From Ostrea edulis (taxonomy: Eukaryota): a stretch of DNA of 64,000 nucleotides. A program made the translations under genes and the position numbers. The DNA lies in NCBI RefSeq assembly GCF_947568905.1, contig NC_079168.1, positions 30,814,001 through 30,878,000 of the forward strand, written 5' to 3'. The notes under the pieces were generated by a model that had not been told where the DNA came from, made no database searches, and saw only the letters and a list, made by a program, of their open reading frames with translations. This document shows positions 1 to 64,000 of this stretch, one piece after another (within the stretch, counting starts at the first letter, position 1; every line of letters begins with the position of its first letter).

Positions 1-13981: not shown

Positions 13982-14289
13982 TAATGACCCTTACATAGAA
14001 AAATAATGCATTGCATCAGCGAGTAATCAATTAAGCAAGTACAAACAGGCACATAGTAATGGGAATATCATCGTGGTCATCCAACTCAACTTAATACAAA
14101 GTAAATTATCCTAATGCCTGCATTCAGTGGATATACAACGTAAATTATCCTAATGCCTGCATTCAGTGGACTGATTTGCTTATTTACAGCTAGTCTGCTT
14201 GGTTGTCTATGTTTCTGCTGAAAAAAAATCACATTAAATTTACTCATCATGAAGAAAATGTAGACTTTCTTGTTGGTAGTCATTTAAAA

Positions 14290-14865
14290 CCTCAATAACA
14301 GATATCTCAGCAACAAATGACCTCAATAACAGACATCTCAGCAACAAATGACCTCAATAACAGACATCTCAGCAACAAATGACCTCAATAACAGACATCT
14401 CAGCAACAAATGACCTCAATAACAGACATCTCAGCAACAAATGACCTCAATAACAGACATCTCAGCAACAAATAACCTCAATAACAGACATCTCAGCAAC
14501 AAATGACCTCAATAACAGACATCTCAGCAACAAATGACCTCAATAACAGATATCACAGCAACAAATGACCTCAATAACAGATATCTCAACAACAAATGAC
14601 CTCTATAACATATATCTCAGCAACAAATGACCTCAATAACAGATATCTCAACAACAAATGACCTCAATAACAGATATCTTAGCAACAAATGACCTCAATA
14701 ACAGGTATCTCAGCAACAAATGACCTCAATAATAGATATCTTAACAACAAATTACCTCAATAATAGATATCTCAACAACAAATGACCTCAATAATAGATA
14801 TCTCAACAACAAAAGACCCCAATAATAGATATCTCAACAACAAATTACCTCTATAACATATCTCA
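14290..14865. repeat. 31-bp minisatellite (ACCTCAATAACAGACATCTCAGCAACAAATG)n
   Basis: About 18 direct tandem units. Confidence 0.95.
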
Positions 14866-15349
14866 GCTTGATTTTACTTTGATGTCACAGTGATAGTTTG
14901 ATTGATGCCTACAATACATTAGTCAGAATATCTCGACCTAGTCAATTATCTTACCGAGATAATGTGGACGGCATTCCAAAATCTACAGTAGATGATCAAG
15001 TGTGCATTTGCCATTTCATATATTTTCTTTTTACTATATATATAATGCATGCAAACATGCATGCATTATCATTTTATTGAAAACTAAATTATCTAAAATT
15101 TAAGATCAAGTTTCCTCGACATGTCAGATTATCACAATCAGTTTACTTTTATTTTCAAGTCAACCTTTGATTTATTTCAATGTACCAAGCTCTGGTCAAC
15201 TCAGTGTGCCTGGTCATCACCATACAAATGATGGATCATGCTATACTAGCTGACTAATACAGACATGTCAATTAATTCAATTATCTGAAAACTTACAGCT
15301 TCAAAATTGAATAGTCAATATTACAACTTCTGTAAATACATTTATGTGC

Positions 15350-15497
15350 CACAGGCTCTCGACGTTTTAATTATATATATATAGATCTATAGGCCTATAA
15401 TTTAAAAAAATGTCTTCCTGTAAATAAACTATATATACATATAGGATAAGACATTTTTTTCCTCATGTGTATTTGATTAAAACGTCGAGAGCCTGTG
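15350..15497. mobile_element. Small MITE with perfect 22-bp TIRs
   Basis: cacaggctctcgacgttttaat (15350-15371) and its exact reverse complement (15476-15497). Confidence 0.65.
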
Positions 15498-16309
15498 ATA
15501 TCTGCCTGTTATATATGATATGACTACGGAAGAAGAAAATTCGGACTAACACTAAGTTATTGTTAGTTCGAATTTTCTGTTTCCGCTGTCAAACTTAGTA
15601 ACGTTAGTTTTGTAAATAAAAACGTATGCGCAAATATCCCAACTAAAGCGTACGACTAAACCATGGATGTTTTTCATCTAAAACAATTTTTTTATAAAAA
15701 GAATCAAGTCCAAAAACAAGATTATGAACATATTACAATACCAAGCAACCGGCTAGATCTACGAAATCCGTCCCTGCTCGAATCTACTTTCACTTTCAAG
15801 TAAAATAGAGTTACCCTCCTTTCACTGCGCACTTATCGAAGGGGCGTTTCCAAATAAACAACTGGGGTTGCAGTCGGGTTTCGTTCGCCTGGTTGAGTAT
15901 AGATTCGTTTCCTTATTATTGTAATCTTTTCTTTGGGTTAATCAGGGGTATGTAATTAAAAATATTAGTCATGGGGCTAGTGGTAGTAACAAAGTTACTA
16001 GGGCATAGCCCAGATCGTCGGTTAGCGCGTATAGCGCCGTGAACTATACTGACAGTAATATATTACAAAAGCCAGTGGCGTAGCTAGGTTTGAAACATTT
16101 GTAAGCATTTGTATTTTCTGAAAATCGGTATAAAATCCAGTGAAATCCTGTGTATTTCTATGTATTCCTGTGTATTAAATCTAAAGAATAACACAAGGTT
16201 TTAAGTTGACATGTTTATTAAAGAACAATGGTACAAGCATAGAACAATGCAAAACAGTTCAATAAGCATAAAAACAGTTCAATAAGCATAACAGTTCAAG
16301 CACAGTCCA

Positions 16310-17098
16310 TTACTTTCTGCTGAGTTTCTTCTTCTTTTTTGACGGTTCTTCAGTAGGTGCGGGCGGATTCCACATCTCTAACGGTTTGTATTCTCTCTTC
16401 ACAGGGGGTTTTGAGCCAGGTACGGGCCCAATCATCGCATCTATCTCCGGTTGTTCTTTTGGACACTCACTAATCCAGTGTCCTATTTTTCCGCATTTGT
16501 AGCAAGGATCCTTTTGTTTGGTTTTCTTGCTGGTCTGTTGAGAATCTGCTGACCTCGATTTCTTACTGGTCTGCGGATAATCTGTTTTCTGTGGGCAATC
16601 CGGCGACCAATGTCCTGTTTCTCCACACGTGTAGCACGGGTTAGCAGTGTAATCTGGAGTGTATTCCTTCCTAGGTTTTTTAGAAGTCAGCTCTTCCATC
16701 TTCTTCAGCAGGACTGTGGTATGATTTCCAATCTCATTACTCAGCACATTAATACGGTTAACGATCCCGTCTAGTGTCGTGGTAATGATCGCAAAGTCTT
16801 CTTTGTTCATGGTCGGAGGCTCATTCTGAGCGTTGTAGAGGCCCAGTTCCAGTCCCGTGACATCTTGTGACTCTGGGATGTCCGGGGAAAAAAATCCCAA
16901 GCCGGGGTCTGTAGGATTCTGGCTAGGTAAAAACTCCTCAGTCTTAGCCTTTTTCAGCTGTTGTGCTATGTAACCCTCTTGTACCTCCTGTCTATCTTCT
17001 TCGCTCAAGAAATCTTGTTGCATTCCCGTCTTTTTCTGTACCATGTTATTCACTTTCTTCTGAGCTCTGTCCACGTATTCTAGCTGTTTCTGAGCCAT
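16310..17098 (-). CDS. Intronless 262-aa protein with two CCHC zinc knuckles (nucleocapsid-like) and a basic C-terminus
   Basis: CYTCGETGHWSPDC and CYKCGKIGHWISEC; upstream TATAAAAG (minus strand, about 17151-17158); downstream AATAAA near 16213. Confidence 0.8.
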   Translation of the reverse strand: MAQKQLEYVDRAQKKVNNMVQKKTGMQQDFLSEEDRQEVQEGYIAQQLKKAKTEEFLPSQNPTDPGLGFFSPDIPESQDVTGLELGLYNAQNEPPTMNKEDFAIITTTLDGIVNRINVLSNEIGNHTTVLLKKMEELTSKKPRKEYTPDYTANPCYTCGETGHWSPDCPQKTDYPQTSKKSRSADSQQTSKKTKQKDPCYKCGKIGHWISECPKEQPEIDAMIGPVPGSKPPVKREYKPLEMWNPPAPTEEPSKKKKKLSRK

Positions 17099-17237
17099 GT
17101 TCTCAGGTCAGGGTCTGAAGTCGATGTGTAGAGTGAGAATGGGGGCTCTGCTTTTATACTCCCTTTTCGCAGAATATTCATAAACCGCGCTTCTAAATCG
17201 AAAACGAGGCTACCGTCGTATCCAAGTATAAACAAGT

Positions 17238-19845
17238 ATGGCGTCGACCTTAGACGGAGGCAAGAACGACAGGCATTGTTGCGTGCCGAACTGTAATGGA
17301 AATGGACGCCGCAACCCAGAGCTCTCTTTTCATCAAATCCCACAAAGATTGGAGCTTCGCAAGGCTTGGATACATGCTATTCGGAGGGATCCTGGTCCAT
17401 TATTCAGAGTATGTTTATGTAACTTTGTTCCAAATAATACGGAGAGATGACCCCCTTATATCATAGAATTAAGTAGGCCTCGAAATAGGTTGGTCCTTGC
17501 ACGTGTGTACGTCAGTGTGTGTTTAATGAAATGACTTCAAACAAGTCTTAACGGGTTATAATCTTTCTAACAGATCTGTGATCAAACAGTTGTTTGCTCA
17601 CGTCATTTTAAGAGGGACGACTTCAAATGGACCCCAGTAAGGAAGACACTCAAGAAAGAAAGTGTTCCTTCCATATTCAACTGGAAATCTGACGAAAAAG
17701 CTGCGCGACGGGAAATTTTTAAGCATCCTGTTCCAGAGAAAATGCCTAGATTTGACACTGATGAGAATAACAACAACCCGGTCTCAAATGAAAATTTAAA
17801 TTTGAATGTGGAGAGGTAATGGCATTTTAAAAATCTCTATAATTTATGTGATAGTCAATCAGAATGAATCAGGTTATATCCATAACATTATATAGGTCTA
17901 TGTGTGTGTCATTTTATTTAACAGAAGGTCTGACTAATTTTACAAGAAGCACATGTAATAATCGAAGCAATGTTTCTTTTTCTACCTTCGAATTACTATT
18001 TCTATAAACAGTTGAAAATACTAGGAGAATCAAGGCAAATATAATTTAGCAATAAGTATGATTTAAGTTTCTTCAGTGCTGCTGCATGTCATTGGGACTT
18101 TCAATGTGAAATTGGTTTTACTTATTGTTCATGAATTATTCTCAGAATGATTAATCAATTGTCAAACTAGTTTTATTCATGCTGGTTTGCAATTGTATTA
18201 AACTATTTTGAATAATTCAACTCACAACAAGATCAACTGCTGCTGGACAGTAGGATGCTGGATCATCAAGATCTTTGTGAGGTATGAAATTTTGTATTAT
18301 TCATTCAGACTTAGAAATTGTATTGAAATATTTTCACTATATTAAATGATGGTCTATAATAATAAAAAATACTGTATGTTTTGCACTTTGTTAAAGTAAC
18401 ATGCTCTATATAACTTTGAAAATCACCTGTGCTTATGTATATTTCTTCTTCTCTTAATTCATAGTATGAATGCTGTTCTTTACACCACCATGTTAATTTT
18501 GAGAAAATGATATTCTTATGTAATGATTTAATATGCATGTAATTTAAAATATCTACCAACTTCGAAAAGGTATAGAGCGTCCTCCTATAAATTTCACATT
18601 CATCAGAGATATGCATAATTTTGTAATATATAAATAAATGAATACATCGAAGTACACAAATACTTATTACTGACACAACAGAGATCCTTTATAAAAGATA
18701 GGGGGGGGGGGTGATCAGTCTGTAACTGGCTATGATGAAATTGTTTGACTAACTTTCCAATTATTTATACAGTATGGATGTGAATTATATATTGCAGCAG
18801 TATGTATGAAGAAGTGCAGCCTGAGACAAATAGGGTGAATGAGTTAGAGGATATGCTGAAGAAGAAGGAAGGGGAAATTCAAAAATTACAGCAACGACTT
18901 GAGATAGAAAGATTTGGCATTCAAAGATTTTCAAATGACAATGCATTAATTTCATTTTATACAGGTTTTGCATCCATGATCATGTTTACAACTTTTTATG
19001 AATTTATCAAACCTGGTGCTAATAGAATGACCAGTTATTATTACAGATCTTCTGACAGAATCAACCAGCACGTACTGGTGGGCAATCCGAGGAACATGTT
19101 GCTCATTGACGAATTGTTCATGTTTTTATGCCGTTTAAAATGTGGTCTTATGGAGCAGGATTTGGCTGTAAGATTTAAATGTCATTTGTCTACTGTAAGT
19201 AGGAAAATTATTACATGGGCAAATCTTTTATACTTTGCTCTTGGTAGCATAGATATCTGGCCAAGTAGAGAGCAAATAAATGAGAACATGCCTAACCAAT
19301 TCAAAAGTATGTATCCCTCTACACGGGTAATCATTGATTGTACAGAGTTAAAGACAGAGAGACCTTCATCTCTTGTTCTCAGTTCCAAGTGTTATTCGTC
19401 ATACAAAAGCTCTCACACATGGAAAGGACTTGTTGGGATTGCTCCACATGGAGCTCTGACCTTTGTATCAAGTTTGTACACAGGAAATATGTCAGATGTA
19501 GAAATTACCAAGCTTTCTGGCCTGATTGATCTCCTGGATAGGGGTGATTCAATAATGGCTGACAAAGGATTTGTTCTGAACAAGGTATTAGAGGGGACAG
19601 GTATTTCAGTTAACACGCCCCCATTCCTCCAAAGTCAAGGTCAATTTTCAAGGCAAGAAGTGGAGCAAACCCAGGTGATAGCAAAACTAAGGATACATAT
19701 TGAGAGGCATATCCGCAGAGTCAAGGAGTACCACCTTTTTGATGGTGTCATTCCCTTAAGTATGGTAGGAACAATAAATCAATTATGGACAGTGGCAAAC
19801 ATGCTAACTTTATTCAAGGGTCCTCTTGTCAAGGAATGGAAGTAA
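17238..19845 (+). CDS. THAP-domain DDE_Tnp_4 transposase (spliced)
   Basis: Exons 17238-17408 (CCVPNC..FHQIP..W) and 17574-17815 (VCSRHF..VPSIF) form the THAP domain; terminal exon about 18796-19845 has the HTH and catalytic IIDCTE, MADKGF, RIHIER motifs. Middle exon near 18230-18280 uncertain. Confidence 0.85.
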
Positions 19846-20493
19846 ATTGAAGATGAAATCAATCAGGAAAATGAGATAAATATATACAATTATCAGAATA
19901 TAAAAATTGTATCAGAATTGTACCAGAAATTAAAGTAACATATTACAAGATCTATAAATTTCATGACATGTAATTCACGACACATATTACCTGTGTGTTG
20001 GTTGTTTTATAATTAATAACAATAACTCTAGTTAATTACACAACCATATTTAGAAGTAACTTTCATTAGGAAAGTTTTTAAGCCCCCCCCCCCTCCCCCT
20101 TGCAACTAATGTTGGAGGAATATTAAATTTGTCCTGTCTATCCAAAAAATTAACCTGGCACATAATTTTAAATGGTAAGTGATAAAGCTCTCAGTCTTCA
20201 TATGTGAGAAAATTTGATTTGTTACCAAAGTTTCTGACCTCATGACCTTGAAGATTGATCTTCTTTTAAGAAAATATCTCCTGAATTATTTAAGGCATGC
20301 TTTCATATTTTGTATATAGATTTCTTATGGCAAGACTTTGCATTTAATAACATGACCGTTGACCTGGTTACTTTGGCATAAACATGTTGAAGCTGAATGG
20401 AAATAATTAGCAAATCTTGAATAGATATAGAAAATGCTACTTTAAGTAATGAAAACATTCCTTCAAATGAAAATGATCTATATCAAATATTGA

Positions 20494-23400
20494 TCAGCCT
20501 TTCAAGTAATGGTCAAAATAAAACATATCAAGCTTGTCTTTCATTTCTTGCCATCTACTTGAGTCAAATGTTATAAGCTCAAGATGAGATTCATCTGAAG
20601 TCCAAACAAACAAGTAACACTACTCTAGTCCTGTTACTGCAAGCTGCATCATAATCTGATGAAAATAGTTATGTGTCCTATTCAGTTTAAACCCATTTTC
20701 ATCCTTGTTGAGGTAAACACATTGTGATAGGGGGTTGACAGGACACTTGATTTCCAGTAAACCATAACATGGAGTAAGGGCAGGGCAATACACCTTTCTG
20801 TCTGGGCTTGCTGCCAACCAAGGTGACCATGGACTGACACATATTCCACAGGGATAAATGTTGACATTGTCATTCATCCTCTGAAAATACAGAAAGTAGT
20901 AGAACATAGTTTTAAAATATTGCTGACTCTTATATATGTTTTATTTATTTGTATGATTTTTTTTTTACATGAAATCTTTCATCAATACATTGGTGCTTTA
21001 TTCAAAACACATATCCAAAGACCTCAAATTATGACAATATTATTTATATTCAAAAGATCTTGTAAATTTTGTGTATTTATTTATAATTTATGTATTTATC
21101 AAATTGATATACATGTATAGACCTATGCATTTAGTTTTCTTTGGGTTAAATGCCTAAGGTATTTACAACTGGACATATAATAAGTGGACTAGTTATTCTA
21201 ACAAATATTTGTGCCTGCATTTATTATCAAATACATGAAAACATATATTGTAAGAGTTCTTACTGCTACAAATGCTTCAGCTGCTGTAGGCTCACATGCT
21301 ATCCCATGTCTCATATTGGCTGTCACCACAGATCTGGAAGTCCTTAGTCGCTCCACCAAGGGGTCATAGTCTATACCAAAAACAGCATTGTTTGAAAATT
21401 TGTTTTTGAAAAGAAGTTGTTCAATGTCTTTAATTTGTAGCTATTGGTCAATTAACTAAACAAGCTAAGCTAAGGCACCACTGAGGGCTACAAATTTAAG
21501 ACATACAAGAAAAATTGAACTTTACATTGTACTATATATACAATTGTTCTCTAGAATAATAATTCATGATCTTGTCTATTTCGTTGAATTAAACATGTTG
21601 TATTTTAAGTGTACATATCAAATTAAAAATGCAGAATCTTATTTGAAATGTAGTAATGTTCATTACATGTATCAAGCCGATACATTTTTCACATAATTAC
21701 CTTTTCTCCTTTTGACAATGGAACCAGCAATAGATGCCGTTATCCTATCAAGCCTAATCCTGTGCCATTTGGGATCCTGGGACTGTAACTGAGTCAGAGA
21801 TTCTATCTCTGAAGCCTCATCAGTAGTGACACTTAATGAGTCAGTTTTCAAGTGTTTTGTTTCAGATAACACAGTAGATATATTGTTAATCATCACATTT
21901 TGAGATGGTAATTTAGGAAAGCCATCAGCATCCAATATATTCAGAATTAAATTACTGTTCATTTTTTGCTGCACTGCAAGTGGACTCCCCTTGGGGAATT
22001 TGCCAAACTTCGTGTCTACAACTTTCTCCTGACGTTCTAAATTTACCACGCTCAAAAGCATACAGGTGTCGTCAACTTCTTCAAGGTTATCACACAATTC
22101 CTGTAAAGGTAGTTCGGACACATTTTCAATAGGGTTGTATAATGTTGTTCGAATTCCTCTAGGTGGCACATATGGGTTCCTCATATCAAAACCTAACACT
22201 CGAACGTTGTCAATGGAGCTCCCTGCTACCTTTTCCCCTCTTGGTACATGCCATGTTTGTGGAAGTGAGGTTTTTGCTACATCTGTTGGAATAACCAGCA
22301 TTCCAGTTGTTTTCATATGAGCAAGAGTATACAAAAGACCTGTAATGTGACCACATGCACCAGAGGTTCCAATTGGACAGGAGCAACTGCTGTCATCTCT
22401 CTCAAATATTGGTCCTGATTTTAGATGTATCTGTAAAGACAAATTTAAAAACATTAAGTAAATTAATGTAAATTTAAATATTTTAAAACAAGTATAGTTG
22501 GATTTAGGTAATAATTTAATAGTCAATTCATTTATTGTACAGTGTTTAACAACAAGTGGTCCATGGGCCACATTGCTCACCTTGGCCCATATTTAAAGAT
22601 TTTCCCTATAAATTTGTATGTAAATCTTTGTTTCCCTATTGTGCCTGCACCCTAACTCTGGGTGCCGTATGTTAACAAACTTGAATCTACACTATGTCAG
22701 GAAGCTTTTATGTAAATGTTAACTTTTCTGGCCCACTGGTTCTTGAGAAGAAGACTTTTAAAGATTTTCCCAATATCCCAACAGGAAAAAATTTGATCCC
22801 CAATTGTGACCCCACCCTACCCCCAGGGGTCATGATTTTAACAAATTTGAATTTCCACTATGTCAGGAAGCTTTCATGTAAATTTCTGCTTTATTCTGGC
22901 TCAGTGGTTCTTGAGAAGACCTTACCCTAGTTTTGCATTTTTGTGATTATCTCCCCTTTGAAGGGGGTATGGCCTTTCATTTGAACAAACTGGAATCTCC
23001 TTCACCCAATGATGATTTGTTTCAAGTTTGGTTGAAATTGGCCCGTTGGTTCCGGAGAAGCAGTCGTTAGTATGAAAATTTTACAGACAGACGACAGACA
23101 ACAGACAATCAGAAAAGCTCATTTAAGCTTTCAGCTCAGGTGAGCTAAAAATGAATTATACAACTTCAATGCAGTGATCAATACATTGGTACAGATGTTG
23201 ATATGAATGGGTTCATCTGGAGGGAGGAACCCCCCACATGCATGTATGGGTGAGTGACCACCCTATCAAGTTGGACTCAATCCCAAATTTCAGAGGGGAA
23301 ACCCGAGTTCTAAGGAAGCATATGCTTTAACCAATAATTTTTGTATACTGGTATTTGTGACTATAACTTACAGGTTAAGTAGTACATATTAGATGGTATC

Positions 23401-24982
23401 TCAAAAATGTAAATAGAATAATTAATCATTATGATACATATGACTGATAAAACATCATAAACAATCAAATTGAATATTACCTCAATTGTGTGTGGAGACT
23501 CATTTTTCTTCTGTGATCGGTAGGATCTAGCTTTAACAACACAGCCATCATCCAATTTATACACTACAATAAGAAATGTTTGATTAAAATTTTATTACAA
23601 GTGTATATATATATATATATATATATAACACATATACTATATTTAACAATTACATTATGACTACATGATAATGATACACATGTATACCTTAAATACACAT
23701 GTTAAGAATTTCTATATTGACATTGGTCTAGAGTTGGCTCATACAATGTAACAATACTTATTGAAAATGCACTGTATAAGAAGGATGATATATGGGGAGT
23801 TGTTGTTCTGAACACAGGGGGTACCAAGGGACAGTGCCTGCATGTGTCATGTCGACTAGTCTTGTACCCTAAGTATTCGAAACAGCTTATCTATAGTATA
23901 CAATTTTAACAATTGAACATTATAACTACATGATACAATATACATATGTATACCATGATATATGCATGTTATGGTTACATGTATGATGTAATGTCTCATG
24001 TGGTTTACATTGTCTAAGCACATGCTACTAGTAATACAGTGTATTATGTATGAACCATGAGAAACCATGTTTGCACATATGCACTGTTTGTAGTTTCTTC
24101 ATGTGATTTCAATATAATGTTATCTGTAGGTGTTGCGGTGAAATCACACATCAAATGCAAAGTTGAAACTTTACGGCACAAGTTAATTGCATGTAATACG
24201 TTAAGTATTAATACCATGTTCAAAATGTCTCATGTTATGAACATTGTTTGTAGCTCATAATACTAAATTACAATGCACTTTTTTTTTCTTCTTCTCATAA
24301 ACATTACATACTGAAATCTGTCAAATGCATTATGATTTAAACATATCTTATTGAGAATATATATGTATTAATAATAGTGATGTATGCCCAGGAGGGCCCT
24401 AATTTGGAATAAATAAATCATATGATATATATATGCAGGGGCTATAAATTGATAAAATGATGCTAGTTTGTCATAAATTAACTCATTGAAACTACTAGAT
24501 TATTTATCATTCAACAAAAATATATGGTTTTTCAGCAGGCTGGGATGCTATAGGCCTAAAACTTTTTTTTCTGAGGGAGGGGAGGGGGGGGGGGGTACTT
24601 GGACATGTATACGATCGATCAGTTTTACCAACAATCATCATATTTAATTCATATAACTAATTATTATGTAAGATCATCTCTTCAGTAGACATCTTTGTTA
24701 CATGCTGATATGGTGTAAGTTACAGCCACAAAACGATTCAAGATCGATCAGTTGATAGTATCTGTCAAACTGATCAGCTGATAGACGATTTGACCTACCT
24801 CTGATATCCGAGATGTATTTCTCGCTGAAATATTTGTATCCCTTGGAAACTTCTTTGCATCCTTCACTCTTGTTTAAAGTTTTTATTGTTTCTTCAACAA
24901 AACCGAAGGTAATGAGGGGGACAATACTGAGATCTCGCGTTGCGCAACCAACCGACTTCGTACATTCCGCTAAATCCGACAT
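20494..24982 (-). pseudogene. SWIM zinc finger plus YqaJ (lambda-type) exonuclease gene of the ISL2EU element, with one nonsense codon
   Basis: Exons 24799-24982, 23481-23563, 21701-22430, 21264-21370, 20494-20880. SWIM CSCPIG..ACGH; YqaJ WHRIR..RITAS, LAASPDR, LLEIKCP, YFHQIMMQL. TAG at 20620-20622 falls where GLEW is expected and the frame continues CYLFVW...YLKG to a stop at 20494. Confidence 0.85.
22551..23151 (+). mobile_element. HINE inserted in an intron of the YqaJ gene
   Basis: AACAAGTGGTCCATGGGCCACATTGCTCACC ... AGCTCAGGTGAGCTAAAAA with 166-bp-type units. Confidence 0.85.
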
Positions 24983-25065
24983 GTTTGTTGTGCGTCGAAA
25001 CCGACGGTAGCCTCGTTTTCGATGCGGTATGCATATTTATGAGCATCTCATTAAGAAAGGAAACC

Positions 25066-25271
25066 GGTTTTTCCCCAGTGGTGGCTCAGTGCCAGCTGGC
25101 ATGGTGCCAATGGGTTTTTCCCAGGGCCTGCTGGCTCAGTGCCAAATGGTTCTCAGTGTCTACTGGCACAGTGCCAATGGGTTTTTCCCCAGTGCTGGCT
25201 CAGTGCCAAATGGTTCTCAGTGTCTACTGACACAGTGCCAATGGGTTTTTCCCAGTGCTGGCACGGTGCCA
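25066..25271. promoter_or_regulatory. Array of NFI-type (TGGC-N5-GCCA) and Rel/kB-type (GGGTTTTTCCC) motifs at the Polinton left end
   Basis: TGGC-N5-GCCA at 25082, 25097, 25132, 25164, 25196, 25259 (near-match at 25228); GGGTTTTTCCC at 25112, 25179, 25243. Confidence 0.6.
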
Positions 25272-25372
25272 GGTAGTGCACTTATTGCACTGATTGGGGC
25301 TTGGGGGGTTTGTGTGTCACTCATATTTGTTTTAAAGTAGCTCTAAAAAGGGCTGTGCATGAAGTTTTTATT

Positions 25373-25876
25373 TTAAAAATGGCCGGCTTCATACGCAGGT
25401 TCTTCTATATACACGTGTAAGTCATGATCTTCGGATATAATGTGCTGTACTAATTGTCGAGCTCTTCTCCCAGGGAAACGTATCTCTTCGACGGTTTCCC
25501 ACATCCAGTCTGCATCCCAAAACAATCCCCATACACTTCTTCGGTGACGTGGTTTCTCCAGTCGAATAAATCCCGATACTTTTTGAGTGCCGTTCAATAA
25601 CGTGTAAAACTGGTAAATCATGTACTGTATGAGGGGGGAATTTTTCAGGTACATGTCACTTAAACGCGACCAAATATCCTCCACTGTTTCATGTGACCGC
25701 AATACATAGTCAAAACACCAATTTTTAGATCGGCCCCAGCGTAATCGATGGCGACATCTCTGTACTAAATTGTCCCAGATCTCCATCTCGTCTACATAAT
25801 CTTCTACTATGGTTAAATTCTCCACTTGTTGTATTCCCTGGCGGCGTCTCGCTCTTAAAACTCTCCGTGTATCCAT
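25373..25876 (-). CDS. Polinton accessory protein resembling a catalytically dead CRESS-virus Rep (HUH) domain
   Basis: SKNWCFDY..(about 25 aa)..YMIYQFYTLLNGTQKVSGFIRLEKPR..V..LF..A.W parallels the Rep pattern WCFT...YLIYQ.E...GT.HLQG(F/Y)..F.KP; the HxQ and YxxK motifs are absent. Confidence 0.5.
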   Translation of the reverse strand: MDTRRVLRARRRQGIQQVENLTIVEDYVDEMEIWDNLVQRCRHRLRWGRSKNWCFDYVLRSHETVEDIWSRLSDMYLKNSPLIQYMIYQFYTLLNGTQKVSGFIRLEKPRHRRSVWGLFWDADWMWETVEEIRFPGRRARQLVQHIISEDHDLHVYIEEPAYEAGHF

Positions 25877-26013
25877 GACTGAAGGTCAGACAAGAATGAC
25901 TGTAGAAACCAGCTGACGTACAGGTGCTTGATCATGTGGTGCAGGTGCTTGATCACGTGATGCATAACCTTTACCTATAAATACAGGTGTTTTCTGAACG
26001 TTCGTTATTCACT

Positions 26014-26346
26014 ATGGGCGGCAGTGCTACTACGAGAATGGATGGATATAGCTATGTACTACAATGTATGAACGTGGCCTTACATGACCCTCTCATTCAA
26101 AATGCTCGTCAATTTGTACAAGAGATGTCACCGGAGGTCAGAAATGTACATAGTTTTCAACGGATTGCTGATTCATTAGCGGAGAATACCAATACGGGAC
26201 GTTTACTCATGATTTATTTGTATGCTGAGGAATTGAAACAGAACCTTCCAGACCAGATGAGTGACATTGATCGGATCTTACGCGATTGTCTACAAAAAGG
26301 ATTCGTGGAACTGATTCGTATGAAAGGAATGGCTGTCCTGTTATAA
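26014..26346 (+). CDS. Bcl-2-like protein 1 (Polinton)
   Basis: SFQRIADSLAENTNTGRLLMIYLYAEEL aligns by eye with BH1 (F..V..ELF.DG.NWGRIV.F...L); LQKGFVELIRMKG sits at BH2 spacing; TATAAATA at about 25974. Confidence 0.7.
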   Translation: MGGSATTRMDGYSYVLQCMNVALHDPLIQNARQFVQEMSPEVRNVHSFQRIADSLAENTNTGRLLMIYLYAEELKQNLPDQMSDIDRILRDCLQKGFVELIRMKGMAVLL

Positions 26347-26382
26347 AACAAGAACGTTTTGGAATTTTTTCATTTGATCATC

Positions 26383-26739
26383 ATGGCTGAATGGGACAAC
26401 AACAATTTTCTTACCGCTGTATTACAGTATTTCAAGGACTACAAAGAATCGGTGAACAACGCTCGTAGCGCTGCATTACAGTGTATCAAGGACTGGAAAG
26501 AAAAACAGCCGTTGAGATATAAATTCGCCATGAAGTTGTTGATCTTTTGGGAATTTCCTATGACCTTATATGAATATTCCGGCGTTTGCAAGCATATAGC
26601 CGACAACCTGAACAGAGAGTCTGGATTGATCATGATTTATACCATGGAGCAAGAATTTAGACGACGGGAACCTGAGAAGACTGGGGCGATTGTAGCGATT
26701 ACCGATCACTGGCTGGAAAAGGTGTATAAAAAAACCTAA
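26383..26739 (+). CDS. Bcl-2-like paralog 2 (divergent)
   Basis: EYSGVCKHIADNLNRESGLIMIYTMEQEF aligns with the BH1-like segment of paralog 1; all-helical, similar size. Confidence 0.5.
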   Translation: MAEWDNNNFLTAVLQYFKDYKESVNNARSAALQCIKDWKEKQPLRYKFAMKLLIFWEFPMTLYEYSGVCKHIADNLNRESGLIMIYTMEQEFRRREPEKTGAIVAITDHWLEKVYKKT

Positions 26740-26767
26740 CCGTTTTCTTTTCCTTTATTCCTGGAGG

Positions 26768-27073
26768 ATGGCCAGCAGTGACCACATCACAGAGAAAGCG
26801 ATAGCTTATGTATTGGATTATCTCACAGACATTCATTCTTGGCAGTTTGAATTTGTGTTACACTATCTGCGAGAAGAATTATTTCCCATCAGCTTAAAGG
26901 AGTATCCATGTCTCTGTCAGCATTTGATCGAGAACCGGATCACCCCGCAAGCCTTAGTACTGATTCATTTAATGGGCCAGGAATTGAAACGAATTCGACC
27001 CACAGACAGAGCAGAAATCGAGAAAATCAGACTACGATGTCTTCGAGAGATGTACGTCAAGTTAAACGTGTGA
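26768..27073 (+). CDS. Bcl-2-like paralog 3 (divergent)
   Basis: FPISLKEYPCLCQHLIENRITPQALVLIHLMGQEL matches paralog 2 FPMTLYEYSGVCKHIADNLNRESGLIMIYTMEQEF. Confidence 0.5.
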   Translation: MASSDHITEKAIAYVLDYLTDIHSWQFEFVLHYLREELFPISLKEYPCLCQHLIENRITPQALVLIHLMGQELKRIRPTDRAEIEKIRLRCLREMYVKLNV

Positions 27074-27252
27074 CCTTTAATCTGGAACGGAATCAAGTGT
27101 ATTGGCTACCTGAAGAAGATCGAACCAGTCCTTGGATGACCATGGCCGTGGATCGATGTCGATTTCAAACTAGGATTCGAGCCATGGAACAGATCTTGGA
27201 GCCTATATTGAATGACTTTTTACAAAAAACTGTTTTTGAATTGATATTGTGA
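27037..27252 (+). CDS. 71-aa PP1 regulatory subunit mimic, GADD34/ICP34.5/DP71L family
   Basis: RVxF motif KRVTF followed by R.SPW...AVDRCRFQTRI..MEQILEPIL, matching the GADD34 C-terminal R.GPW...ARDR.RF.RRI...E..L.P.L; AATAAA at about 27260. Confidence 0.85.
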   Translation: MSSRDVRQVKRVTFNLERNQVYWLPEEDRTSPWMTMAVDRCRFQTRIRAMEQILEPILNDFLQKTVFELIL

Positions 27253-27810
27253 TATGGTGAATAAAAATAGAGTCACCAGTTCTGTGTTTGTTGAATCTTA
27301 CAAAGGAGGGTATATAATAAGGAGATGAGGAAGTCTAGGCTGAAATCAAGATAGAAATCCGATTCTATACTTTGATTTCTATCTCTGAGGATGAATTGGA
27401 TATTTCTACAGGTGTACACCCCTGAGAAATAAATAGTTTAAACCCGCTAGGAGAAAATTTTACCTCGTCTCGACTCTTTGGCGGGATGATCCTGAATTCA
27501 TTTCAGGGTGTATGAGCATAAAATGCATAGGATTAGATGCAGCCCGGTGAAAACTAGGCGTTGGCTTGAACACCGGGGAGAAAACGAGTCCTCGACATGA
27601 ATAAACGAGGAAAAACTCTCTACTCGAAAGCACAAATCCGCCATTTTGGACGTCCACCATCATGGCGTTCAAACTGGACAGGGATGTTTTCAACGACGTC
27701 CGTGCTGGAGTCGTTTTAAACCAGCGCAACGTCAAATTCCAGCATTCCGTTCTAGGAACCAGCGACTTGTAAAGTCAAAGAAGAAGAAAAGAAGTAAGAA
27801 GAAGAAGAAG

Positions 27811-28593
27811 ATGGCAGGCGCTAGTTATGATTTTCAAGGAGGGTTTGACTCACGTTTCCGACTTGTAGTCATTGGCGAGAAGAAAGAAGGGGATACCTGG
27901 GTGCAGTCTAGTATTACAGAACTGGGGGTGTTTACACCCCCAGATTTGACCCAAGTCATAGTTAACCGGGCGGTCGATCGAGCTCGAAAGAGGTATGGCG
28001 CCGAGGGAGGAGGACCATTCCGTAGCACCTTTACTAGGATGCGGGACTTGGCCACAGTAGCTGCGACAGCGCCACCGCCACCGCCTCCGTCCTCAGCATC
28101 CCACACCGTGCCGCCACCCAGACCAGCGACGCCGCCTAGCCCTAGGTTGTCCAGGACAGTGTCGGCCTTCCTGCCACCCCCACCACTACCGCTAGCGCCA
28201 CCCCCACCACTACAGCTATCGCCACCATCACCACCACCTATGCTAGAGTACACTCCGGTGTCAAGTCCAGAGGTTTCCCCGAGGTCGCCCTCGCCCCAGA
28301 GCCGCGCCAGGAGCAGGTCGCCCAGCCGGAGGACCCCGCCACCCAGACCCCCGCCGCCCAGAGTCATCAATTGCCCGATCACCAACAGAACCATTAGGAT
28401 TCCGCCATGGGCCGTAAGAGTGCGGGACCGGCTGATGAAATGCCCCATCTGTTGGTTGGACGACCGGCATTCCGGGATCAAGTGCCGGGGGTGTGGGCAG
28501 CGAGTAGTATGCTGCGATTGCCTCGAAAGGAATGAGAACGGGCGGTATACAAGAGGAAGGTGTCCGCATTGCCGGCATGAGGGACCCCATTAA
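27811..28593 (+). CDS. Proline/SR-rich protein with C-terminal RING-type finger
   Basis: CPIC..CRGC..CCDC..CPHC; central poly-Pro and RSRS tract; ATG at 27811 downstream of a promoter cassette. Confidence 0.7.
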   Translation: MAGASYDFQGGFDSRFRLVVIGEKKEGDTWVQSSITELGVFTPPDLTQVIVNRAVDRARKRYGAEGGGPFRSTFTRMRDLATVAATAPPPPPPSSASHTVPPPRPATPPSPRLSRTVSAFLPPPPLPLAPPPPLQLSPPSPPPMLEYTPVSSPEVSPRSPSPQSRARSRSPSRRTPPPRPPPPRVINCPITNRTIRIPPWAVRVRDRLMKCPICWLDDRHSGIKCRGCGQRVVCCDCLERNENGRYTRGRCPHCRHEGPH

Positions 28594-28777
28594 AGAACAG
28601 GGAGACCAAACGGCCCTTTTCAGGGCCACCAACTTTTTTTGAAAAGACACTTTTTATTGCAAAAATCAAGAAACACACAAGTTTTTTTTTTTTTAAAGTT
28701 TTATTAACACAAGTCACATAGTAGGCAGAATAAAGTTTTTTTTTACAAGTAATAGCTAGAATAAAGCTATAATAAAG

Positions 28778-29275
28778 TTACATTTTCTTGACAATGTAAA
28801 CATGTTTATGATACTGATAAGCAAAGTCACAAATCCATTGTCTATAATGAGTCCAATTGCCTCCGGCTAATCCACATCCAATACGATAAGGAAACGCTAA
28901 AGTCTGGTAAGACAAAGTGCCTAATTCCTGTAAACATTGTTGAAACCAAAGTTCACGTTGTTCGGGGGTATCGGCATACAGGGGTAAGCGTTGAGTGCCT
29001 CTCCCGTAATCCCATTGCGCTAACAAACAGATCACATCAGGATGAGTAGAATGAGGCATAATACACACAGTACCCGGTATTCCTCGATCCGCTTCTATAG
29101 CTAAATTTCTCCGTCCTAAAGGTTGTCGGGTCGCATACAGATTAGCCCAAGGAAATCGGTCGGCAATACGTTGACTTAATCCATGAGGTTTCACCGTTAA
29201 ACAGTTACATTGTTGTACAATAGCATCCACCCAAGGTAGAGATAATACATCTCCTCGTAGATCCGTCACCGACAT
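28778..29275 (-). CDS. Macrodomain protein (ADP-ribose binding/hydrolase, TARG1/Poa1-like)
   Basis: GDVL..DAIVQQCNC..HGLSQRIADRFP ... LAFPYRIGCGLAGGNW are macrodomain signatures. Confidence 0.85.
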   Translation of the reverse strand: MSVTDLRGDVLSLPWVDAIVQQCNCLTVKPHGLSQRIADRFPWANLYATRQPLGRRNLAIEADRGIPGTVCIMPHSTHPDVICLLAQWDYGRGTQRLPLYADTPEQRELWFQQCLQELGTLSYQTLAFPYRIGCGLAGGNWTHYRQWICDFAYQYHKHVYIVKKM

Positions 29276-29667
29276 GCTGGTTGACAGGTCTCACAGGTAC
29301 ACGTTGACCAGGGTTCTTGACTGTAAGGACAATGTTGAAACAGCCGGGGATCAAACTTTCTCTGAGTCCAGCGCTCTCTAAACTCCTGCAAGATCTCACA
29401 GGTACAGTCCTTATGCGCTATTTCTTCTTCAGGGGTGATGGTACAATGCTGCGGACACTTACACTCTAGCCAGGGTTCTCTAGTGTGACTACAACATTTA
29501 TAGACAAAGGGATAATACGTCAGCTCTGCCAATCTCTCTATCCACTTCTGTTTGACCAGGATGTTTTCTTTTTTATAATGAAAACAGCCACAAGTTAACC
29601 AATGTCCTCGGCAATACCCACACACTAGTACATCTTTCTCATCATCCGCGTACCGTTCAAACGACAT
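29266..29667 (-). CDS. Cys-rich orphan with three C-x(5-6)-W-x2-CxC repeats
   Basis: CGYCRGHWLTCGC, CCSHTREPWLECKC, HCPYSQEPWSTCTC; TATA at about 29695-29703. Confidence 0.65.
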   Translation of the reverse strand: MSFERYADDEKDVLVCGYCRGHWLTCGCFHYKKENILVKQKWIERLAELTYYPFVYKCCSHTREPWLECKCPQHCTITPEEEIAHKDCTCEILQEFRERWTQRKFDPRLFQHCPYSQEPWSTCTCETCQPACR

Positions 29668-29852
29668 GATTGAGAAAAATGGTAACAAGTGACCTATTTA
29701 TATAGTGTTTTTTGATGAGTCATCAACATGACGTCCGCCATCTTTGACTGAGGTAGGGGATGTTTTCAAGGACGTCCGCGCTCTCGCCTTTTTAAACGAG
29801 CGCAACGTCAAAATCTGGCATTCCGATTTTTTAAGGAACCAGAGAAGTAGAT

Positions 29853-30146
29853 ATGAGTCGTAGAGTAGGACCAGACCCTACAGTGAATGACTATTTTTTC
29901 AAATGGGAGGAGGATTGGGACCGAGAGATTGCCCCGCCGGCCTCACGGGAGGCTCTTCCCCCACCGCCCATGAGCCAGGATCTGCCCCCGCCAGAGGAAA
30001 ACTGGGACGCAGAGTTGGAAGTGGTGCAGCGGCCTCCGGGGAGAGTGTTTTTTAAACACGGGTTGCCTGTTTTTGTGTTTGACCACCAACAACCCCCGGA
30101 GGAGCAGAAAAAGAAGAGAAGAAAGAGGAAGAAGAACAGACAGTGA
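29853..30146 (+). CDS. 97-aa orphan with two EExWDxE motifs and a basic NLS-like tail
   Basis: EEDWDREI and EENWDAEL; KKKRRKRKK; upstream promoter cassette shared with the RING gene. Confidence 0.6.
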   Translation: MSRRVGPDPTVNDYFFKWEEDWDREIAPPASREALPPPPMSQDLPPPEENWDAELEVVQRPPGRVFFKHGLPVFVFDHQQPPEEQKKKRRKRKKNRQ

Positions 30147-30375
30147 GGGGGGACAGAGAAGAGAAGAAGAGAAGGAGAAGAGAGAGAAGAAGAAGAAGAA
30201 GAAGAGAAAAGACCAAGAACAGAGAGAGAGAGAAAGAAAACAGCCCTTTTCAGGGCTACCCATTCTTTTTGAAAAGACATGGTTGATTACAATGACAAGA
30301 AAAAACAAACCCAGAAGATTTTTCCAACGTTTTATTAAACTCCAACTATGAACAATAACAATACAATAACATAGT

Positions 30376-30873
30376 TTACAATACATTCAGTCTTTGACAT
30401 TGACAAGTTTGTCCTTGATGGGTTCTCGGTTTTCGGAAGGTCTCTTTAAACCAATCAGCCACAAAACGATCGCGTTGTAAGGCCGTGCCTTTCCAGGGAA
30501 GTAACCATTCTTGTACGGTGCTTCTATGTCGATGGCGTTGATGTAAAAAATACACACAGTATTGTCCACAGACATCCGTATTCAAATCTTGATAACAATG
30601 GGTGTTATGAATCCAAGTCTCTCCGTGGCGTTGAATAAAGTCTTGGATGTCTTTATGGCTGGGAGGTAATCCGTAAGAATCAAAATATTCGACGGTAGGG
30701 CTACTCAAATACAAACAGACTCAATGCGCTCCAGGGCGATCGTGAGGGTCTGTATTCACCACGATGGCTTTGTGATGAGGTAACAGCTCAGGTATGACAT
30801 CTCGAGGATACACACCTGCAAACGCCGGTCCTAAATCTCGTTGTAAAACATCTCTCAATTGCTGAGTATCCAT
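30376..30873 (-). pseudogene. Polinton adenain-like cysteine protease with a nonsense mutation
   Basis: MDTQQL...VVNTDPHDRPGAH*VCLY..EYFDSYG..CYQ..VCGQYC; TGA at 30721-30723 replaces the Trp after the catalytic His. Confidence 0.9.
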
Positions 30874-30888
30874 CTCTCTCTCTCTCTC

Positions 30889-32292
30889 TTAGTAATCGAT
30901 GCTGACTTCTCGTTGTTTGTTGATTTCTAGCAGATTGTCGAACACGGCATACACCACACAGTTTAAGGTCCTGGCCACGTTGGCGGCAAATTGCACTTCC
31001 ACTCTCAAGTTCCCAGTCTGTATGAGCTGAAATTTATCCGTCTGGGCTTCTTGATCTTTCGTGAAATCCACACACCAGAGGGTGTAACCGTTTTTATACT
31101 CTTCCAGGGTAATGTCCGGAGCCCAGTCCTGGCCTAATTTTCCCAAGCCTTTGTACAGACTCAAATACGATCTCAGGTACTGATCGTCGGTGAAATTAGG
31201 TTCCAAAGGTCGGGTTTCCATCATTTCTCCATTGATACTGATTTCTAATTTCTTGACTTTCTCATTTTGGAAATGAAAGGGGTTTCTGGTATTATCCCCA
31301 TTAAAAGCCGCATTGTCCACAAAGCCCAACACGACCAGTTTAGGCATCTGTCCTTGAAACAGATGATCGGTGATTTTAGATTGGGTGCCACTAGGAATGG
31401 TGAAGGTTTTCACTTCCACTCGTCTCAATGGATATTTCGCCGTTTGAGTACTCAGTTGCTGATTGATGAGATTAATGATACTCGGCACAGGTTTGACTTT
31501 CCTCACCCACAAGATCATACTTTGAATGACCACTTTCCCACTACTCCCGGCAGCGGTCATCATGTAGAACTGGGGTCGAGCGCGATTGAATCTGAGACGG
31601 ACATCCACGCCATTAGGGAGACATTTCTCTTGCTCAAACAAATCCAGATGTAATCGATCCATCAACACGATCTCCTTACTGTCTGTAATCTTCTCGTGAC
31701 GTTTTCTCAACCCTACATTCTTGGAATCATCCGGATACTCGGGAGTCGGGATGACGGCCGCGATGTTGACTTTGTTAGACACTACTGCAAATTCCACAGG
31801 AGTTTGAGTCAGAGCTTCTAATTTGACCTCATCCATATGTCCTGCCGTATCTTTTTCCCACAAGCTACAGGCTCTCATCTGGGTTTCCAGAGTCTTGGGT
31901 GCATAAGACAACAATTTCTCCAGATACGCTTTGTAGGGATAAGTATCCGTCCCCGGGGTAATGACTTTTCCATTGAGACTGACATCGATTTCACTGAACA
32001 AGGAATGGAGAATGTTATTCACGGGGGTCGAGGTCGAATTGCCTCCTGCGAGATTCGTTCCATTGGCTTTCGTGAATTTACATACCATCTGGAGATAAGT
32101 TTGGGATAAATCCAGATATTCATCTCCTTGTCCTTTGATTTCAAATTCAATCGGAGCCGTATCCGAGTTGAGGGTACTGGAAATGGGGTAATATTCCATC
32201 CATTTCGAATCTTCTAAAGTGACGTTGGTCGGGGGCACTTTAAACAGTTCTAAACTGTCGGTGCCACAAGCGCAAGATTCTCTGTGCATCAT
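30889..32292 (-). CDS. Polinton major capsid protein (double jelly-roll)
   Basis: 467 aa open frame; ELFKVPPT...PIEFEI...YLDLSQTYL...[17 protein letters not shown]...YPYKAYLE typical of Maverick MCPs. Confidence 0.92.
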
Positions 32293-32371
32293 ATTGGAAC
32301 GATGTGTTACTCAGCGTGAACTGGCATCAAATGTGTTCTGGTCTCCTTCTCACCCCCTTTTTATAAGGTTC

Positions 32372-33052
32372 TCAGTCGAAAATATCCAGAGAGCGTTTTG
32401 GCTTACCCCTTTTCACTAGCTTCCTACCTCCCTTCCTAGATCGCTTCCTAGGTCTCTTATGAGGCCCTCCCCGAGCTAAGATACGTTGTTTTCTTTTAAC
32501 AAATCCTTTTCCTTCCTGTATTCCCACCTGTTTTCCCGCCTGTTTTCTTTTGAGGGTCGTGGTTCCAGGCTTCCTGAGTATTCCTGTGCGCGCTTTTCTT
32601 CCTCGTTTGGATGGGGCTTTTCGAGACCTTCGCCTACGAGCATACCCTGCTGTCTCTTTCAGGGCTTGGGCACCGTGTGTCTTGAGAGCGTCTTTGAGTG
32701 ATCGTTTATTATCTAACACATCCATCCCTGTTTTAGCAGCAGCCTTTAAGGCACTTTTAGCCCCCGATTTGAGTAAATCGGTGAAAAATCCTTTTCCCTT
32801 CTGCTTTTCAGATTCTGGATCATATTCTTCTGTTGGATGGATTCTACGTCGTCTCCTCTGATAAGAGCGATAAGGGCGGTCGTAATCATAATATCTCTCT
32901 TGATAGACAGGACGCTGTTGTTGTTGTTGCTGTTGTGCGGGGGCTCCACCTAATAATCCGCTGATCAGGGGACCCGCCACTTTGCTAGCTATTCCCAGCA
33001 GGGCTCCAAGCCCGTGACCCTGCTGCCGTATTAAACCTTTATGGTAGTGCAT
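32372..33052 (-). CDS. Basic core/virion protein with QxGxG motifs
   Basis: RQQGHGLG, KQKGKGFF, IQEGKGFV; Arg/Lys-rich; lies directly upstream of MCP. Confidence 0.75.
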   Translation of the reverse strand: MHYHKGLIRQQGHGLGALLGIASKVAGPLISGLLGGAPAQQQQQQQRPVYQERYYDYDRPYRSYQRRRRRIHPTEEYDPESEKQKGKGFFTDLLKSGAKSALKAAAKTGMDVLDNKRSLKDALKTHGAQALKETAGYARRRRSRKAPSKRGRKARTGILRKPGTTTLKRKQAGKQVGIQEGKGFVKRKQRILARGGPHKRPRKRSRKGGRKLVKRGKPKRSLDIFD

Positions 33053-33079
33053 CTTGATGTAAATGAACTTCGTTAGGGG

Positions 33080-33223
33080 TTACACCCGCTTTTTATACTT
33101 TTTACGCCGTCTCTTTCTCTTCTTTCCTTGGCCCGCTTGACCCGCAATGGCATTGGCAATCCATGGAATGAGAAACCAGATTCCGTGTCCTTTCTGGCGT
33201 CTGACTCCTCGATGGTACTTCAT
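33080..33223 (-). CDS. 47-aa basic core peptide (below the ORF-track cutoff)
   Basis: MKYHRGVRRQKGHGIWFLIPWIANAIAGQAGQGKKRKRRRKKYKKRV; its N-terminus parallels MHYHKGLIRQQGHG of the next gene. Confidence 0.7.
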   Translation of the reverse strand: MKYHRGVRRQKGHGIWFLIPWIANAIAGQAGQGKKRKRRRKKYKKRV

Positions 33224-33226
33224 CTT

Positions 33227-34212
33227 TCAATACACTTTGCGGAAATGAAGTTTGACTAAGGACCGCCCATTTAAAAAGCCCATAGGACGCCCTAAAGAAT
33301 TCATGATGTGTACCTCAATGGTATCGAAATATTTCTTACTCAGTTTCAAATATTCGGCTCGAATCGGTTCCCAACGGGCTTGTTGTCGATCGTCGTATTG
33401 AGCCGTACAGGGGACGACTCTCAATAATTTCAATTTGTTGGTGCCCACCACTTGAGGATCCACAATGTCACAATACACATACATGGCTTTCAGATTGTCG
33501 TAGACATCCATGGTCGTGTTCCCCAAGTAATTCACGTTGATCCATTTCGTCATGGTTTCATGGCCCAGGATCATTTTGTCACTATCCAGACCTAGCTTGT
33601 ACGCTAAGGGCGTAGGGAAACGAATGCACATGGGGGTGGCTCTCAGTGTTCTCCCATTAAAGTGATACTCGACACGATCGTACTCGGGGTGATACACTAA
33701 GATCTGGTTGTTCCCCTCTTCGTTAGGATCCCCTAACTCGCTCCATACTTTCCACAGGGTTCTCCTTAAGGCTGCGTTGATTTCATTGATTAACGCCAAA
33801 GGTTGTGTATAAGCTCCGGGTCGGAAGTGAATGCGAATGATATCGAAGGGAAATAAACTATCCCCTCCCTCAAAGAGATGGGACCATGGCGTCAGATGCC
33901 AGGGGACCACCACCACACACCTGGCCATCGTGACTTTGCCCATATTCTCTGTCTTAAATCTTTCCCATTTATAAGTGTTGGGATCTTGGACATGTTTCGT
34001 ATACGGATCTGGAATGAGAACGTCCACATAAGTCTCGCTATCCGATACGTTTTGTAAGTTGGCCGAGTACATCATCCGACTTCCCATTCTCCATCCGTTA
34101 AGTCCATGGTGTGTGGCAATAACGTTTTAAATTGAGCAGTCGTATTCGTCGGAAACGATTCCATCGACCCATCACTCAACAGAGTCATGTAAAACCCTTC
34201 TCCTCCAGCCAT
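33227..34212 (-). pseudogene. Polinton minor capsid protein (penton-like) with a frameshift
   Basis: MAGGEGFYMTLLSDGS...LPHTMDL.DGEWEVG then a frameshift near 34075 into ..MMYSA...MYVYCDIVDPQVVG...LLRVV...LHFRK. Confidence 0.85.
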
Positions 34213-34329
34213 GATGTCTTAAATGAGACCCTGTCTCTGTTTCCTTCTCTATTTATACACAACACCGTTTTGTTTTTTCACAATTTTTATTTGAAACAAC
34301 ATACAACATGACAATACATTCAATTCAAT

Positions 34330-34779
34330 TCATTCTTCTTGATCGCGGCCACCACCGCACATCAACGCATCCGAGTCTGGTAACGTCAGGATTCGTCTCG
34401 GGACTAAGCGTCGTCGCATCACCAGATAGTGTCGGGTTCCCCAGCAATCGGCTACATCATAACCTCCATTGATCATGTCTTTAAAATGGTGGAGACAAGC
34501 TTTCACGTTGTCGTACCAAGGACTATCATTTAAGGTCCAATCGGATTCGTCTTGTCGTCCCATCAATCCCCAGAAGGCTTTGACTTTCCAGCGAAACTCT
34601 TGATATTTAGTCTTTCTGATAAATGGCACCCAACCATCAGGAATCACGATCCGTTTGTACAAGTACACAGGATGCGTCGACGTTTTGTGTTGTTTACAAT
34701 GCATCAAACACATCTGCTTATCCCAGAACCAGGTACTTTTCTTCCCCTCTTGTTTCCAGGCGTACTGTGGCTTAGCCAT
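34330..34779 (-). CDS. 149-aa Polinton orphan protein
   Basis: Open frame with own TATA (about 34814-34820) and downstream AATAAA; no recognisable motif. Confidence 0.6.
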   Translation of the reverse strand: MAKPQYAWKQEGKKSTWFWDKQMCLMHCKQHKTSTHPVYLYKRIVIPDGWVPFIRKTKYQEFRWKVKAFWGLMGRQDESDWTLNDSPWYDNVKACLHHFKDMINGGYDVADCWGTRHYLVMRRRLVPRRILTLPDSDALMCGGGRDQEE

Positions 34780-35019
34780 GGTGAACTGATCTCTCAGGTG
34801 AAGGGGACTCCTGTTTTATAGGAGGTGCATTCATTTGAGGACTAGGCATGACGTAGCCCACCAAAGAACTTAAGGTCACCATCCAAAAATCGCGATTGGG
34901 ATCGCGTATGGCTAACATGACTACCGAGGTGATAATGATGGTTCAACAGAGGAATAATTGTGCAAAATACACAATTTCACTCCGGGGGACTTTTTCACCC
35001 AAGAAAGTCCACTGGGTGG

Positions 35020-36105
35020 TCATGACAGAATGAGATCCGCTTGCGGAATCCATGAATCAAAACTGGGAGGATATCCTTTCCAACGCACTTTGACTTCTGA
35101 AATGACTTTTTTTCCCACACGCCGCTTTTTATACCCTAAGATTTCTTCCACTTCATAGACATCATCGTCTTTAATCACTTGTTGTAATTCCTTCTCGTAA
35201 AAGGTTCCTTCTAATTCTTCCCCGTGATCATCTTGAATGCGATAGACGTTTCGTCCTGGCACTTTTCTAGAGATGGTAAACAGTTCTTTGGTCCAATTCG
35301 GTAAATATCCTTTTTCAAACGTACGTTTGGCTTTACTAATGCGTACACGATCCCCCACTTGCAAGCGACTCGTGGTATCGGCACTCTGTTTTCCATACAA
35401 GGTTTTCCATACGGTCAAGACATTCTTGGCATTGACTTGAGCAGGAGCTCGCCGGATACTGCGATGATAGGTATGATTGTAACCATACACCAGATCGGCC
35501 AAGACATCGACATACCGTCGTGTTTTATGGCCTGTAAAATACCGCCACATGCGTGCTTTCAGCGTGCATTGAAAACGTTCCACAATACTGGCTTTGGTTT
35601 CGGCATTACGGGTCGTAAAGAAATGAATGGATTTGAAGGCTTGACGAAATTCTTTATTGGTAAATTCTTTTCCTTGATCGGACTGAATGCGCACGGGGCG
35701 ACGTCCCTCTCGAAAAATCCGTCGTAAGCCTCGTATCATTTCTTTCCCCGTTTTCTGTTTTAAAGGCACGACCCAGGCATATTTAGACAGCACGTCAATG
35801 GCACATAATAAAAACGTATACCCATTATTGTCTTGTTTCAAGCTGGAGACATCGGCTAAATCTAATTGCCATTGTTCATCCATATCCGTCACTCGTGTTT
35901 GTCGTCGCTTGAATTTCCTCCGTATCGGTTTATGCAAGGTATAGGTATCTTGAGCTTTCACCCATTCTCGAATTTGAGACAGGGTAATCTTGTGTCCTAA
36001 TTGACGCACTTGACGATACAACGCCTGGACTCCCCCATAACCTGTCTTGGGATCGTAATACAGTCGCTGTAAGATCTGTTCTGGTTTCATGGTAGATTTA
36101 ACCAT
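35020..36105 (-). CDS. Retroviral-like integrase with C-terminal chromodomain
   Basis: WQLDLAD, IQSDQGKEF, ASIVERF DDE triad; YEVEEIL..VRWKGY..FDSWIP chromodomain. Confidence 0.95.
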   Translation of the reverse strand: MVKSTMKPEQILQRLYYDPKTGYGGVQALYRQVRQLGHKITLSQIREWVKAQDTYTLHKPIRRKFKRRQTRVTDMDEQWQLDLADVSSLKQDNNGYTFLLCAIDVLSKYAWVVPLKQKTGKEMIRGLRRIFREGRRPVRIQSDQGKEFTNKEFRQAFKSIHFFTTRNAETKASIVERFQCTLKARMWRYFTGHKTRRYVDVLADLVYGYNHTYHRSIRRAPAQVNAKNVLTVWKTLYGKQSADTTSRLQVGDRVRISKAKRTFEKGYLPNWTKELFTISRKVPGRNVYRIQDDHGEELEGTFYEKELQQVIKDDDVYEVEEILGYKKRRVGKKVISEVKVRWKGYPPSFDSWIPQADLILS

Positions 36106-36851
36106 TTTCCGATGTCACGGGCCGTCTTTCTACCAGCATCTCTGATCGGTTTAGGGGTTAGACGTTGCGGTGTTTCATAGAACGATTGATCAAATCCCGT
36201 GAGCTCTTGAAATCCACTCTCCTCTTCCTCTAGAGGTCTAGGCGTACTGATTTTCCCTGGTTTGTCCATGGCTTTTATAACATCCCGATTGCTCACATAT
36301 CCTTTGGGAGCATGAGTCTCTTTTAACGCTTGAGCAAATTCCTCTAATCCCGCGGGGGGATCACGATGTCTTAAGGGTCTTTGTCGCTGGGTTTCGCTCA
36401 TTAAATCCACAATATTGGAATCGGGAACCCTGCGTCCTCTATAGCTGATTCCTCCTTCTTTATTCCAAGTCACCACTTTGGATTTCTTGAGATGATCGAG
36501 TAATAAACCTGCTTTCTTTTGACCCGGTTTATTGACGCTTTTGATAATCTGTTCCTCCAAGTCATCGGGTGCTGAGGCGGCTGAGGGTGGTGAGGCGGCA
36601 CTGGCTGCACTGGTTGGGGAGGGCAGAGTCGCTGTGGTGGGATGTCGAGCTTGTTGTAAATATTGACGATAGCGATGAAGTTGATGACCGTACAACCCCA
36701 CTTTTTCTTTCTCGGTTAAATCATCTCGATGTTCAATCTCATCCAAATCACTGCGTAAACCAATAGTCGAGGTAAATTCGGGAGGTTTAGGTAATTTGCC
36801 TTTTAATTCGTTGAGCATCGCTTCCGGTACCAACACCATTTTTCGACTCAT
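36087..36851 (-). CDS. Conserved Polinton protein of unknown function
   Basis: MSRKMVLVP...KAGLLLDHLK..VTWNKEG.ISYRG..VPDSNIVDLM...PAGLEEF..AL pattern seen in Maverick core-block genes. Confidence 0.75.
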   Translation of the reverse strand: MSRKMVLVPEAMLNELKGKLPKPPEFTSTIGLRSDLDEIEHRDDLTEKEKVGLYGHQLHRYRQYLQQARHPTTATLPSPTSAASAASPPSAASAPDDLEEQIIKSVNKPGQKKAGLLLDHLKKSKVVTWNKEGGISYRGRRVPDSNIVDLMSETQRQRPLRHRDPPAGLEEFAQALKETHAPKGYVSNRDVIKAMDKPGKISTPRPLEEEESGFQELTGFDQSFYETPQRLTPKPIRDAGRKTARDIGKWLNLP

Positions 36852-37177
36852 GATTTCTTACAAATCTTGCCACACACAAACGAACCCAATCCTTTTTGGT
36901 GGATGAGTATACCTCGTCGTTTTTTCACAGGTTGAGGCTGGACTAAGCGTCTTAAGATGTGTTTCTTTCGACCCAGTTGTCGCTTCTGAGTAGGGGTGAG
37001 AGGAATCACCCCTTTTAATAGATTGTACACAATCTCACAAATCTTTAAAATGCAGTCATTGGAACAATGTTTCAACACCTCTGTCTTTAATTTGCTGGAA
37101 TAGTGAGGAGCCGCTAACGTCTGCAAGAGCGGTAAATGAGGTCGTAATCGACATTCACACTTCTTCGTATGAGCCAT
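36848..37177 (-). CDS. Small basic Polinton virion protein
   Basis: ICEIVYNLLKGVIPLTPTQKRQL..KKHILRRL...KRRGIL.QKGLG; TATA at about 37210. Confidence 0.7.
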   Translation of the reverse strand: MAHTKKCECRLRPHLPLLQTLAAPHYSSKLKTEVLKHCSNDCILKICEIVYNLLKGVIPLTPTQKRQLGRKKHILRRLVQPQPVKKRRGILIHQKGLGSFVCGKICKKS

Positions 37178-37217
37178 GGTAATGAAGGGTGGGGCACCTT
37201 CCCCCTCCTTTTTATAC

Positions 37218-38090
37218 CTAGTCCCGGACAATGGCACTCGGATGTTTAGGATCAAAACGCTTGTGATGGACGGTCTCTTCGTGACGATTGCGGTTCTCTC
37301 TCGCATTGAAGACCAGAGGGCAAAATTTACATTTATATTTCTTTTGCACCTGAACCGGTGTTGAGGTGGTTAAGGGTTGAAATTTCATGCCTCCAAAGGT
37401 ATGAGCAAAACTCGGTAGAGCAGTATCACTGGTTCTGGAACTTCCTATAGGCCCATGCATGGGTCGTTCCATTTTCTTTTGAGCTAATCCGGCTTTCAGA
37501 TCGGCTAACGTTTTAGTGGCCTTGGGGGGAGTGGCCTTGGGAAACGGCATCTTCACAATGAGAGGGGTTTTCTTTGGAGCCCAATTGGGAAACGGATTCT
37601 TCATCCTGAGAGGTGTCTTCTTAGGTGTCTTCTTAGGGGACTTCTTAGGTGTCTTCTTAGGTAAGCGAATAATGAGTTTAGGAATTCTCTGAGGCGATTT
37701 TTTAGCTTTCTTAGCCCGTGGTTTCTTGGTTTTCTTGGGTTGTCTCCCACGGGGCTTACGGCCTGTTTCCCATTTGAATAAATGACGGATAATGGTCCCT
37801 CCTAAGAATCCGGCGCCTCCTCGTTTCAAAATGGCTTTTTTACGCTCTTCTTCATTGGCCTTCTTATCGGCAATGACACTCAAGTCTTGGCGATGGGATT
37901 GAATGAACCGCTGAGTGATTTTATTGCCTGGTAAGACGCCTCGCAATAAATTTCGAGCTCCCATCGCAAACCAGTTGAGTAAGGCTCTACGTCCTAATTC
38001 AATGAGATGGCTCCGTTGAACGGGATCCCGTTCCCGTTGTAAACGGCGTAACGTTTTGACTAATTTACTCTTCGCGGAAGGTCTACCCAT
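37218..38090 (-). CDS. Basic Polinton protein with KKTP/KKSP repeats and a C-terminal C2H2 finger
   Basis: N-terminal part paralogous to 36848-37177 (NLLRGVLP...KKAILKRGGAGFLG); CKFCPLVFNARENRNRHEETVH zinc finger. Confidence 0.7.
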   Translation of the reverse strand: MGRPSAKSKLVKTLRRLQRERDPVQRSHLIELGRRALLNWFAMGARNLLRGVLPGNKITQRFIQSHRQDLSVIADKKANEEERKKAILKRGGAGFLGGTIIRHLFKWETGRKPRGRQPKKTKKPRAKKAKKSPQRIPKLIIRLPKKTPKKSPKKTPKKTPLRMKNPFPNWAPKKTPLIVKMPFPKATPPKATKTLADLKAGLAQKKMERPMHGPIGSSRTSDTALPSFAHTFGGMKFQPLTTSTPVQVQKKYKCKFCPLVFNARENRNRHEETVHHKRFDPKHPSAIVRD

Positions 38091-38139
38091 GGTGAAGACT
38101 GTCTTTCAAATGATACACCTGCCCATGATGTGACATTAT

Positions 38140-38778
38140 TTATACTCTCGGGGGCATGTGCACAGCCAAGTTGGTAAAGAGTTGACTTCTTAATCTTAAA
38201 TCGTCCGACGTCTGAGGACTCAAGTCCACTAGTAAATACCCGTGAGGTACACGGGTGGCGTCCTCATAGGCTGGAAGTAAATGCGGCATTTGTAATTGCC
38301 GACTTAACACCCCAATCTGAGATTTATCTCGAGGATTTTTAAACAGCACAAGATAGTGAGCATTCAGACTGATGGTACGATGTTGTACTGCTCGATCAAA
38401 CAGATTTTGTGTGATATAAATGACACTGGTATTTCGATGATGCGCTTTGCGCGTAAACCAGTCGACAATCGATTCGATGGCTTTACCTCCCATCATATCA
38501 TCAAAAATGAGTAGATGACGCGTACTGAGATCCGCCACTATCTGCTCATCGTCTTGAGGTATATTGCGGATAAAAGTGACCTTGTCCTGTAAGGATTCGT
38601 ACGCGGGCTGCCATTCTCGATAACACCATACTATCTTTTCGGGAGGCGGTGCAATCCACTGCGTATTTTGCACCAGCTGTTTGACAAATTCTGTTTTACC
38701 CGATTTAGAGGGTCCGGCCACCACCATGGTAAATTCATGTTTCAACTGAAAAGGCTCAAGTGTCTCGTAGGTATACAT
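38140..38778 (-). CDS. A32/FtsK-like DNA packaging ATPase
   Basis: Walker A GPSKSGKT, Walker B LLIFDD, HHRNTSVIYITQNLF. Confidence 0.93.
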   Translation of the reverse strand: MYTYETLEPFQLKHEFTMVVAGPSKSGKTEFVKQLVQNTQWIAPPPEKIVWCYREWQPAYESLQDKVTFIRNIPQDDEQIVADLSTRHLLIFDDMMGGKAIESIVDWFTRKAHHRNTSVIYITQNLFDRAVQHRTISLNAHYLVLFKNPRDKSQIGVLSRQLQMPHLLPAYEDATRVPHGYLLVDLSPQTSDDLRLRSQLFTNLAVHMPPRV

Positions 38779-38819
38779 CTTGATAAATGACACAAGTTCA
38801 GGAAAATCATATCTATTTA

Positions 38820-39347
38820 TTAACAAATAAAAATACGTACAGCTTGCTCAACACCATGTCTACAAATAGGACATTGTGTCAGTCCCGTAGCACATATAGC
38901 ACAAGTACATAAATGACCACAAGGTAAAAAAGCTATTCTCAAGTCTCTTTCTAAACACAGATGACATTTCTCCGTCGTAGCCGGATTCTCCACACTGTCT
39001 ACAGGCAAGTCTCCCCATTCCTTCCCCGTGTCTCGCATTCGGCTAACGGCGTCGAACATTTGGCGTACCCATTGTTTGCCCTTATTACACTTCAGGTAAG
39101 GACAGTGAGGATACCAATAAGCATGTTGTATCCAAGGATTGTCGACAGCTCCCCAATGGTGAAGTCCAAAGTTGCAATAAAAACAGCACGTGTTATCCCC
39201 GTACCCTTTGTAAAAGTATCCCGCTTCTGCAATGGTAGGTAATAGCTTCTGCAAGTGTTCGGCACCATTTTCAAACGACGCTACTCGATCTGACAGTAGA
39301 GCATAACGTGGTGTACCCGGGTTATGTAGTGATTCGTAGTCCGTCAT
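38820..39347 (-). CDS. Inhibitor of apoptosis (single BIR plus RING)
   Basis: BIR: R..SF..AEAGYFY.G.GD..CFYC-x16-H-x6-C; IAP-type RING CHLC..AFLPCGHLCTC..C...CPICR..VRIF. Confidence 0.92.
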   Translation of the reverse strand: MTDYESLHNPGTPRYALLSDRVASFENGAEHLQKLLPTIAEAGYFYKGYGDNTCCFYCNFGLHHWGAVDNPWIQHAYWYPHCPYLKCNKGKQWVRQMFDAVSRMRDTGKEWGDLPVDSVENPATTEKCHLCLERDLRIAFLPCGHLCTCAICATGLTQCPICRHGVEQAVRIFIC

Positions 39348-39384
39348 TTTGCCGACTGATGGTTTTCTCTAGCATGTCCTTTTT

Positions 39385-42300
39385 TTAATACCCGTAAGGC
39401 AGCGTGTCATAGTCATGAATACGTTGACGTTTATCATACACCATGCGGTATTTCTTCACCAGAGGAATGGTTCGCACATCATGTTGGCGGGTTCGTTGAA
39501 TAAAGTGCGGATAGCGGACATGGACTTCTTCTTCTTCTCCTTTCAACATTTTTTCCAACGTATCGAGAGACACGACTCTAGAGGCACGATAATTGAGTGT
39601 CAATCCTTTGACTTTGCAGACAGATTTTCCATTCTGGGTCTCGTACGCATAATTTTTGGGCCCGCCCGACATGTACTTGGTGATACGATCTCCACCCAAT
39701 TCATCGGTCCAGCCGCCTAAACTGTTGATAATGGTCGGGTTGAACTGGGTCTCGTCGTGCTGATAGATGATACTATCCGTGTCAAAGTATAAGACACGCT
39801 CTCCCAAAGGCTGTAACGTCTCGTACAAATGTAAACGAGCATGAGCTGTTGTAAAACACGCCAGCACCACGTTTCCAAAGGGGCAGTCTTCTAAAAATTC
39901 TTCTTTCTCCTGATAATTGATCAGCATCATATCACATTCGGGGCGTTCACGATTTTCTAAGAGTTCGATGCCTTTGACTTCTAAAGTGGCATCTTGTAAT
40001 TTCTGTTGTAATTCTTCTTCTTCCGTGAGATACAGGGATTTGGGTAATTGTAATCGTTGAGCAAATTTTCCCCACAAGCAATTTAAAAAGAGTTTTGCAA
40101 TGGTTCTTCGGACCGGATTTTTCTGGATGTCGGCCGGGTTCATGGCAATGCCTTCTCGTTGCTGAATTTCCTCAATGTAATGTTGCTGCTGTTGGGCTGT
40201 TTGACAATCCTCGGGGAATCCGGAAGCTTCTTGTTTAATTTTCAAAAAGGTGTTGATATACGATCGAAATAAGTGCTCACTGGTTTTCTCAAAATGCCAA
40301 ACTTCGTAAATGCGGTCGAGACGATAACCCAGATCTAATGCTTTGTGAAGTTCGGTGGTCACCCAGGTTCCAGTGAGACTGCGTTCAGAATCGGTGTGCT
40401 GGCACCGCTCGTCGGGTCCTAAGTTGCGCTGTTCCGCACAGGTGCGGCATAAGGGAAAGAGTAATTTGCCCCCGGTCTTGTAAGGTAATACGGGGTGATA
40501 CAGCTCTCAGGGTGGTAAGACACGACAACGAATGAGCCCGAAATAGTCTCTGACATCGGTGAAATGGCTGGTGATGACTTGGGGATGTTGGACGGGAAAT
40601 GGCTTGTATTTCAACACGTACGGGTACAGGGAACAGACATCCACGTATCGCATATCCCCTTCCTCACAATACAGTCGTGTAGCATTGGTCCGGCCTCCGT
40701 ACAAAGCGTCACGGGGATTCAAAGGATCTTGTATATCGACTCCTTGTAAAAATTCCTGTAAGTCGGCATTGGTCTGGGTCTGACGATCAAACTCGTGTTC
40801 CCATATGCTCACGACTGTATAGCCTTGGTCTTCTAAAGCACTGGCTCGTTTTAAGGTGTCCAGGTAGAGGTCTTGATACGTATGCTGAACACGATGAGGA
40901 TGCATGTCAGTCAACAGATTCGGGTAACAGGTGGGACAGCCGTGCCAGTAACAGCCATAGAATTCGTACACGATACGGGATTCCTCATCATACCCATCTA
41001 CTGTATAGGGTCTAAGCGTGACTTCGCCCCCATTTCTAGCATGTCGTATGCAGTGATGTTGATGTTCTAGCCAGGCGAGCCATCGACAAGCTTTAGCTGA
41101 ATATCGTCGTGCTGGCCGGTAGCCCATATTAGGAATGATGGCGATGGTATTTTCATCCATGAATCCTCGTCGGTAGGCTAAATTAGCCGTGCTGGCAAAC
41201 GTGATGGATTCTTGAAAGGGGTCTACTTCCACCAGATCAAACAGGGTGGACTTGAAATGGGCACAACAGCGGCGTAAAATATCCACGTCCGAGATGCAGT
41301 AAGCTAAGAATTCTTTCTGGAAATCAAAGACTTTGCCCTCTTGTTGATGGTACCAAGTATAGAAGGCTTCACGATTGGCGGTGGACATATCGTCAGGATT
41401 GTAGAAATGAGCGGCCGGGTAAGGACCCACATACTGCTGGTTCTCTGTCGTGTTGAAAAAGTGAGGGAAATATCCTTTTTTCAATTCCGTTAATCCGAAA
41501 GCAGAGGGCATCTTGGCAAGAGCAAAGGGTAGAAAGTTGTAAGAATCGATGAATCTCAACCCCAAGACTTGCATGGATAAGATTTTACTGCCGTTCAGGA
41601 TGACGGTGGGTTTGATACACGCCGTGTGAACCAGGTAATTCAAAATAAACTGCCCATCGTATCCTTTGAAATTGTGGGCAATGATGGTGACTTCATCGTG
41701 TTTGAGTTCCACATGGCCTTGCTCATCGGTCTCGCTCTGTAAGAGCCATTCCATAAACTGTTTTAACGTGTCGGGTCCTTGAAATAGGAAGCGGCGTTGT
41801 GATCCGAATCCTTCACAATAAGAACAGGGCTTGTCGATATCCACACTGTCGCAATGTTGACACACACGTTCTGCCACGCATAAATTGGGGGTGTGAATAC
41901 CGTTTTCCTGACTGCATTCGAAATCGTAATAAATGTATATTTTCAACTCCTCTTCTTCTTCTTTTTCTTTCTTAGGTTTGGGTTTCGTCTGTACAAAGCA
42001 GTGATGAGGCATGGTGACGACTTTGTGACAGATGCGGCATTCGGTTTGACCCCCACACGCGTGGCGTTTTAATAATTTCTTGGACATCCATTTCTGACAC
42101 TGGTTACAGCGCCCCATTAAACTGCAGACCGTGGTCGTTGTATTACTGCTGTAGGGTTTTAAATGGTTCTGGTAACAAGCTGCATTTCTGAAAAATCCCT
42201 TACAATGAGGGCAATTCGTCTGAGTCCCGTCCGGGATACAGGGGGTATCGGCTAAACAAAATGAGCATCGATGAGGACAGACGGTCCGATGTTCTTCAAT

Positions 42301-43347
42301 GTGACTGTAGCCAACATCGCAATAATCGCAATAGTATTTGTTTTCCGTCACTCCAGGCATAGACACAATGGCATCGTAATGCTCGTTATCCAGCAGGATA
42401 TTCAAACAAGTCCCGTGCCCCGGTCCTTTGTAAATAGGTTCCAGTCGTAAACGAGCTGTATTCGTTTTGAATTGAAATATTTTCAATCGATACTGCGGGG
42501 CGAGCGCGTGCTGTAATTGCCCCCATTCACGTGGCCCACACGGCTGGTTCATAACACACCCAGCTTGTTCCATCAAGGCTATCGCTTCTCGTTTCTGGTC
42601 GAGAGTTTTGAAATCCCCTTTTCTCATGCGTAACCATTTCGTTTCCCATGCCGGGTCGTTTAATTTCTGGCTGTGTAGACGTGCTACCACAATAGCCCGG
42701 GACAAGCAGAGAGAATCCTCAGGATTTTGAATGCGAACGATCGCTCTCTTGGAGTTTTTGAATTTTTCCTTTTCCACATGCAGATGTTTTTTCTTAGTGC
42801 ACCCGCTGCCTTGTGGATATTTGACATGGAAAAAATCCAACTGCACTGCCCCGTCGGTGATTAGGAATTCCTTTTTAGATTGCTGCACGGATTCTATTTT
42901 GTTCAGAATTTTGTCCTCGTTGAGCTGATTGGACTGCGTAAATTCGTACCAAATATCTGAATCCAGAGACGGGTGCCGAATATTTAAACGTAGATAATCA
43001 TTGGGATTGCACTGCATTTCCTGTTTCACATTTTTTAACATATCCCGGAAGAGGCGACGAATGAAGGCTGTATTTTCTTTCTCTGGAATAGGCTTGAAGG
43101 CAACATTGTAGACATTTTCCTTGACTTTAAATTTCCGTGATTGACGTCCTCGTTCCAGTTGAATTTTGTAATAATCCGAAATGAGTTTCTTTTTTCCCCC
43201 TCCCCGCTGTAAATACTGTAGTCGCCGTTGATTCTCTCTGCGGAGTTGTAATTCACGCTGCCGTTGTCTGTTCAGCTGATCATTCAAAAATCTCAATCGC
43301 TGTTCAATATAACTCCGTGGAAGTCCACTAGGTAACTTGTCTGACAT
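39385..43347 (-). pseudogene. Protein-primed family B DNA polymerase (about 1320 codons) with one in-frame TGA
   Basis: Exo YDFEC, HNFKGYDG, FIDSYNF; Vsr-like insert VDGY..VYEFYGCYWHGC; Pol YVDVCSLYP, KLFLNCLWGKF, YFDTDS, GPKNY, KVKG. The two track ORFs are in frame across TGA at 40507-40509 (LPP*ELYHPVLP). Confidence 0.95.
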
Positions 43348-43399
43348 GATGTCGAAAGTGACACCCAATGCACCGCGCGCCGCTTTATATATATACCTG

Positions 43400-43837
43400 T
43401 AGACAGCGCTGGGAAAAACTTGGCACCGTGCCAGCTCTGGGGAAAAACTTGGCACCATGCCACCACTGGGAAAAACCCATCGGCACTGACCCAGCAGGCG
43501 GTGGAAAAACCCAGGCTGGACACCTGGCGATCACGTGATAGGAAAGTTCTAGAACCTTTGGCTTGAAAAACTGCACTCCGTTGACCTTCCTCGGTTGGCT
43601 TGATATACAATTGTACACTCCGTTAACCCCAACAGCAATAGCAACAGCTATGCTCTGCACTCTATCCCACTGACCTTTAAACCGGACCATGCTATAGGAC
43701 CCCTGCTGGGGCCCGCTTGACCAGTGCACTCCGTTGACCCCGACACCGCTTGACCAATCAGAAGCCGCCCTTGCTTGACCTCATTTGCATAAAAAGTGCA
43801 CTCAGTTGAACTCCCTATCGGGAGGGCTTATACTACT
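43400..43837. repeat. Polinton right terminal region (TIR)
   Basis: NFI/kB motif block 43405-43520, repeated TGACC motifs, CCAAT, octamer ATTTGCAT at 43783-43790, terminus ...CTTATACTACT. Confidence 0.85.
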
Positions 43838-44477
43838 TTCAATTATTGCTCTCATAAATTGATGCACGCGCATTAACTCAATAGAACAGAACGATAACAC
43901 GTATTGGCAGTCTTTGTCATGGCTTTACTTAATAAAAACGTATTTTCAATTCAACGACAATGTTCATATTAATACAAAACATCAGTATGTATAAATCCAT
44001 GATCTACAACGACTTTTGGATAGTTATGTTGTAGCATCAATAGTCCATCCATGTTTCGGTCAATCAATCAATAATTCACTCAATATTTTCAATCAATCAA
44101 TATTTCAATCCACCAATGTGTCAATCAATCAATCAATATTTCAATTCACCAATGTGTCAATCAATCAATATTTTCAATCAATCAATCAATATTTCATTCC
44201 ACCAATGTGTCAATCAATCAATATATCAATCAATCATTTCAATCAATCAATCATTTCAATTTGTCAATCAATCAATATCAATCATGCAATGTCAATAAGC
44301 CTAATTATTAGCCACGGACCTGGGATGAAACAAAATCTGTGGCAGGCTTAGCAAAATTCGGCCAAATGTCTTCATGTATGTATGAGAAATATTTACGTAC
44401 ATGAAGACATCCGCCACGAGCGGGTAAAATTTTGCTCGAGCCATGACAGGGAGACTGCTTATCAAATAGCCGTGTGG

Positions 44478-45120
44478 TTAAGGAAATATTCGAGCGTTTC
44501 TTTGGATGATGCTAAGCAATGCATCCCGGATGGTGTTTAAAAACGTAACCTGAGCAATATCCGACAAATGCGTACCGTCTCTATAAAACGTGGAAGAACA
44601 TTGTTGAAGTCCTGGGTATTTTATGTATGCGCCATTGCGTGCTATTACAAATGGCGCTAAAGATTTGTTGATACGCTTACATGCTTTATCGGCTGCAATA
44701 TTTGAGAACATGTCTATAGTAACGCCTGGGGAGAATTTGGGACCATATGAATCGAGTTTGTGGAAGAAAAGTTTGTAAATTTGCAAAAGTTAATTTCATG
44801 AACTTTTGCAATCTAGCCAAGGGCATTGTACCAATACTGTTACCCCCGCCATGAATTAATATAACGTGAGGTTTGCCCCTTTTTTGAACAATACTTTTAA
44901 CTATTGGCTCCACCTCCTCCCACACCATACCGCTCTTACCGGACCAAAAAATTGAGATATTGTGCTGTAGTAGATCCATATGCTGGTTTCCGAAATGCTT
45001 TTCTGCGTGGCGGGCAGCATGATTAATAATGAAAGAGCCAATGATCCAGACAGTAGTACGGGAACCTACAAACTTGGGTATTCAATTAGAACACGAAATG
45101 TTGCAGGTATACTAAAAAAT
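44478..45120 (-). pseudogene. SGNH hydrolase-like ORF of the YR element (frameshifted)
   Basis: VWIIGS, HGGGNSIG, WSQILPR, then a frameshift near 44716 into RINK...YRDGTHLS. Confidence 0.75.
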
Positions 45121-45127
45121 TTAAACT

Positions 45128-46084
45128 TTAGGCTCTGATATAGGAATTAAATGCGTCAGATTTCCATCTGCCTCTAGCCTTAATTTCATCTTCGGGGATT
45201 CCTTGTAAAAACAAATGGGTAGTTCCACCTATTCTGAATGAATGAGACTTAAAAATAGAGGTATCTAAACCGATAAATTCAATAGACCTGTGCAATAATG
45301 ATGTAAATTGATATCTAGTGAGCGGTTTGGCGTTAAGGTGGCAGAAAAATGGGCCACGTGATTGGGGTCTAATGGACAAAAAGTTGTGCAAGTGCTTGAA
45401 CAATGAATCTGTTTGGGAGTTCAGTGGAATGTGCAAAGTAGAACCCTTATTGTATTGATCCGTTTTTGAACCAGTTATAAACAACGAAATATGTTCATCG
45501 CCTATTGATACGTCATTGTACAACAGTGTAGGAGTGGCATGACTAGTGAAGGTAATTTCGCCAACCCGCAACAATGCAAAAAATGCCAACTGAAAAGCGG
45601 TGGAAAACATAGTGGCTTCGTATGAGCTTGAACAAACTACAGGCAGGATAGGTATTAACTGGTTCAGTATACGAAGAGTGATAGGGGAACGGGTATCCTT
45701 TGCTGGGTTCAGCCTATGGAATCCCTCTAGCATTTTCCTTACTATGAATGCCCTAGTATTGTCAATACCGCCCTCTAACTGAATTTTGTAACTAATGCCA
45801 CTTAGGTAACACCTAGCGGTTGAAAACGATACTTTGTTGGCACTCAAGAAAGCAATATAGTTAATAAACTGGTCAACTGGTGGGGGCCAACATAACTGCA
45901 ATTTATATTTGATACGAAAGTTCAGAAAAGAGTTTAGGGCTTTTTGATAAGTTGATGCTGTGTTTTTTGCTATGGCGGCGTCAAGCAAACAATCTACTTG
46001 AGGTCTAAAAGAGTCAATAATGCCGGAGGTATGAGGGCTGGATTCTTGTCTGCATGTGGAGCGAGGGTCCTGAATTTTTCCCAC
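45128..46084 (-). CDS. Tyrosine recombinase
   Basis: Catalytic set LRVGE (R), SKTDQ (K), HSFR, GRW, SYIR (Y) all present. Confidence 0.92.
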   Translation of the reverse strand: MGKIQDPRSTCRQESSPHTSGIIDSFRPQVDCLLDAAIAKNTASTYQKALNSFLNFRIKYKLQLCWPPPVDQFINYIAFLSANKVSFSTARCYLSGISYKIQLEGGIDNTRAFIVRKMLEGFHRLNPAKDTRSPITLRILNQLIPILPVVCSSSYEATMFSTAFQLAFFALLRVGEITFTSHATPTLLYNDVSIGDEHISLFITGSKTDQYNKGSTLHIPLNSQTDSLFKHLHNFLSIRPQSRGPFFCHLNAKPLTRYQFTSLLHRSIEFIGLDTSIFKSHSFRIGGTTHLFLQGIPEDEIKARGRWKSDAFNSYIRA

Positions 46085-47898
46085 TGAAATCGAGAAATAG
46101 AGTCTGCAATGGAATTTTTATAGCCCGATATATGAGTGGATTTAATCTGGATGTTGTACTTCAGGCATAACAATATTAGTGGCCTTAAGAGAGACATGAC
46201 GCGCTGAGACTTACTAGACTGAGAATTTAGTATGTGTACCAAAGCTATGTTGTCGGTGTTTATAAGCAATTTCTTTGCTTTAAAATGATCAGCCCAGACC
46301 CAAATAGCTAATAAGATGGGAACTAGCTCTAAAAAAGTAATATCCCGTCGTACCTCGTTACCCCATGAAGATGGCCAGGAAATTACTGCCCAATGATTCT
46401 GAAAAATTGCACCTCCGCCGTAGGATCCGCAACTATCGGTAAAGAGGTTAAGGGCCTGGTTAGTAGACCAATGTAATTCTGGAAAGGGGGAATACCCATT
46501 GTAATGCTCGAGAAAATTGAGCCAAACATTTGCGTCGTCTCTGATTGCTTGTGTAACTTTGATTAGAAAGTAAAGTTTCCGTATGCCAATGGTGGAGTTA
46601 TAGAATCTGCGGTTAAATGCCCTGCTGCCTGGAATGGCTTTAGCAAAGAAATTGAGGGAGCCGCATAATGATTGCATTTCGTTAAGGGTAACCTTTTTTA
46701 AAGCGACTAACGCATGAAGTTTGGACTGAAGTTCTTGAATCTTATTGTCTGGTATAAAAATGGTCTGTGTTACCGTATCGATTCCCAGACCTAAAAAACA
46801 CAATCGTGTGGTCGGGCCTTGTGTTTTTTTATGGTTTATTGGAACGCCTAATTCCTCACAAGTTGCCTGAAAATTATTGGCAATATCTAAACATTGTGAA
46901 GTATTTTGTTTACCAACGAACAAGAAATCGTCAAGGTAATGGGTGAGATTTTGATTGAGTGCCTTTCGGCCTACTAGCCAATGGAGGAATGATGAAAATT
47001 TTTCGAATGTTGAACAAGCGATGGCACACCCAAACGGCATACACATATCAAAGTAATATTGGTCTCGAATACACATGCCTAATAAAGCAAAATCTGATGG
47101 ATGAATTGGCAAAAGTCTGAATGCACTAGACAAGTCCATCTGGCAAAGTAACGCCCCTTTACCCGAGGTTTGTATTAAGGAAATTGCCTGGTCGAATGAA
47201 GCATAGTGAACTGAACACAAAATGGGGTCAATATGCTCATTAACGCTAATACCTACAGGTGCCGATAGATTTGAAATTAACCTCCAACCCCCGTCTTTCT
47301 TAGGCAAAACGCCTATAGGGTTACAACGGAAATTGGGGAAAGGGGGGTTGGAAAAAGGTCCAGCTATACGTCCTAATGCGATTTCTTTTTCAATAATAGT
47401 CAATAACTGATTTGCATGCTCGCTTGCTGATTTCATGTTTTTCGGATGTAGGTAAACTGTAGGACCCGAGTAGTTCAAATAAAATCCGAAAGAGAAACCG
47501 TTAAGCAAAAATTGGGCATCTTCGGTATTTGGATATAGTGCTAAATATTTCGCAAGTACTGGGCGCTTAATTGGAGTTGAACCTAGGTTGATTAAATCTC
47601 GTCCGCTGTGGTTGAAAAGAATGTTTTGGTTTGTAATTTCGAAAATCGTTACTTTGTGGGGGATAGTTTTGAGCCGTGTTTGGACGAGGGGGAGTTGGGG
47701 TAGTAGACTTGGATTGAGGAGAGTTGAATGACCAACAGTGTATGCGGGGATGAGACTTGTTGCAGTGCATACAAACATGTTGGAATGTGCAGTGTGGTTT
47801 AAGGCATGAACCTTTAAAATTATAATCGAAACACTTGAATGCAGTTTTTGAGTGATTTGATGAGTAGGAGACCTGTGATTGCATAATACATGAGCCAT
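45994..47898 (-). CDS. Reverse transcriptase/RNase H (DIRS-type, no methyltransferase domain); true start uncertain
   Basis: PKKDGGWRLISNLS, MDLSSAFR, MPFGC, YLDDF; RNase H FTDSCG, LELVPI, NTDN, NSIADSISR. Confidence 0.92.
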   Translation of the reverse strand: MAHVLCNHRSPTHQITQKLHSSVSIIILKVHALNHTAHSNMFVCTATSLIPAYTVGHSTLLNPSLLPQLPLVQTRLKTIPHKVTIFEITNQNILFNHSGRDLINLGSTPIKRPVLAKYLALYPNTEDAQFLLNGFSFGFYLNYSGPTVYLHPKNMKSASEHANQLLTIIEKEIALGRIAGPFSNPPFPNFRCNPIGVLPKKDGGWRLISNLSAPVGISVNEHIDPILCSVHYASFDQAISLIQTSGKGALLCQMDLSSAFRLLPIHPSDFALLGMCIRDQYYFDMCMPFGCAIACSTFEKFSSFLHWLVGRKALNQNLTHYLDDFLFVGKQNTSQCLDIANNFQATCEELGVPINHKKTQGPTTRLCFLGLGIDTVTQTIFIPDNKIQELQSKLHALVALKKVTLNEMQSLCGSLNFFAKAIPGSRAFNRRFYNSTIGIRKLYFLIKVTQAIRDDANVWLNFLEHYNGYSPFPELHWSTNQALNLFTDSCGSYGGGAIFQNHWAVISWPSSWGNEVRRDITFLELVPILLAIWVWADHFKAKKLLINTDNIALVHILNSQSSKSQRVMSLLRPLILLCLKYNIQIKSTHISGYKNSIADSISRFQWEKFRTLAPHADKNPALIPPALLTLLDLK

Positions 47899-48552
47899 AA
47901 CTCAGCATCAATGGAACCAAAGGAGATAGTGGGATTTTTTGAGATTTTTAGCCTGAACTGCCTATCGTACTCGAGCCAGTTACAATTTGTTTGGCGGCCA
48001 TGTGCCATGCGAATGGTATGGATATATTTCAAGATGGCCTGGATGTCGGAAGGGTGCCTAGCGAGATATATACTTGCGAATATTAAAAACGCATCGATCC
48101 AGTTATCGATCGTGGCAATTTTAATATGTTTGACCTTGGGTTGTGCAACTAATTGACCCTCTATGATTGAAAATTTGTGAATCGAGAAGTTTTGACAAAT
48201 CAACATATTGTTTTGCCCAAATTTTATCTTTGATGGCTTGAGGGACGTGAACCCCAAGCTCATCAGTGATGCTTATAAGAGGATTTTCACCTGTTATGTA
48301 GGGTGTCTCAGGTGCTGCTGGTGGCTGTGTGGATACAGTTGCTTCCGTGATGAGGCTGGGAGGCTGCCTTAGTGGTTGAGCGAGAGGCGTGTCCTCTATC
48401 TGGTTCTCCACTTGGGGTTGGGTTGTCGAACGGGGTTGAGTCTGGGCAATAATTGCAGGGGTCGAAGTCCGTGTGGGCAATGAACGAAGTGCAGGGTGTT
48501 GTGCCGGTCTGGCATAAGGTGATTTGGAAGGGCGTTTCGTACGTCGCAACAT
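47567..48552 (-). pseudogene. gag-like ORF1 of the YR element, broken by two frameshifts
   Basis: LGVHVPQAIKDKIWAKQYVDLSKLL / WIDAFLIFASIY..WLEYDRQFR..LW / CFDYN..C..PHC.FQHVC..C...H across three frames. Confidence 0.8.
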
Positions 48553-48881
48553 TTTCGCAAATTATATATGTGTTTACTTTACCCAAATATGTTGGAAGTC
48601 AGTCGAGGACGGGCGATGGTGTTGAATTGGATTTCGTGATCGAGACAATTTGTATTTTCGTCGACATGGAACTCAAAAAGAACTAGCAATTCGCGCTTGC
48701 GCAGTAGATATACGCGGGTTAGAAAAGGGAAAGTGTCACGATAGGTGTTTGGGGGGATAGTGTCAAAACCGCGCAATTCTATCGAATGCGAGAGTTATGT
48801 TTCTTTGCCTGGACAAATACATGTTCTGTTCATTTCAATAACTGGACTTAACTCATAGTGAGTTAAGTCGGATTAACTCAA

Positions 48882-49240
48882 ATAAAGAGAGGATACGCAC
48901 ATCAGTTTATTGCTCGGACAAGAGAGACGAGAACATCAATGTGGTGGAAATATTGCTCGAAAAATTAATTTAGAGCTCGATATAAATGATTTAGTGCGCG
49001 CATCAATTCTTTTAAAGTTGTTGAATCAATTCATTTAACGAGAGCAACAATTAATTGATTTATAGCGCGCAGCAATTCATCAGAATAATTTAATGCTATC
49101 ATCAATTCAATTTAATGCGCGCAATAATTCAGATTTGAAGATATCATTAATTATTAAAAGAGATCATAAACTGAATTCTTGTGCGCATTCATGATCAAAT
49201 GAATTGATGATATCTTCAAGCAACTAAAGCCGATATCTTT
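48882..49240. repeat. Degenerate interspersed repeat rich in GCGCGCATCAATT/GAGAGC motifs (target of the YR and Polinton insertions)
   Basis: The same motif family appears at 43838-43881 on the other side of the YR element. Confidence 0.55.
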
Positions 49241-49929
49241 ATTTTTTGAGTTTATGTTAATTTGGTGTTCCATGTATTCTATACTTTCTATTGCATTACA
49301 AGCGATACTTTTTTCAACAGTCACGTGGTGTTGTCCATTGTCAACTGTATCTGTTTAGCTATCGTTTTCTCTTAGTGATTGTTTCATTAATGAAAAGAAA
49401 AAGGTCAAGATATTGAACATTGATCAAAAATCCTATAAAGAATACAAAATTGTGGACAGAGAAAACAACGAAACACGGACCCCCGGAATCCCAATTTTGT
49501 CACTGAAATGACAATCGGAACTAAGAAATCCCCCCCCCCTCCAAAAAATAAAGAAGTTACAAAAATTATACTTCTTGTACATACAAATTAGTGATGGCTA
49601 AAGACGAATCTGCTCCGATATCTGATTGTTGCAATCGAACATCATAACACAAAAACACGAGTTACTAGATTACATTTCTGGTGTTTGGTAGCGGAAGGCA
49701 ATTTGAAAATCACTCACAGCATCGTGTAGCTGCAATAATGTAGCCCCCTCCCATTTTTAAATTTTTTTTTTTTTTTTTTTTTTTTTGTATTATTTTGTTT
49801 TAAGGAAACGTCAGAATAAAACAAAATCGGAGAGGGTTACATTATTGCAGCTTAGCATCGTGTGTATGATATGTACATGTATGTGGATATTTACTCAGTT
49901 GGTTTGGTTTGAGATTTTTTTCCGGGTTA

Positions 49930-50461
49930 AACTATAGTGTACAACAATCGACCGCTATCGTAAATAATGATATGTGCATCCAATCTGCGTTTAAAGTCAC
50001 TGCTGGGCCGTTGCGTTTTATGTGTTTTGTTCCACATTTCCTGCAATCAAACGATATTTCTTGATAAATTTCGATGAAAATTGCTTTTGAGTTTTCAAAT
50101 CTGGAGTTTTCATTCCAAGAATGATATTGTTTTGAGTATGTTTTCTTTAAAGCATGAAGTTTTTTCTTCTTCATTGATGGTTTTTATTTGCTCTCTGGAT
50201 TATTCATTTGCCTTCTCGTAGTATTGAGTCTTTCTTTCACACTCGACAAGTAAGCTCCACAGACAATTCTGTCTCTGGTGATCTCGATTGTTTTTCAAAT
50301 TCACAGTCCTTTCCTAGTATTTTTAGTTCTGCATGTGACATACTGGTCAATACATTCACTGGATCCTTGTGTCCGAGTGTTAAATCTGTGTCTTGTGATA
50401 ATTATATGTTTGTTTATGGAATGCAGAAATCTACCTTAACGAGGATATCGAGTTTGTCTTG

Positions 50462-50501
<40 letters not shown>

Positions 50502-51045
50502 TTTGAAAGAAAATGTTTTGTAGATTTCTCTCCCCTCTTAAACTTAATGCAAATTTGCATTTAAATTTTGGTTTTGTCTGCAAGTGCCACGTCTAGGTAT
50601 TATAAGTTCATCGTTTGCTTCCATCTCTTCTATTTTTCAGAGAGGTTTGCTTCATGTGAGAAGTCCATTTCTGGGGGTTTCTTGAAATGACTCTTCTTCT
50701 TCCAATTGCTGGCCTCCTTCAACTCATTGAATATTCTGCCAGTTTGTGAGTGTACGTATGTGGTTAAAAAACAGGGTAAAAACAGTCTATTTAGTGGTGG
50801 AAAAGATTGTTCACTTGTTGAGATTTGAACATCTCAAGTGATGCTGCTGAGGTGATATCCGGAGGTAGGTTGTTCCAGTTCCGTACCGTGTTGATGAAGA
50901 ATGACCATTTCCTGCAGTCCTTCCTCGCTGATGGTAATACGAGTATATGGTGTTGTGAAGTGTTGACTCTCAGCCATTTTTAATACGAAATGAAACTGAT
51001 GAATTCTCCGATACATGTATGTCAGTCACAGTACTTCTGACACCA
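49930..51045 (-). mobile_element. Decayed Ty3/Gypsy gag region with PBS
   Basis: PBS TGGTGTCAGAAGT (51033-51045) after ..ACA; removing the nested LINE gives MAESHFKKPPEMDFSHEANLSEK*KRWKQ; later frames RHRFNTRTQG..CIDQYV, LGKDCEF, EITRDRIVCG, CRKCG..H. Confidence 0.75.
50695..50963 (-). mobile_element. 5'-truncated LINE inserted in the Gypsy gag
   Basis: ORF2 C-terminus RKWSFFINTVRNWNNLPPDITSAASLEMFK, (GAA)n tail, 7-bp TSD TGACTCT (50688-50694 and 50964-50970). Confidence 0.75.
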
Positions 51046-52535
51046 TGTTGTATTTCCATTGTATATGAATGGATATGTCAGACAAAAACTATTATACTTT
51101 AGTAACAACTATTCTAGACTAATTCTAACAAGCATGTGCTAAGCATCGTACAAGCAAAATATTACACAAAATCCCTAGGTTCTTTTTCAAAGAACACGTG
51201 CAGATGTAGGCGGGTTTTTGTTTTTTTTTTCAGAGAGTAATCAGATCACTACAAAGTAGAAGATATTTTAAAAGTTTTCAGACAGACAGGCGGACAGACG
51301 ACGAGCGAAGCCTTTGGCCCAGGTGAGCTAAAAAAGCGACTCTATAATTATAGACTCGTGCGGGTTTGGAGAAACCCCCCAAATAGAAATCTTTTGTAGA
51401 ACGAGGAAGAAAAGGCATTGATTCGAAACTGGCTGATGTTTCTCTTTTGATGCAAGGGTCCCTTTGACATGCTAGATGTTTACTTCAAGTAGGCCTACTT
51501 GTCATCACCAGATATTATTGTGCGATAGAAGAGTTGTTCCTGTTAAAGTTTAGGGTATGTAAAGAAATTTTGGAAAACTTTGCGACATAAACAGCGACGC
51601 TTTGGGACATGTCGATTGTCATGTTTATTTATATCATTGGTTCATTCACACCGCGTTACAGGCCTAGTACTAGTACTTTTTGTATGTTGCCTGTGTAATA
51701 TTGCCTGCAATTGCCGGTTCCTGTGCCGTGACGTTAGGGCCCAGTCTTAGCTATAGACCACCGTCTGTCCAAGACGTAGTAAATTATCCGACGCAGATAC
51801 AGAAATGTACCCCTGGTTGGGGGTGTGTAAGAATCTGAAAATTTAACAAATTGGAAGGGGGTGGGTTCGGACACAGCCTCCCGACGTGTGGATTGCGTGT
51901 ATAAATCTTCTGTACACCCCCCCCCCTTTCTAGACCCAATGTCAATGAAAAAATATAGAACCAATAATTCATCCAAAATATGTTATTTCCCCACCGATCA
52001 CCCTCCTAAGTTGATCTGAATAGTCAGTTTCGTCTTTTTGTAAGCTTTTGAGATGAATACTTGTGAGATAACAATTTTATGTAAAGGTGCGCAACAAAAT
52101 CATGCAAACAAACAGGGCTACCCGCTCCGAGACGTATAAACAGCTTTCCCAATGGAAATTCTGTGAATATCTCATCAGGGTAGTGTAGTTCTACTTATAA
52201 TGTCTATTATCCAAATCTCATGCCATCAGCTTTATTTGTTGTATTCTGTCGTTTATTTCACCTGACTTGAGTTTTTACGTCTGTTGACAGCCCTAAAGGA
52301 GGCTGCGGTGACATAATTTTTTGGGATTTTTCTGTCTTGCATTGCTGCAACGTAATTGATTGTGATATCACTATATATTTGCTATGATTTCTGTAACAGA
52401 GTGAAGTAAAATATTTTGTATTTCTTTTCTTTAAATTTCAATCTGATATAATTGATAGCTTTTGATGGACATCCTTGGGTTTGTTTTTTTTTGGGGGGGG
52501 GGGGGGGGTTCCGGCTATACTCTTTCTGCCTATCT

Positions 52536-53100
52536 AATAATGATAATAATAATAGCCTTTATTTATCCAGGATAACACAAATTAGCATATACCTAGTTTA
52601 CATTGTGGTCCTGCAGTAAAACATATACACAAACATAAAATTAACATCTAAAATTAGTATCAAAACATGAATACGATATAAAAGGAAAAGGGAGAAAATA
52701 TAGCATAAGACACACCTAATTAGTGATAGAATTATTACCTAAATATGAATACATGACATAAAAGGAAAGAGGGAAAAATAGCATAAGACACACGCACACA
52801 CAGTGCCATATCACAACTACATTTGGCACACCTGAACAAAAAGAGGAAAGCACGATGTTTAAGTGCTACTTCTTTGAAAATATTCCATCAAATACACAGC
52901 TTTAAAAATGCCAACTGAACCAGAGCTTCGAACATTTTGAGACAGTTTGTTCCAAAGGAATGCAGAAGAGTAGCTGTATGAACGTTTATAATTTTCAGTT
53001 TTAGCTCTTGGTAAAATATAATAAATTAGACATATAATCATTTGACCTGGTTCGGCGGCAACTCACATCTCTTGTATATTTAAACACGTTTAGGTAATTT
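52536..53100 (-). mobile_element. 5'-truncated CR1/L2-type LINE
   Basis: ORF2 end LPRAKTENYKRSYSYSSAFLWNKLSQNVRSSGSVGIFK; (TTA)n-like tail near 52536-52553. Confidence 0.7.
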
Positions 53101-53283
53101 GGCATTTGATTATTTAAAACTTTGAACAGAAAGACAACCTTTCTAAACATAAAATAATCCTTAATTGGCATCCAGTTCAAACAAGAAAATTAGCTTTTGC
53201 ATAAGTTCAGATGAGGATTTTGAATTTTCTTAATTAAAAGCTCCTGAATTTATGCACGAAACTGTGGGTGAAATGTGAGAAAA

Positions 53284-53450
53284 ATAATCCTTCATTATTT
53301 ATTCGTGTGGGATAGGGAAATTCCACCTCTGGAACAAGATTCACTGTTGACTCCGAATGACTCGGCAAAGCCTCGTCCTAGACTGCGAATCTTGTCCCCT
53401 CGGTGGAATTTCCCTATCTCACACTCGTACTAATGAAGGATTCTATTAAT
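53284..53450. mobile_element. Palindromic non-autonomous element, with a second copy at about 54706-54868 inside an old local duplication
   Basis: ataatccttcatt..gggatagggaaattccacc..ctcggcaaagcctcg..ggtggaatttccctat..aatgaaggatt; flanks of both copies are also homologous. Confidence 0.6.
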
Positions 53451-54869
53451 CTCACAATGGTAGTACATGTATGGAGAGAAATCTCACATTGATACTCTAA
53501 ATCACATTGATAGTAAGGGGAGAAAACTATCTCACATTGTTATTAAGGGGTGAAGACTCTATCTCACATTAATATTAAAGACCCAGTTTTAAGTTAACAC
53601 CCCCAAATTGTAAGCCGCCTGTCAATCAAACATTTAACAATAGCTCTCAGTTGCAGTGACATCTGCAGAAACAGTGGTCTGGAGGGACCCCAGAGAGGTG
53701 TTTTGATAACAATAATAGCCAGTACCTACAGACATTCTTTGGATCTTGAAGACCTGTATTCTAGAGTTTTTATAGCATTGGCATGTCCACAACTGCCATT
53801 TTCTTGCAATTCAATTGTTTTTAAAAAGAACCTTGAACAATACAATTTTAATATAATTGCACCCCCCCCCCTCTATATATACATGTATTATAAATCACAC
53901 AATCAGAAATCAAACAATAGTTTGCACATTAATTTCTAAAACTTGTAACTTATTGTGAAATAATTAATATGTTATCAATTTACATGTATGATACATCTAC
54001 ATTTATAACAGAAATTATTCATCGAGTCAAAGACTGAGAGTAAGAGAAAGAGGGGATGGGTGTAGAATATGTGTCAGCTACCCTTAGGAATGCAACTATT
54101 ATTCAAACACTATGACCACAGAAACTCTGCAGAGGGTCATGAGACAGGTCCTGTGTATATCAAAACTATACACAACACCCTGATGTCTTAGCAAAGTAAA
54201 TTCCAGGTAAATAACAATGACCATAGATGAGCTCTGTCCACATCCAGTGATCCGTGAAGAAACTGTATGGTATTTTTGTTGGATCTTTAAGAGGAGAAAA
54301 CTCTATCTCACATTAATATCAAGGGGAGAAAACTCTTTCTCACATTTTCAGTAGTGTGAGATCGACTTTACCCATGTGAGACAGCCATGTGAGATTTTTC
54401 TGTCTCACACTGCTGCGACGTCATTTGATTGTGACATCATATATTTTCTATGATTTACATTACACAGTGAAGTAAAAATATTTTGAATTGTTATCTTTAA
54501 ATTTTATTGTATATATAGCTTTCTGGTGGACAACCTTGGGTTTTTTTTAGTTTACACTTACTGTACAGTGTAAACCATTTTCGGGTATGCTCTTTCTGCC
54601 TATCTAATTAGTTTTTGAATTAAAGTCCAAATGAGGATTTTGCTAATTTAGAATTTTCTCAAAGCTCAAAAAGTTATGCACTAAACTGTACATAAAATGT
54701 GAGAAAAATAATCCTTCATTATTTACTTGTGTAGGATAGGGAAATTCCACCTCTGGAACAAGATTCGCTGTCTAGGACTCAGCAAAGCTTCGTCCTAGAC
54801 TGCGAATTTTGTCCCCTCATTGGAATTTCCCTACCCCACACTCATACTAATGAAGGATTCTATTAATCT

Positions 54870-55090
54870 CATATTGATATTAAGGGGAGAAAACTCTATC
54901 TCACATTGATATCATGGGAAGAAAACTATCTTACATTGATATTAAGGGGAGAAAACTCTATCTCACATTGATATCAAGGGGAGAAAACTATCTCACATTG
55001 ATTTAAAGGGGAGAAAACTCTATCTCACATTGATATTATGGGGAGAAAACTATCTCACATTGATATTAAGGGGAGAAAACTCTATCTTAT
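54870..55090. repeat. About 31-bp tandem repeat (CTATCTCACATTGATATTAAGGGGAGAAAA-like)
   Basis: About 7 units; related units at 53470-53580 and 54290-54345. Confidence 0.85.
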
Positions 55091-55265
55091 TTATGTATAA
55101 AAACTCTATCCTGTAATGATTGAACAGTTAGTTTTAAAGTGTTTCCAAATCAACGAGGATACACACCATATTGTATATTGGCTTTACAAATAGTAATCTA
55201 GAATAAAGGAACAATATAGTTGTACAATACTATTGCGTGATTTTTTCACAGGTACTGGTATCAGA

Positions 55266-58200
55266 ATGGAGGAACCCATCACACATGGTCCGTCATCGGC
55301 CAAAAAGGTGAAAGTGGACACAGATGCCCCAGAGGACAATGAATTGAATGATGATAACAGCTGCGGGAGTGGGGGTTTTGCTCCCTGTACTGAGGAAGAT
55401 GCTTTGTGTGATCAGGACACAGAACCGTACGATACAGAAGAAGGCGAATCAAACGAGAATTTATTTGGAAGAGCTTTGAGCCCGACTCTAAAGGATTCTG
55501 ACAGTCCAATCAGAGAGGAGGCTGGAACACCCGTCGTAGAGTTAACTGAGGAGGATATAAAATTGTCTCCACCGAAGATGACGAAGATTGAATCGGTGCT
55601 GAAGGACGCTAACTTAATATCAAATATTGTAAACGGTATCGATGTTGACGTTGTGTACGAGAAACTCAAAGGGAGGCGAGGTAACCCAAACAGAGTGGAC
55701 CAGGTGATTAATGAAATTTTAGAGGATGTAGATAAAGGTAAGAAAGAAGATGAGAAGAAGAGCTCAAAAGAAGATGTCTCTTGTGTGGAGGATTTGGTAA
55801 CAGTGATTGACAAAGCCTCAGCCAATGTTTCCAAGCTGCCCATGACTGCTGGTGAAATCCAGCAACTGTTGTACGAAAATAAAGACAGACCGGATCGAGT
55901 AGATTACGTCGTCAGCCAGATATTGGTAAAATACTATAAATCATCAGCCGTTCAGAAAGATGAATACCTGGATGACATGATGGTAGTATTGTCTGTTTTG
56001 CCTACAGCCGATCCTGAGCAGGTGTATAAACTCATAGAAAGAAATTGTCGACAGACCGACAGGGTACAAAAGATTATTGTTCAACTTCGAAATCAAAGTG
56101 GCCCGTCAGGTTCTTTGAAGAAAGAGACTTCTCTCCCAGTAGATCCAAAACACCTCGAGGATCCCCTGTACCGGGATATGAGGATTGTGTGTAAAGTTTT
56201 ACCTGAAAAAGACCCTAATGAGGTCTACGAATACTTGACAGCTCATCATGAAAAGAAAAATCGTCTCAAAGTTGTGATAGAGGAACTTATGAAATCAGGA
56301 GATTGCGATTCACAGAGTGTTGCTGCTAGTGTGGACCAAAACTCTGTGCATTTGTCTGATGTTATGCATGTGGGAACAAATGGAGGTCTGCTCAGACACA
56401 TTCAGGAGGAGGTGGACGAGTTGATGGAAATATTTCCAGACTGCGATCCAAATTATATTTATGATAAACTGGAGGAACACTCTGACGACAAAGACAAACT
56501 TAGAAATATTGCCATGGAATTGTTTGAGCACAAGAACTACCCAAGACTCAAAGCTCTGGAGGAACGAAAAAAACAAGCCATGCACAATCGAATTCAACAC
56601 CTGCAGTTTGACATGGAGTCATTCCTCGTCAGATTTCCTGACCCTATGGACACATTTCTAAATGTCGATAAAGAGATGTCCAGTTCTTATAAAGAACACA
56701 CACTTCAACAGCTGAGGAAAGATTACAGGAAGTTAAAAAAGTCATTCCTTATAGAAGTACTCGAGCAACACAATTATCACTATCACCTGAGCAAATGCAA
56801 GATTGAAAAAAAATTAGAAGGCATTCCTGGTAGGTATTGTAATTCAGTCACCTATCCATCCTCAGTAAATACTAGACTAATACTACTAATAGGTAAACTA
56901 TCAGTATTACTGATATCCATCCTCAGTAAATACTAGACTAATACTACTAATAGGTAAACTATCAGTATTACTGATATCCATCCTCAGTAAATACTAGACT
57001 AATACTACTTATAGGTAAACTATCAGTATTACTGATATCCATCCTCAGTAAATATTAGACTAATACTACTAATAGGTAAAGTATCAGTATTACTGATATC
57101 CATCATTAATAAATACTAGACTAATACTACTAATAGGTAAACTATCAGTATTACTGATATCCATCATCTGAATACTAGACTAATACTACTAATAGGTAAA
57201 CTATCAGTATTACTGATATCCATCAATAAATACTAGACTAATACTACTTATAGGTAAAGTATCAGTATTACTGATATCCATCCTCAGTAAATACTAGACT
57301 AATACTACTTATAGGTAAACTATCAGTATTACTGATATCCATCCTCAGTAAATACTAGACTAATACTACTTATAGGTAAACTATCAGTATTACTGATATC
57401 CATCCTCAGTAAATACTAGACTAAAACTACTTATAGGTAAAGTATCAGTATTACTGATATCCATCCTCAGTAAATACTAGACTAATACTACTTATAGGTA
57501 AACTATCAGTATTACTGATATCCATCCTCAGTAAATACTAGACTAATACTACTTATAGGTAAACTATCAGTATTACTGATATCCATCCTCAGTAAATACT
57601 AGACTAATACTACTTGTAGGTAAACTATCAGTATTACTGATATCCATCATCAGTAAATACTAGACTAATACTACTAATAGGTAAACTATCAGTATTACTG
57701 ATATCCATCCTCAGTAAATACTAGACTAATACTACTAATAGGTAAACTATCAGTATTACTGATATCCATCATCAGTAAATACTAGACTAATACTACTTAT
57801 AGGTAAACTATCAGTATTACTGATATCCATCATCAGTAAATACTAGACTAATACTACTTATAGGTAAACTATCAGTATTACTGATGTCCATCATTAATAG
57901 ATACTAGACTAATACTACTTATAGGTAAACTATCAGTATTACTGATGTCCATCATCAATAAATACTAGACTAATACTACTTATAGGTAAACTATCAGTAT
58001 TACTGATGTCCATCATCAATAAATACTAGACTAATACTACTAATAGGTAAACTATCAGTATTACTGATAATCATTTTGTACAGTTTAGGCTTATACACAG
58101 TGATTTTTTATGGTCTGTAGGGACCTAAATAAGGCTCCATTCCCAATGCTAAAATGCAGGTATTTTCCCCAATTTTTGCTTTAAAATTCCCAAACAATGA

Positions 58201-61200
58201 AAATAAATCAAGCAGGGTAGCCTAATTGTTCATGAAATCAAGACCTTAAAAAAAACCTAATACAATATGTATTACAGTATTACTGTCTTTTACCTAGTAA
58301 CTAACATTTTGTGAAATAGTAGTTTGTAGATATGACGGATGTACTTTTATGCAAGATTTCATTGATAAAACCTAAAACTTTGCTATTTTTTCCAGAGAAC
58401 TCAAAGAAGTTTCGGAATCAGTTACTAAGCGATGCTGACTGTCTGATGCCGGAGGAAGCTGACGAGTTCTTTTACTACGAGAAGTTGTATTCCGAGAATG
58501 AAGGAGAGATCAAAAGTACATTTTCATTAAAACAAATTTCGAAAAAGCTACTACTTAAAAAAAGCATTATGCCTTTCATTTCATATGCCTGAAGTTGGTT
58601 AAAGTAGATTTTGACCTGAAGAGGTACAACACTACCATTTTGTAGCAAAATATTGCTATGTGAGTGCGAAAATTATTATTTATAGAAAAATTGAAAATCT
58701 CCGTTGAACTTGAATTTGAGATTATTACAGATTTTCCAACGTAACACCTAAACCCACTGAGCAAAACAGACAAGCAGAGTTATGTCCAAGACATGGCGTT
58801 ATGTCGATATCGATGATATCAAATTGATGTCGAATCATGATTGTCAACAAAGTATCCGTTGCATACATTTTCCCGTAATTCAAGCCTATATGACCTTTGA
58901 TGACATCTCACTTTATCTAAATATTCATATTCTTTTCGACATAGCATAGGGTCGTGCATATGGTCGATTAAATTATCACTTGTGTACTTATTTTACCTTG
59001 TTGTCGATATCGACGACATCGATGATATCGTATCGATATCGAATCAATATTGTTAAACAATTCGTTATGACTGTCCTAGCTACTATATTTCTTTACACTT
59101 GTGTATAAATTTCGCTATGTTGCACTAAATGAGTTCCCCTTACTGTCGATATCAACGATATCGTATCGATATCGAATCGTTACCGTGACGTCTCAAGATT
59201 TTGTTGTGACATTCTACCAACTATATTTCTTCATTGTTGTTTGTCTGTTTATAAATTTAACACTGACTGAGATTCCCTTGTTGTCGATATCTACGATATC
59301 GTGTCGATATCGAATCATGATTGTAAAACAAATGGTTGTGCATGTCCTTGCCTGCATCATTCTGATAATTGTGCAGATGTTTAGGTAATTTGCATTAACA
59401 AAGTATCCCTTGCTGTTGATATCGACGATATCATATTGATATCGAACCATGATATTTATAAGTTTTTTGTGACCATCCTTACCACTGTTTTTTTTTTATA
59501 GATGTGCATGTGTTTAAGCATTCTAAATTGATTAAGTTTCTATTACTGTTGATATCGTTTGGAGTTGAATCTAAAAATCTGCATGAACCTCAGGCAGAAT
59601 TCTTAATAAATTCACGAAACACGATCGATATCGATACAATAGCGGAACAGTTTTGTCGATATCGACGATATCGACAAAGCACCCAGCGTCATTTATGATG
59701 ATTGACTTCAACAACAAAATCCATACAACTTTCGATATCGATACAATATCGAATTGATATCGTCAATATCGACATGATAGTTAGTCTGTGGTAAATTTTC
59801 AATATTAATTATTTCACAAATCTCAGTCAATTACAAAAACTCCATGTGGTTGATATCGAAACGATATCGACACGACATTGTCGATGTCGTCAATATCGAC
59901 ATTACACTCGGTCTTGGACATGTATGGACAAGTACAGTGATCCCCCGTTATAACACCAACATAACGGGGAGCAATATAGCGGGGGATCACTGTATTAATG
60001 AACGTTTAAAGGATAAAAAATAGTCATCTGATTTTATTTTTACCACAATGGCATGGATCCACATGTGACACTGTGGTATTTACTATATACACTGCATGTG
60101 TACTTTGGGGTGATCCGTATTTGTGTATCTTTTTTTCGGTCCAAGGTTACAGTTATTTAATGATTTCAGGGTACCTTCATGACAAGAAGCAGTTGTACGA
60201 GCTACGTCTCCAGGAGGCTCGGGACAGTGGGCAGCTGATGGAGTGCCAGTGTTGTTTTGATGAAGAGTGTCTGTTTGAAAACATGGCCGCCTGTCCCGAG
60301 GGCCACCTCTTCTGCAAAACATGTGTCCGCAGATCGGCGGAGGTTGTGATAGGTCAAGGAAAGACAGATTTCAAATGCATGGATGGGACGTGCTCAGAAC
60401 ATTTCTCACTTTCTACCCTTCAACATGTGCTGCCTGTCAATATTTTCTCCATTGTTTTAAGAAAGATGCAGGAAGAGGAGATTCAGAAGGCAGACATCCC
60501 AGATTTAGTTTCTTGTCCCTTCTGTACTTTTGCCACCATTATGCCAGATCAAAATGATAAAGTGTTCAAGTGCCTGAATCCTGAATGTCTGAAAGAATCT
60601 TGCAGGTAAAATTGAAGATCATAGCATGCTGGTATTTGTTTTGATGTGTACGTTTAATACTGTATGTATACCGTATGTTATACGAGTTCTTATAAATATC
60701 AAGAAATTATATACTCTTAGATGTCAAAATGCGAGAACGCGAAGTTGTGAGTGGATTGTTGAGCAAAAGTTTTTACATGTATTTCAGCAATATGAAAATA
60801 AAAGTGAGTAATTTTATATTGAGAATGGTGAGTCGCGCTAAATTGCATGATCATAAATTCCATGAATATATTTAAGAATCTACAGGATATGTATAATTCT
60901 CTCACGGAACTCTGGATAGAGAATGGATATGTATAATTCTTTTGATAAGTGATTCGTTGTTAATAGCCGAGTTGCAAGGAAGTTGAACTCAGCTATTGGT
61001 TTGGTGATGTGGGCGGGCGGTTGGGCGTCAACAATTGGTTTCAGGATGATAACTCGAAAAGTTTAAAATCTAATCAAATGAAACTTTGATATATTGTTGG
61101 GTACCAGAAAAGGAAGACCCCTATTGATTTTGGAGAAAAATGGTCAAAGGTCAAGGTCACAGTGACCGAAAATAGAATGAAAATTTCAGAAAAATTTGGT

Positions 61201-63536
61201 TTCCGGATGATAACTCAGAAAGTTTAAATCCGAATCAAATGAAACTTTGATATATTGTTGGATACCAGGTAAGGAAGACCCCTATTGATTTTGGAGAAAA
61301 AAGGTCAAAGGTCAAGGTCACAGTGACCGAAAATAGATTTAAAAATTTTTTAAAATTTGGTTTCCGGAGGATAACTCGAAAATTTTTAATTTGAATCAAA
61401 TGAAACTTGGATATATTGTTGGATACCAGTAAAGCAAGGACCCTATTGATTTTGGAGAAAAAAGGTCAAAGGTCAAGGTCACAGTGACCGAAAATAGATT
61501 GAAAACTTCAGACAAATATGGTTTCTGGACAGTAACTCGGAAAGTTTAAAACTGAAATTAGTTCTTCACAATTATAAATATGCCACATCATTCCTGACTT
61601 TACAATGCATCCCATGCAACTTGGCTCATGGACCCCTGGGTGCATTCATTGATTTTTTCATTGTGTATTTCTGAAAATTATTGCACAGATTATTTTGTTT
61701 GTTGTAGTCACATTTACAATGACGTACCTGTATTTGACATATTTCAGAATATTCTCCTCACATGTGTACTCAGTAAATACTTTAATATTGTATATCAGGT
61801 CATGTAATTTTGGTGCATTGAAATAGGGCTGAAACGATTCACCGAAATTTTGGTACTGTTCAATATAAACGCTCAATTCAATGTTCGATTCATTGCCCCG
61901 ATTTTTTATTTGATTCGTTGTTTAATGAAATACATGGGGCTTGACCTGTACTTATGATTTTTACATGCACAAGGGACAAAATGGCGTCCGATAACTGTCA
62001 AACTGTTGTTAGCCTAGAGTTTGACAAAAGCAATAATGAACTTAATCAGTTTAAACTACAGAGCCAACAGACATCTTACTGTTCGGCGGTTTGGAAACAG
62101 TTTACTTTTGAAATTGTGATTGAATCTTTGCAAGAAAATTTTTCTTCAAAGTTATCATTGGTTTCTTCTATAAAATGTATCGTATTGAAAATATTGAATT
62201 GTGGCATAAGTATTGCAATATGTATCATATCGTGAAGGGGGCATACCATTTCAGTCTTACGTTGAATTGATTTCATGGATGACTAAAACTTCACAAAAAA
62301 TAAAAAGCGCAAAAAATTTCCTTTGAGATGAATCATAAAGGCTTAAATTGCCTCGATAATCATCGGCCAAAACTTTAATGCACCAATATTTCAAACTACC
62401 TTATATAGAGAAAAACATAAAGAATTCCAAATACAAAAATTTCCCAATGTGCCGTACATGACAATGTTTGCCTAATATACGCATGCTTTGTGTATTTTTC
62501 ATATTTTGAAACTTGCGCATAAGTAAAAAATAATTTTATACTCGGAGAGAAAAATGGATCTTTAATGAAAAAAATATGTATTGTTGTTTTTTTAATTTCA
62601 AGGTTTTGTAAGGAGCCAAACCATATTCCTTTGCGTTGTAATGAGGTGGAGAAGCAGGGAGAAGTTGGCATGAGGACGTACATCGAGGCTCGCCTGACGG
62701 AGGCCATGATTAGGCGCTGTCACAACTGTCAAAAAGCATTTGTGAAGGAGTTTGGCTGCAACAAAATGACTTGTACTTGTGGAGCTTCCAGTTGTTATGT
62801 GTGCCGAGCTCCGGACATTGACTATGATCACTTCACTGGGGAAAAGTACGTACTGATGCCGTCATTAACTTGTCAAAAGATTTTACGTGAACACAAGATT
62901 GTAGTAGCCTAGTGGTTAGGGTGGTGAATTCAAACTGGGGGACCCAGGTTCGATTATTGATTTTTAACATAGGTAGAGACTGTTTTTATGCCAAGCATCC
63001 TGCATTAGAAGTTAAAGTCACAGGTCTTTTTGGATATGATCTAAAAATGTAGGCCCTGTGTCACGGTAGATGTTGGCATGATAAAGAAACCTCACCTCTA
63101 CAGCACTGAGCGCCATTTAAAATTTATTGCACTTCACCTTTAACTTGTAACATTTCTACAAATTCTCAATATGAAGGTAAAAACAATATACAAAACACGG
63201 TTATAGCAAAGTGTTGGGGATGAAGAATGTTTTGCTTTAAGCGTAATTCGTTATATATCGAATAAGTTCACATGTTTTTAAAACTTCAGGGAATAAAAAT
63301 CACTTCGCTGTAGGCATGAATTCATTCTAATGGTGTTTGATGTAATTGTGTTTTACTGTACACCATAAATGAGACCTGTTTTCTGCTCTGTAGCTGTAAC
63401 CAGGGGGACATGAATAAACTCCACAAGGAGGAGATGTTGAAAGCAGCCGTAGAGGCGAGGGACATATACCTCCAGGAACACCCCGAGGCTGCCGATATCG
63501 ACCTCAAATACGACCCCATCAAACACGTAGAGCAAT
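55266..63536 (+). CDS. RNF216: RNF216/TRIAD3-like RBR E3 ubiquitin ligase (3' end beyond window)
   Basis: Exons 55266-56829, 58396-58515, 60170-60605, 62603-62845, 63394-63536 in phase. RING1 CQCC..CPEGHLFC..C..KCMDGTC, IBR CPFC..FKCLNPEC..SCRFCKEPNHIPLRC, RING2 CHNC..GCNKMTCTCG..CYVC. Confidence 0.9.
56853..58070. repeat. 61-bp intronic minisatellite
   Basis: About 20 units of TATCCATCCTCAGTAAATACTAGACTAATACTACTAATAGGTAAACTATCAGTATTACTGA starting 23 bp after the exon donor. Confidence 0.95.
58790..59910. repeat. Fold-back-like array of GATATC/TCGA-rich units
   Basis: gtcgatatcgacgatatcgtatcgatatcgaatc-type units about every 115 bp, inverted in the right half. Confidence 0.6.
60960..61560. 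mobile_element. HINE-like element with about 150-bp internal repeats
   Basis: Three units with GGTCAAAGGTCAAGGTCACAGTGACC; (GGGC)n microsatellite near the start. Confidence 0.6.
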
Positions 63537-63819
63537 GTAAGTACAGCTGTGAGGTTACACTTCAAATGTAAATGTTAAGCAACGTTGCAACATACTGCAA
63601 ACCCACTGTTATTCGTGACAACATTTATTCACGAATCGGCAGTAAAGAATCTGACCACAACTGGCAGGATTCATATATTCTCAATTTCATCTGAATTGGT
63701 TATTTTGCAAGATATCTCTAAATATTGAAAATATGTCAGTAAACTTTTTATGAAAGGTTAAATTTTTGTCAAAGGAAGGATGGGGGTAAATCTGGGAGAC
63801 TTTAGTAGCAGCATCCTGT

Positions 63820-64000
63820 TATTATTATACACACCCCCCCCCCCCCCCGCAACAAGTTGTGGGGGGGGGGGGGTATACTGGAATCGGGTTGTCCGTCTGT
63901 CTGTCCGTCTGTAGATGCAATGGTTTCCGGGCTCTAAAGCATTATCCTTTCCACCTACCGTCACCATATCATATATATAGACTACCCATGGGATGAAGAT
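63820..64000. mobile_element. End of a HINE-like element (truncated by window)
   Basis: TATACACCCCC..GCAACAAGTTG..GGGGGTATAC hairpin and (CCGTCTGT)n microsatellite. Confidence 0.55.

Follow-up and report, generated by a model that had tools for sequence, protein, structure and literature searches.

The Ostrea edulis window analyzed here (64,000 nucleotides of contig NC_079168.1) contains, at 25373..39347, the accessory arm and core of a ~20-kb Polinton/Maverick element of the adintovirus type. The hallmarks of this class, namely PolB, integrase, ATPase and protease genes together with the termini and target duplication, are present. The seven accessory ORFs noticed in an earlier sequence-only reading are present and open between these coordinates, but the element itself spans 16112-43837, and the size of under 20 kb given to it was wrong: arithmetic from the terminus positions puts the family unit at about 20.1–20.4 kb. 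The window copy is defective, with its left terminus missing, a ~7.9-kb foreign insertion and one in-frame stop in each of the protease and PolB genes. A left-hand fragment of the element lies displaced at 16112..17158; it lacks the left terminal repeat, matches the left arm of sister copies at 94–97% and carries a zinc-knuckle ORF (16310-17098, minus strand) whose counterpart in the second subfamily (family 2, see below) matches zf-CCHC. The insertion that splits the copy (17159..25059) shows as a gap when the copy is aligned with its sisters, has the inverted repeat I10 at its bounds, is low in GC (0.344 versus 0.455) and includes an ORF (18802-19845) that we take to be transposase-like. Only the right terminal inverted repeat is retained (43738..43837, ending ACTACT), and the terminus motif occurs just once within the window. 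Across the family, terminal inverted repeats of 100–440 bp were found; the left terminus reads AGTAGT in 38 of 40 left arms, and 15 of 20 family-1 pairs show a 6-bp target duplication.

The core genes are on the minus strand. The protein-primed PolB (39385..43458) is split in the window copy into two pieces that both match DNA_pol_B_2 (130.5 and 33.4 bits); most sister copies have it as one ORF of ~1320 aa. The A32-like packaging ATPase (38140..38778; Pox_A32, 29.4 bits) and the retroviral-type integrase with a chromodomain (35020..36105; rve, 44.7 bits; Chromo, 33.4 bits) all scored over the Pfam cut-offs. Between these two genes are three core-module ORFs of 254, 152 and 290 aa (36087..38090). 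The adenovirus-like cysteine protease (30385..30870) was assigned with the help of its family-2 counterpart (Peptidase_C5, E = 0.0016, 18.6 bits, under the cut-off of 21.3) and is full-length in 37 of the 39 other left arms. The adjoining 467-aa ORF (30889..32292), for which no Pfam, PHROG or PDB sequence match was obtained, is the putative major capsid protein, which in this class would be a double jelly roll, judging by its size and its position next to the protease. Three ORFs of 226, 286 and 149 aa between the capsid and integrase genes (32372..34779) had no significant family match; the 286-aa ORF we assume to be the likely penton. ORF A (25373..25876, minus strand, 167 aa), which had not been counted among the defence genes, has an HUH/Rep origin-binding-like domain (Pfam Viral_Rep, E = 0.044), and its look-alikes in the Atlas (0.93) were CRESS-virus Rep clusters with a low recognition score. 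A constrained 97-aa acidic/basic ORF lies at 29853..30146 (plus strand).

The genome holds at least 78 copies of the capsid gene at 96–99% identity (family 1) and 13 at 87–88% (family 2), the two subfamilies being 12% divergent in capsid; most copies of this young family have open frames. The accessory genes are family-wide, with B1 (described below) linked in 78/78 and the IAP present in 77/78 family-1 copies; 10 of 11 family-2 left arms preserve the order of the module. The module is not confined to one copy, but there is no fixed kit, and the arm behaves like a variable region. Nine module combinations were found among 40 copies: B1, B3, the PP1 recruiter, the RING-like ORF and the IAP are nearly always kept, whereas the presence of B2, of B4 and of the macrodomain varies, the number of B paralogues varies between 3 and 4, and alleles are swapped, the family-2 IAP allele being carried by 13 of 78 family-1 copies.

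Two of the accessory assignments made in the sequence-only reading were borne out by library matches over cut-off. The IAP (38820..39347, minus strand) matches BIR at 56.8 bits and RING at 45.7 bits in Pfam. It shares the BIR and C-terminal RING with cellular and baculovirus IAPs, from which it differs in having a single BIR, a length of 175 aa and three exchangeable alleles; likely host BIR exons are distant (about 32–52%). The GADD34-like ORF (26908..27252, plus strand) is a predicted DP71L/CReP-type PP1-eIF2alpha recruiter, matching PF10488 with 33 bits (cut-off 26.1) and, in the PDB, PPP1R15B (E = 1.4e-6) and DP71L (E = 1.1e-5). It contains both an RVxF motif and the eIF2alpha-binding motif R..W...A.DR.RF..RI, in common with ASFV DP71L, HSV ICP34.5 and host GADD34/CReP; the published eIF2alpha motif was found in 48 of 50 PP1 ORFs. 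The host PPP1R15-like exon is distant (31% over 42 aa). The first 55 codons overlap B3, and since constraint on this stretch is confined to the B3 frame, the full length of 114 aa is not taken to be the functional protein. Constraint on the recruiter itself falls on the C-terminal ~60–71 aa, and translation from an internal ATG would give 71 aa, the same length as ASFV DP71L. Unlike the known proteins of this type, the element version sits in a ~20-kb integrating element and overlaps a Bcl-2-like ORF; in one relative (P0008) it is fused to a B-family domain.

The macrodomain (28778..29275, minus strand) gave no Pfam match by itself, and its identity was confirmed with a 30-sequence profile, which placed it in the bacterial SCO6735/Bt_1257 (ALC1-like) subclass (Bt_1257, E = 1e-8; SCO6735, E = 3e-5; TARG1, E = 2e-4), with N24 and Q87 kept. 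The macrodomains known from RNA viruses are of a different type, MacroD. Read by eye from the alignment with SCO6735, Bt_1257 and TARG1 (PMC9411070), it shares the catalytic Gln (SCO6735 Gln85), the supporting Asn (Asn27) and the GCGLAGG loop, but has a Gln where SCO6735 has Val25. It also differs from these proteins in being often deleted: 16 of 40 family-1 left arms have an internal deletion, and the macrodomain is dispensable for copy spread. The proposed RING protein (27811..28593, plus strand) is 260 aa long, rich in Pro and Ser, and carries at its C-terminus a Cys-rich, RING-like finger, the Cys pattern of which is kept in both alleles of the gene; the assignment stands at motif level, with no Pfam match and E = 0.08 to the TRIM32 RING. 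A 133-aa Cys-rich ORF (29266..29667, minus strand), found in family 1 only, had no match in Pfam.

The three ORFs called Bcl-2-like are paralogues of one five-helix family: B1 (26014..26346, 110 aa), B2 (26383..26739, 118 aa; missing from 4 of 40 left arms and not present in family 2) and B3 (26768..27073, 101 aa), all on the plus strand. Among the predicted models of B1 and B3, the best whole-length fold matches were Bcl-2 proteins, with B3 matching BAK1 and ASFV A179L; rows aligning at least 95 residues were Bcl-2 family in 11 of 13 cases for B1 and 2 of 2 for B3, and the family made up 35 of the 39 Foldseek PDB rows listed for B1 (E ≥ 0.28). These scores are, however, sub-significant (Z = 5.3–7.7, values under 13 being common for helical bundles according to the tool), and with the B3 model no Bcl-2 protein was among the 50 matches listed from a viral library. 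The Pfam Bcl-2 family was hinted at by B1 (E = 0.032, under cut-off) and by neither B2 nor B3; 3 of 19 B-family members matched it, with a best E of 0.013. Searches of the PDB with the B1 sequence or the B-family profile gave nothing significant, an Atlas search with B1 gave no usable match, and when profiles were compared with host Bcl-2 the probabilities were 12% and 0.8%. The B1 N-x-G-R aligns to host BH1, a remnant in which the Trp of the NWGR motif is replaced (N-T/P/V-G-R), and the G-R is lost altogether in B2, B3 and B4. Viral Bcl-2 proteins (ASFV A179L, ORFV125, vaccinia F1L) and BAK rank best among the whole-length fold matches, but the B proteins have only five predicted helices in 101–118 aa and no hydrophobic tail (maximum 19-residue hydropathy, KD19, 0.71–0.99), that is, no C-terminal membrane anchor. 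An anti-apoptotic function is doubtful for two of the three. Taken over all accessory genes, agreement with the folds first proposed is firm for the IAP, the PP1 recruiter and the macrodomain, and weak for the Bcl-2-like and RING-like proteins.

Between alleles of the subfamilies, the accessory genes are under purifying selection, contrary to neutral evolution: pN/pS was 0.42 for B1, 0.38–0.49 for B3, 0.37 for the free part of the PP1 ORF, 0.43 for the RING finger, 0.28 for the macrodomain and 0.55 for the IAP (Fisher p ≤ 0.002 in all cases). Changes shared within family 1 were few and gave ratios of 0.87 for B2, 1.37 for B3a, 0.94 for the macrodomain and 1.01 for the Cys-rich ORF, so that several accessory genes look unconstrained within the recent family-1 burst. 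Positive selection on the Cys-rich ORF, suggested by one pair (pN/pS = 5.1), was gone with 36 copies. Changes private to single copies should show a pN/pS of about 1 if copies decay neutrally after insertion. Counted in full-length ORFs only, and with the proviso that such changes may be common to unsampled copies, they gave 0.32 for the putative capsid in the 30 top-ranked copies (p = 0.0015), 0.35 in 8 low-ranked copies (p = 0.077 when these are taken alone), 0.25 for PolB and 0.21 for the ATPase. This constraint on the putative capsid favours spread by reinfection.

The gene combination had been thought undescribed for Polintons, which was overstated, as Bcl2 and IAP homologues are already in print for adintoviruses (PMC8502044). 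A PP1 recruiter or macrodomain in Polintons was not reported in the largely open-access literature searched. Adintoviruses and animal Polintons (PMC8502044, PMC4028283 and PMC8097293) share with the oyster element the pPolB, rve integrase, packaging ATPase, adenain-type protease and putative capsid genes, as well as (AGT)2 ends, a 6-bp target duplication and a length of ~20 kb; a supplement to PMC4028283 gives a Crassostrea gigas Polinton of 20,773 bp. The oyster element adds the DP71L-type PP1 recruiter, the SCO6735-type macrodomain and a 3–4-gene array of ~100-aa Bcl-2-like paralogues, to which the lancelet adintovirus Bcl2 (197 aa) is a weak match only. The oyster family further differs in its high copy number, mostly open frames and allele mosaicism. 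Exact-sequence look-ups of nine element proteins found none, and a metagenome scan with the macrodomain, in a collection that may lack records of the element's own genome, returned 0 loci.

We consider it slightly more probable than not that the element is an endogenised Polinton virus of the adintovirus type that entered the germ line repeatedly and recently, out of a population that replicates and recombines. The accessory genes would then serve to keep cells that produce virus alive and their translation running. Given its motifs, the DP71L-type protein would dock PP1 through RVxF and direct it to phosphorylated eIF2alpha, while the BIR-RING IAP would block or ubiquitinate proteins of the caspase pathway. 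B1, with its weakly matching fold, may still sequester BH3 helices; B2–B4 are more probably non-apoptotic adaptors with a Bcl-2 fold, by analogy with poxvirus immunomodulators. The macrodomain, judged by subclass and key residues, may remove ADP-ribose from DNA or acidic residues. More tentatively, the source may be an oyster DNA virus of ~20 kb, still in circulation, that has made roughly a hundred germ-line invasions as a recombining population, carrying an integrated-stress-response antagonist as well as an accordion-like array of genes for minimal Bcl-2-fold proteins, with alleles swapped between subfamilies under host immune pressure; this stronger version is possible but not the one we would expect.

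The virus reading is partly supported, by the capsid constraint and the allele mosaicism, and is weakened by the doubtful function of two Bcl-2-like proteins and the dispensable macrodomain. A rival explanation is an intracellular transposon equipped with a germ-cell survival kit, whose genes would damp DNA-damage, stress and apoptosis responses to its own replication and integration with no need of an infectious phase. BIR and BCL2-like motifs also occur in Burro LTR retrotransposons (PMC6431247), the macrodomain-deleted form has spread, constraint on several accessory genes looks relaxed during the recent burst, and an IMG/VR scan with the putative capsid, in which records of the element's own genome may be missing, found no related viral contig (0 loci). 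However, both the constraint on copy-private capsid changes, an argument also made for vertebrate Mavericks (PMC8097293), and the nearly universal full-length protease are unexpected if capsids are unused, and allele exchange between subfamilies otherwise so divergent in capsid also speaks against a purely intracellular life; we regard this explanation as unlikely. Still less likely is a helper-dependent, virophage-like virus, copies of which would be induced by infection with a large DNA virus, the kit keeping the co-infected cell alive and translating until particles are made. Such dependence has been proposed for Mavericks generally (PMC8097293), and the kit resembles the one carried by large lytic viruses, but a helper would normally be expected to provide these functions itself.

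A separate doubt concerns the B genes only and is compatible with any of these readings: the array may be an unrelated small helical bundle, not Bcl-2-derived, leaving the IAP, PP1 recruiter and macrodomain as the kit. The lack of a significant sequence or structure score agrees with this, whereas the predominance of Bcl-2 proteins among the B1 rows and the longest B1 and B3 alignments, and the alignment of the B1 N-x-G-R to host BH1, argue against it, and we give it a minor though real chance. Neutral, recent captures of host genes by one copy are highly improbable. The host does have IAP, Bcl-2 and PPP1R15-like genes, but this origin is refuted by the family-wide retention and purifying selection; the accessory ORFs are also compact, intronless and far from host genes, and the macrodomain has relatives at 60–62% in multi-copy Saccostrea proteins.

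Returning to the endogenised-virus reading, the PP1 recruiter would bring small integrating viruses of invertebrates into the range of the DP71L/ICP34.5 strategy, and a minimal version of the Bcl-2 fold may be represented by the ~100-aa Bcl-2-like paralogues. So far the case for infectious animal Polintons has leaned chiefly on their capsid genes; an independent argument comes from genes directed at apoptosis and eIF2alpha shut-off that are selected and reshuffled between subfamilies. As the family is young and many of its copies have open frames, infectiousness is a question within reach of expression and particle assays.

The Polinton core of the window copy (ORF map and Pfam scan) consists of a protein-primed PolB, rve-chromo integrase, A32 ATPase, adenain-type protease and a 467-aa putative major capsid protein (30889..32292, minus strand), at a GC content of 0.455 versus 0.34–0.36 in the flanks. 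The capsid ORF was assigned by size, position and recall, with no confirming match in any library tried. The right end lies at 43837. This copy is defective: the left terminus is absent, a ~7.9-kb insertion parts 16112–17158 from the remainder, and the protease and PolB carry one in-frame stop each. Mutually inverted repeats of a 32-bp unit close to both element ends (25062–25274 and 43399–43513) lie inside the element and are not its true termini. Small Rep/HUH-like ORFs occur on either side of the accessory arm (25373–25876, and a 110-aa ORF of the second subfamily, oriented L107 8509–8841); judged by eye, both apparently lack the catalytic motifs. Tyrosine recombinase and reverse transcriptase ORFs adjoining the right end (45128–47898, Pfam scan) belong to what we take to be a DIRS-like retroelement, and minisatellite arrays of period 24 (4193–5407), 37 (9380–10119), 31 (14134–14970) and 61 (56738–58191) lie elsewhere in the window.

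Capsid-gene matches numbered at least 78 at 96–99% (family 1, which includes the window copy) and at least 13 at 87–88% (family 2), lower bounds because 91 of 271 candidates were scored. Element matches were spread over ten numbered contigs, and the closest named relatives were Saccostrea proteins, consistent with an oyster. We retrieved 39 left (top-ranked copies) and 20 right arms of family 1; for family 2 the numbers were 11 and 6. AGTAGT left termini were present in 38 of 40 left arms (window included). Of 20 family-1 pairs, 15 had a 6-bp target duplication; among the other five, one had no left end, three were mis-registered by the search pattern and one had no duplication. Terminal repeats measured 100–440 bp, with identity up to 100%. 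Capsid genes of 38 copies averaged 98.8% nucleotide identity, which indicates a recent burst. By arithmetic the unit is ~20.1–20.4 kb long, not under 20 kb as first estimated. Two element-gene pairs in opposite orientation, 5–10 kb apart (G000:C3:49129845 and C3:49139322; C5:27102510 and C5:27107198), are possible head-to-head or nested copies.

Co-retention of, and selection on, the accessory module were borne out in part. B1 was linked to 78/78 and the IAP (38820..39347, minus strand) to 77/78 family-1 capsid genes, and full-length ORFs in 39 left arms numbered 39 for B1 and B3, 36 for the PP1 and RING ORFs, 31 for B2 and 22 for the macrodomain. In family 2 the gene order was unchanged in 10 of its 11 left arms; the last gave no match. 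With one pair per gene, between-allele pN/pS of the main accessory genes was 0.28–0.62 (p ≤ 0.002), a weaker constraint than in the ATPase (0.10) and PolB (0.18); it was not significant for the RING part of the IAP alone (0.55, p = 0.19) or for B4 (0.79, p = 0.6). Within family 1, where counts were small, constraint was clear in the RING ORF (0.36), borderline in the IAP, PP1 ORF and B1, and not detected in B2, B3a, the macrodomain or the Cys-rich ORF. All these counts cover full-length ORFs only.

The counter-defence kit proposed by the sequence-only reading held unevenly. The identity of the IAP is certain. The PP1 ORF (26908..27252, plus strand) scored above the Pfam PF10488 cut-off and matched CReP and DP71L in the PDB; the GADD34 eIF2alpha motif, as quoted in PMC5346070, was found in 48 of 50 PP1 ORFs when the position after R-x was left free (Ser in the window, Gly preferred). 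The frame overlapping B3 (26908–27073 in the window) was open in both alleles, a state reached in 7% and 0.9% of resamples under a synonymous null. The window B3 stop codon falls within the RVxF codons, and the alternative PP1 allele lacks an in-frame ATG just upstream of RVxF. In two metagenome proteins, P0008 and P0026, a B-family domain continues straight into an RVxF-like stretch, which may be a true fusion or a frameshifted pseudogene; P0008 also has an eIF2alpha-like motif (PP1c_bdg, E = 0.054). Other, divergent Polinton-like lineages of the same genome (L043:5809–9935 and L122:1129–2697) have their own DP71L-like ORF, adjoining a gene that fuses CARD (55 bits) with PC4 (39–50 bits), so the PP1 recruiter recurs outside this element family. 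A B-family ORF also occurs in L122, and L043 encodes an rve-chromo integrase. The macrodomain (28778–29275, minus strand) gave no Pfam match as a single sequence, and its profile matched Bt_1257, SCO6735, Poa1-type and TARG1 structures. It retains at corresponding positions the Gln and Asn that SCO6735 needs according to PMC9411070. In sister copies a 309-nt in-frame deletion, bounded by 7-nt microhomologies, has reduced it to an open remnant of 60–62 aa; this form is carried by 16 of 40 copies. The RING-like ORF (27811..28593, plus strand) matched TRIM32 weakly and otherwise showed no more than a Cys pattern.

B1–B3 and B4, a fourth paralogue absent from the window and present in family 2 and 35 of 40 family-1 left arms (e.g. 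L041:5088–5432), form one family (hhalign, 98.4%). The representative library contained 33 relatives, among which a few long proteins are probably spurious, and none of ten looked up had an informative name. AlphaFold gave confident five-helix models (pLDDT 84 for B1, 90 for B3). For B1, 35 of the 39 PDB matches listed by Foldseek were Bcl-2 family (E = 0.28–1.8); among the matches listed for B3, BAK1 (97 residues aligned at rmsd 3.3; Z = 7.7) and A179L (99 residues at rmsd 3.2; Z = 7.4) alone spanned nearly the whole chain. As these scores lie within the background for helical proteins, the modelled Bcl-2 fold is likely but unproven. The B proteins have no membrane anchor, and only B1 retains part of BH1.

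The combination had been thought undescribed for Polintons, which is partly so: PMC8502044 describes adintovirus homologues of Bcl2 and IAP, with IAP labels beside Mytilus and Pinctada maps in an ambiguous layout, and its searchable text gave no match to GADD34, PP1 or macro. PMC4028283 includes a 20.8-kb C. gigas Polinton; the accessible text of PMC10294476 and 10.64898/2026.10.13.758929 does not mention these accessory genes, and no paper linking Polintons with GADD34 turned up in the literature searched. The PP1 recruiter, the SCO6735-type macrodomain, the array of mini-Bcl-2 genes and their exchange as modules seem not to have been described in that literature.

Spread from a single master followed by decay would be expected to give copy-private pN/pS near 1. 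The observed values were 0.21–0.35 in capsid, PolB and ATPase. Such low values imply that numerous lineages were replicating and that the putative capsid was required in each; the same reinfection argument is made for vertebrate Mavericks in PMC8097293. Eight low-ranked copies, taken as a check on ranking bias, gave 0.35 (p = 0.077 on their own). Nine module combinations among 40 copies, and a family-2 IAP allele in 13 of 78 family-1 copies, show recombination between the subfamilies. For the proposal that these elements are true viruses, copy-private constraint and subfamily recombination fall short of proof but favour a virus phase.

Follow-up and report, generated by a model that had tools for sequence, protein, structure and literature searches.

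The window analysed here, a stretch of 64,000 nucleotides from Ostrea edulis, contains one copy of a Polinton of which this genome has more than a hundred. The element, called a Polinton in the original prediction too, is recognizable from its pPolB, rve integrase, A32 ATPase, IAP and protease genes, together with AGTAGT terminal repeats. The copy in the window is decaying, since its protease gene is interrupted (30382-30873) and two separate ORFs make up what was one polymerase gene (39385-43458); its left terminal repeat is missing. The ORF for which a viral origin had been proposed, here called Rep-like-1, is present on the minus strand with the motifs quoted for it, and an inserted 7.9-kb DNA transposon, possibly of the Harbinger/ISL2EU kind, splits it from the zinc-knuckle gene (Table 1). 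The labels RING-like and macrodomain-like were given to two of the ORFs by eye, and the putative major capsid gene had no Pfam match. Beside the right end of the Polinton (45128-48552) lie ORFs for RT/RNase H and a tyrosine recombinase, presumably a set as in the DIRS/Ngaro retroelements.

Table 1. Features of the Polinton copy in the window, and the two further Rep-like genes found elsewhere in the genome
Position	Strand	Feature	Evidence
16112..17158	-	Left segment of this Polinton, containing the zinc-knuckle ORF (16310-17098), the usual direct neighbour of Rep-like-1	Pfam, sequence
17159..25059		Inserted 7.9-kb DNA transposon: DDE_Tnp_4 transposase, imperfect inverted ends	Pfam, sequence
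25367..25372	-	AATAAA polyadenylation-type signal directly 3' of the Rep-like-1 stop codon	sequence
25373..25876	-	Rep-like-1 ORF, 167 aa: N-terminal basic helix and catalytically dead CRESS-type HUH endonuclease domain	
25433..25444	-	Motif III position: H145-x-x-S148 instead of YxxK	alignments
25517..25564	-	Basic end of strand 3, loop and helix 2 (R105, K108, R110, R112 conserved): predicted dsDNA-recognition surface	sequence and model; role by analogy to PMC9943647
25568..25606	-	Former metal site: Y91, K99, S101 at the PCV2 Glu48/His57/Gln59 positions	alignments; same in five lineages
25700..25720	-	Motif I position W53-L59: WCF retained, remainder replaced (D/E-Y-V-L)	alignments
26014..27073	+	Three short ORFs, paralogs of one another, pointing away from Rep-like-1; the first matches Bcl-2 weakly (E 0.032)	Pfam
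26908..27252	+	ORF with PP1c-binding domain PF10488	E 6e-8
27811..29275		Cys-rich RING-like ORF (+) and macrodomain-like ORF (-)	by eye; no Pfam support
30382..43458	-	Polinton core: protease, putative major capsid gene, integrase, A32 ATPase, IAP, protein-primed polymerase	Pfam, sequence
43691..43837	-	Right terminal inverted repeat, beginning AGTAGT at 43837, with four GGTCAA repeats; candidate target	sequence
L025:1401-1730; G000:C5:27109200-27109529	+ (L025)	Rep-like-2	hhalign to CRESS Reps
L227:1513-2019; G000:C5:5697797-5698300	+ (L227)	Third degenerate Rep, 168 aa, single copy, open frame	probability 98% against CRESS Reps

Rep-like-1 is a homolog of the endonuclease domain of the CRESS-DNA virus Rep proteins, as had been proposed. 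A family alignment of 25 rows was compared by hhalign with 86 natural CRESS Rep N-domains, and the two profiles aligned colinearly across all three motifs with a probability of 92% (E 6e-7; score 40.9), against scores of at most 23.7 for 100 column shuffles and 13.5 for the reversed family. Foldseek with an AlphaFold model having a core pLDDT of 82-88 (an earlier one built from 14 sequences, mean pLDDT 53, was too weak and was set aside) ranked CRESS Reps first in the PDB (E 3.3e-4) and gave 111 matches at E≤0.001 in BFVD, where all 18 of the named entries among the best 50 rows are Rep proteins. Similarity to the HUH fold was thus found by profile and by structure searches; one further fold comparison, taken alone, put the Rep match level with generic folds. 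The Pfam Viral_Rep profile (PF02407), suggested as a check, did match, but weakly (E 0.044; 14.5 bits, which misses the curated cut-off of 26 bits), and such a weak match was seen in 6/14 family members. The ESM Atlas placed Rep-like-1 in CRESS clusters (0.93), but with a low recognition score. By sequence alone no Rep was reached in phmmer/hmmsearch runs over the PDB sequences, which returned chance matches only, and a PHROGs search gave nothing useful. The PF02407 search of the genome produced 0 matches, as did its controls.

The resemblance to the CRESS Rep endonucleases (PF02407; PDB 6wdz, 7kii, 9pqf, 6h8o) lies in the fold, in the order and spacing of motifs I to III and in the residual WCF, GT and GF, at a sequence identity of 14-20% as compared with 9-10% to E1. 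Unlike these enzymes, Rep-like-1 has replaced the Glu/His/Gln triad and YxxK, has an altered motif I and a more basic helix-2 region, and possesses neither the oligomerisation nor the SF3 helicase domain, the ORF stopping about 20 residues past motif III. The long matches in a length-free search of protein representatives were unrelated TPR proteins only, and were rejected as spurious.

In PCV2 Rep the metal ligands are Glu48, His57 and Gln59, the catalytic residues are Tyr96 and Lys99, and the single-stranded nonanucleotide docks on motif I and the bridging motif (according to the portion of bioRxiv 2020.09.01.278671 dealing with these sites). The metal-binding His had been predicted to be replaced, which is correct (K99), but the loss goes further than the His, all three ligands being gone. 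YxxK was likewise said to be absent from motif III; its residues are indeed replaced, H145 and S148 aligning with Tyr96 and Lys99, but the position has not been deleted and a related clade keeps YxxK. Motif I, given as present, retains WCF, but its TLNN part has become DYVL, and the alignment places an insertion in the bridging motif. Among the 86 natural Reps, for which His and Gln were set by the search pattern, Glu and Tyr are each found in 86/86, Lys in 85/86, and the motif I Thr and Asn each in 84/86. In function Rep-like-1 is outside the CRESS Rep family, as it lacks the catalytic features by which that family is defined.

These replacements are not peculiar to the window. Whether the catalytic loss is conserved in other Polintons had been named as a point to check, and Y91, K99 and S101 proved invariant in 35/35 copies from three subfamilies, in 40/40 near-copies and across five lineages. 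The motif III position varies by lineage, being H (in the window), A, F or Y, and A/T/I or F in other lineages; YxxK is retained only in a clade of metagenome sequences (P0005/P0035-P0042), of which this genome holds no close member (best 43-45% identity). In a quick tree this clade is the one closest to where the Reps attach; together with its YxxK this suggests that the metal site was lost first, before the tyrosine, but the root rests on a very long branch. A circovirus or nanovirus had been named as donor; this could not be upheld, since the tree does not resolve the donor and the stem is very long.

Of the 150 candidates scored in a search of the genome with Rep-like-1, 146 matched: 82 copies of full length and free of stops (94-100% identity), 8 fragments of 4 broken near-copies, and about 56 divergent sequences. 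The frame is therefore intact in 82/86 near-copy loci. Twenty of the divergent loci belong to two further Polinton subfamilies with identical gene order. The zinc-knuckle gene adjoins Rep-like-1 in 58 of the 60 loci fetched, the exceptions being the split copy in the window and one other locus (L036). In 20/20 low-scoring near-copies the left element end lies 1.66-1.70 kb behind the Rep-like-1 stop, making this the second gene from that end. Several near-copies carry the three short paralogous ORFs and the PP1c-binding ORF (26014-27252 in the window) from another subfamily, which indicates recombination between Polinton subfamilies. Outside this genome the search yielded 19 proteins at E≤1, each from a short metagenome contig and with an uninformative name; among the viral and metagenome contigs no relative was confirmed.

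Identity across the Rep-like-1 lineages is only 35-50%. Between subfamilies dN/dS is 0.31-0.50 at a dS of 1.0-1.6, which is near saturation, and within subfamilies 2 and 3 it is 0.87 and 0.71, respectively. For near-copies the ratio was 0.45-0.61 (p 0.03-0.09) in 40 of the 82, namely the 20 best- and 20 worst-scoring, the best 20 being biased to low dN and the worst 20 alone not being significant. On this modest evidence the pattern fits selection during spread of the element and decay after insertion. Contigs from four sequencing runs guessed to be RNA cover parts of related Rep-like-1 copies; since two of them also span the terminus these may be DNA.

Subfamilies 2 and 3 possess a second gene of this type. 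Rep-like-2 is an ORF of 110 amino acids with a dissimilar, dead CRESS-type Rep domain; it is absent from the element in the window, has 57 matches in the genome among 58 candidates, and adjoins the protease gene in 29/30 loci. Against the CRESS Reps its hhalign score was 34.0 (shuffles ≤22.9), while against Rep-like-1 it was 10.0, which is at shuffle level; the ESM Atlas did not recognize it. Its metal ligands are replaced and its motif III tyrosine is retained. The simplest reading is that Rep-like-1 and Rep-like-2 represent two separate captures; a quick tree, in which long branches meet with a support of 30, leaves one versus two captures undecided. The third degenerate Rep (L227) lies outside any Polinton and may be an old endogenous CRESS fragment. 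By eye, its tail resembles a Rep oligomerisation domain.

What has been kept in Rep-like-1 is basic. Besides the four residues listed in Table 1, R42, K/R51 and R138 are conserved across all five lineages. In the eleven residues that follow motif II the K/R count averages 5.55 over 20 family rows (each with at least 4), which represent about five lineages, versus 2.47 in the 86 natural Reps, of which 16 reach 4 or more. In the part of PMC9943647 that concerns pMV158 RepB, double-stranded direct repeats are recognized by the helix at this place, together with its loops and the N-terminal tail, in a manner separable from nicking, and an equivalent helix is used on dsDNA repeats by AAV5 Rep and E1. 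Rep-like-1 shares the fold of these origin-binding domains (PDB 1f08, 8amu) and, by sequence and model, their basic helix-2 recognition surface. Theirs are found in initiators with helicase or oligomer domains; in contrast, Rep-like-1 lacks any such fusion and stands alone beside a protein-primed polymerase.

By analogy with these proteins we think that Rep-like-1 may act as a non-cutting, dsDNA-binding regulator of the element's own ends or promoters, a reading to which we assign a probability of roughly 45%. Reuse as a non-catalytic DNA-binding protein had been part of the original prediction; indirect support for it comes from the conservation and enrichment of basic residues on the presumptive dsDNA-recognition loop and helix, binding itself being still a prediction. 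The history would begin with an ancestral Polinton and an ssDNA virus infecting one nucleus together, where the Polinton acquired the 5' part of a rep gene. The metal site would have gone first and the tyrosine later, and selection would have kept and strengthened a second DNA-binding surface made up of the basic N-terminal arm and the strand-3/helix-2 region. The protein might then bind short direct repeats, for example repeats in promoters or, within the terminal repeats, the GGTCAA words, and so tune the transcription or the protein-primed replication of the element. Its mode of action would approximate that of the papillomavirus E1 origin-binding domain, which does not nick.

Rather unlikely, in our estimation, is that the dead Rep fold belongs to the left-end accessory block as a protein-binding scaffold and modulates proteins of host defence or of the cell cycle. 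Most of the conserved residues on the surface are basic, and they are placed where the homologs bind DNA, and the structural match to E4-ORF3 is only at the level of a common fold. Exclusion of co-infecting ssDNA viruses, which the original prediction had also raised, would involve occupation of the origins of CRESS-DNA viruses or disturbance of their Reps, and support for it is weak. Polintons are nuclear, the basic N-terminal arm has been retained, and the separate degenerate Rep of L227 suggests past contact with such viruses; the same idea is put forward for the avipoxvirus apvReps in the section of PMC10193959 devoted to them. We nevertheless regard it as improbable, because Rep-like-1 is without the oligomerisation domain for joining a Rep hexamer, and motif I and the bridging motif, which form the ssDNA dock in the part of bioRxiv 2020.09.01.278671 describing it, are precisely the parts that have changed.

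One might also imagine that Y91, K99 and S101, joined in one clade by the tyrosine of motif III, constitute a rebuilt, metal-independent site for nicking or end-processing. The fixation of three replacement residues over lineages only 35-50% identical and the YxxK of that one clade would accord with this, but the motif III position is variable, fixed residues can equally be structural or phosphate-binding, and we know of no metal-free HUH enzyme; we therefore hold such a site to be very improbable. Least credible of all is that the gene is a functionless, decaying passenger, or that its likeness to Rep reflects nothing beyond a shared ferredoxin-like fold. This is largely refuted by profile homology which exceeds all shuffles and is colinear through three motifs, by the frames intact in nearly all near-copy loci, and by the dN/dS between subfamilies.

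Disarmed Reps of this kind are known from the avipoxviruses. As given in the part of PMC10193959 that treats them, apvRep-1, -3 and -4 are captured cressdnavirus Reps reduced to the endonuclease, with dead HUH/HUQ motifs and the tyrosine missing, under purifying selection and of unknown function. Rep-like-1 shares with them the endonuclease-only structure, the dead catalytic motifs and a fixed place in the genome of a dsDNA virus. It differs in that the recipient is a Polinton rather than a poxvirus, that it keeps the basic N-terminus which, by that account, the apvReps lose, that no donor can be named (krikovirus for the apvReps), and that a second, dissimilar dead Rep is found in the same Polinton elements (subfamilies 2 and 3).

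Rep-like replication genes also occur inside other capsid-related dsDNA viruses, namely mriyavirus-like PLVs, Gulliviroviridae and CressRep adomaviruses, according to bioRxiv 10.64898/2026.06.19.733378, bioRxiv 10.64898/2026.10.13.758929 and PMC11071296. Unlike the replication proteins described there, the enzyme here is dead and the element keeps its own polymerase; since Rep-like genes occur in such viruses, an indirect donor is possible. Among the matches listed in supplement file 2 of PMC11071296, the CressRep labels belong to adomaviruses in 7/22 cases and to parvoviruses in 15/22, with 0 for adintoviruses. Among the papers listed in the literature searches, which did not extend to figures and bioRxiv supplements, none was found to describe a Polinton with a dead CRESS Rep, and the portions of PMC8502044 covered, its supplement included, describe no such Rep in Polintons. 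Within that literature, the occurrence in Polintons and the second dead Rep are new here.

More generally, and quite tentatively, animal Polintons could have captured the nicking domains of ssDNA-virus Reps repeatedly (at least twice in this lineage) and made of them their own origin- or promoter-binding proteins, a proposal which we consider possible and somewhat doubtful. If true, Polintons would have gone anew through the step from which the origin-binding domains of papillomavirus E1 and polyomavirus T-antigen are believed to have arisen, and the surviving intermediate, with its metal site lost and its YxxK kept, would show the order of events. Gene flow from ssDNA viruses into Polintons, directly or through an intermediate, is documented by the homology itself, and it is probable that Polinton and virus encountered each other within one animal nucleus. 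Rep-like-1 provides a small, many-copy test case for the role of captured, disarmed Reps in dsDNA viruses. It also supplies a candidate regulator, with candidate sites, for the ends of Polintons, the control of which is poorly known.

Those ends were scanned for repeated words and for structures. Neither a long hairpin, by folding of the element ends (z 0.62 and -1.47), nor a CRESS-type nonanucleotide, in 25060-25340 and 43381-43837, was detected. GGTCAA is present two to five times in the first 200 nt of 13/13 element ends from three subfamilies, and in addition four times at the right end in the window; in shuffled controls any 6-mer reached four occurrences in 18 out of 5000. These repeats are perhaps candidate sites for Rep-like-1. 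Inverted-orientation repeats containing GTGCCA are located upstream of the zinc-knuckle and polymerase genes (25060-25340 and 43381-43837) in one subtype only, and tandem repeats of about 100 bp lie upstream of the Rep-like-1 gene in subfamily 2. Lastly, the ends of subfamily 1 carry at position 48 a perfect ATGCAAAT octamer, which we take to recall the Oct-1 site of the adenovirus origins.

Follow-up and report, generated by a model that had tools for sequence, protein, structure and literature searches.

A small gene in a Polinton of the oyster Ostrea edulis encodes a core of the PPP1R15/GADD34 type, and the most likely function of its product, judged from the motifs that it carries, is the recruitment of protein phosphatase 1 (PP1) to phosphorylated eIF2α. 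The gene lies in the window, by which is meant the whole 64,000-nt stretch of contig NC_079168.1 that was analysed (features in Table 1), and it belongs to the fixed gene complement of a Polinton family with more than 100 copies in the genome. We consider it quite probable that the core directs PP1 to eIF2α mainly as part of a 110–120-residue overprinted protein, the synthesis of which would begin by leaky scanning on the mRNA of an overlapped gene, orf101.

Table 1. Features of the Polinton and adjoining DNA, numbered from the first nucleotide of the window.
Feature	Position	Strand	Basis or remark
Left part of the same Polinton, with zinc-knuckle ORF 16310-17098	16112..17158		Split off by insertion; left terminal repeat missing
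Inserted cut-and-paste transposon, DDE_Tnp_4 ORF 18802-19845; inverted repeats 17197-17243 / 24977-25023	17159..25059		Pfam and repeats
Polinton main body; right terminal repeat 43738-43837	25060..43837		Comparison with sister copies
TATAAA ahead of cassette	25976..25981	+	Sequence
orf110, paralog of orf101	26014..26346	+	Pfam Bcl-2 at E 0.032, a weak match under the cut-off
orf118, paralog of orf101, without overlap	26383..26739	+	Sequence comparison
orf101, five-helix, probably Bcl-2-like; 3′ half carries overlapping frame	26768..27073	+	Model, pLDDT 87
Long (114-aa) PPP1R15/GADD34-type ORF, overlapping orf101 in its -1 frame along the first 55 codons	26908..27252	+	Likely main product
Short (71-aa) form	27037..27252	+	ATG subfamily-specific, present in 35/88 copies
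RVxF PP1-docking motif KRVTF (residues 10-14)	27064..27078	+	Encloses orf101 stop codon 27071-27073
eIF2α-binding motif region R29-I47	27121..27177	+	Ungapped alignment to CReP 4v0x
L54-x3-L58, equivalent of DP71L L57/L61 (LSAVL)	27196..27210	+	Alignment to 9nb9
AATAAA/ATTAAA, likely shared poly(A) signal	27260..27265	+	Sequence; sole one within 25900-27300
Adenain-like protease	30379..30873	-	In-frame stop in window copy
Probable major capsid protein	30889..32292	-	Without Pfam match; each of the three Polinton families here has homologs
rve integrase with chromodomain	35020..36105	-	Pfam rve and Chromo
A32-type packaging ATPase (Pox_A32)	38140..38778	-	Pfam
IAP (BIR and RING)	38820..39347	-	Pfam
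Protein-primed DNA polymerase B (DNA_pol_B_2)	39385..43458	-	In-frame stop in window copy

The PPP1R15-type core

The short ORF comprises 71 codons from ATG to TGA and is nested within the 114-codon ORF. The initial annotation had described an RVxF motif followed by an eIF2α-type motif in this 71-aa ORF, a description borne out by the motifs and by matches to CReP and DP71L. In the numbering of the short form, the series R29-x3-W33...D39-R40-x-R42-F43-x2-R46-I47 and then L54-x3-L58 all lie C-terminal of KRVTF. The search against the Pfam family PP1c_bdg (PF10488) that had been proposed as a check returned 33.3 bits for the ORF of the window (E 5e-8; curated cut-off 26.1), and representatives of subfamilies B and C scored 32.7 and 35.2 bits against the same cut-off. 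With phmmer against the PDB, the CReP entries 4v0x (E 1.4e-6) and 4v0u (E 1.7e-6) were matched without a gap and DP71L (9nb9; E 1.1e-5) with one gap. In the ungapped alignment V12, F14, R29, W33, F43 and I47 fall on CReP V641, F643, R658, W662, F672 and I676, the roles of which are described in the accessible part of a review (PMC10743859); mutant data for L57 and L61 of DP71L are given in the accessible part of PMC5346070.

Conservation was followed in 88 family copies, consisting of the 30 best matches and a spread of lower ones, after 20 loci belonging to other families or representing duplicates had been dropped. All 88 keep F14, D39, R42 and R46; K10, R29 and F43 are kept in 87, W33, R40 and I47 in 86, V12 in 85, L54 in 84 and L58 in 83, and KCVTF replaces KRVTF in 49. 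The eIF2α-binding consensus Rx[Gnl]x1-2Wxxx[Arlv]x[Dn][Rg]xRFxx[Rlvk][Ivc] (Rojas et al., 2015, as quoted in the accessible part of PMC5346070) is matched everywhere except at its third position, which is S in 88/88 copies against the quoted G, N or L. A second deviation lies before the tryptophan, where residue P32 is I in 80 of the 88. On this pattern of matches, the motif residues of the ORF are evidently not there by chance.

GADD34 (616-620) and CReP (696-700) require a short C-terminal helix to recruit G-actin; in the Polinton protein the tail beyond L58 varies among subfamilies. A single-sequence model of the 114-aa form has no secondary structure over residues 1–60 (pLDDT ~50) and a helix at 75–113 that runs on to the C-terminal end; the ESM Atlas gave clusters of PF10488 at 0.92 with low recognition, which is weak evidence. 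The phylogeny against host and viral homologs that had been proposed was run as a protein tree (57 rows by 64 columns, with 9 starred branches among 54) and is too weak to fix origins; the p of 2e-8 obtained in a one-clade test is to be taken as a hint only.

The Polinton and its copies in the genome

That the ORF belongs to a Polinton, as the initial annotation held, was confirmed by the polymerase, the integrase with its chromodomain, the packaging ATPase and the terminal repeat. Three sister copies are 97–98% identical to the window over 25060-27066 and their left ends match the right terminal repeat of the window; with this right end, the left ends of four sister copies agree at 96–100%. 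The element is split by a transposon of 7.9 kb. In a sister copy the protease matches Peptidase_C5 at E 2.5e-4, just under cut-off. Capsid labels for a 467-aa and a 286-aa ORF, neither of which has a Pfam match, are our presumption. So are the labels of two ORFs, likewise without Pfam match, which we take to be candidate host-modulating genes: a macrodomain-like ORF at 28778-29275 (-) and a proline-rich ORF at 27811-28593 (+) ending in a RING-like cysteine cluster. Degenerate repeat arrays in inverted orientation occupy sub-terminal positions within the terminal repeat near both ends of the element (25066-25274 and 43399-43513), and a DIRS-like retroelement with reverse transcriptase, RNase H and tyrosine recombinase lies immediately to the right of the Polinton (45128-48552, -).

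In a search of the genome, 150 of 190 candidates were scored and all 150 matched. Among the matches listed, the family ATPase is found 8–26 kb downstream (median 11.3 kb) of 120/139, where 139 is the number of matches listed less 11 that belong to a second family, and 120 of the 135 ATPase loci listed carry a PPP1R15-type gene. The copies are mosaic, which points to recombination. Between the three subfamilies, dN/dS over 48 core codons is 0.18, 0.21 and 0.16, with a Fisher p of ~3e-5 for both subfamily pairs so tested; by these codon comparisons the core is under purifying selection across subfamilies. The damage elsewhere in the window copy, where stops interrupt the polymerase and protease genes, would agree with a dead remnant of a host gene that is carried along without function for the element. 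This reading is largely refuted by the purifying selection, by the presence of a stop inside the match in only 5 of the 150 matches and by the same type of gene in two further Polinton families, and the probability left to it is minimal. As a caution for annotation, more than 100 PF10488 matches in such genomes represent genes of elements and not paralogs of host PPP1R15.

Overlap with a probably Bcl-2-like gene

When a model of orf101 was compared with known structures (VIA-align), members of the Bcl-2 family made up nine of the top 12 rows, with 95–100 residues aligned. The best match was ASFV A179L (Z 7.6, rmsd 3.3, 100 residues aligned), a Z below 8 not being decisive for helical bundles, and Foldseek returned no match for the model at E<=0.001 (E>1). 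We take orf101 to be probably Bcl-2-like. The region 26014-27073 holds a tandem trio of probably Bcl-2-like paralogs, to which many copies add a fourth between orf118 and orf101; the N-terminus of orf110 carries what we take to be a possible myristoylation motif.

Further TATAAA sequences occur at 26342 and 26725, each ~40 nt before the next ATG (of orf118 and orf101), and a TATA box precedes orf101 in only 12 of 64 orf101 sequences. In 87/88 copies an AATAAA lies no more than 150 nt from the L58 codon. Read contigs were drawn from four runs, three guessed to be RNA and one probably DNA; two of the contigs are unspliced across orf101 and the PPP1R15-type gene (26548-27251 and 26788-27228) and, as they may represent DNA, are neutral. 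A single contig at window position 27122 (run X2; depth ~4) begins with what we take to be a template-switch adapter, which would point to a cDNA library. A candidate splice acceptor before orf101, consisting of a branch-like motif and a pyrimidine tract, was rejected, as it sits just behind the TATA box and no joint was found.

Of 64 distinct orf101 orthologs, 62 keep the long frame free of stops across their last 55 codons, compared with 1 of 154 non-overlapping paralogs; the frame is open as well in two further orf101 sequences in which the search pattern had missed the motif. Stop codons in the second frame are therefore avoided beyond what the orf101 protein forces, with the reservation that the copies are related and recombining, so that 62/64 amounts to about three independent lineages. 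Synonymous recoding of seven representatives (range 0.002–0.06) kept the frame open in 0.2–1% of trials for six representatives of subfamilies B and C and in 6% for that of the window, whose own lineage gives the weakest value. Since the orf101 frame has paralogs, it would be the older of the two and the leader frame the newcomer. The overlap would be a clear example of overprinting, for which the paralogs serve as built-in controls, and the leader of the 110–120-residue product would come from the 3′ half of orf101, read a second time.

Start site and product

An ATG at least 50 codons upstream of the core (~54 codons before the RVxF valine) is present in 80 of the 88 copies; 47 copies have this far ATG only, two the near ATG only and six neither. 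The minimal 71-aa protein of the earlier view is not supported as the general product, the near ATG being found in only 35/88 copies and its site coding for Ile in 11 of 13 public proteins that cluster with a 92% identical relative. The same annotation had described the ORF as hidden inside a longer one: the nesting stands, and the longer ORF, which was dismissed there, is probably the real one, the upstream ATG and the open frame being conserved. The next AUG downstream of the orf101 start is the far ATG in 35/37 sequences of subfamilies B and C, a position that fits leaky scanning. Against the long form, the ATG at 26908 in the window is in a weak context and is preceded by at least one AUG, including another weak one, and the far ATGs of subfamily A and of B/C are different codons. 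The dN/dS of the leader is 0.6–2.1, a value distorted by the overlap, and gives no sign of amino-acid constraint of its own; together with the model, the leader is read as a disordered spacer that would give access to a start codon. In sum, the protein is likely to be made in the 110–120-aa overprinted form, and the subfamily of the window may produce the 71-aa form in addition.

Two other routes to the product were weighed. The function might be the same and the product the minimal 71-aa protein, or a short form arising from an internal promoter, a splice or a non-AUG start. The near ATG at 27037 has A at -3 and so a better start context than 26908 in the window, the version in Polintons of a second family is free-standing, 74 aa long and equipped with a TATA and an ATG of its own, and many public homologs measure 55–85 aa. 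A short product is nevertheless judged unlikely, as the near ATG is missing from 53/88 copies and from the 11 close public relatives just mentioned, no TATA box was found within 80 nt upstream of it, and the open upstream frame would be left unexplained. A ribosomal -1 frameshift could instead fuse orf101 to the PP1-binding core in one Bcl-2-like/GADD34 protein: the frames stand in a -1 relation, the open frame extends 19–30 codons above the upstream ATG, and in P0060, a public protein, an orf101-like part shares its frame with the core. The in-frame ATG kept in 80/88 copies, the retention of the long frame without an intact orf101 in the herpes-like copies described below, the lack of a slippery heptamer to the eye in the window copy and the possibility that P0060 is itself a frameshifted copy make such a fusion very improbable.

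Proposed function

In the preferred reading, that of a PP1-recruiting protein with an overprinted leader, the core is predicted to dock host PP1 via KRVTF, and the docked enzyme would be directed to phospho-eIF2α, with the result that the mRNAs of the element would still be translated while a stress kinase is active. DP71L comprises hardly anything beyond this core and yet counters all four eIF2α kinases according to the accessible part of bioRxiv 2025.02.28.640897; the Polinton protein may be expected to do likewise with host PP1, which is present. The eIF2α- and actin-side residues that were checked are kept in 83–88 of the 88 Polinton copies and are under purifying selection, which argues against a protein that binds PP1 as a decoy, or retargets it elsewhere, and leaves phospho-eIF2α at its level. 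Such a decoy, which we hold to be distinctly unlikely, would be in keeping with DP71L mutants that retain PP1 binding, lack the downstream residues and lower translation (accessible part of PMC5346070), with the two deviating positions of the eIF2α motif, and with the herpes-like copies, in which KRVTF is kept and the D-R-x-R-F core lost, so that drift of this kind does occur in the lineage. The initial annotation supposed that translation shut-off of the PKR/PERK/GCN2 type is countered in the mollusc host; oyster PERK has reportedly been linked to antiviral responses.

Other Polinton families

The host PPP1R15 gene (L032), located on C6, has an upstream exon of 571 codons and, apart from it, a last exon that scores 40.9 bits on PF10488. 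Two Polinton families besides that of the window carry related genes. The second family (11 matches listed) encodes the free-standing 74-aa version, which adjoins PC4 and CARD genes (Pfam CARD and PC4 confirmed), and one of its relatives is inserted in a copy of the first family (L048/L106). The third is a broken Polinton whose PPP1R15-like gene adjoins a CARD-like gene, an integrase and a capsid homolog. This third version groups with the host exon in the protein tree (94/88, unstarred), a hint of a separate capture. Gene order in the two further families (L038/L103/L104, L106, L107-L110; L031/L105) differs from that of the first, and CARD-type genes lie beside the PPP1R15-like gene.

Herpes-like elements and likely gene transfer

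Four diverged copies of the PPP1R15-type gene are located on C8, outside Polintons, in gene-dense DNA. A herpes-type terminase gene lies ~22 kb from one of them and C8 holds four terminase loci, the Pfam matches being above cut-off (PF02499, 57.9 bits; PF02500, 42.4 bits); most ORFs in the Pfam scan of the C8 region had no match. A retrotransposon and non-coding stretches inside one C8 cluster suggest an integrated element. The C8 copies encode 106–107 aa, with a leader of the subfamily-A type (66–73% DNA identity, compared with 36–48% to B/C) and the common A/B core (identity up to 79%), and the closest C8–Polinton pair differs at 3 synonymous positions in 48 codons as against 17 between Polinton subfamilies. 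Two of the copies were checked: in both, stops fill the orf101 frame and the long frame is still open.

With the second family as outgroup, the C8 copies nest within the first (99/100 and 95/89), and a tree with the first family alone as a clade was rejected (AU p 0.014), in a test that used 28 selected rows and 150 columns, named the group after the first tree had been seen and ignored recombination. The Polinton-like DNA shared with the C8 copies is limited to ~240–300 bases and one gene neighbourhood is common to three of the copies, so that a fresh Polinton insertion does not account for them. They keep KRVTF, lose part or all of D-R-x-R-F and score 13–15 bits on PF10488; a test for positive selection in them was not significant (p 0.20). 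A transfer of the gene from Polinton to herpesvirus is likely, and the nested copies would be one of the rare records that show the direction of such gene flow, here from a Polinton into a large DNA virus.

The herpes-like endogenous regions of C8 (~52.23-52.38 Mb and 25.24-25.62 Mb; G000; L112-L131, L040, L047, L139) are large and gene-dense, with the four terminase loci (two of them 112 kb apart), a kinase, a helicase-like gene, BIR genes and many membrane proteins, and an LTR retrotransposon and duplicated blocks lie within one of the clusters. A cysteine-rich 133-aa ORF of the Polinton (29266-29667, -) has a 51% identical homolog in a herpes-like region (L122:3664-3939), possibly a second shared gene or else a Polinton fragment. 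Repeated acidic E-D/N-W-D motifs are found both in a small Polinton ORF (29853-30146, +) and in several herpes-like ORFs (L040, L047).

Relation to known systems

A close parallel is ASFV, whose DP71L (short form, 9nb9) likewise consists of RVxF, the eIF2α motif and LxxxL in that order and little else, encoded in a genome that also has a Bcl-2 homolog (A179L, the top fold match of orf101). ASFV has an IAP as well, so that its DP71L, A179L and IAP would cover the same three functions as the Polinton gene with its probably Bcl-2-like neighbours and IAP. Unlike DP71L, the gene described here sits in an integrating Polinton of 18–20 kb, and its protein likely has a 50-residue overprinted leader, a linker one residue longer (the CReP spacing) and S/I for G/P before the tryptophan; the two proteins do not group in the protein tree, which is weak. 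With cellular PPP1R15A and PPP1R15B (GADD34 and CReP) the PF10488 core is shared, to the point of the ungapped alignment with CReP. The Polinton gene is only 31% identical to the host PPP1R15 exon, and its single frame lacks the long N-terminal part that the upstream exon gives the host gene.

Viral captures of the same module are reported for ASFV, HSV, avipoxviruses and baculoviruses in the accessible parts of the literature, including PMC5346070. HSV ICP34.5, canarypox CNPV231 and the baculovirus PPP1R15A homologs, known here from those accounts, belong to large non-integrating viruses, unlike the Polinton. Adintoviruses and polintoviruses share Bcl2 and IAP homologs (Starrett et al., 2021, accessible part of PMC8502044), and neither the main text and readable supplement of that study nor the main text of a coral polintovirus paper, as far as accessible, contains a phosphatase term of this kind (or, in the former, an eIF2 term). 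A literature search of openly available papers, the 391-homolog table of bioRxiv 2025.02.28.640897 lying beyond its scope, found no report of a Polinton PPP1R15. The module is well known; the Polinton as its carrier, the overlapping architecture and the likely onward transfer are, as far as that search extends, what is new.

We lean towards a broader reading in which animal Polintons would be a widespread, unreported reservoir of stress antagonists, with at least three families and at least two captures in this genome. Overprinting of a Bcl-2-like gene would couple anti-death and anti-shut-off functions on one mRNA, and the gene would then have passed to an endogenous herpes-like virus, where the leader is a fossil of the overlap and the eIF2α motif drifts. 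If this is true, Polintons face antiviral translation control as true viruses do and are a source of genes for large DNA viruses. A small, directly testable gene bears on the debate over the nature of animal Polintons, which may be transposons or else viruses that pass through an infectious phase; a conserved antagonist of eIF2α shut-off beside Bcl-2-like and IAP genes would correspond to the needs of a productive viral cycle.

Scans for the context of homologs gave no match in metagenome_contigs and, in viral_contigs, a lone 12-residue match in a phage-like contig that was rejected as unrelated. Protein searches yielded sets of 68 and 138 short public homologs, among which several of P0014, P0015, P0029, P0036, P0066, P0030, P0049 and P0069 have long low-complexity leaders resembling second-frame readings. 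Some of these homologs are joined to parts that we take to be macrodomain-like or nuclease-like, and the leaders and joined parts suggest that overlaps and Polinton-type settings exist elsewhere.

What the first reader, a model, noticed from the sequence alone, without database searches (positions are those of the whole stretch)
43400..43837. Adenovirus-like host-factor origin/enhancer: octamer near the terminus plus NFI and kB sites
Reading from the end, AGTAGTATAAG is followed by ATGCAAAT at nt 48-55, a CCAAT box, several TGACC half-sites and then TTGGC-N5-GCCA sites (43420, 43449) alternating with GGGAAAAAC(CC). Established: adenovirus protein-primed initiation is stimulated by NFI and Oct-1 bound within about 50 bp of the end, and GGGWWWWWCC is a Rel/Dorsal-type site. 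Inference: Polinton replication or pPolB transcription (TATA about 43385-43395) may be coupled to host NFI/POU factors and to immune activation.
Basis: partly seen in the sequence, partly recalled or inferred. Interest (0 to 1): 0.72.

Follow-up and report, generated by a model that had tools for sequence, protein, structure and literature searches.

The report
Modular Polinton end with swappable promoter
This is the true end of a virus-like Polinton element in an animal genome (likely an oyster), where related copies share a fixed 46-base tip that likely serves replication and integration, while the octamer beside it is lineage-specific and the NFI/kB-like sites further in form a rare, exchangeable block that likely acts as a gene promoter rather than an adenovirus-type origin.

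Summary
The motifs are there and 43837 is a real Polinton terminus, but they do not form one adenovirus-type origin. Genome-wide, 397 termini share a core at fixed spacing (nt 1-10 and 27-41); 185 carry the octamer at nt 48, 71 carry an AGGTCA direct repeat there instead, and diverged lineages have no octamer (0 of 28). One integrated copy has a 48-bp TIR with a perfect TSD. The NFI-like sites lie 375-420 bp in, outside the ~100-bp TIR of sister copies, in about 7 elements; 55 of 60 copies with this promoter type lack the full site. The same array sits before the TATA of a zinc-knuckle gene at the other end, and two other modules replace it upstream of an invariant TATA-TCACTTT-ATG. So NFI as a promoter input is plausible; NFI at the origin is not supported; immune coupling is untested (2 of 4 kB-like sites fit the Dorsal consensus).

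The parts
43828..43837 (-). Element tip, nt 1-10, beginning with the (AGT)2 end motif
   Evidence: TSD-flanked in sister copies; (AGT)2 is a described Maverick end motif tied to jump-back priming (PMC8097293 passages)
43792..43812 (-). Conserved inner core, nt 26-46 (window letters AGTTCAACTGAGTGCACTTTT); likely origin/attachment signal
   Evidence: At nt 27 in 29 of 29 close and 27 of 28 diverged protein-selected termini, 397 genome matches vs 0 control, present in L149; spacer nt 11-26 varies
43783..43790 (-). Octamer ATGCAAAT, nt 48-55; lineage-specific filling of a variable slot
   Evidence: 185 termini; 56 of 57 lineage ends; 0 of 28 diverged termini
43774..43781 (-). AGGTCAAG half-site, nt 57-64; a half-site stands at nt 56-59 also in the direct-repeat lineage and in L149
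43754..43758 (+). CCAAT box, nt 80-84; chance-level by shuffle but unvaried within the octamer lineage
43738..43837 (.). Part shared as inverted repeat by both ends in array-bearing sister copies (100-113 bp)
   Evidence: L003/L102, L004/L103, L005/L104, L006/L105, all with TSD
43572..43739 (-). Three further same-orientation copies of the core motif at nt 99, 210, 252 (43739-43725, 43628-43614, 43586-43572)
43400..43512 (.). Tandem NFI-like/GGAAAAAC array: palindromes 43420-43434, 43449-43463, degenerate 43480-43494; GGAAAAAC at 43411, 43440, 43468, 43503. Likely promoter-proximal module
   Evidence: outside TIR; replaced by other modules in sisters
43345..43395 (-). pPolB core promoter and start: TATA 43395-43385, TCACTTT 43361-43355, ATG 43347
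   Evidence: TATA 29-30 nt before TCACTTT and ATG 14-15 nt after its first base in 67 of 67 copies with a native start; the ORF-caller start at 43458 lies inside the array and is not shared
39385..43347 (-). Protein-primed DNA polymerase B gene, interrupted in this copy by an in-frame stop near 40507
   Evidence: PF03175 on both pieces
25065..25272 (-). Second copy of the NFI-like/GGAAAAAC array (7 palindrome-like units, 4 GGAAAAAC). Not a TIR remnant: in sister copies it precedes the TATA of an outward zinc-knuckle gene, which is lost here with the left end
25060..43837 (.). The Polinton copy as a whole (pPolB, A32-type ATPase, rve integrase with chromodomain, DJR capsid-like protein); left end missing

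Best explanation
The stretch is the polymerase-side end of a Polinton built from three separable layers: a 46-bp tip conserved at fixed spacing across lineages that likely is the origin and integration signal, a lineage-specific octamer slot just inside it, and a rare tandem NFI-like/GGAAAAAC array outside the shared TIR that likely acts as a promoter module for pPolB and a zinc-knuckle gene, not as an origin. Mechanism: (shown) nt 1-10 and 27-46 stay fixed while spacer and everything from nt 47 inward is exchanged; (inferred) the element's pPolB/terminal protein and integrase, possibly helped by a factor that reads the oriented RGKTCA repeats, act on the tip; (shown) TATA-TCACTTT-ATG is invariant while three upstream modules alternate, even before identical coding sequence; (inferred) recombination between co-resident copies swaps the modules, changing which host factors drive the first genes at each end; (inferred) host NFI dimers bind the array in the minority that carries it; (untested) any role of Rel or POU proteins.
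For: Core: 397 matches, 0 control; 56 of 57 protein-selected termini have it at nt 27; L149 too. Slot: octamer 185, direct repeat 71 (not strict subsets of the 397), core re-iteration in most of the others fetched. L131/L132: perfect TSD, 48-bp TIR, different slots at the two ends. Array: TIR only 100-113 bp in 4 of 4 array-bearing copies with both ends; 27 of 28 genome matches of the composite fall in seven element loci; full proximal palindrome in 5 of 60; same array before the zinc-knuckle TATA in L102-L104 and a different promoter there in L105-L107. Modules among 67 copies: array 5, short remnant 20, CRE-type 34, E-box/TGGGAA-type 8; L034, L039, L042 have identical first 330 coding nt but two promoter types. 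L149 has two perfect TTGGC-N5-GCCAA with a different spacer, each with GTTTTTCC, then TGACGTCA and TATA, between divergent zinc-knuckle-family and pPolB genes, with no alignable DNA (best E 0.38). Gene-less 17-kb derivatives with TSDs have no NFI or GGGAAAAAC site.
Against: No binding, transcript or replication data: all functions are inferred from conservation. Part of the terminus set (L109-L148) was selected with the core pattern, so overstates core conservation (the protein-selected set is not affected except by needing the first ten bases). The octamer is strikingly stable in the largest, apparently youngest lineage (0 of 27 motif columns vs 8 of 25 other columns polymorphic, Fisher P=0.0014; P=0.09 with singletons; motifs chosen after viewing), so it may matter for replication there, and adenovirus NFI/Oct-1 sites are themselves dispensable enhancers absent from some species (PMC11285639, PMC2685984 passages). 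The independent NFI recurrence rests on one outside contig with broken ORFs. A short TIR with TSD could also arise by exchange after insertion.
Confidence: 0.62

Rival explanations
1. One reading: NFI and Oct-type host factors together stimulate protein-primed initiation at this end as in human adenovirus.
For: (AGT)2 tip and pPolB; perfect octamer at nt 48-55, close to the ~50-bp adenovirus origin (PMC11285639 passage); near-consensus NFI sites at the same end; host NFI gene present.
Against: No NFI site within the first 370 nt whereas adenovirus NFI binds nt 23-36 (PMC6410123); array outside the TIR and in about 7 elements; octamer absent from 28 of 28 diverged termini.
Confidence: 0.05
2. 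Adenovirus-like layout with exchangeable helpers: nt 26-46 and nt 47-64 are auxiliary origin sites; the second is filled by a POU octamer in one lineage and by a nuclear-receptor-type AGGTCA repeat in others, and boosts replication rather than transcription.
For: Both fillings start exactly at nt 48; each is stable in its lineage; nt 26-41 occupies the adenovirus NFI position; RGKTCA half-sites 3.1-4.3 per first 300 nt on the inward strand vs 0.3 in host flanks; L149 has the direct repeat at nt 59-72. Compatible with the best explanation, which leaves the slot's role open.
Against: A third class has neither filling; one copy differs between its ends; strict one-strand polarity fits an element-encoded binder as well as host factors; receptor labels are recalled, not tested.
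Confidence: 0.25
3. The array is a Rel/NF-kB response element that couples element gene expression to immune activation.
For: 2 of 4 sites on the pPolB side and 3 of 4 at 25065-25272 fit GGGWDWWWCCM; a GGAAAAA(A/C) tract also occurs in 25 of 34 CRE-type promoters and in L149; the element carries IAP and PP1c-binding ORFs.
Against: The two sites nearest the TATA end in TT and fail the consensus; most GGAAAAAC in other modules lack the GGG half, which fits an NFAT-type core (recalled) as well; 55 of 60 sister promoters lack the full NFI site and most also read GGGTAAAAC at the neighbouring position; no expression data.
Confidence: 0.2
4. The inner motifs are by-products of tandem duplication and drift in a recombining non-coding region, with no bound factor.
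For: Array units are repeats of one another; decay in the successful majority; many short motifs can be named in any 440 bp.
Against: Half-sites and 5-bp spacing are kept while the spacer varies (four spacers in the window, a fifth in L149, a sixth in L088); placement directly before TATA at two genes and in two lineages.
Confidence: 0.13

Closest known systems
Human adenovirus ITR origin (core origin + NFI + Oct-1/NFIII auxiliary sites)
   Same: Protein-primed polymerase system, triplet-repeat tip, a conserved block in the first ~50 bp, an octamer near nt 50; auxiliary sites differ between lineages (species D and old E4 lack NFI: PMC2685984, PMC6410123 passages).
   Different: No NFI site at nt 23-36; that position holds an unrelated RGKTCA-containing block; octamer starts at nt 48 (adenovirus about nt 39-40, recalled); NFI-like sites are promoter-proximal and outside the TIR.
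Polinton/Maverick TIRs with (AGT)2 ends and 6-bp TSD (PMC8097293)
   Same: End motif, TSD, about 20 kb size, pPolB, rve integrase, ATPase, capsid-like gene.
   Different: The passages read describe only the 6-bp end motifs; the nt 26-46 core, variable slot and alternating promoter modules shown here were not found described.
Adenovirus packaging A-repeats (PMC5033970)
   Same: Oriented, repeated, redundant motif within a few hundred bp of the end; host-factor binding there (COUP-TF, Oct-1) did not track with function, a caution for motif reading.
   Different: No sequence likeness claimed; here repeats occur at both ends and the first copy is at fixed distance from the tip.
End-module turnover in Polinton-like viruses and virophages (PMC11296320)
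   Same: Ends and adjacent modules exchanged between elements.
   Different: There it is replication/integration genes; here it is non-coding slots and promoter modules among co-resident copies.

Membership tests
Polinton/Maverick | Protein-primed PolB | tested here: met
   PF03175, E 9e-38; broken by a stop in this copy
Polinton/Maverick | rve integrase | tested here: met
   PF00665 + chromo at 35020-36105
Polinton/Maverick | Packaging ATPase and double-jelly-roll capsid gene | tested here: met
   Pox_A32 E 7e-7; 30889-32292 resembles clusters of which 14-24% carry PF21738 DJR-like (a lead rather than a direct Pfam hit)
Polinton/Maverick | TIRs with (AGT)2 ends and 6-bp TSD | tested here: met
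   Met in sister copies, 18 of 19 pairs with TSD; this copy has lost its left end
Polinton/Maverick | Maturation protease gene | tested here: inconclusive
   No protease family among 20 ORFs scanned; not searched further
Adenovirus-type NFI/Oct-1 auxiliary origin | NFI site within the origin (nt 23-36) | tested here: not met
   First TGGC-N5-GCCA at nt 376; position from PMC6410123
Adenovirus-type NFI/Oct-1 auxiliary origin | Octamer within about 50 bp of the end, at both ends | tested here: met
   nt 48-55 at both ends in 13 of 13 octamer-lineage pairs; slightly further in than the ~50-bp origin
Adenovirus-type NFI/Oct-1 auxiliary origin | Sites conserved among related genomes | tested here: not met
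   Octamer 0 of 28 diverged termini; note adenovirus sites also vary between species
Adenovirus-type NFI/Oct-1 auxiliary origin | Factor binding stimulates initiation | not testable with these tools
   No biochemical data
NFI binding site | TTGGC(n5)GCCAA palindrome with 5-bp spacer | tested here: met
   9 of 10 defined bases at 43420 and 43449; 10 of 10 twice in L149
Rel/Dorsal kB site | GGGWWWWCCM or GGGWDWWWCCM | tested here: inconclusive
   2 of 4 on the pPolB side, not the two nearest the TATA; oyster Rel specificity not checked
Rel/Dorsal kB site | Induction on immune stimulation | not testable with these tools
   No run on record as RNA

The most novel reading that the evidence does not exclude
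Animal Polintons keep an adenovirus-style layered origin (tip, site at nt 26-46, site at nt 47-64) but plug different host transcription factors into it (POU octamer in the most amplified lineage, nuclear-receptor-type direct repeat in others), and separately shuffle host-factor promoter cassettes (NFI+Rel-like, CRE, E-box/CSL-like) before their first genes, so that co-resident lineages replicate in different cell types or under different signals, including immune activation.
Probability: 0.22. Interest if true: 0.72.

Novelty: new variant of a known kind. Interest (0 to 1): 0.42.

Why it matters
How endogenous Polintons are switched on and which sequences they need in cis is an open question; the papers read here go no further than the 6-bp end motif. 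This genome holds roughly 200 related copies that act as a natural mutagenesis series: they narrow the likely essential signal to 46-48 bp, show a slot and three promoter modules that can be compared directly in binding and reporter assays, and separate what resembles adenovirus (layout, octamer) from what does not (NFI position). If host factors really read these modules, Polinton activity would be tied to host cell state, as for exogenous DNA viruses.

Tried and rejected
1) Reading 25065-25272 as a left-TIR remnant: rejected, sister copies show it 1.35-1.6 kb inside the far end before a zinc-knuckle gene. 2) ORF start at 43458: rejected, homologues start at the 43347-equivalent ATG. 3) Outside relatives: single-protein scans of viral and metagenome contigs and a core-pattern scan of viral contigs found nothing; the alignment scans gave 80 + 41 loci, of which only L149 has a recognisable terminus with the core; no locus had an octamer 30-50 nt from an AGTAGT or AGAGAG, but most do not reach an element end, so this says nothing on distant Polintons. 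4) PF03175 search of G000 listed only this clade among the rows shown (77 of 259 candidates scored, 59 rows unlisted). 5) Expression: no RNA holder listed; contigs laid cannot show start sites or levels; they show only that the array-type end exists in two other runs. 6) CCAAT box as enriched: chance level. 7) Earlier scan notes: nothing returned. 8) POU and Rel genes in G000 were not searched. 9) C7:1045496, the one composite match outside the seven loci, was not examined. 10) (oyster Rel sites) gave a listing only; no paper read.

Full report
Observation. 43837 is a true element end: 30 of 30 fetched DNA hits start AGTAGT at the same base with unrelated flanks and 18 of 19 end pairs tested have matching 6-bp TSDs. 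The element inward of it encodes pPolB (PF03175; broken here by an in-frame stop near 40507), an A32-type ATPase, an rve integrase with chromodomain and a capsid-like protein: a Polinton. Its left end is missing; no partner terminus was found in the window or in the 10 kb before it. The nearest named pPolB homologues are oyster proteins (16 of 17 hits at 60-85%, of which 13 carry oyster names), so an oyster host is likely. Shuffle tests put the octamer, NFI-type, GGGAAAAAC and TGACC counts above chance and the CCAAT box at chance, with the caveats of post-hoc choice and tandem repetition.

Layer 1, the tip. A search with the pPolB N-terminus gave 128 matches (126 of 217 candidates scored). I examined the 30 loci returned for the close lineage (of 82 rows at 94-100%) and 40 of the 46 rows under 80%. 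A terminus was found within 1.5 kb in 29 of 30 and 28 of 40. The block that reads GTTCAACTGAGTGCA in the window stands at nt 27 in 29 of 29 and 27 of 28. Genome-wide a pattern of nt 1-10 plus this block at that spacing gives 397 matches and 0 for the reversed control, while the 16-nt spacer varies (126 termini, 75 distinct 64-mers, partly selected by the pattern). The only outside locus with a recognisable end, L149 (58% pPolB identity), has the same block at nt 27. One copy (L131/L132) has a perfect TSD and only 48 bp of inverted repeat. I infer that nt 1-46 is the origin and attachment signal. The block begins with RGKTCA, and such half-sites are 3.1-4.3 per first 300 nt on the inward strand in all three classes (57, 36, 33 ends) against 0.05-0.6 on the other strand and about 0.3 in 83 host flanks. 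The likeness to nuclear-receptor half-sites is recalled; the one-strand polarity fits an element-encoded binder as well.

Layer 2, the slot at nt 47-64. The octamer is at nt 48 in 28 of 29 close termini and 0 of 28 diverged ones, 23 of which have AGGTCA-AA-AGGTCA starting at the same base. Genome counts are 185 and 71 (not strict subsets of the 397); most of the other ends fetched repeat the core instead. L149 has the direct repeat at nt 59-72 and no octamer near the tip. So the octamer may be used in this lineage but is not needed by the family.

Layer 3, the array. The NFI-type sites are at nt 375-420. In four array-bearing copies with both ends and TSDs the TIR is 100-113 bp, so the array is not part of it. 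The composite palindrome + GGAAAAAC has 28 genome matches, 27 in seven element loci. At the TATA-proximal position 5 of 60 copies have the full palindrome; NFI binds half-sites about 100-fold more weakly (PMC12630593 passage). Among 67 of 70 copies with a native start, TATA, TCACTTT and ATG keep their spacing while the upstream module is array (5), short remnant (20), CRE-type (34) or E-box/TGGGAA-type (8), and the types are mixed within well-supported pPolB clades, once before identical coding sequence (three loci without native start left out; CRE, E-box, CSL and initiator labels are recalled). The same array stands before the TATA of an outward zinc-knuckle gene at the far end in L102-L104, another promoter in L105-L107; window 25065-25272 is that second array. 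In L149 two perfect TTGGC-N5-GCCAA with another spacer, each with GTTTTTCC, then TGACGTCA and TATA, lie between a homologue of that gene (41% over 92 aa) and pPolB, with no alignable DNA to any locus of G000 held (best E 0.38). This is the best evidence that the pairing is functional, as a promoter; it is one contig. The genome has an NFI gene. Gene-less 17-kb derivatives with TSDs carry no such site.

kB reading. Against the Dorsal consensus (PMC2626603 passages) 2 of 4 sites on the pPolB side match, not the two nearest the TATA; 3 of 4 match in the second array. A GGAAAAA(A/C) tract is in 25 of 34 CRE-type promoters, mostly without GGG. No expression data were obtained. Immune coupling stays possible and untested.

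Comparison. In adenovirus a ~50-bp origin has a core and auxiliary NFI and Oct-1 sites that enhance but are not required (PMC11285639 passages); NFI binds nt 23-36 (PMC6410123, PMC8160523 passages) and is absent in species D and old E4 (PMC2685984). This end works like that in layout (fixed tip, fixed second block, variable third site) but is not a member: the NFI position holds another motif. Maverick (AGT)2 ends and jump-back priming are described (PMC8097293 passages; its supplementary end logos, which may show more, were not read). A-repeats (PMC5033970 passages) and end-module turnover (PMC11296320 passages) are looser parallels. PMC5717082 passages added only that ITRs also carry Sp1/ATF sites. 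Four searches (listings and abstract starts only, library limited to open papers) showed no paper on host-factor motifs, a conserved inner core or promoter exchange at Polinton ends; this is weak evidence of novelty.

Verdict. Observation confirmed; interpretation partly supported. Best reading (0.62): conserved tip, lineage-specific slot, exchangeable promoter module. The boldest reading not excluded (0.22) is an adenovirus-style origin and early promoters with interchangeable host factors. All function is inferred from conservation; interest 0.42.

Noticed in passing
L282-L285 (G000:C1:4225121-4242475; C8:14681816-14699185): Two 17-kb non-autonomous elements, 99% identical to each other, each a giant palindrome (arms about 8.5 kb, 99.8% identical) with octamer-type Polinton ends, 6-bp TSDs and the CRE-type promoter at both ends, with no likeness to the window's element beyond the first 111 nt; a weak TIR-domain-like ORF (E 0.02) lies near the centre. 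One search shows about ten such two-ended promoter pairs 13-37 kb apart; only two were fetched.
   Followed up: partly
window 26014-27252 and 38820-39347: Host-control accessory ORFs: IAP with BIR+RING (38820-39347), PP1c-binding protein of the GADD34/ICP34.5 type (26908-27252, PF10488), weak Bcl-2-like ORF (26014-26346, E 0.03).
   Followed up: partly
L102-L107; L149:1831-2205: A two-knuckle CCHC gene lies at the far end, pointing outward, in this family, but its homologue sits head-to-head with pPolB in L149; a shared bidirectional promoter may be the older layout and would explain the twin arrays.
   Followed up: partly
G000: Very large recent expansion: 82 of 128 listed matches are 94-100% identical to this pPolB N-terminus, many within open frames over 1300 aa.
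   Followed up: no
L144/L145 (G000:C5:37050765-37066337): Nested ends: octamer-type outer termini with direct-repeat-type termini 1.7 kb inside, pointing outward, at both ends.
   Followed up: no
L088, L115: Single NFI-type palindrome at nt 264 and nt 144 in a lineage without the array (perfect consensus in L088).
   Followed up: no
window 28778-29275: 165-aa ORF that looks macro-domain-like by eye (recalled); no Pfam hit.
   Followed up: no
window 56877-58041: Tandem array with a period of about 61 bp containing AGTAGTATTAG, unrelated to the element end as far as seen.
   Followed up: no
window 17197-17243 and 24977-25023: 47-nt inverted repeat (74%) whose right arm lies just outside the point where the Polinton is cut off; possibly another transposon.
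   Followed up: no
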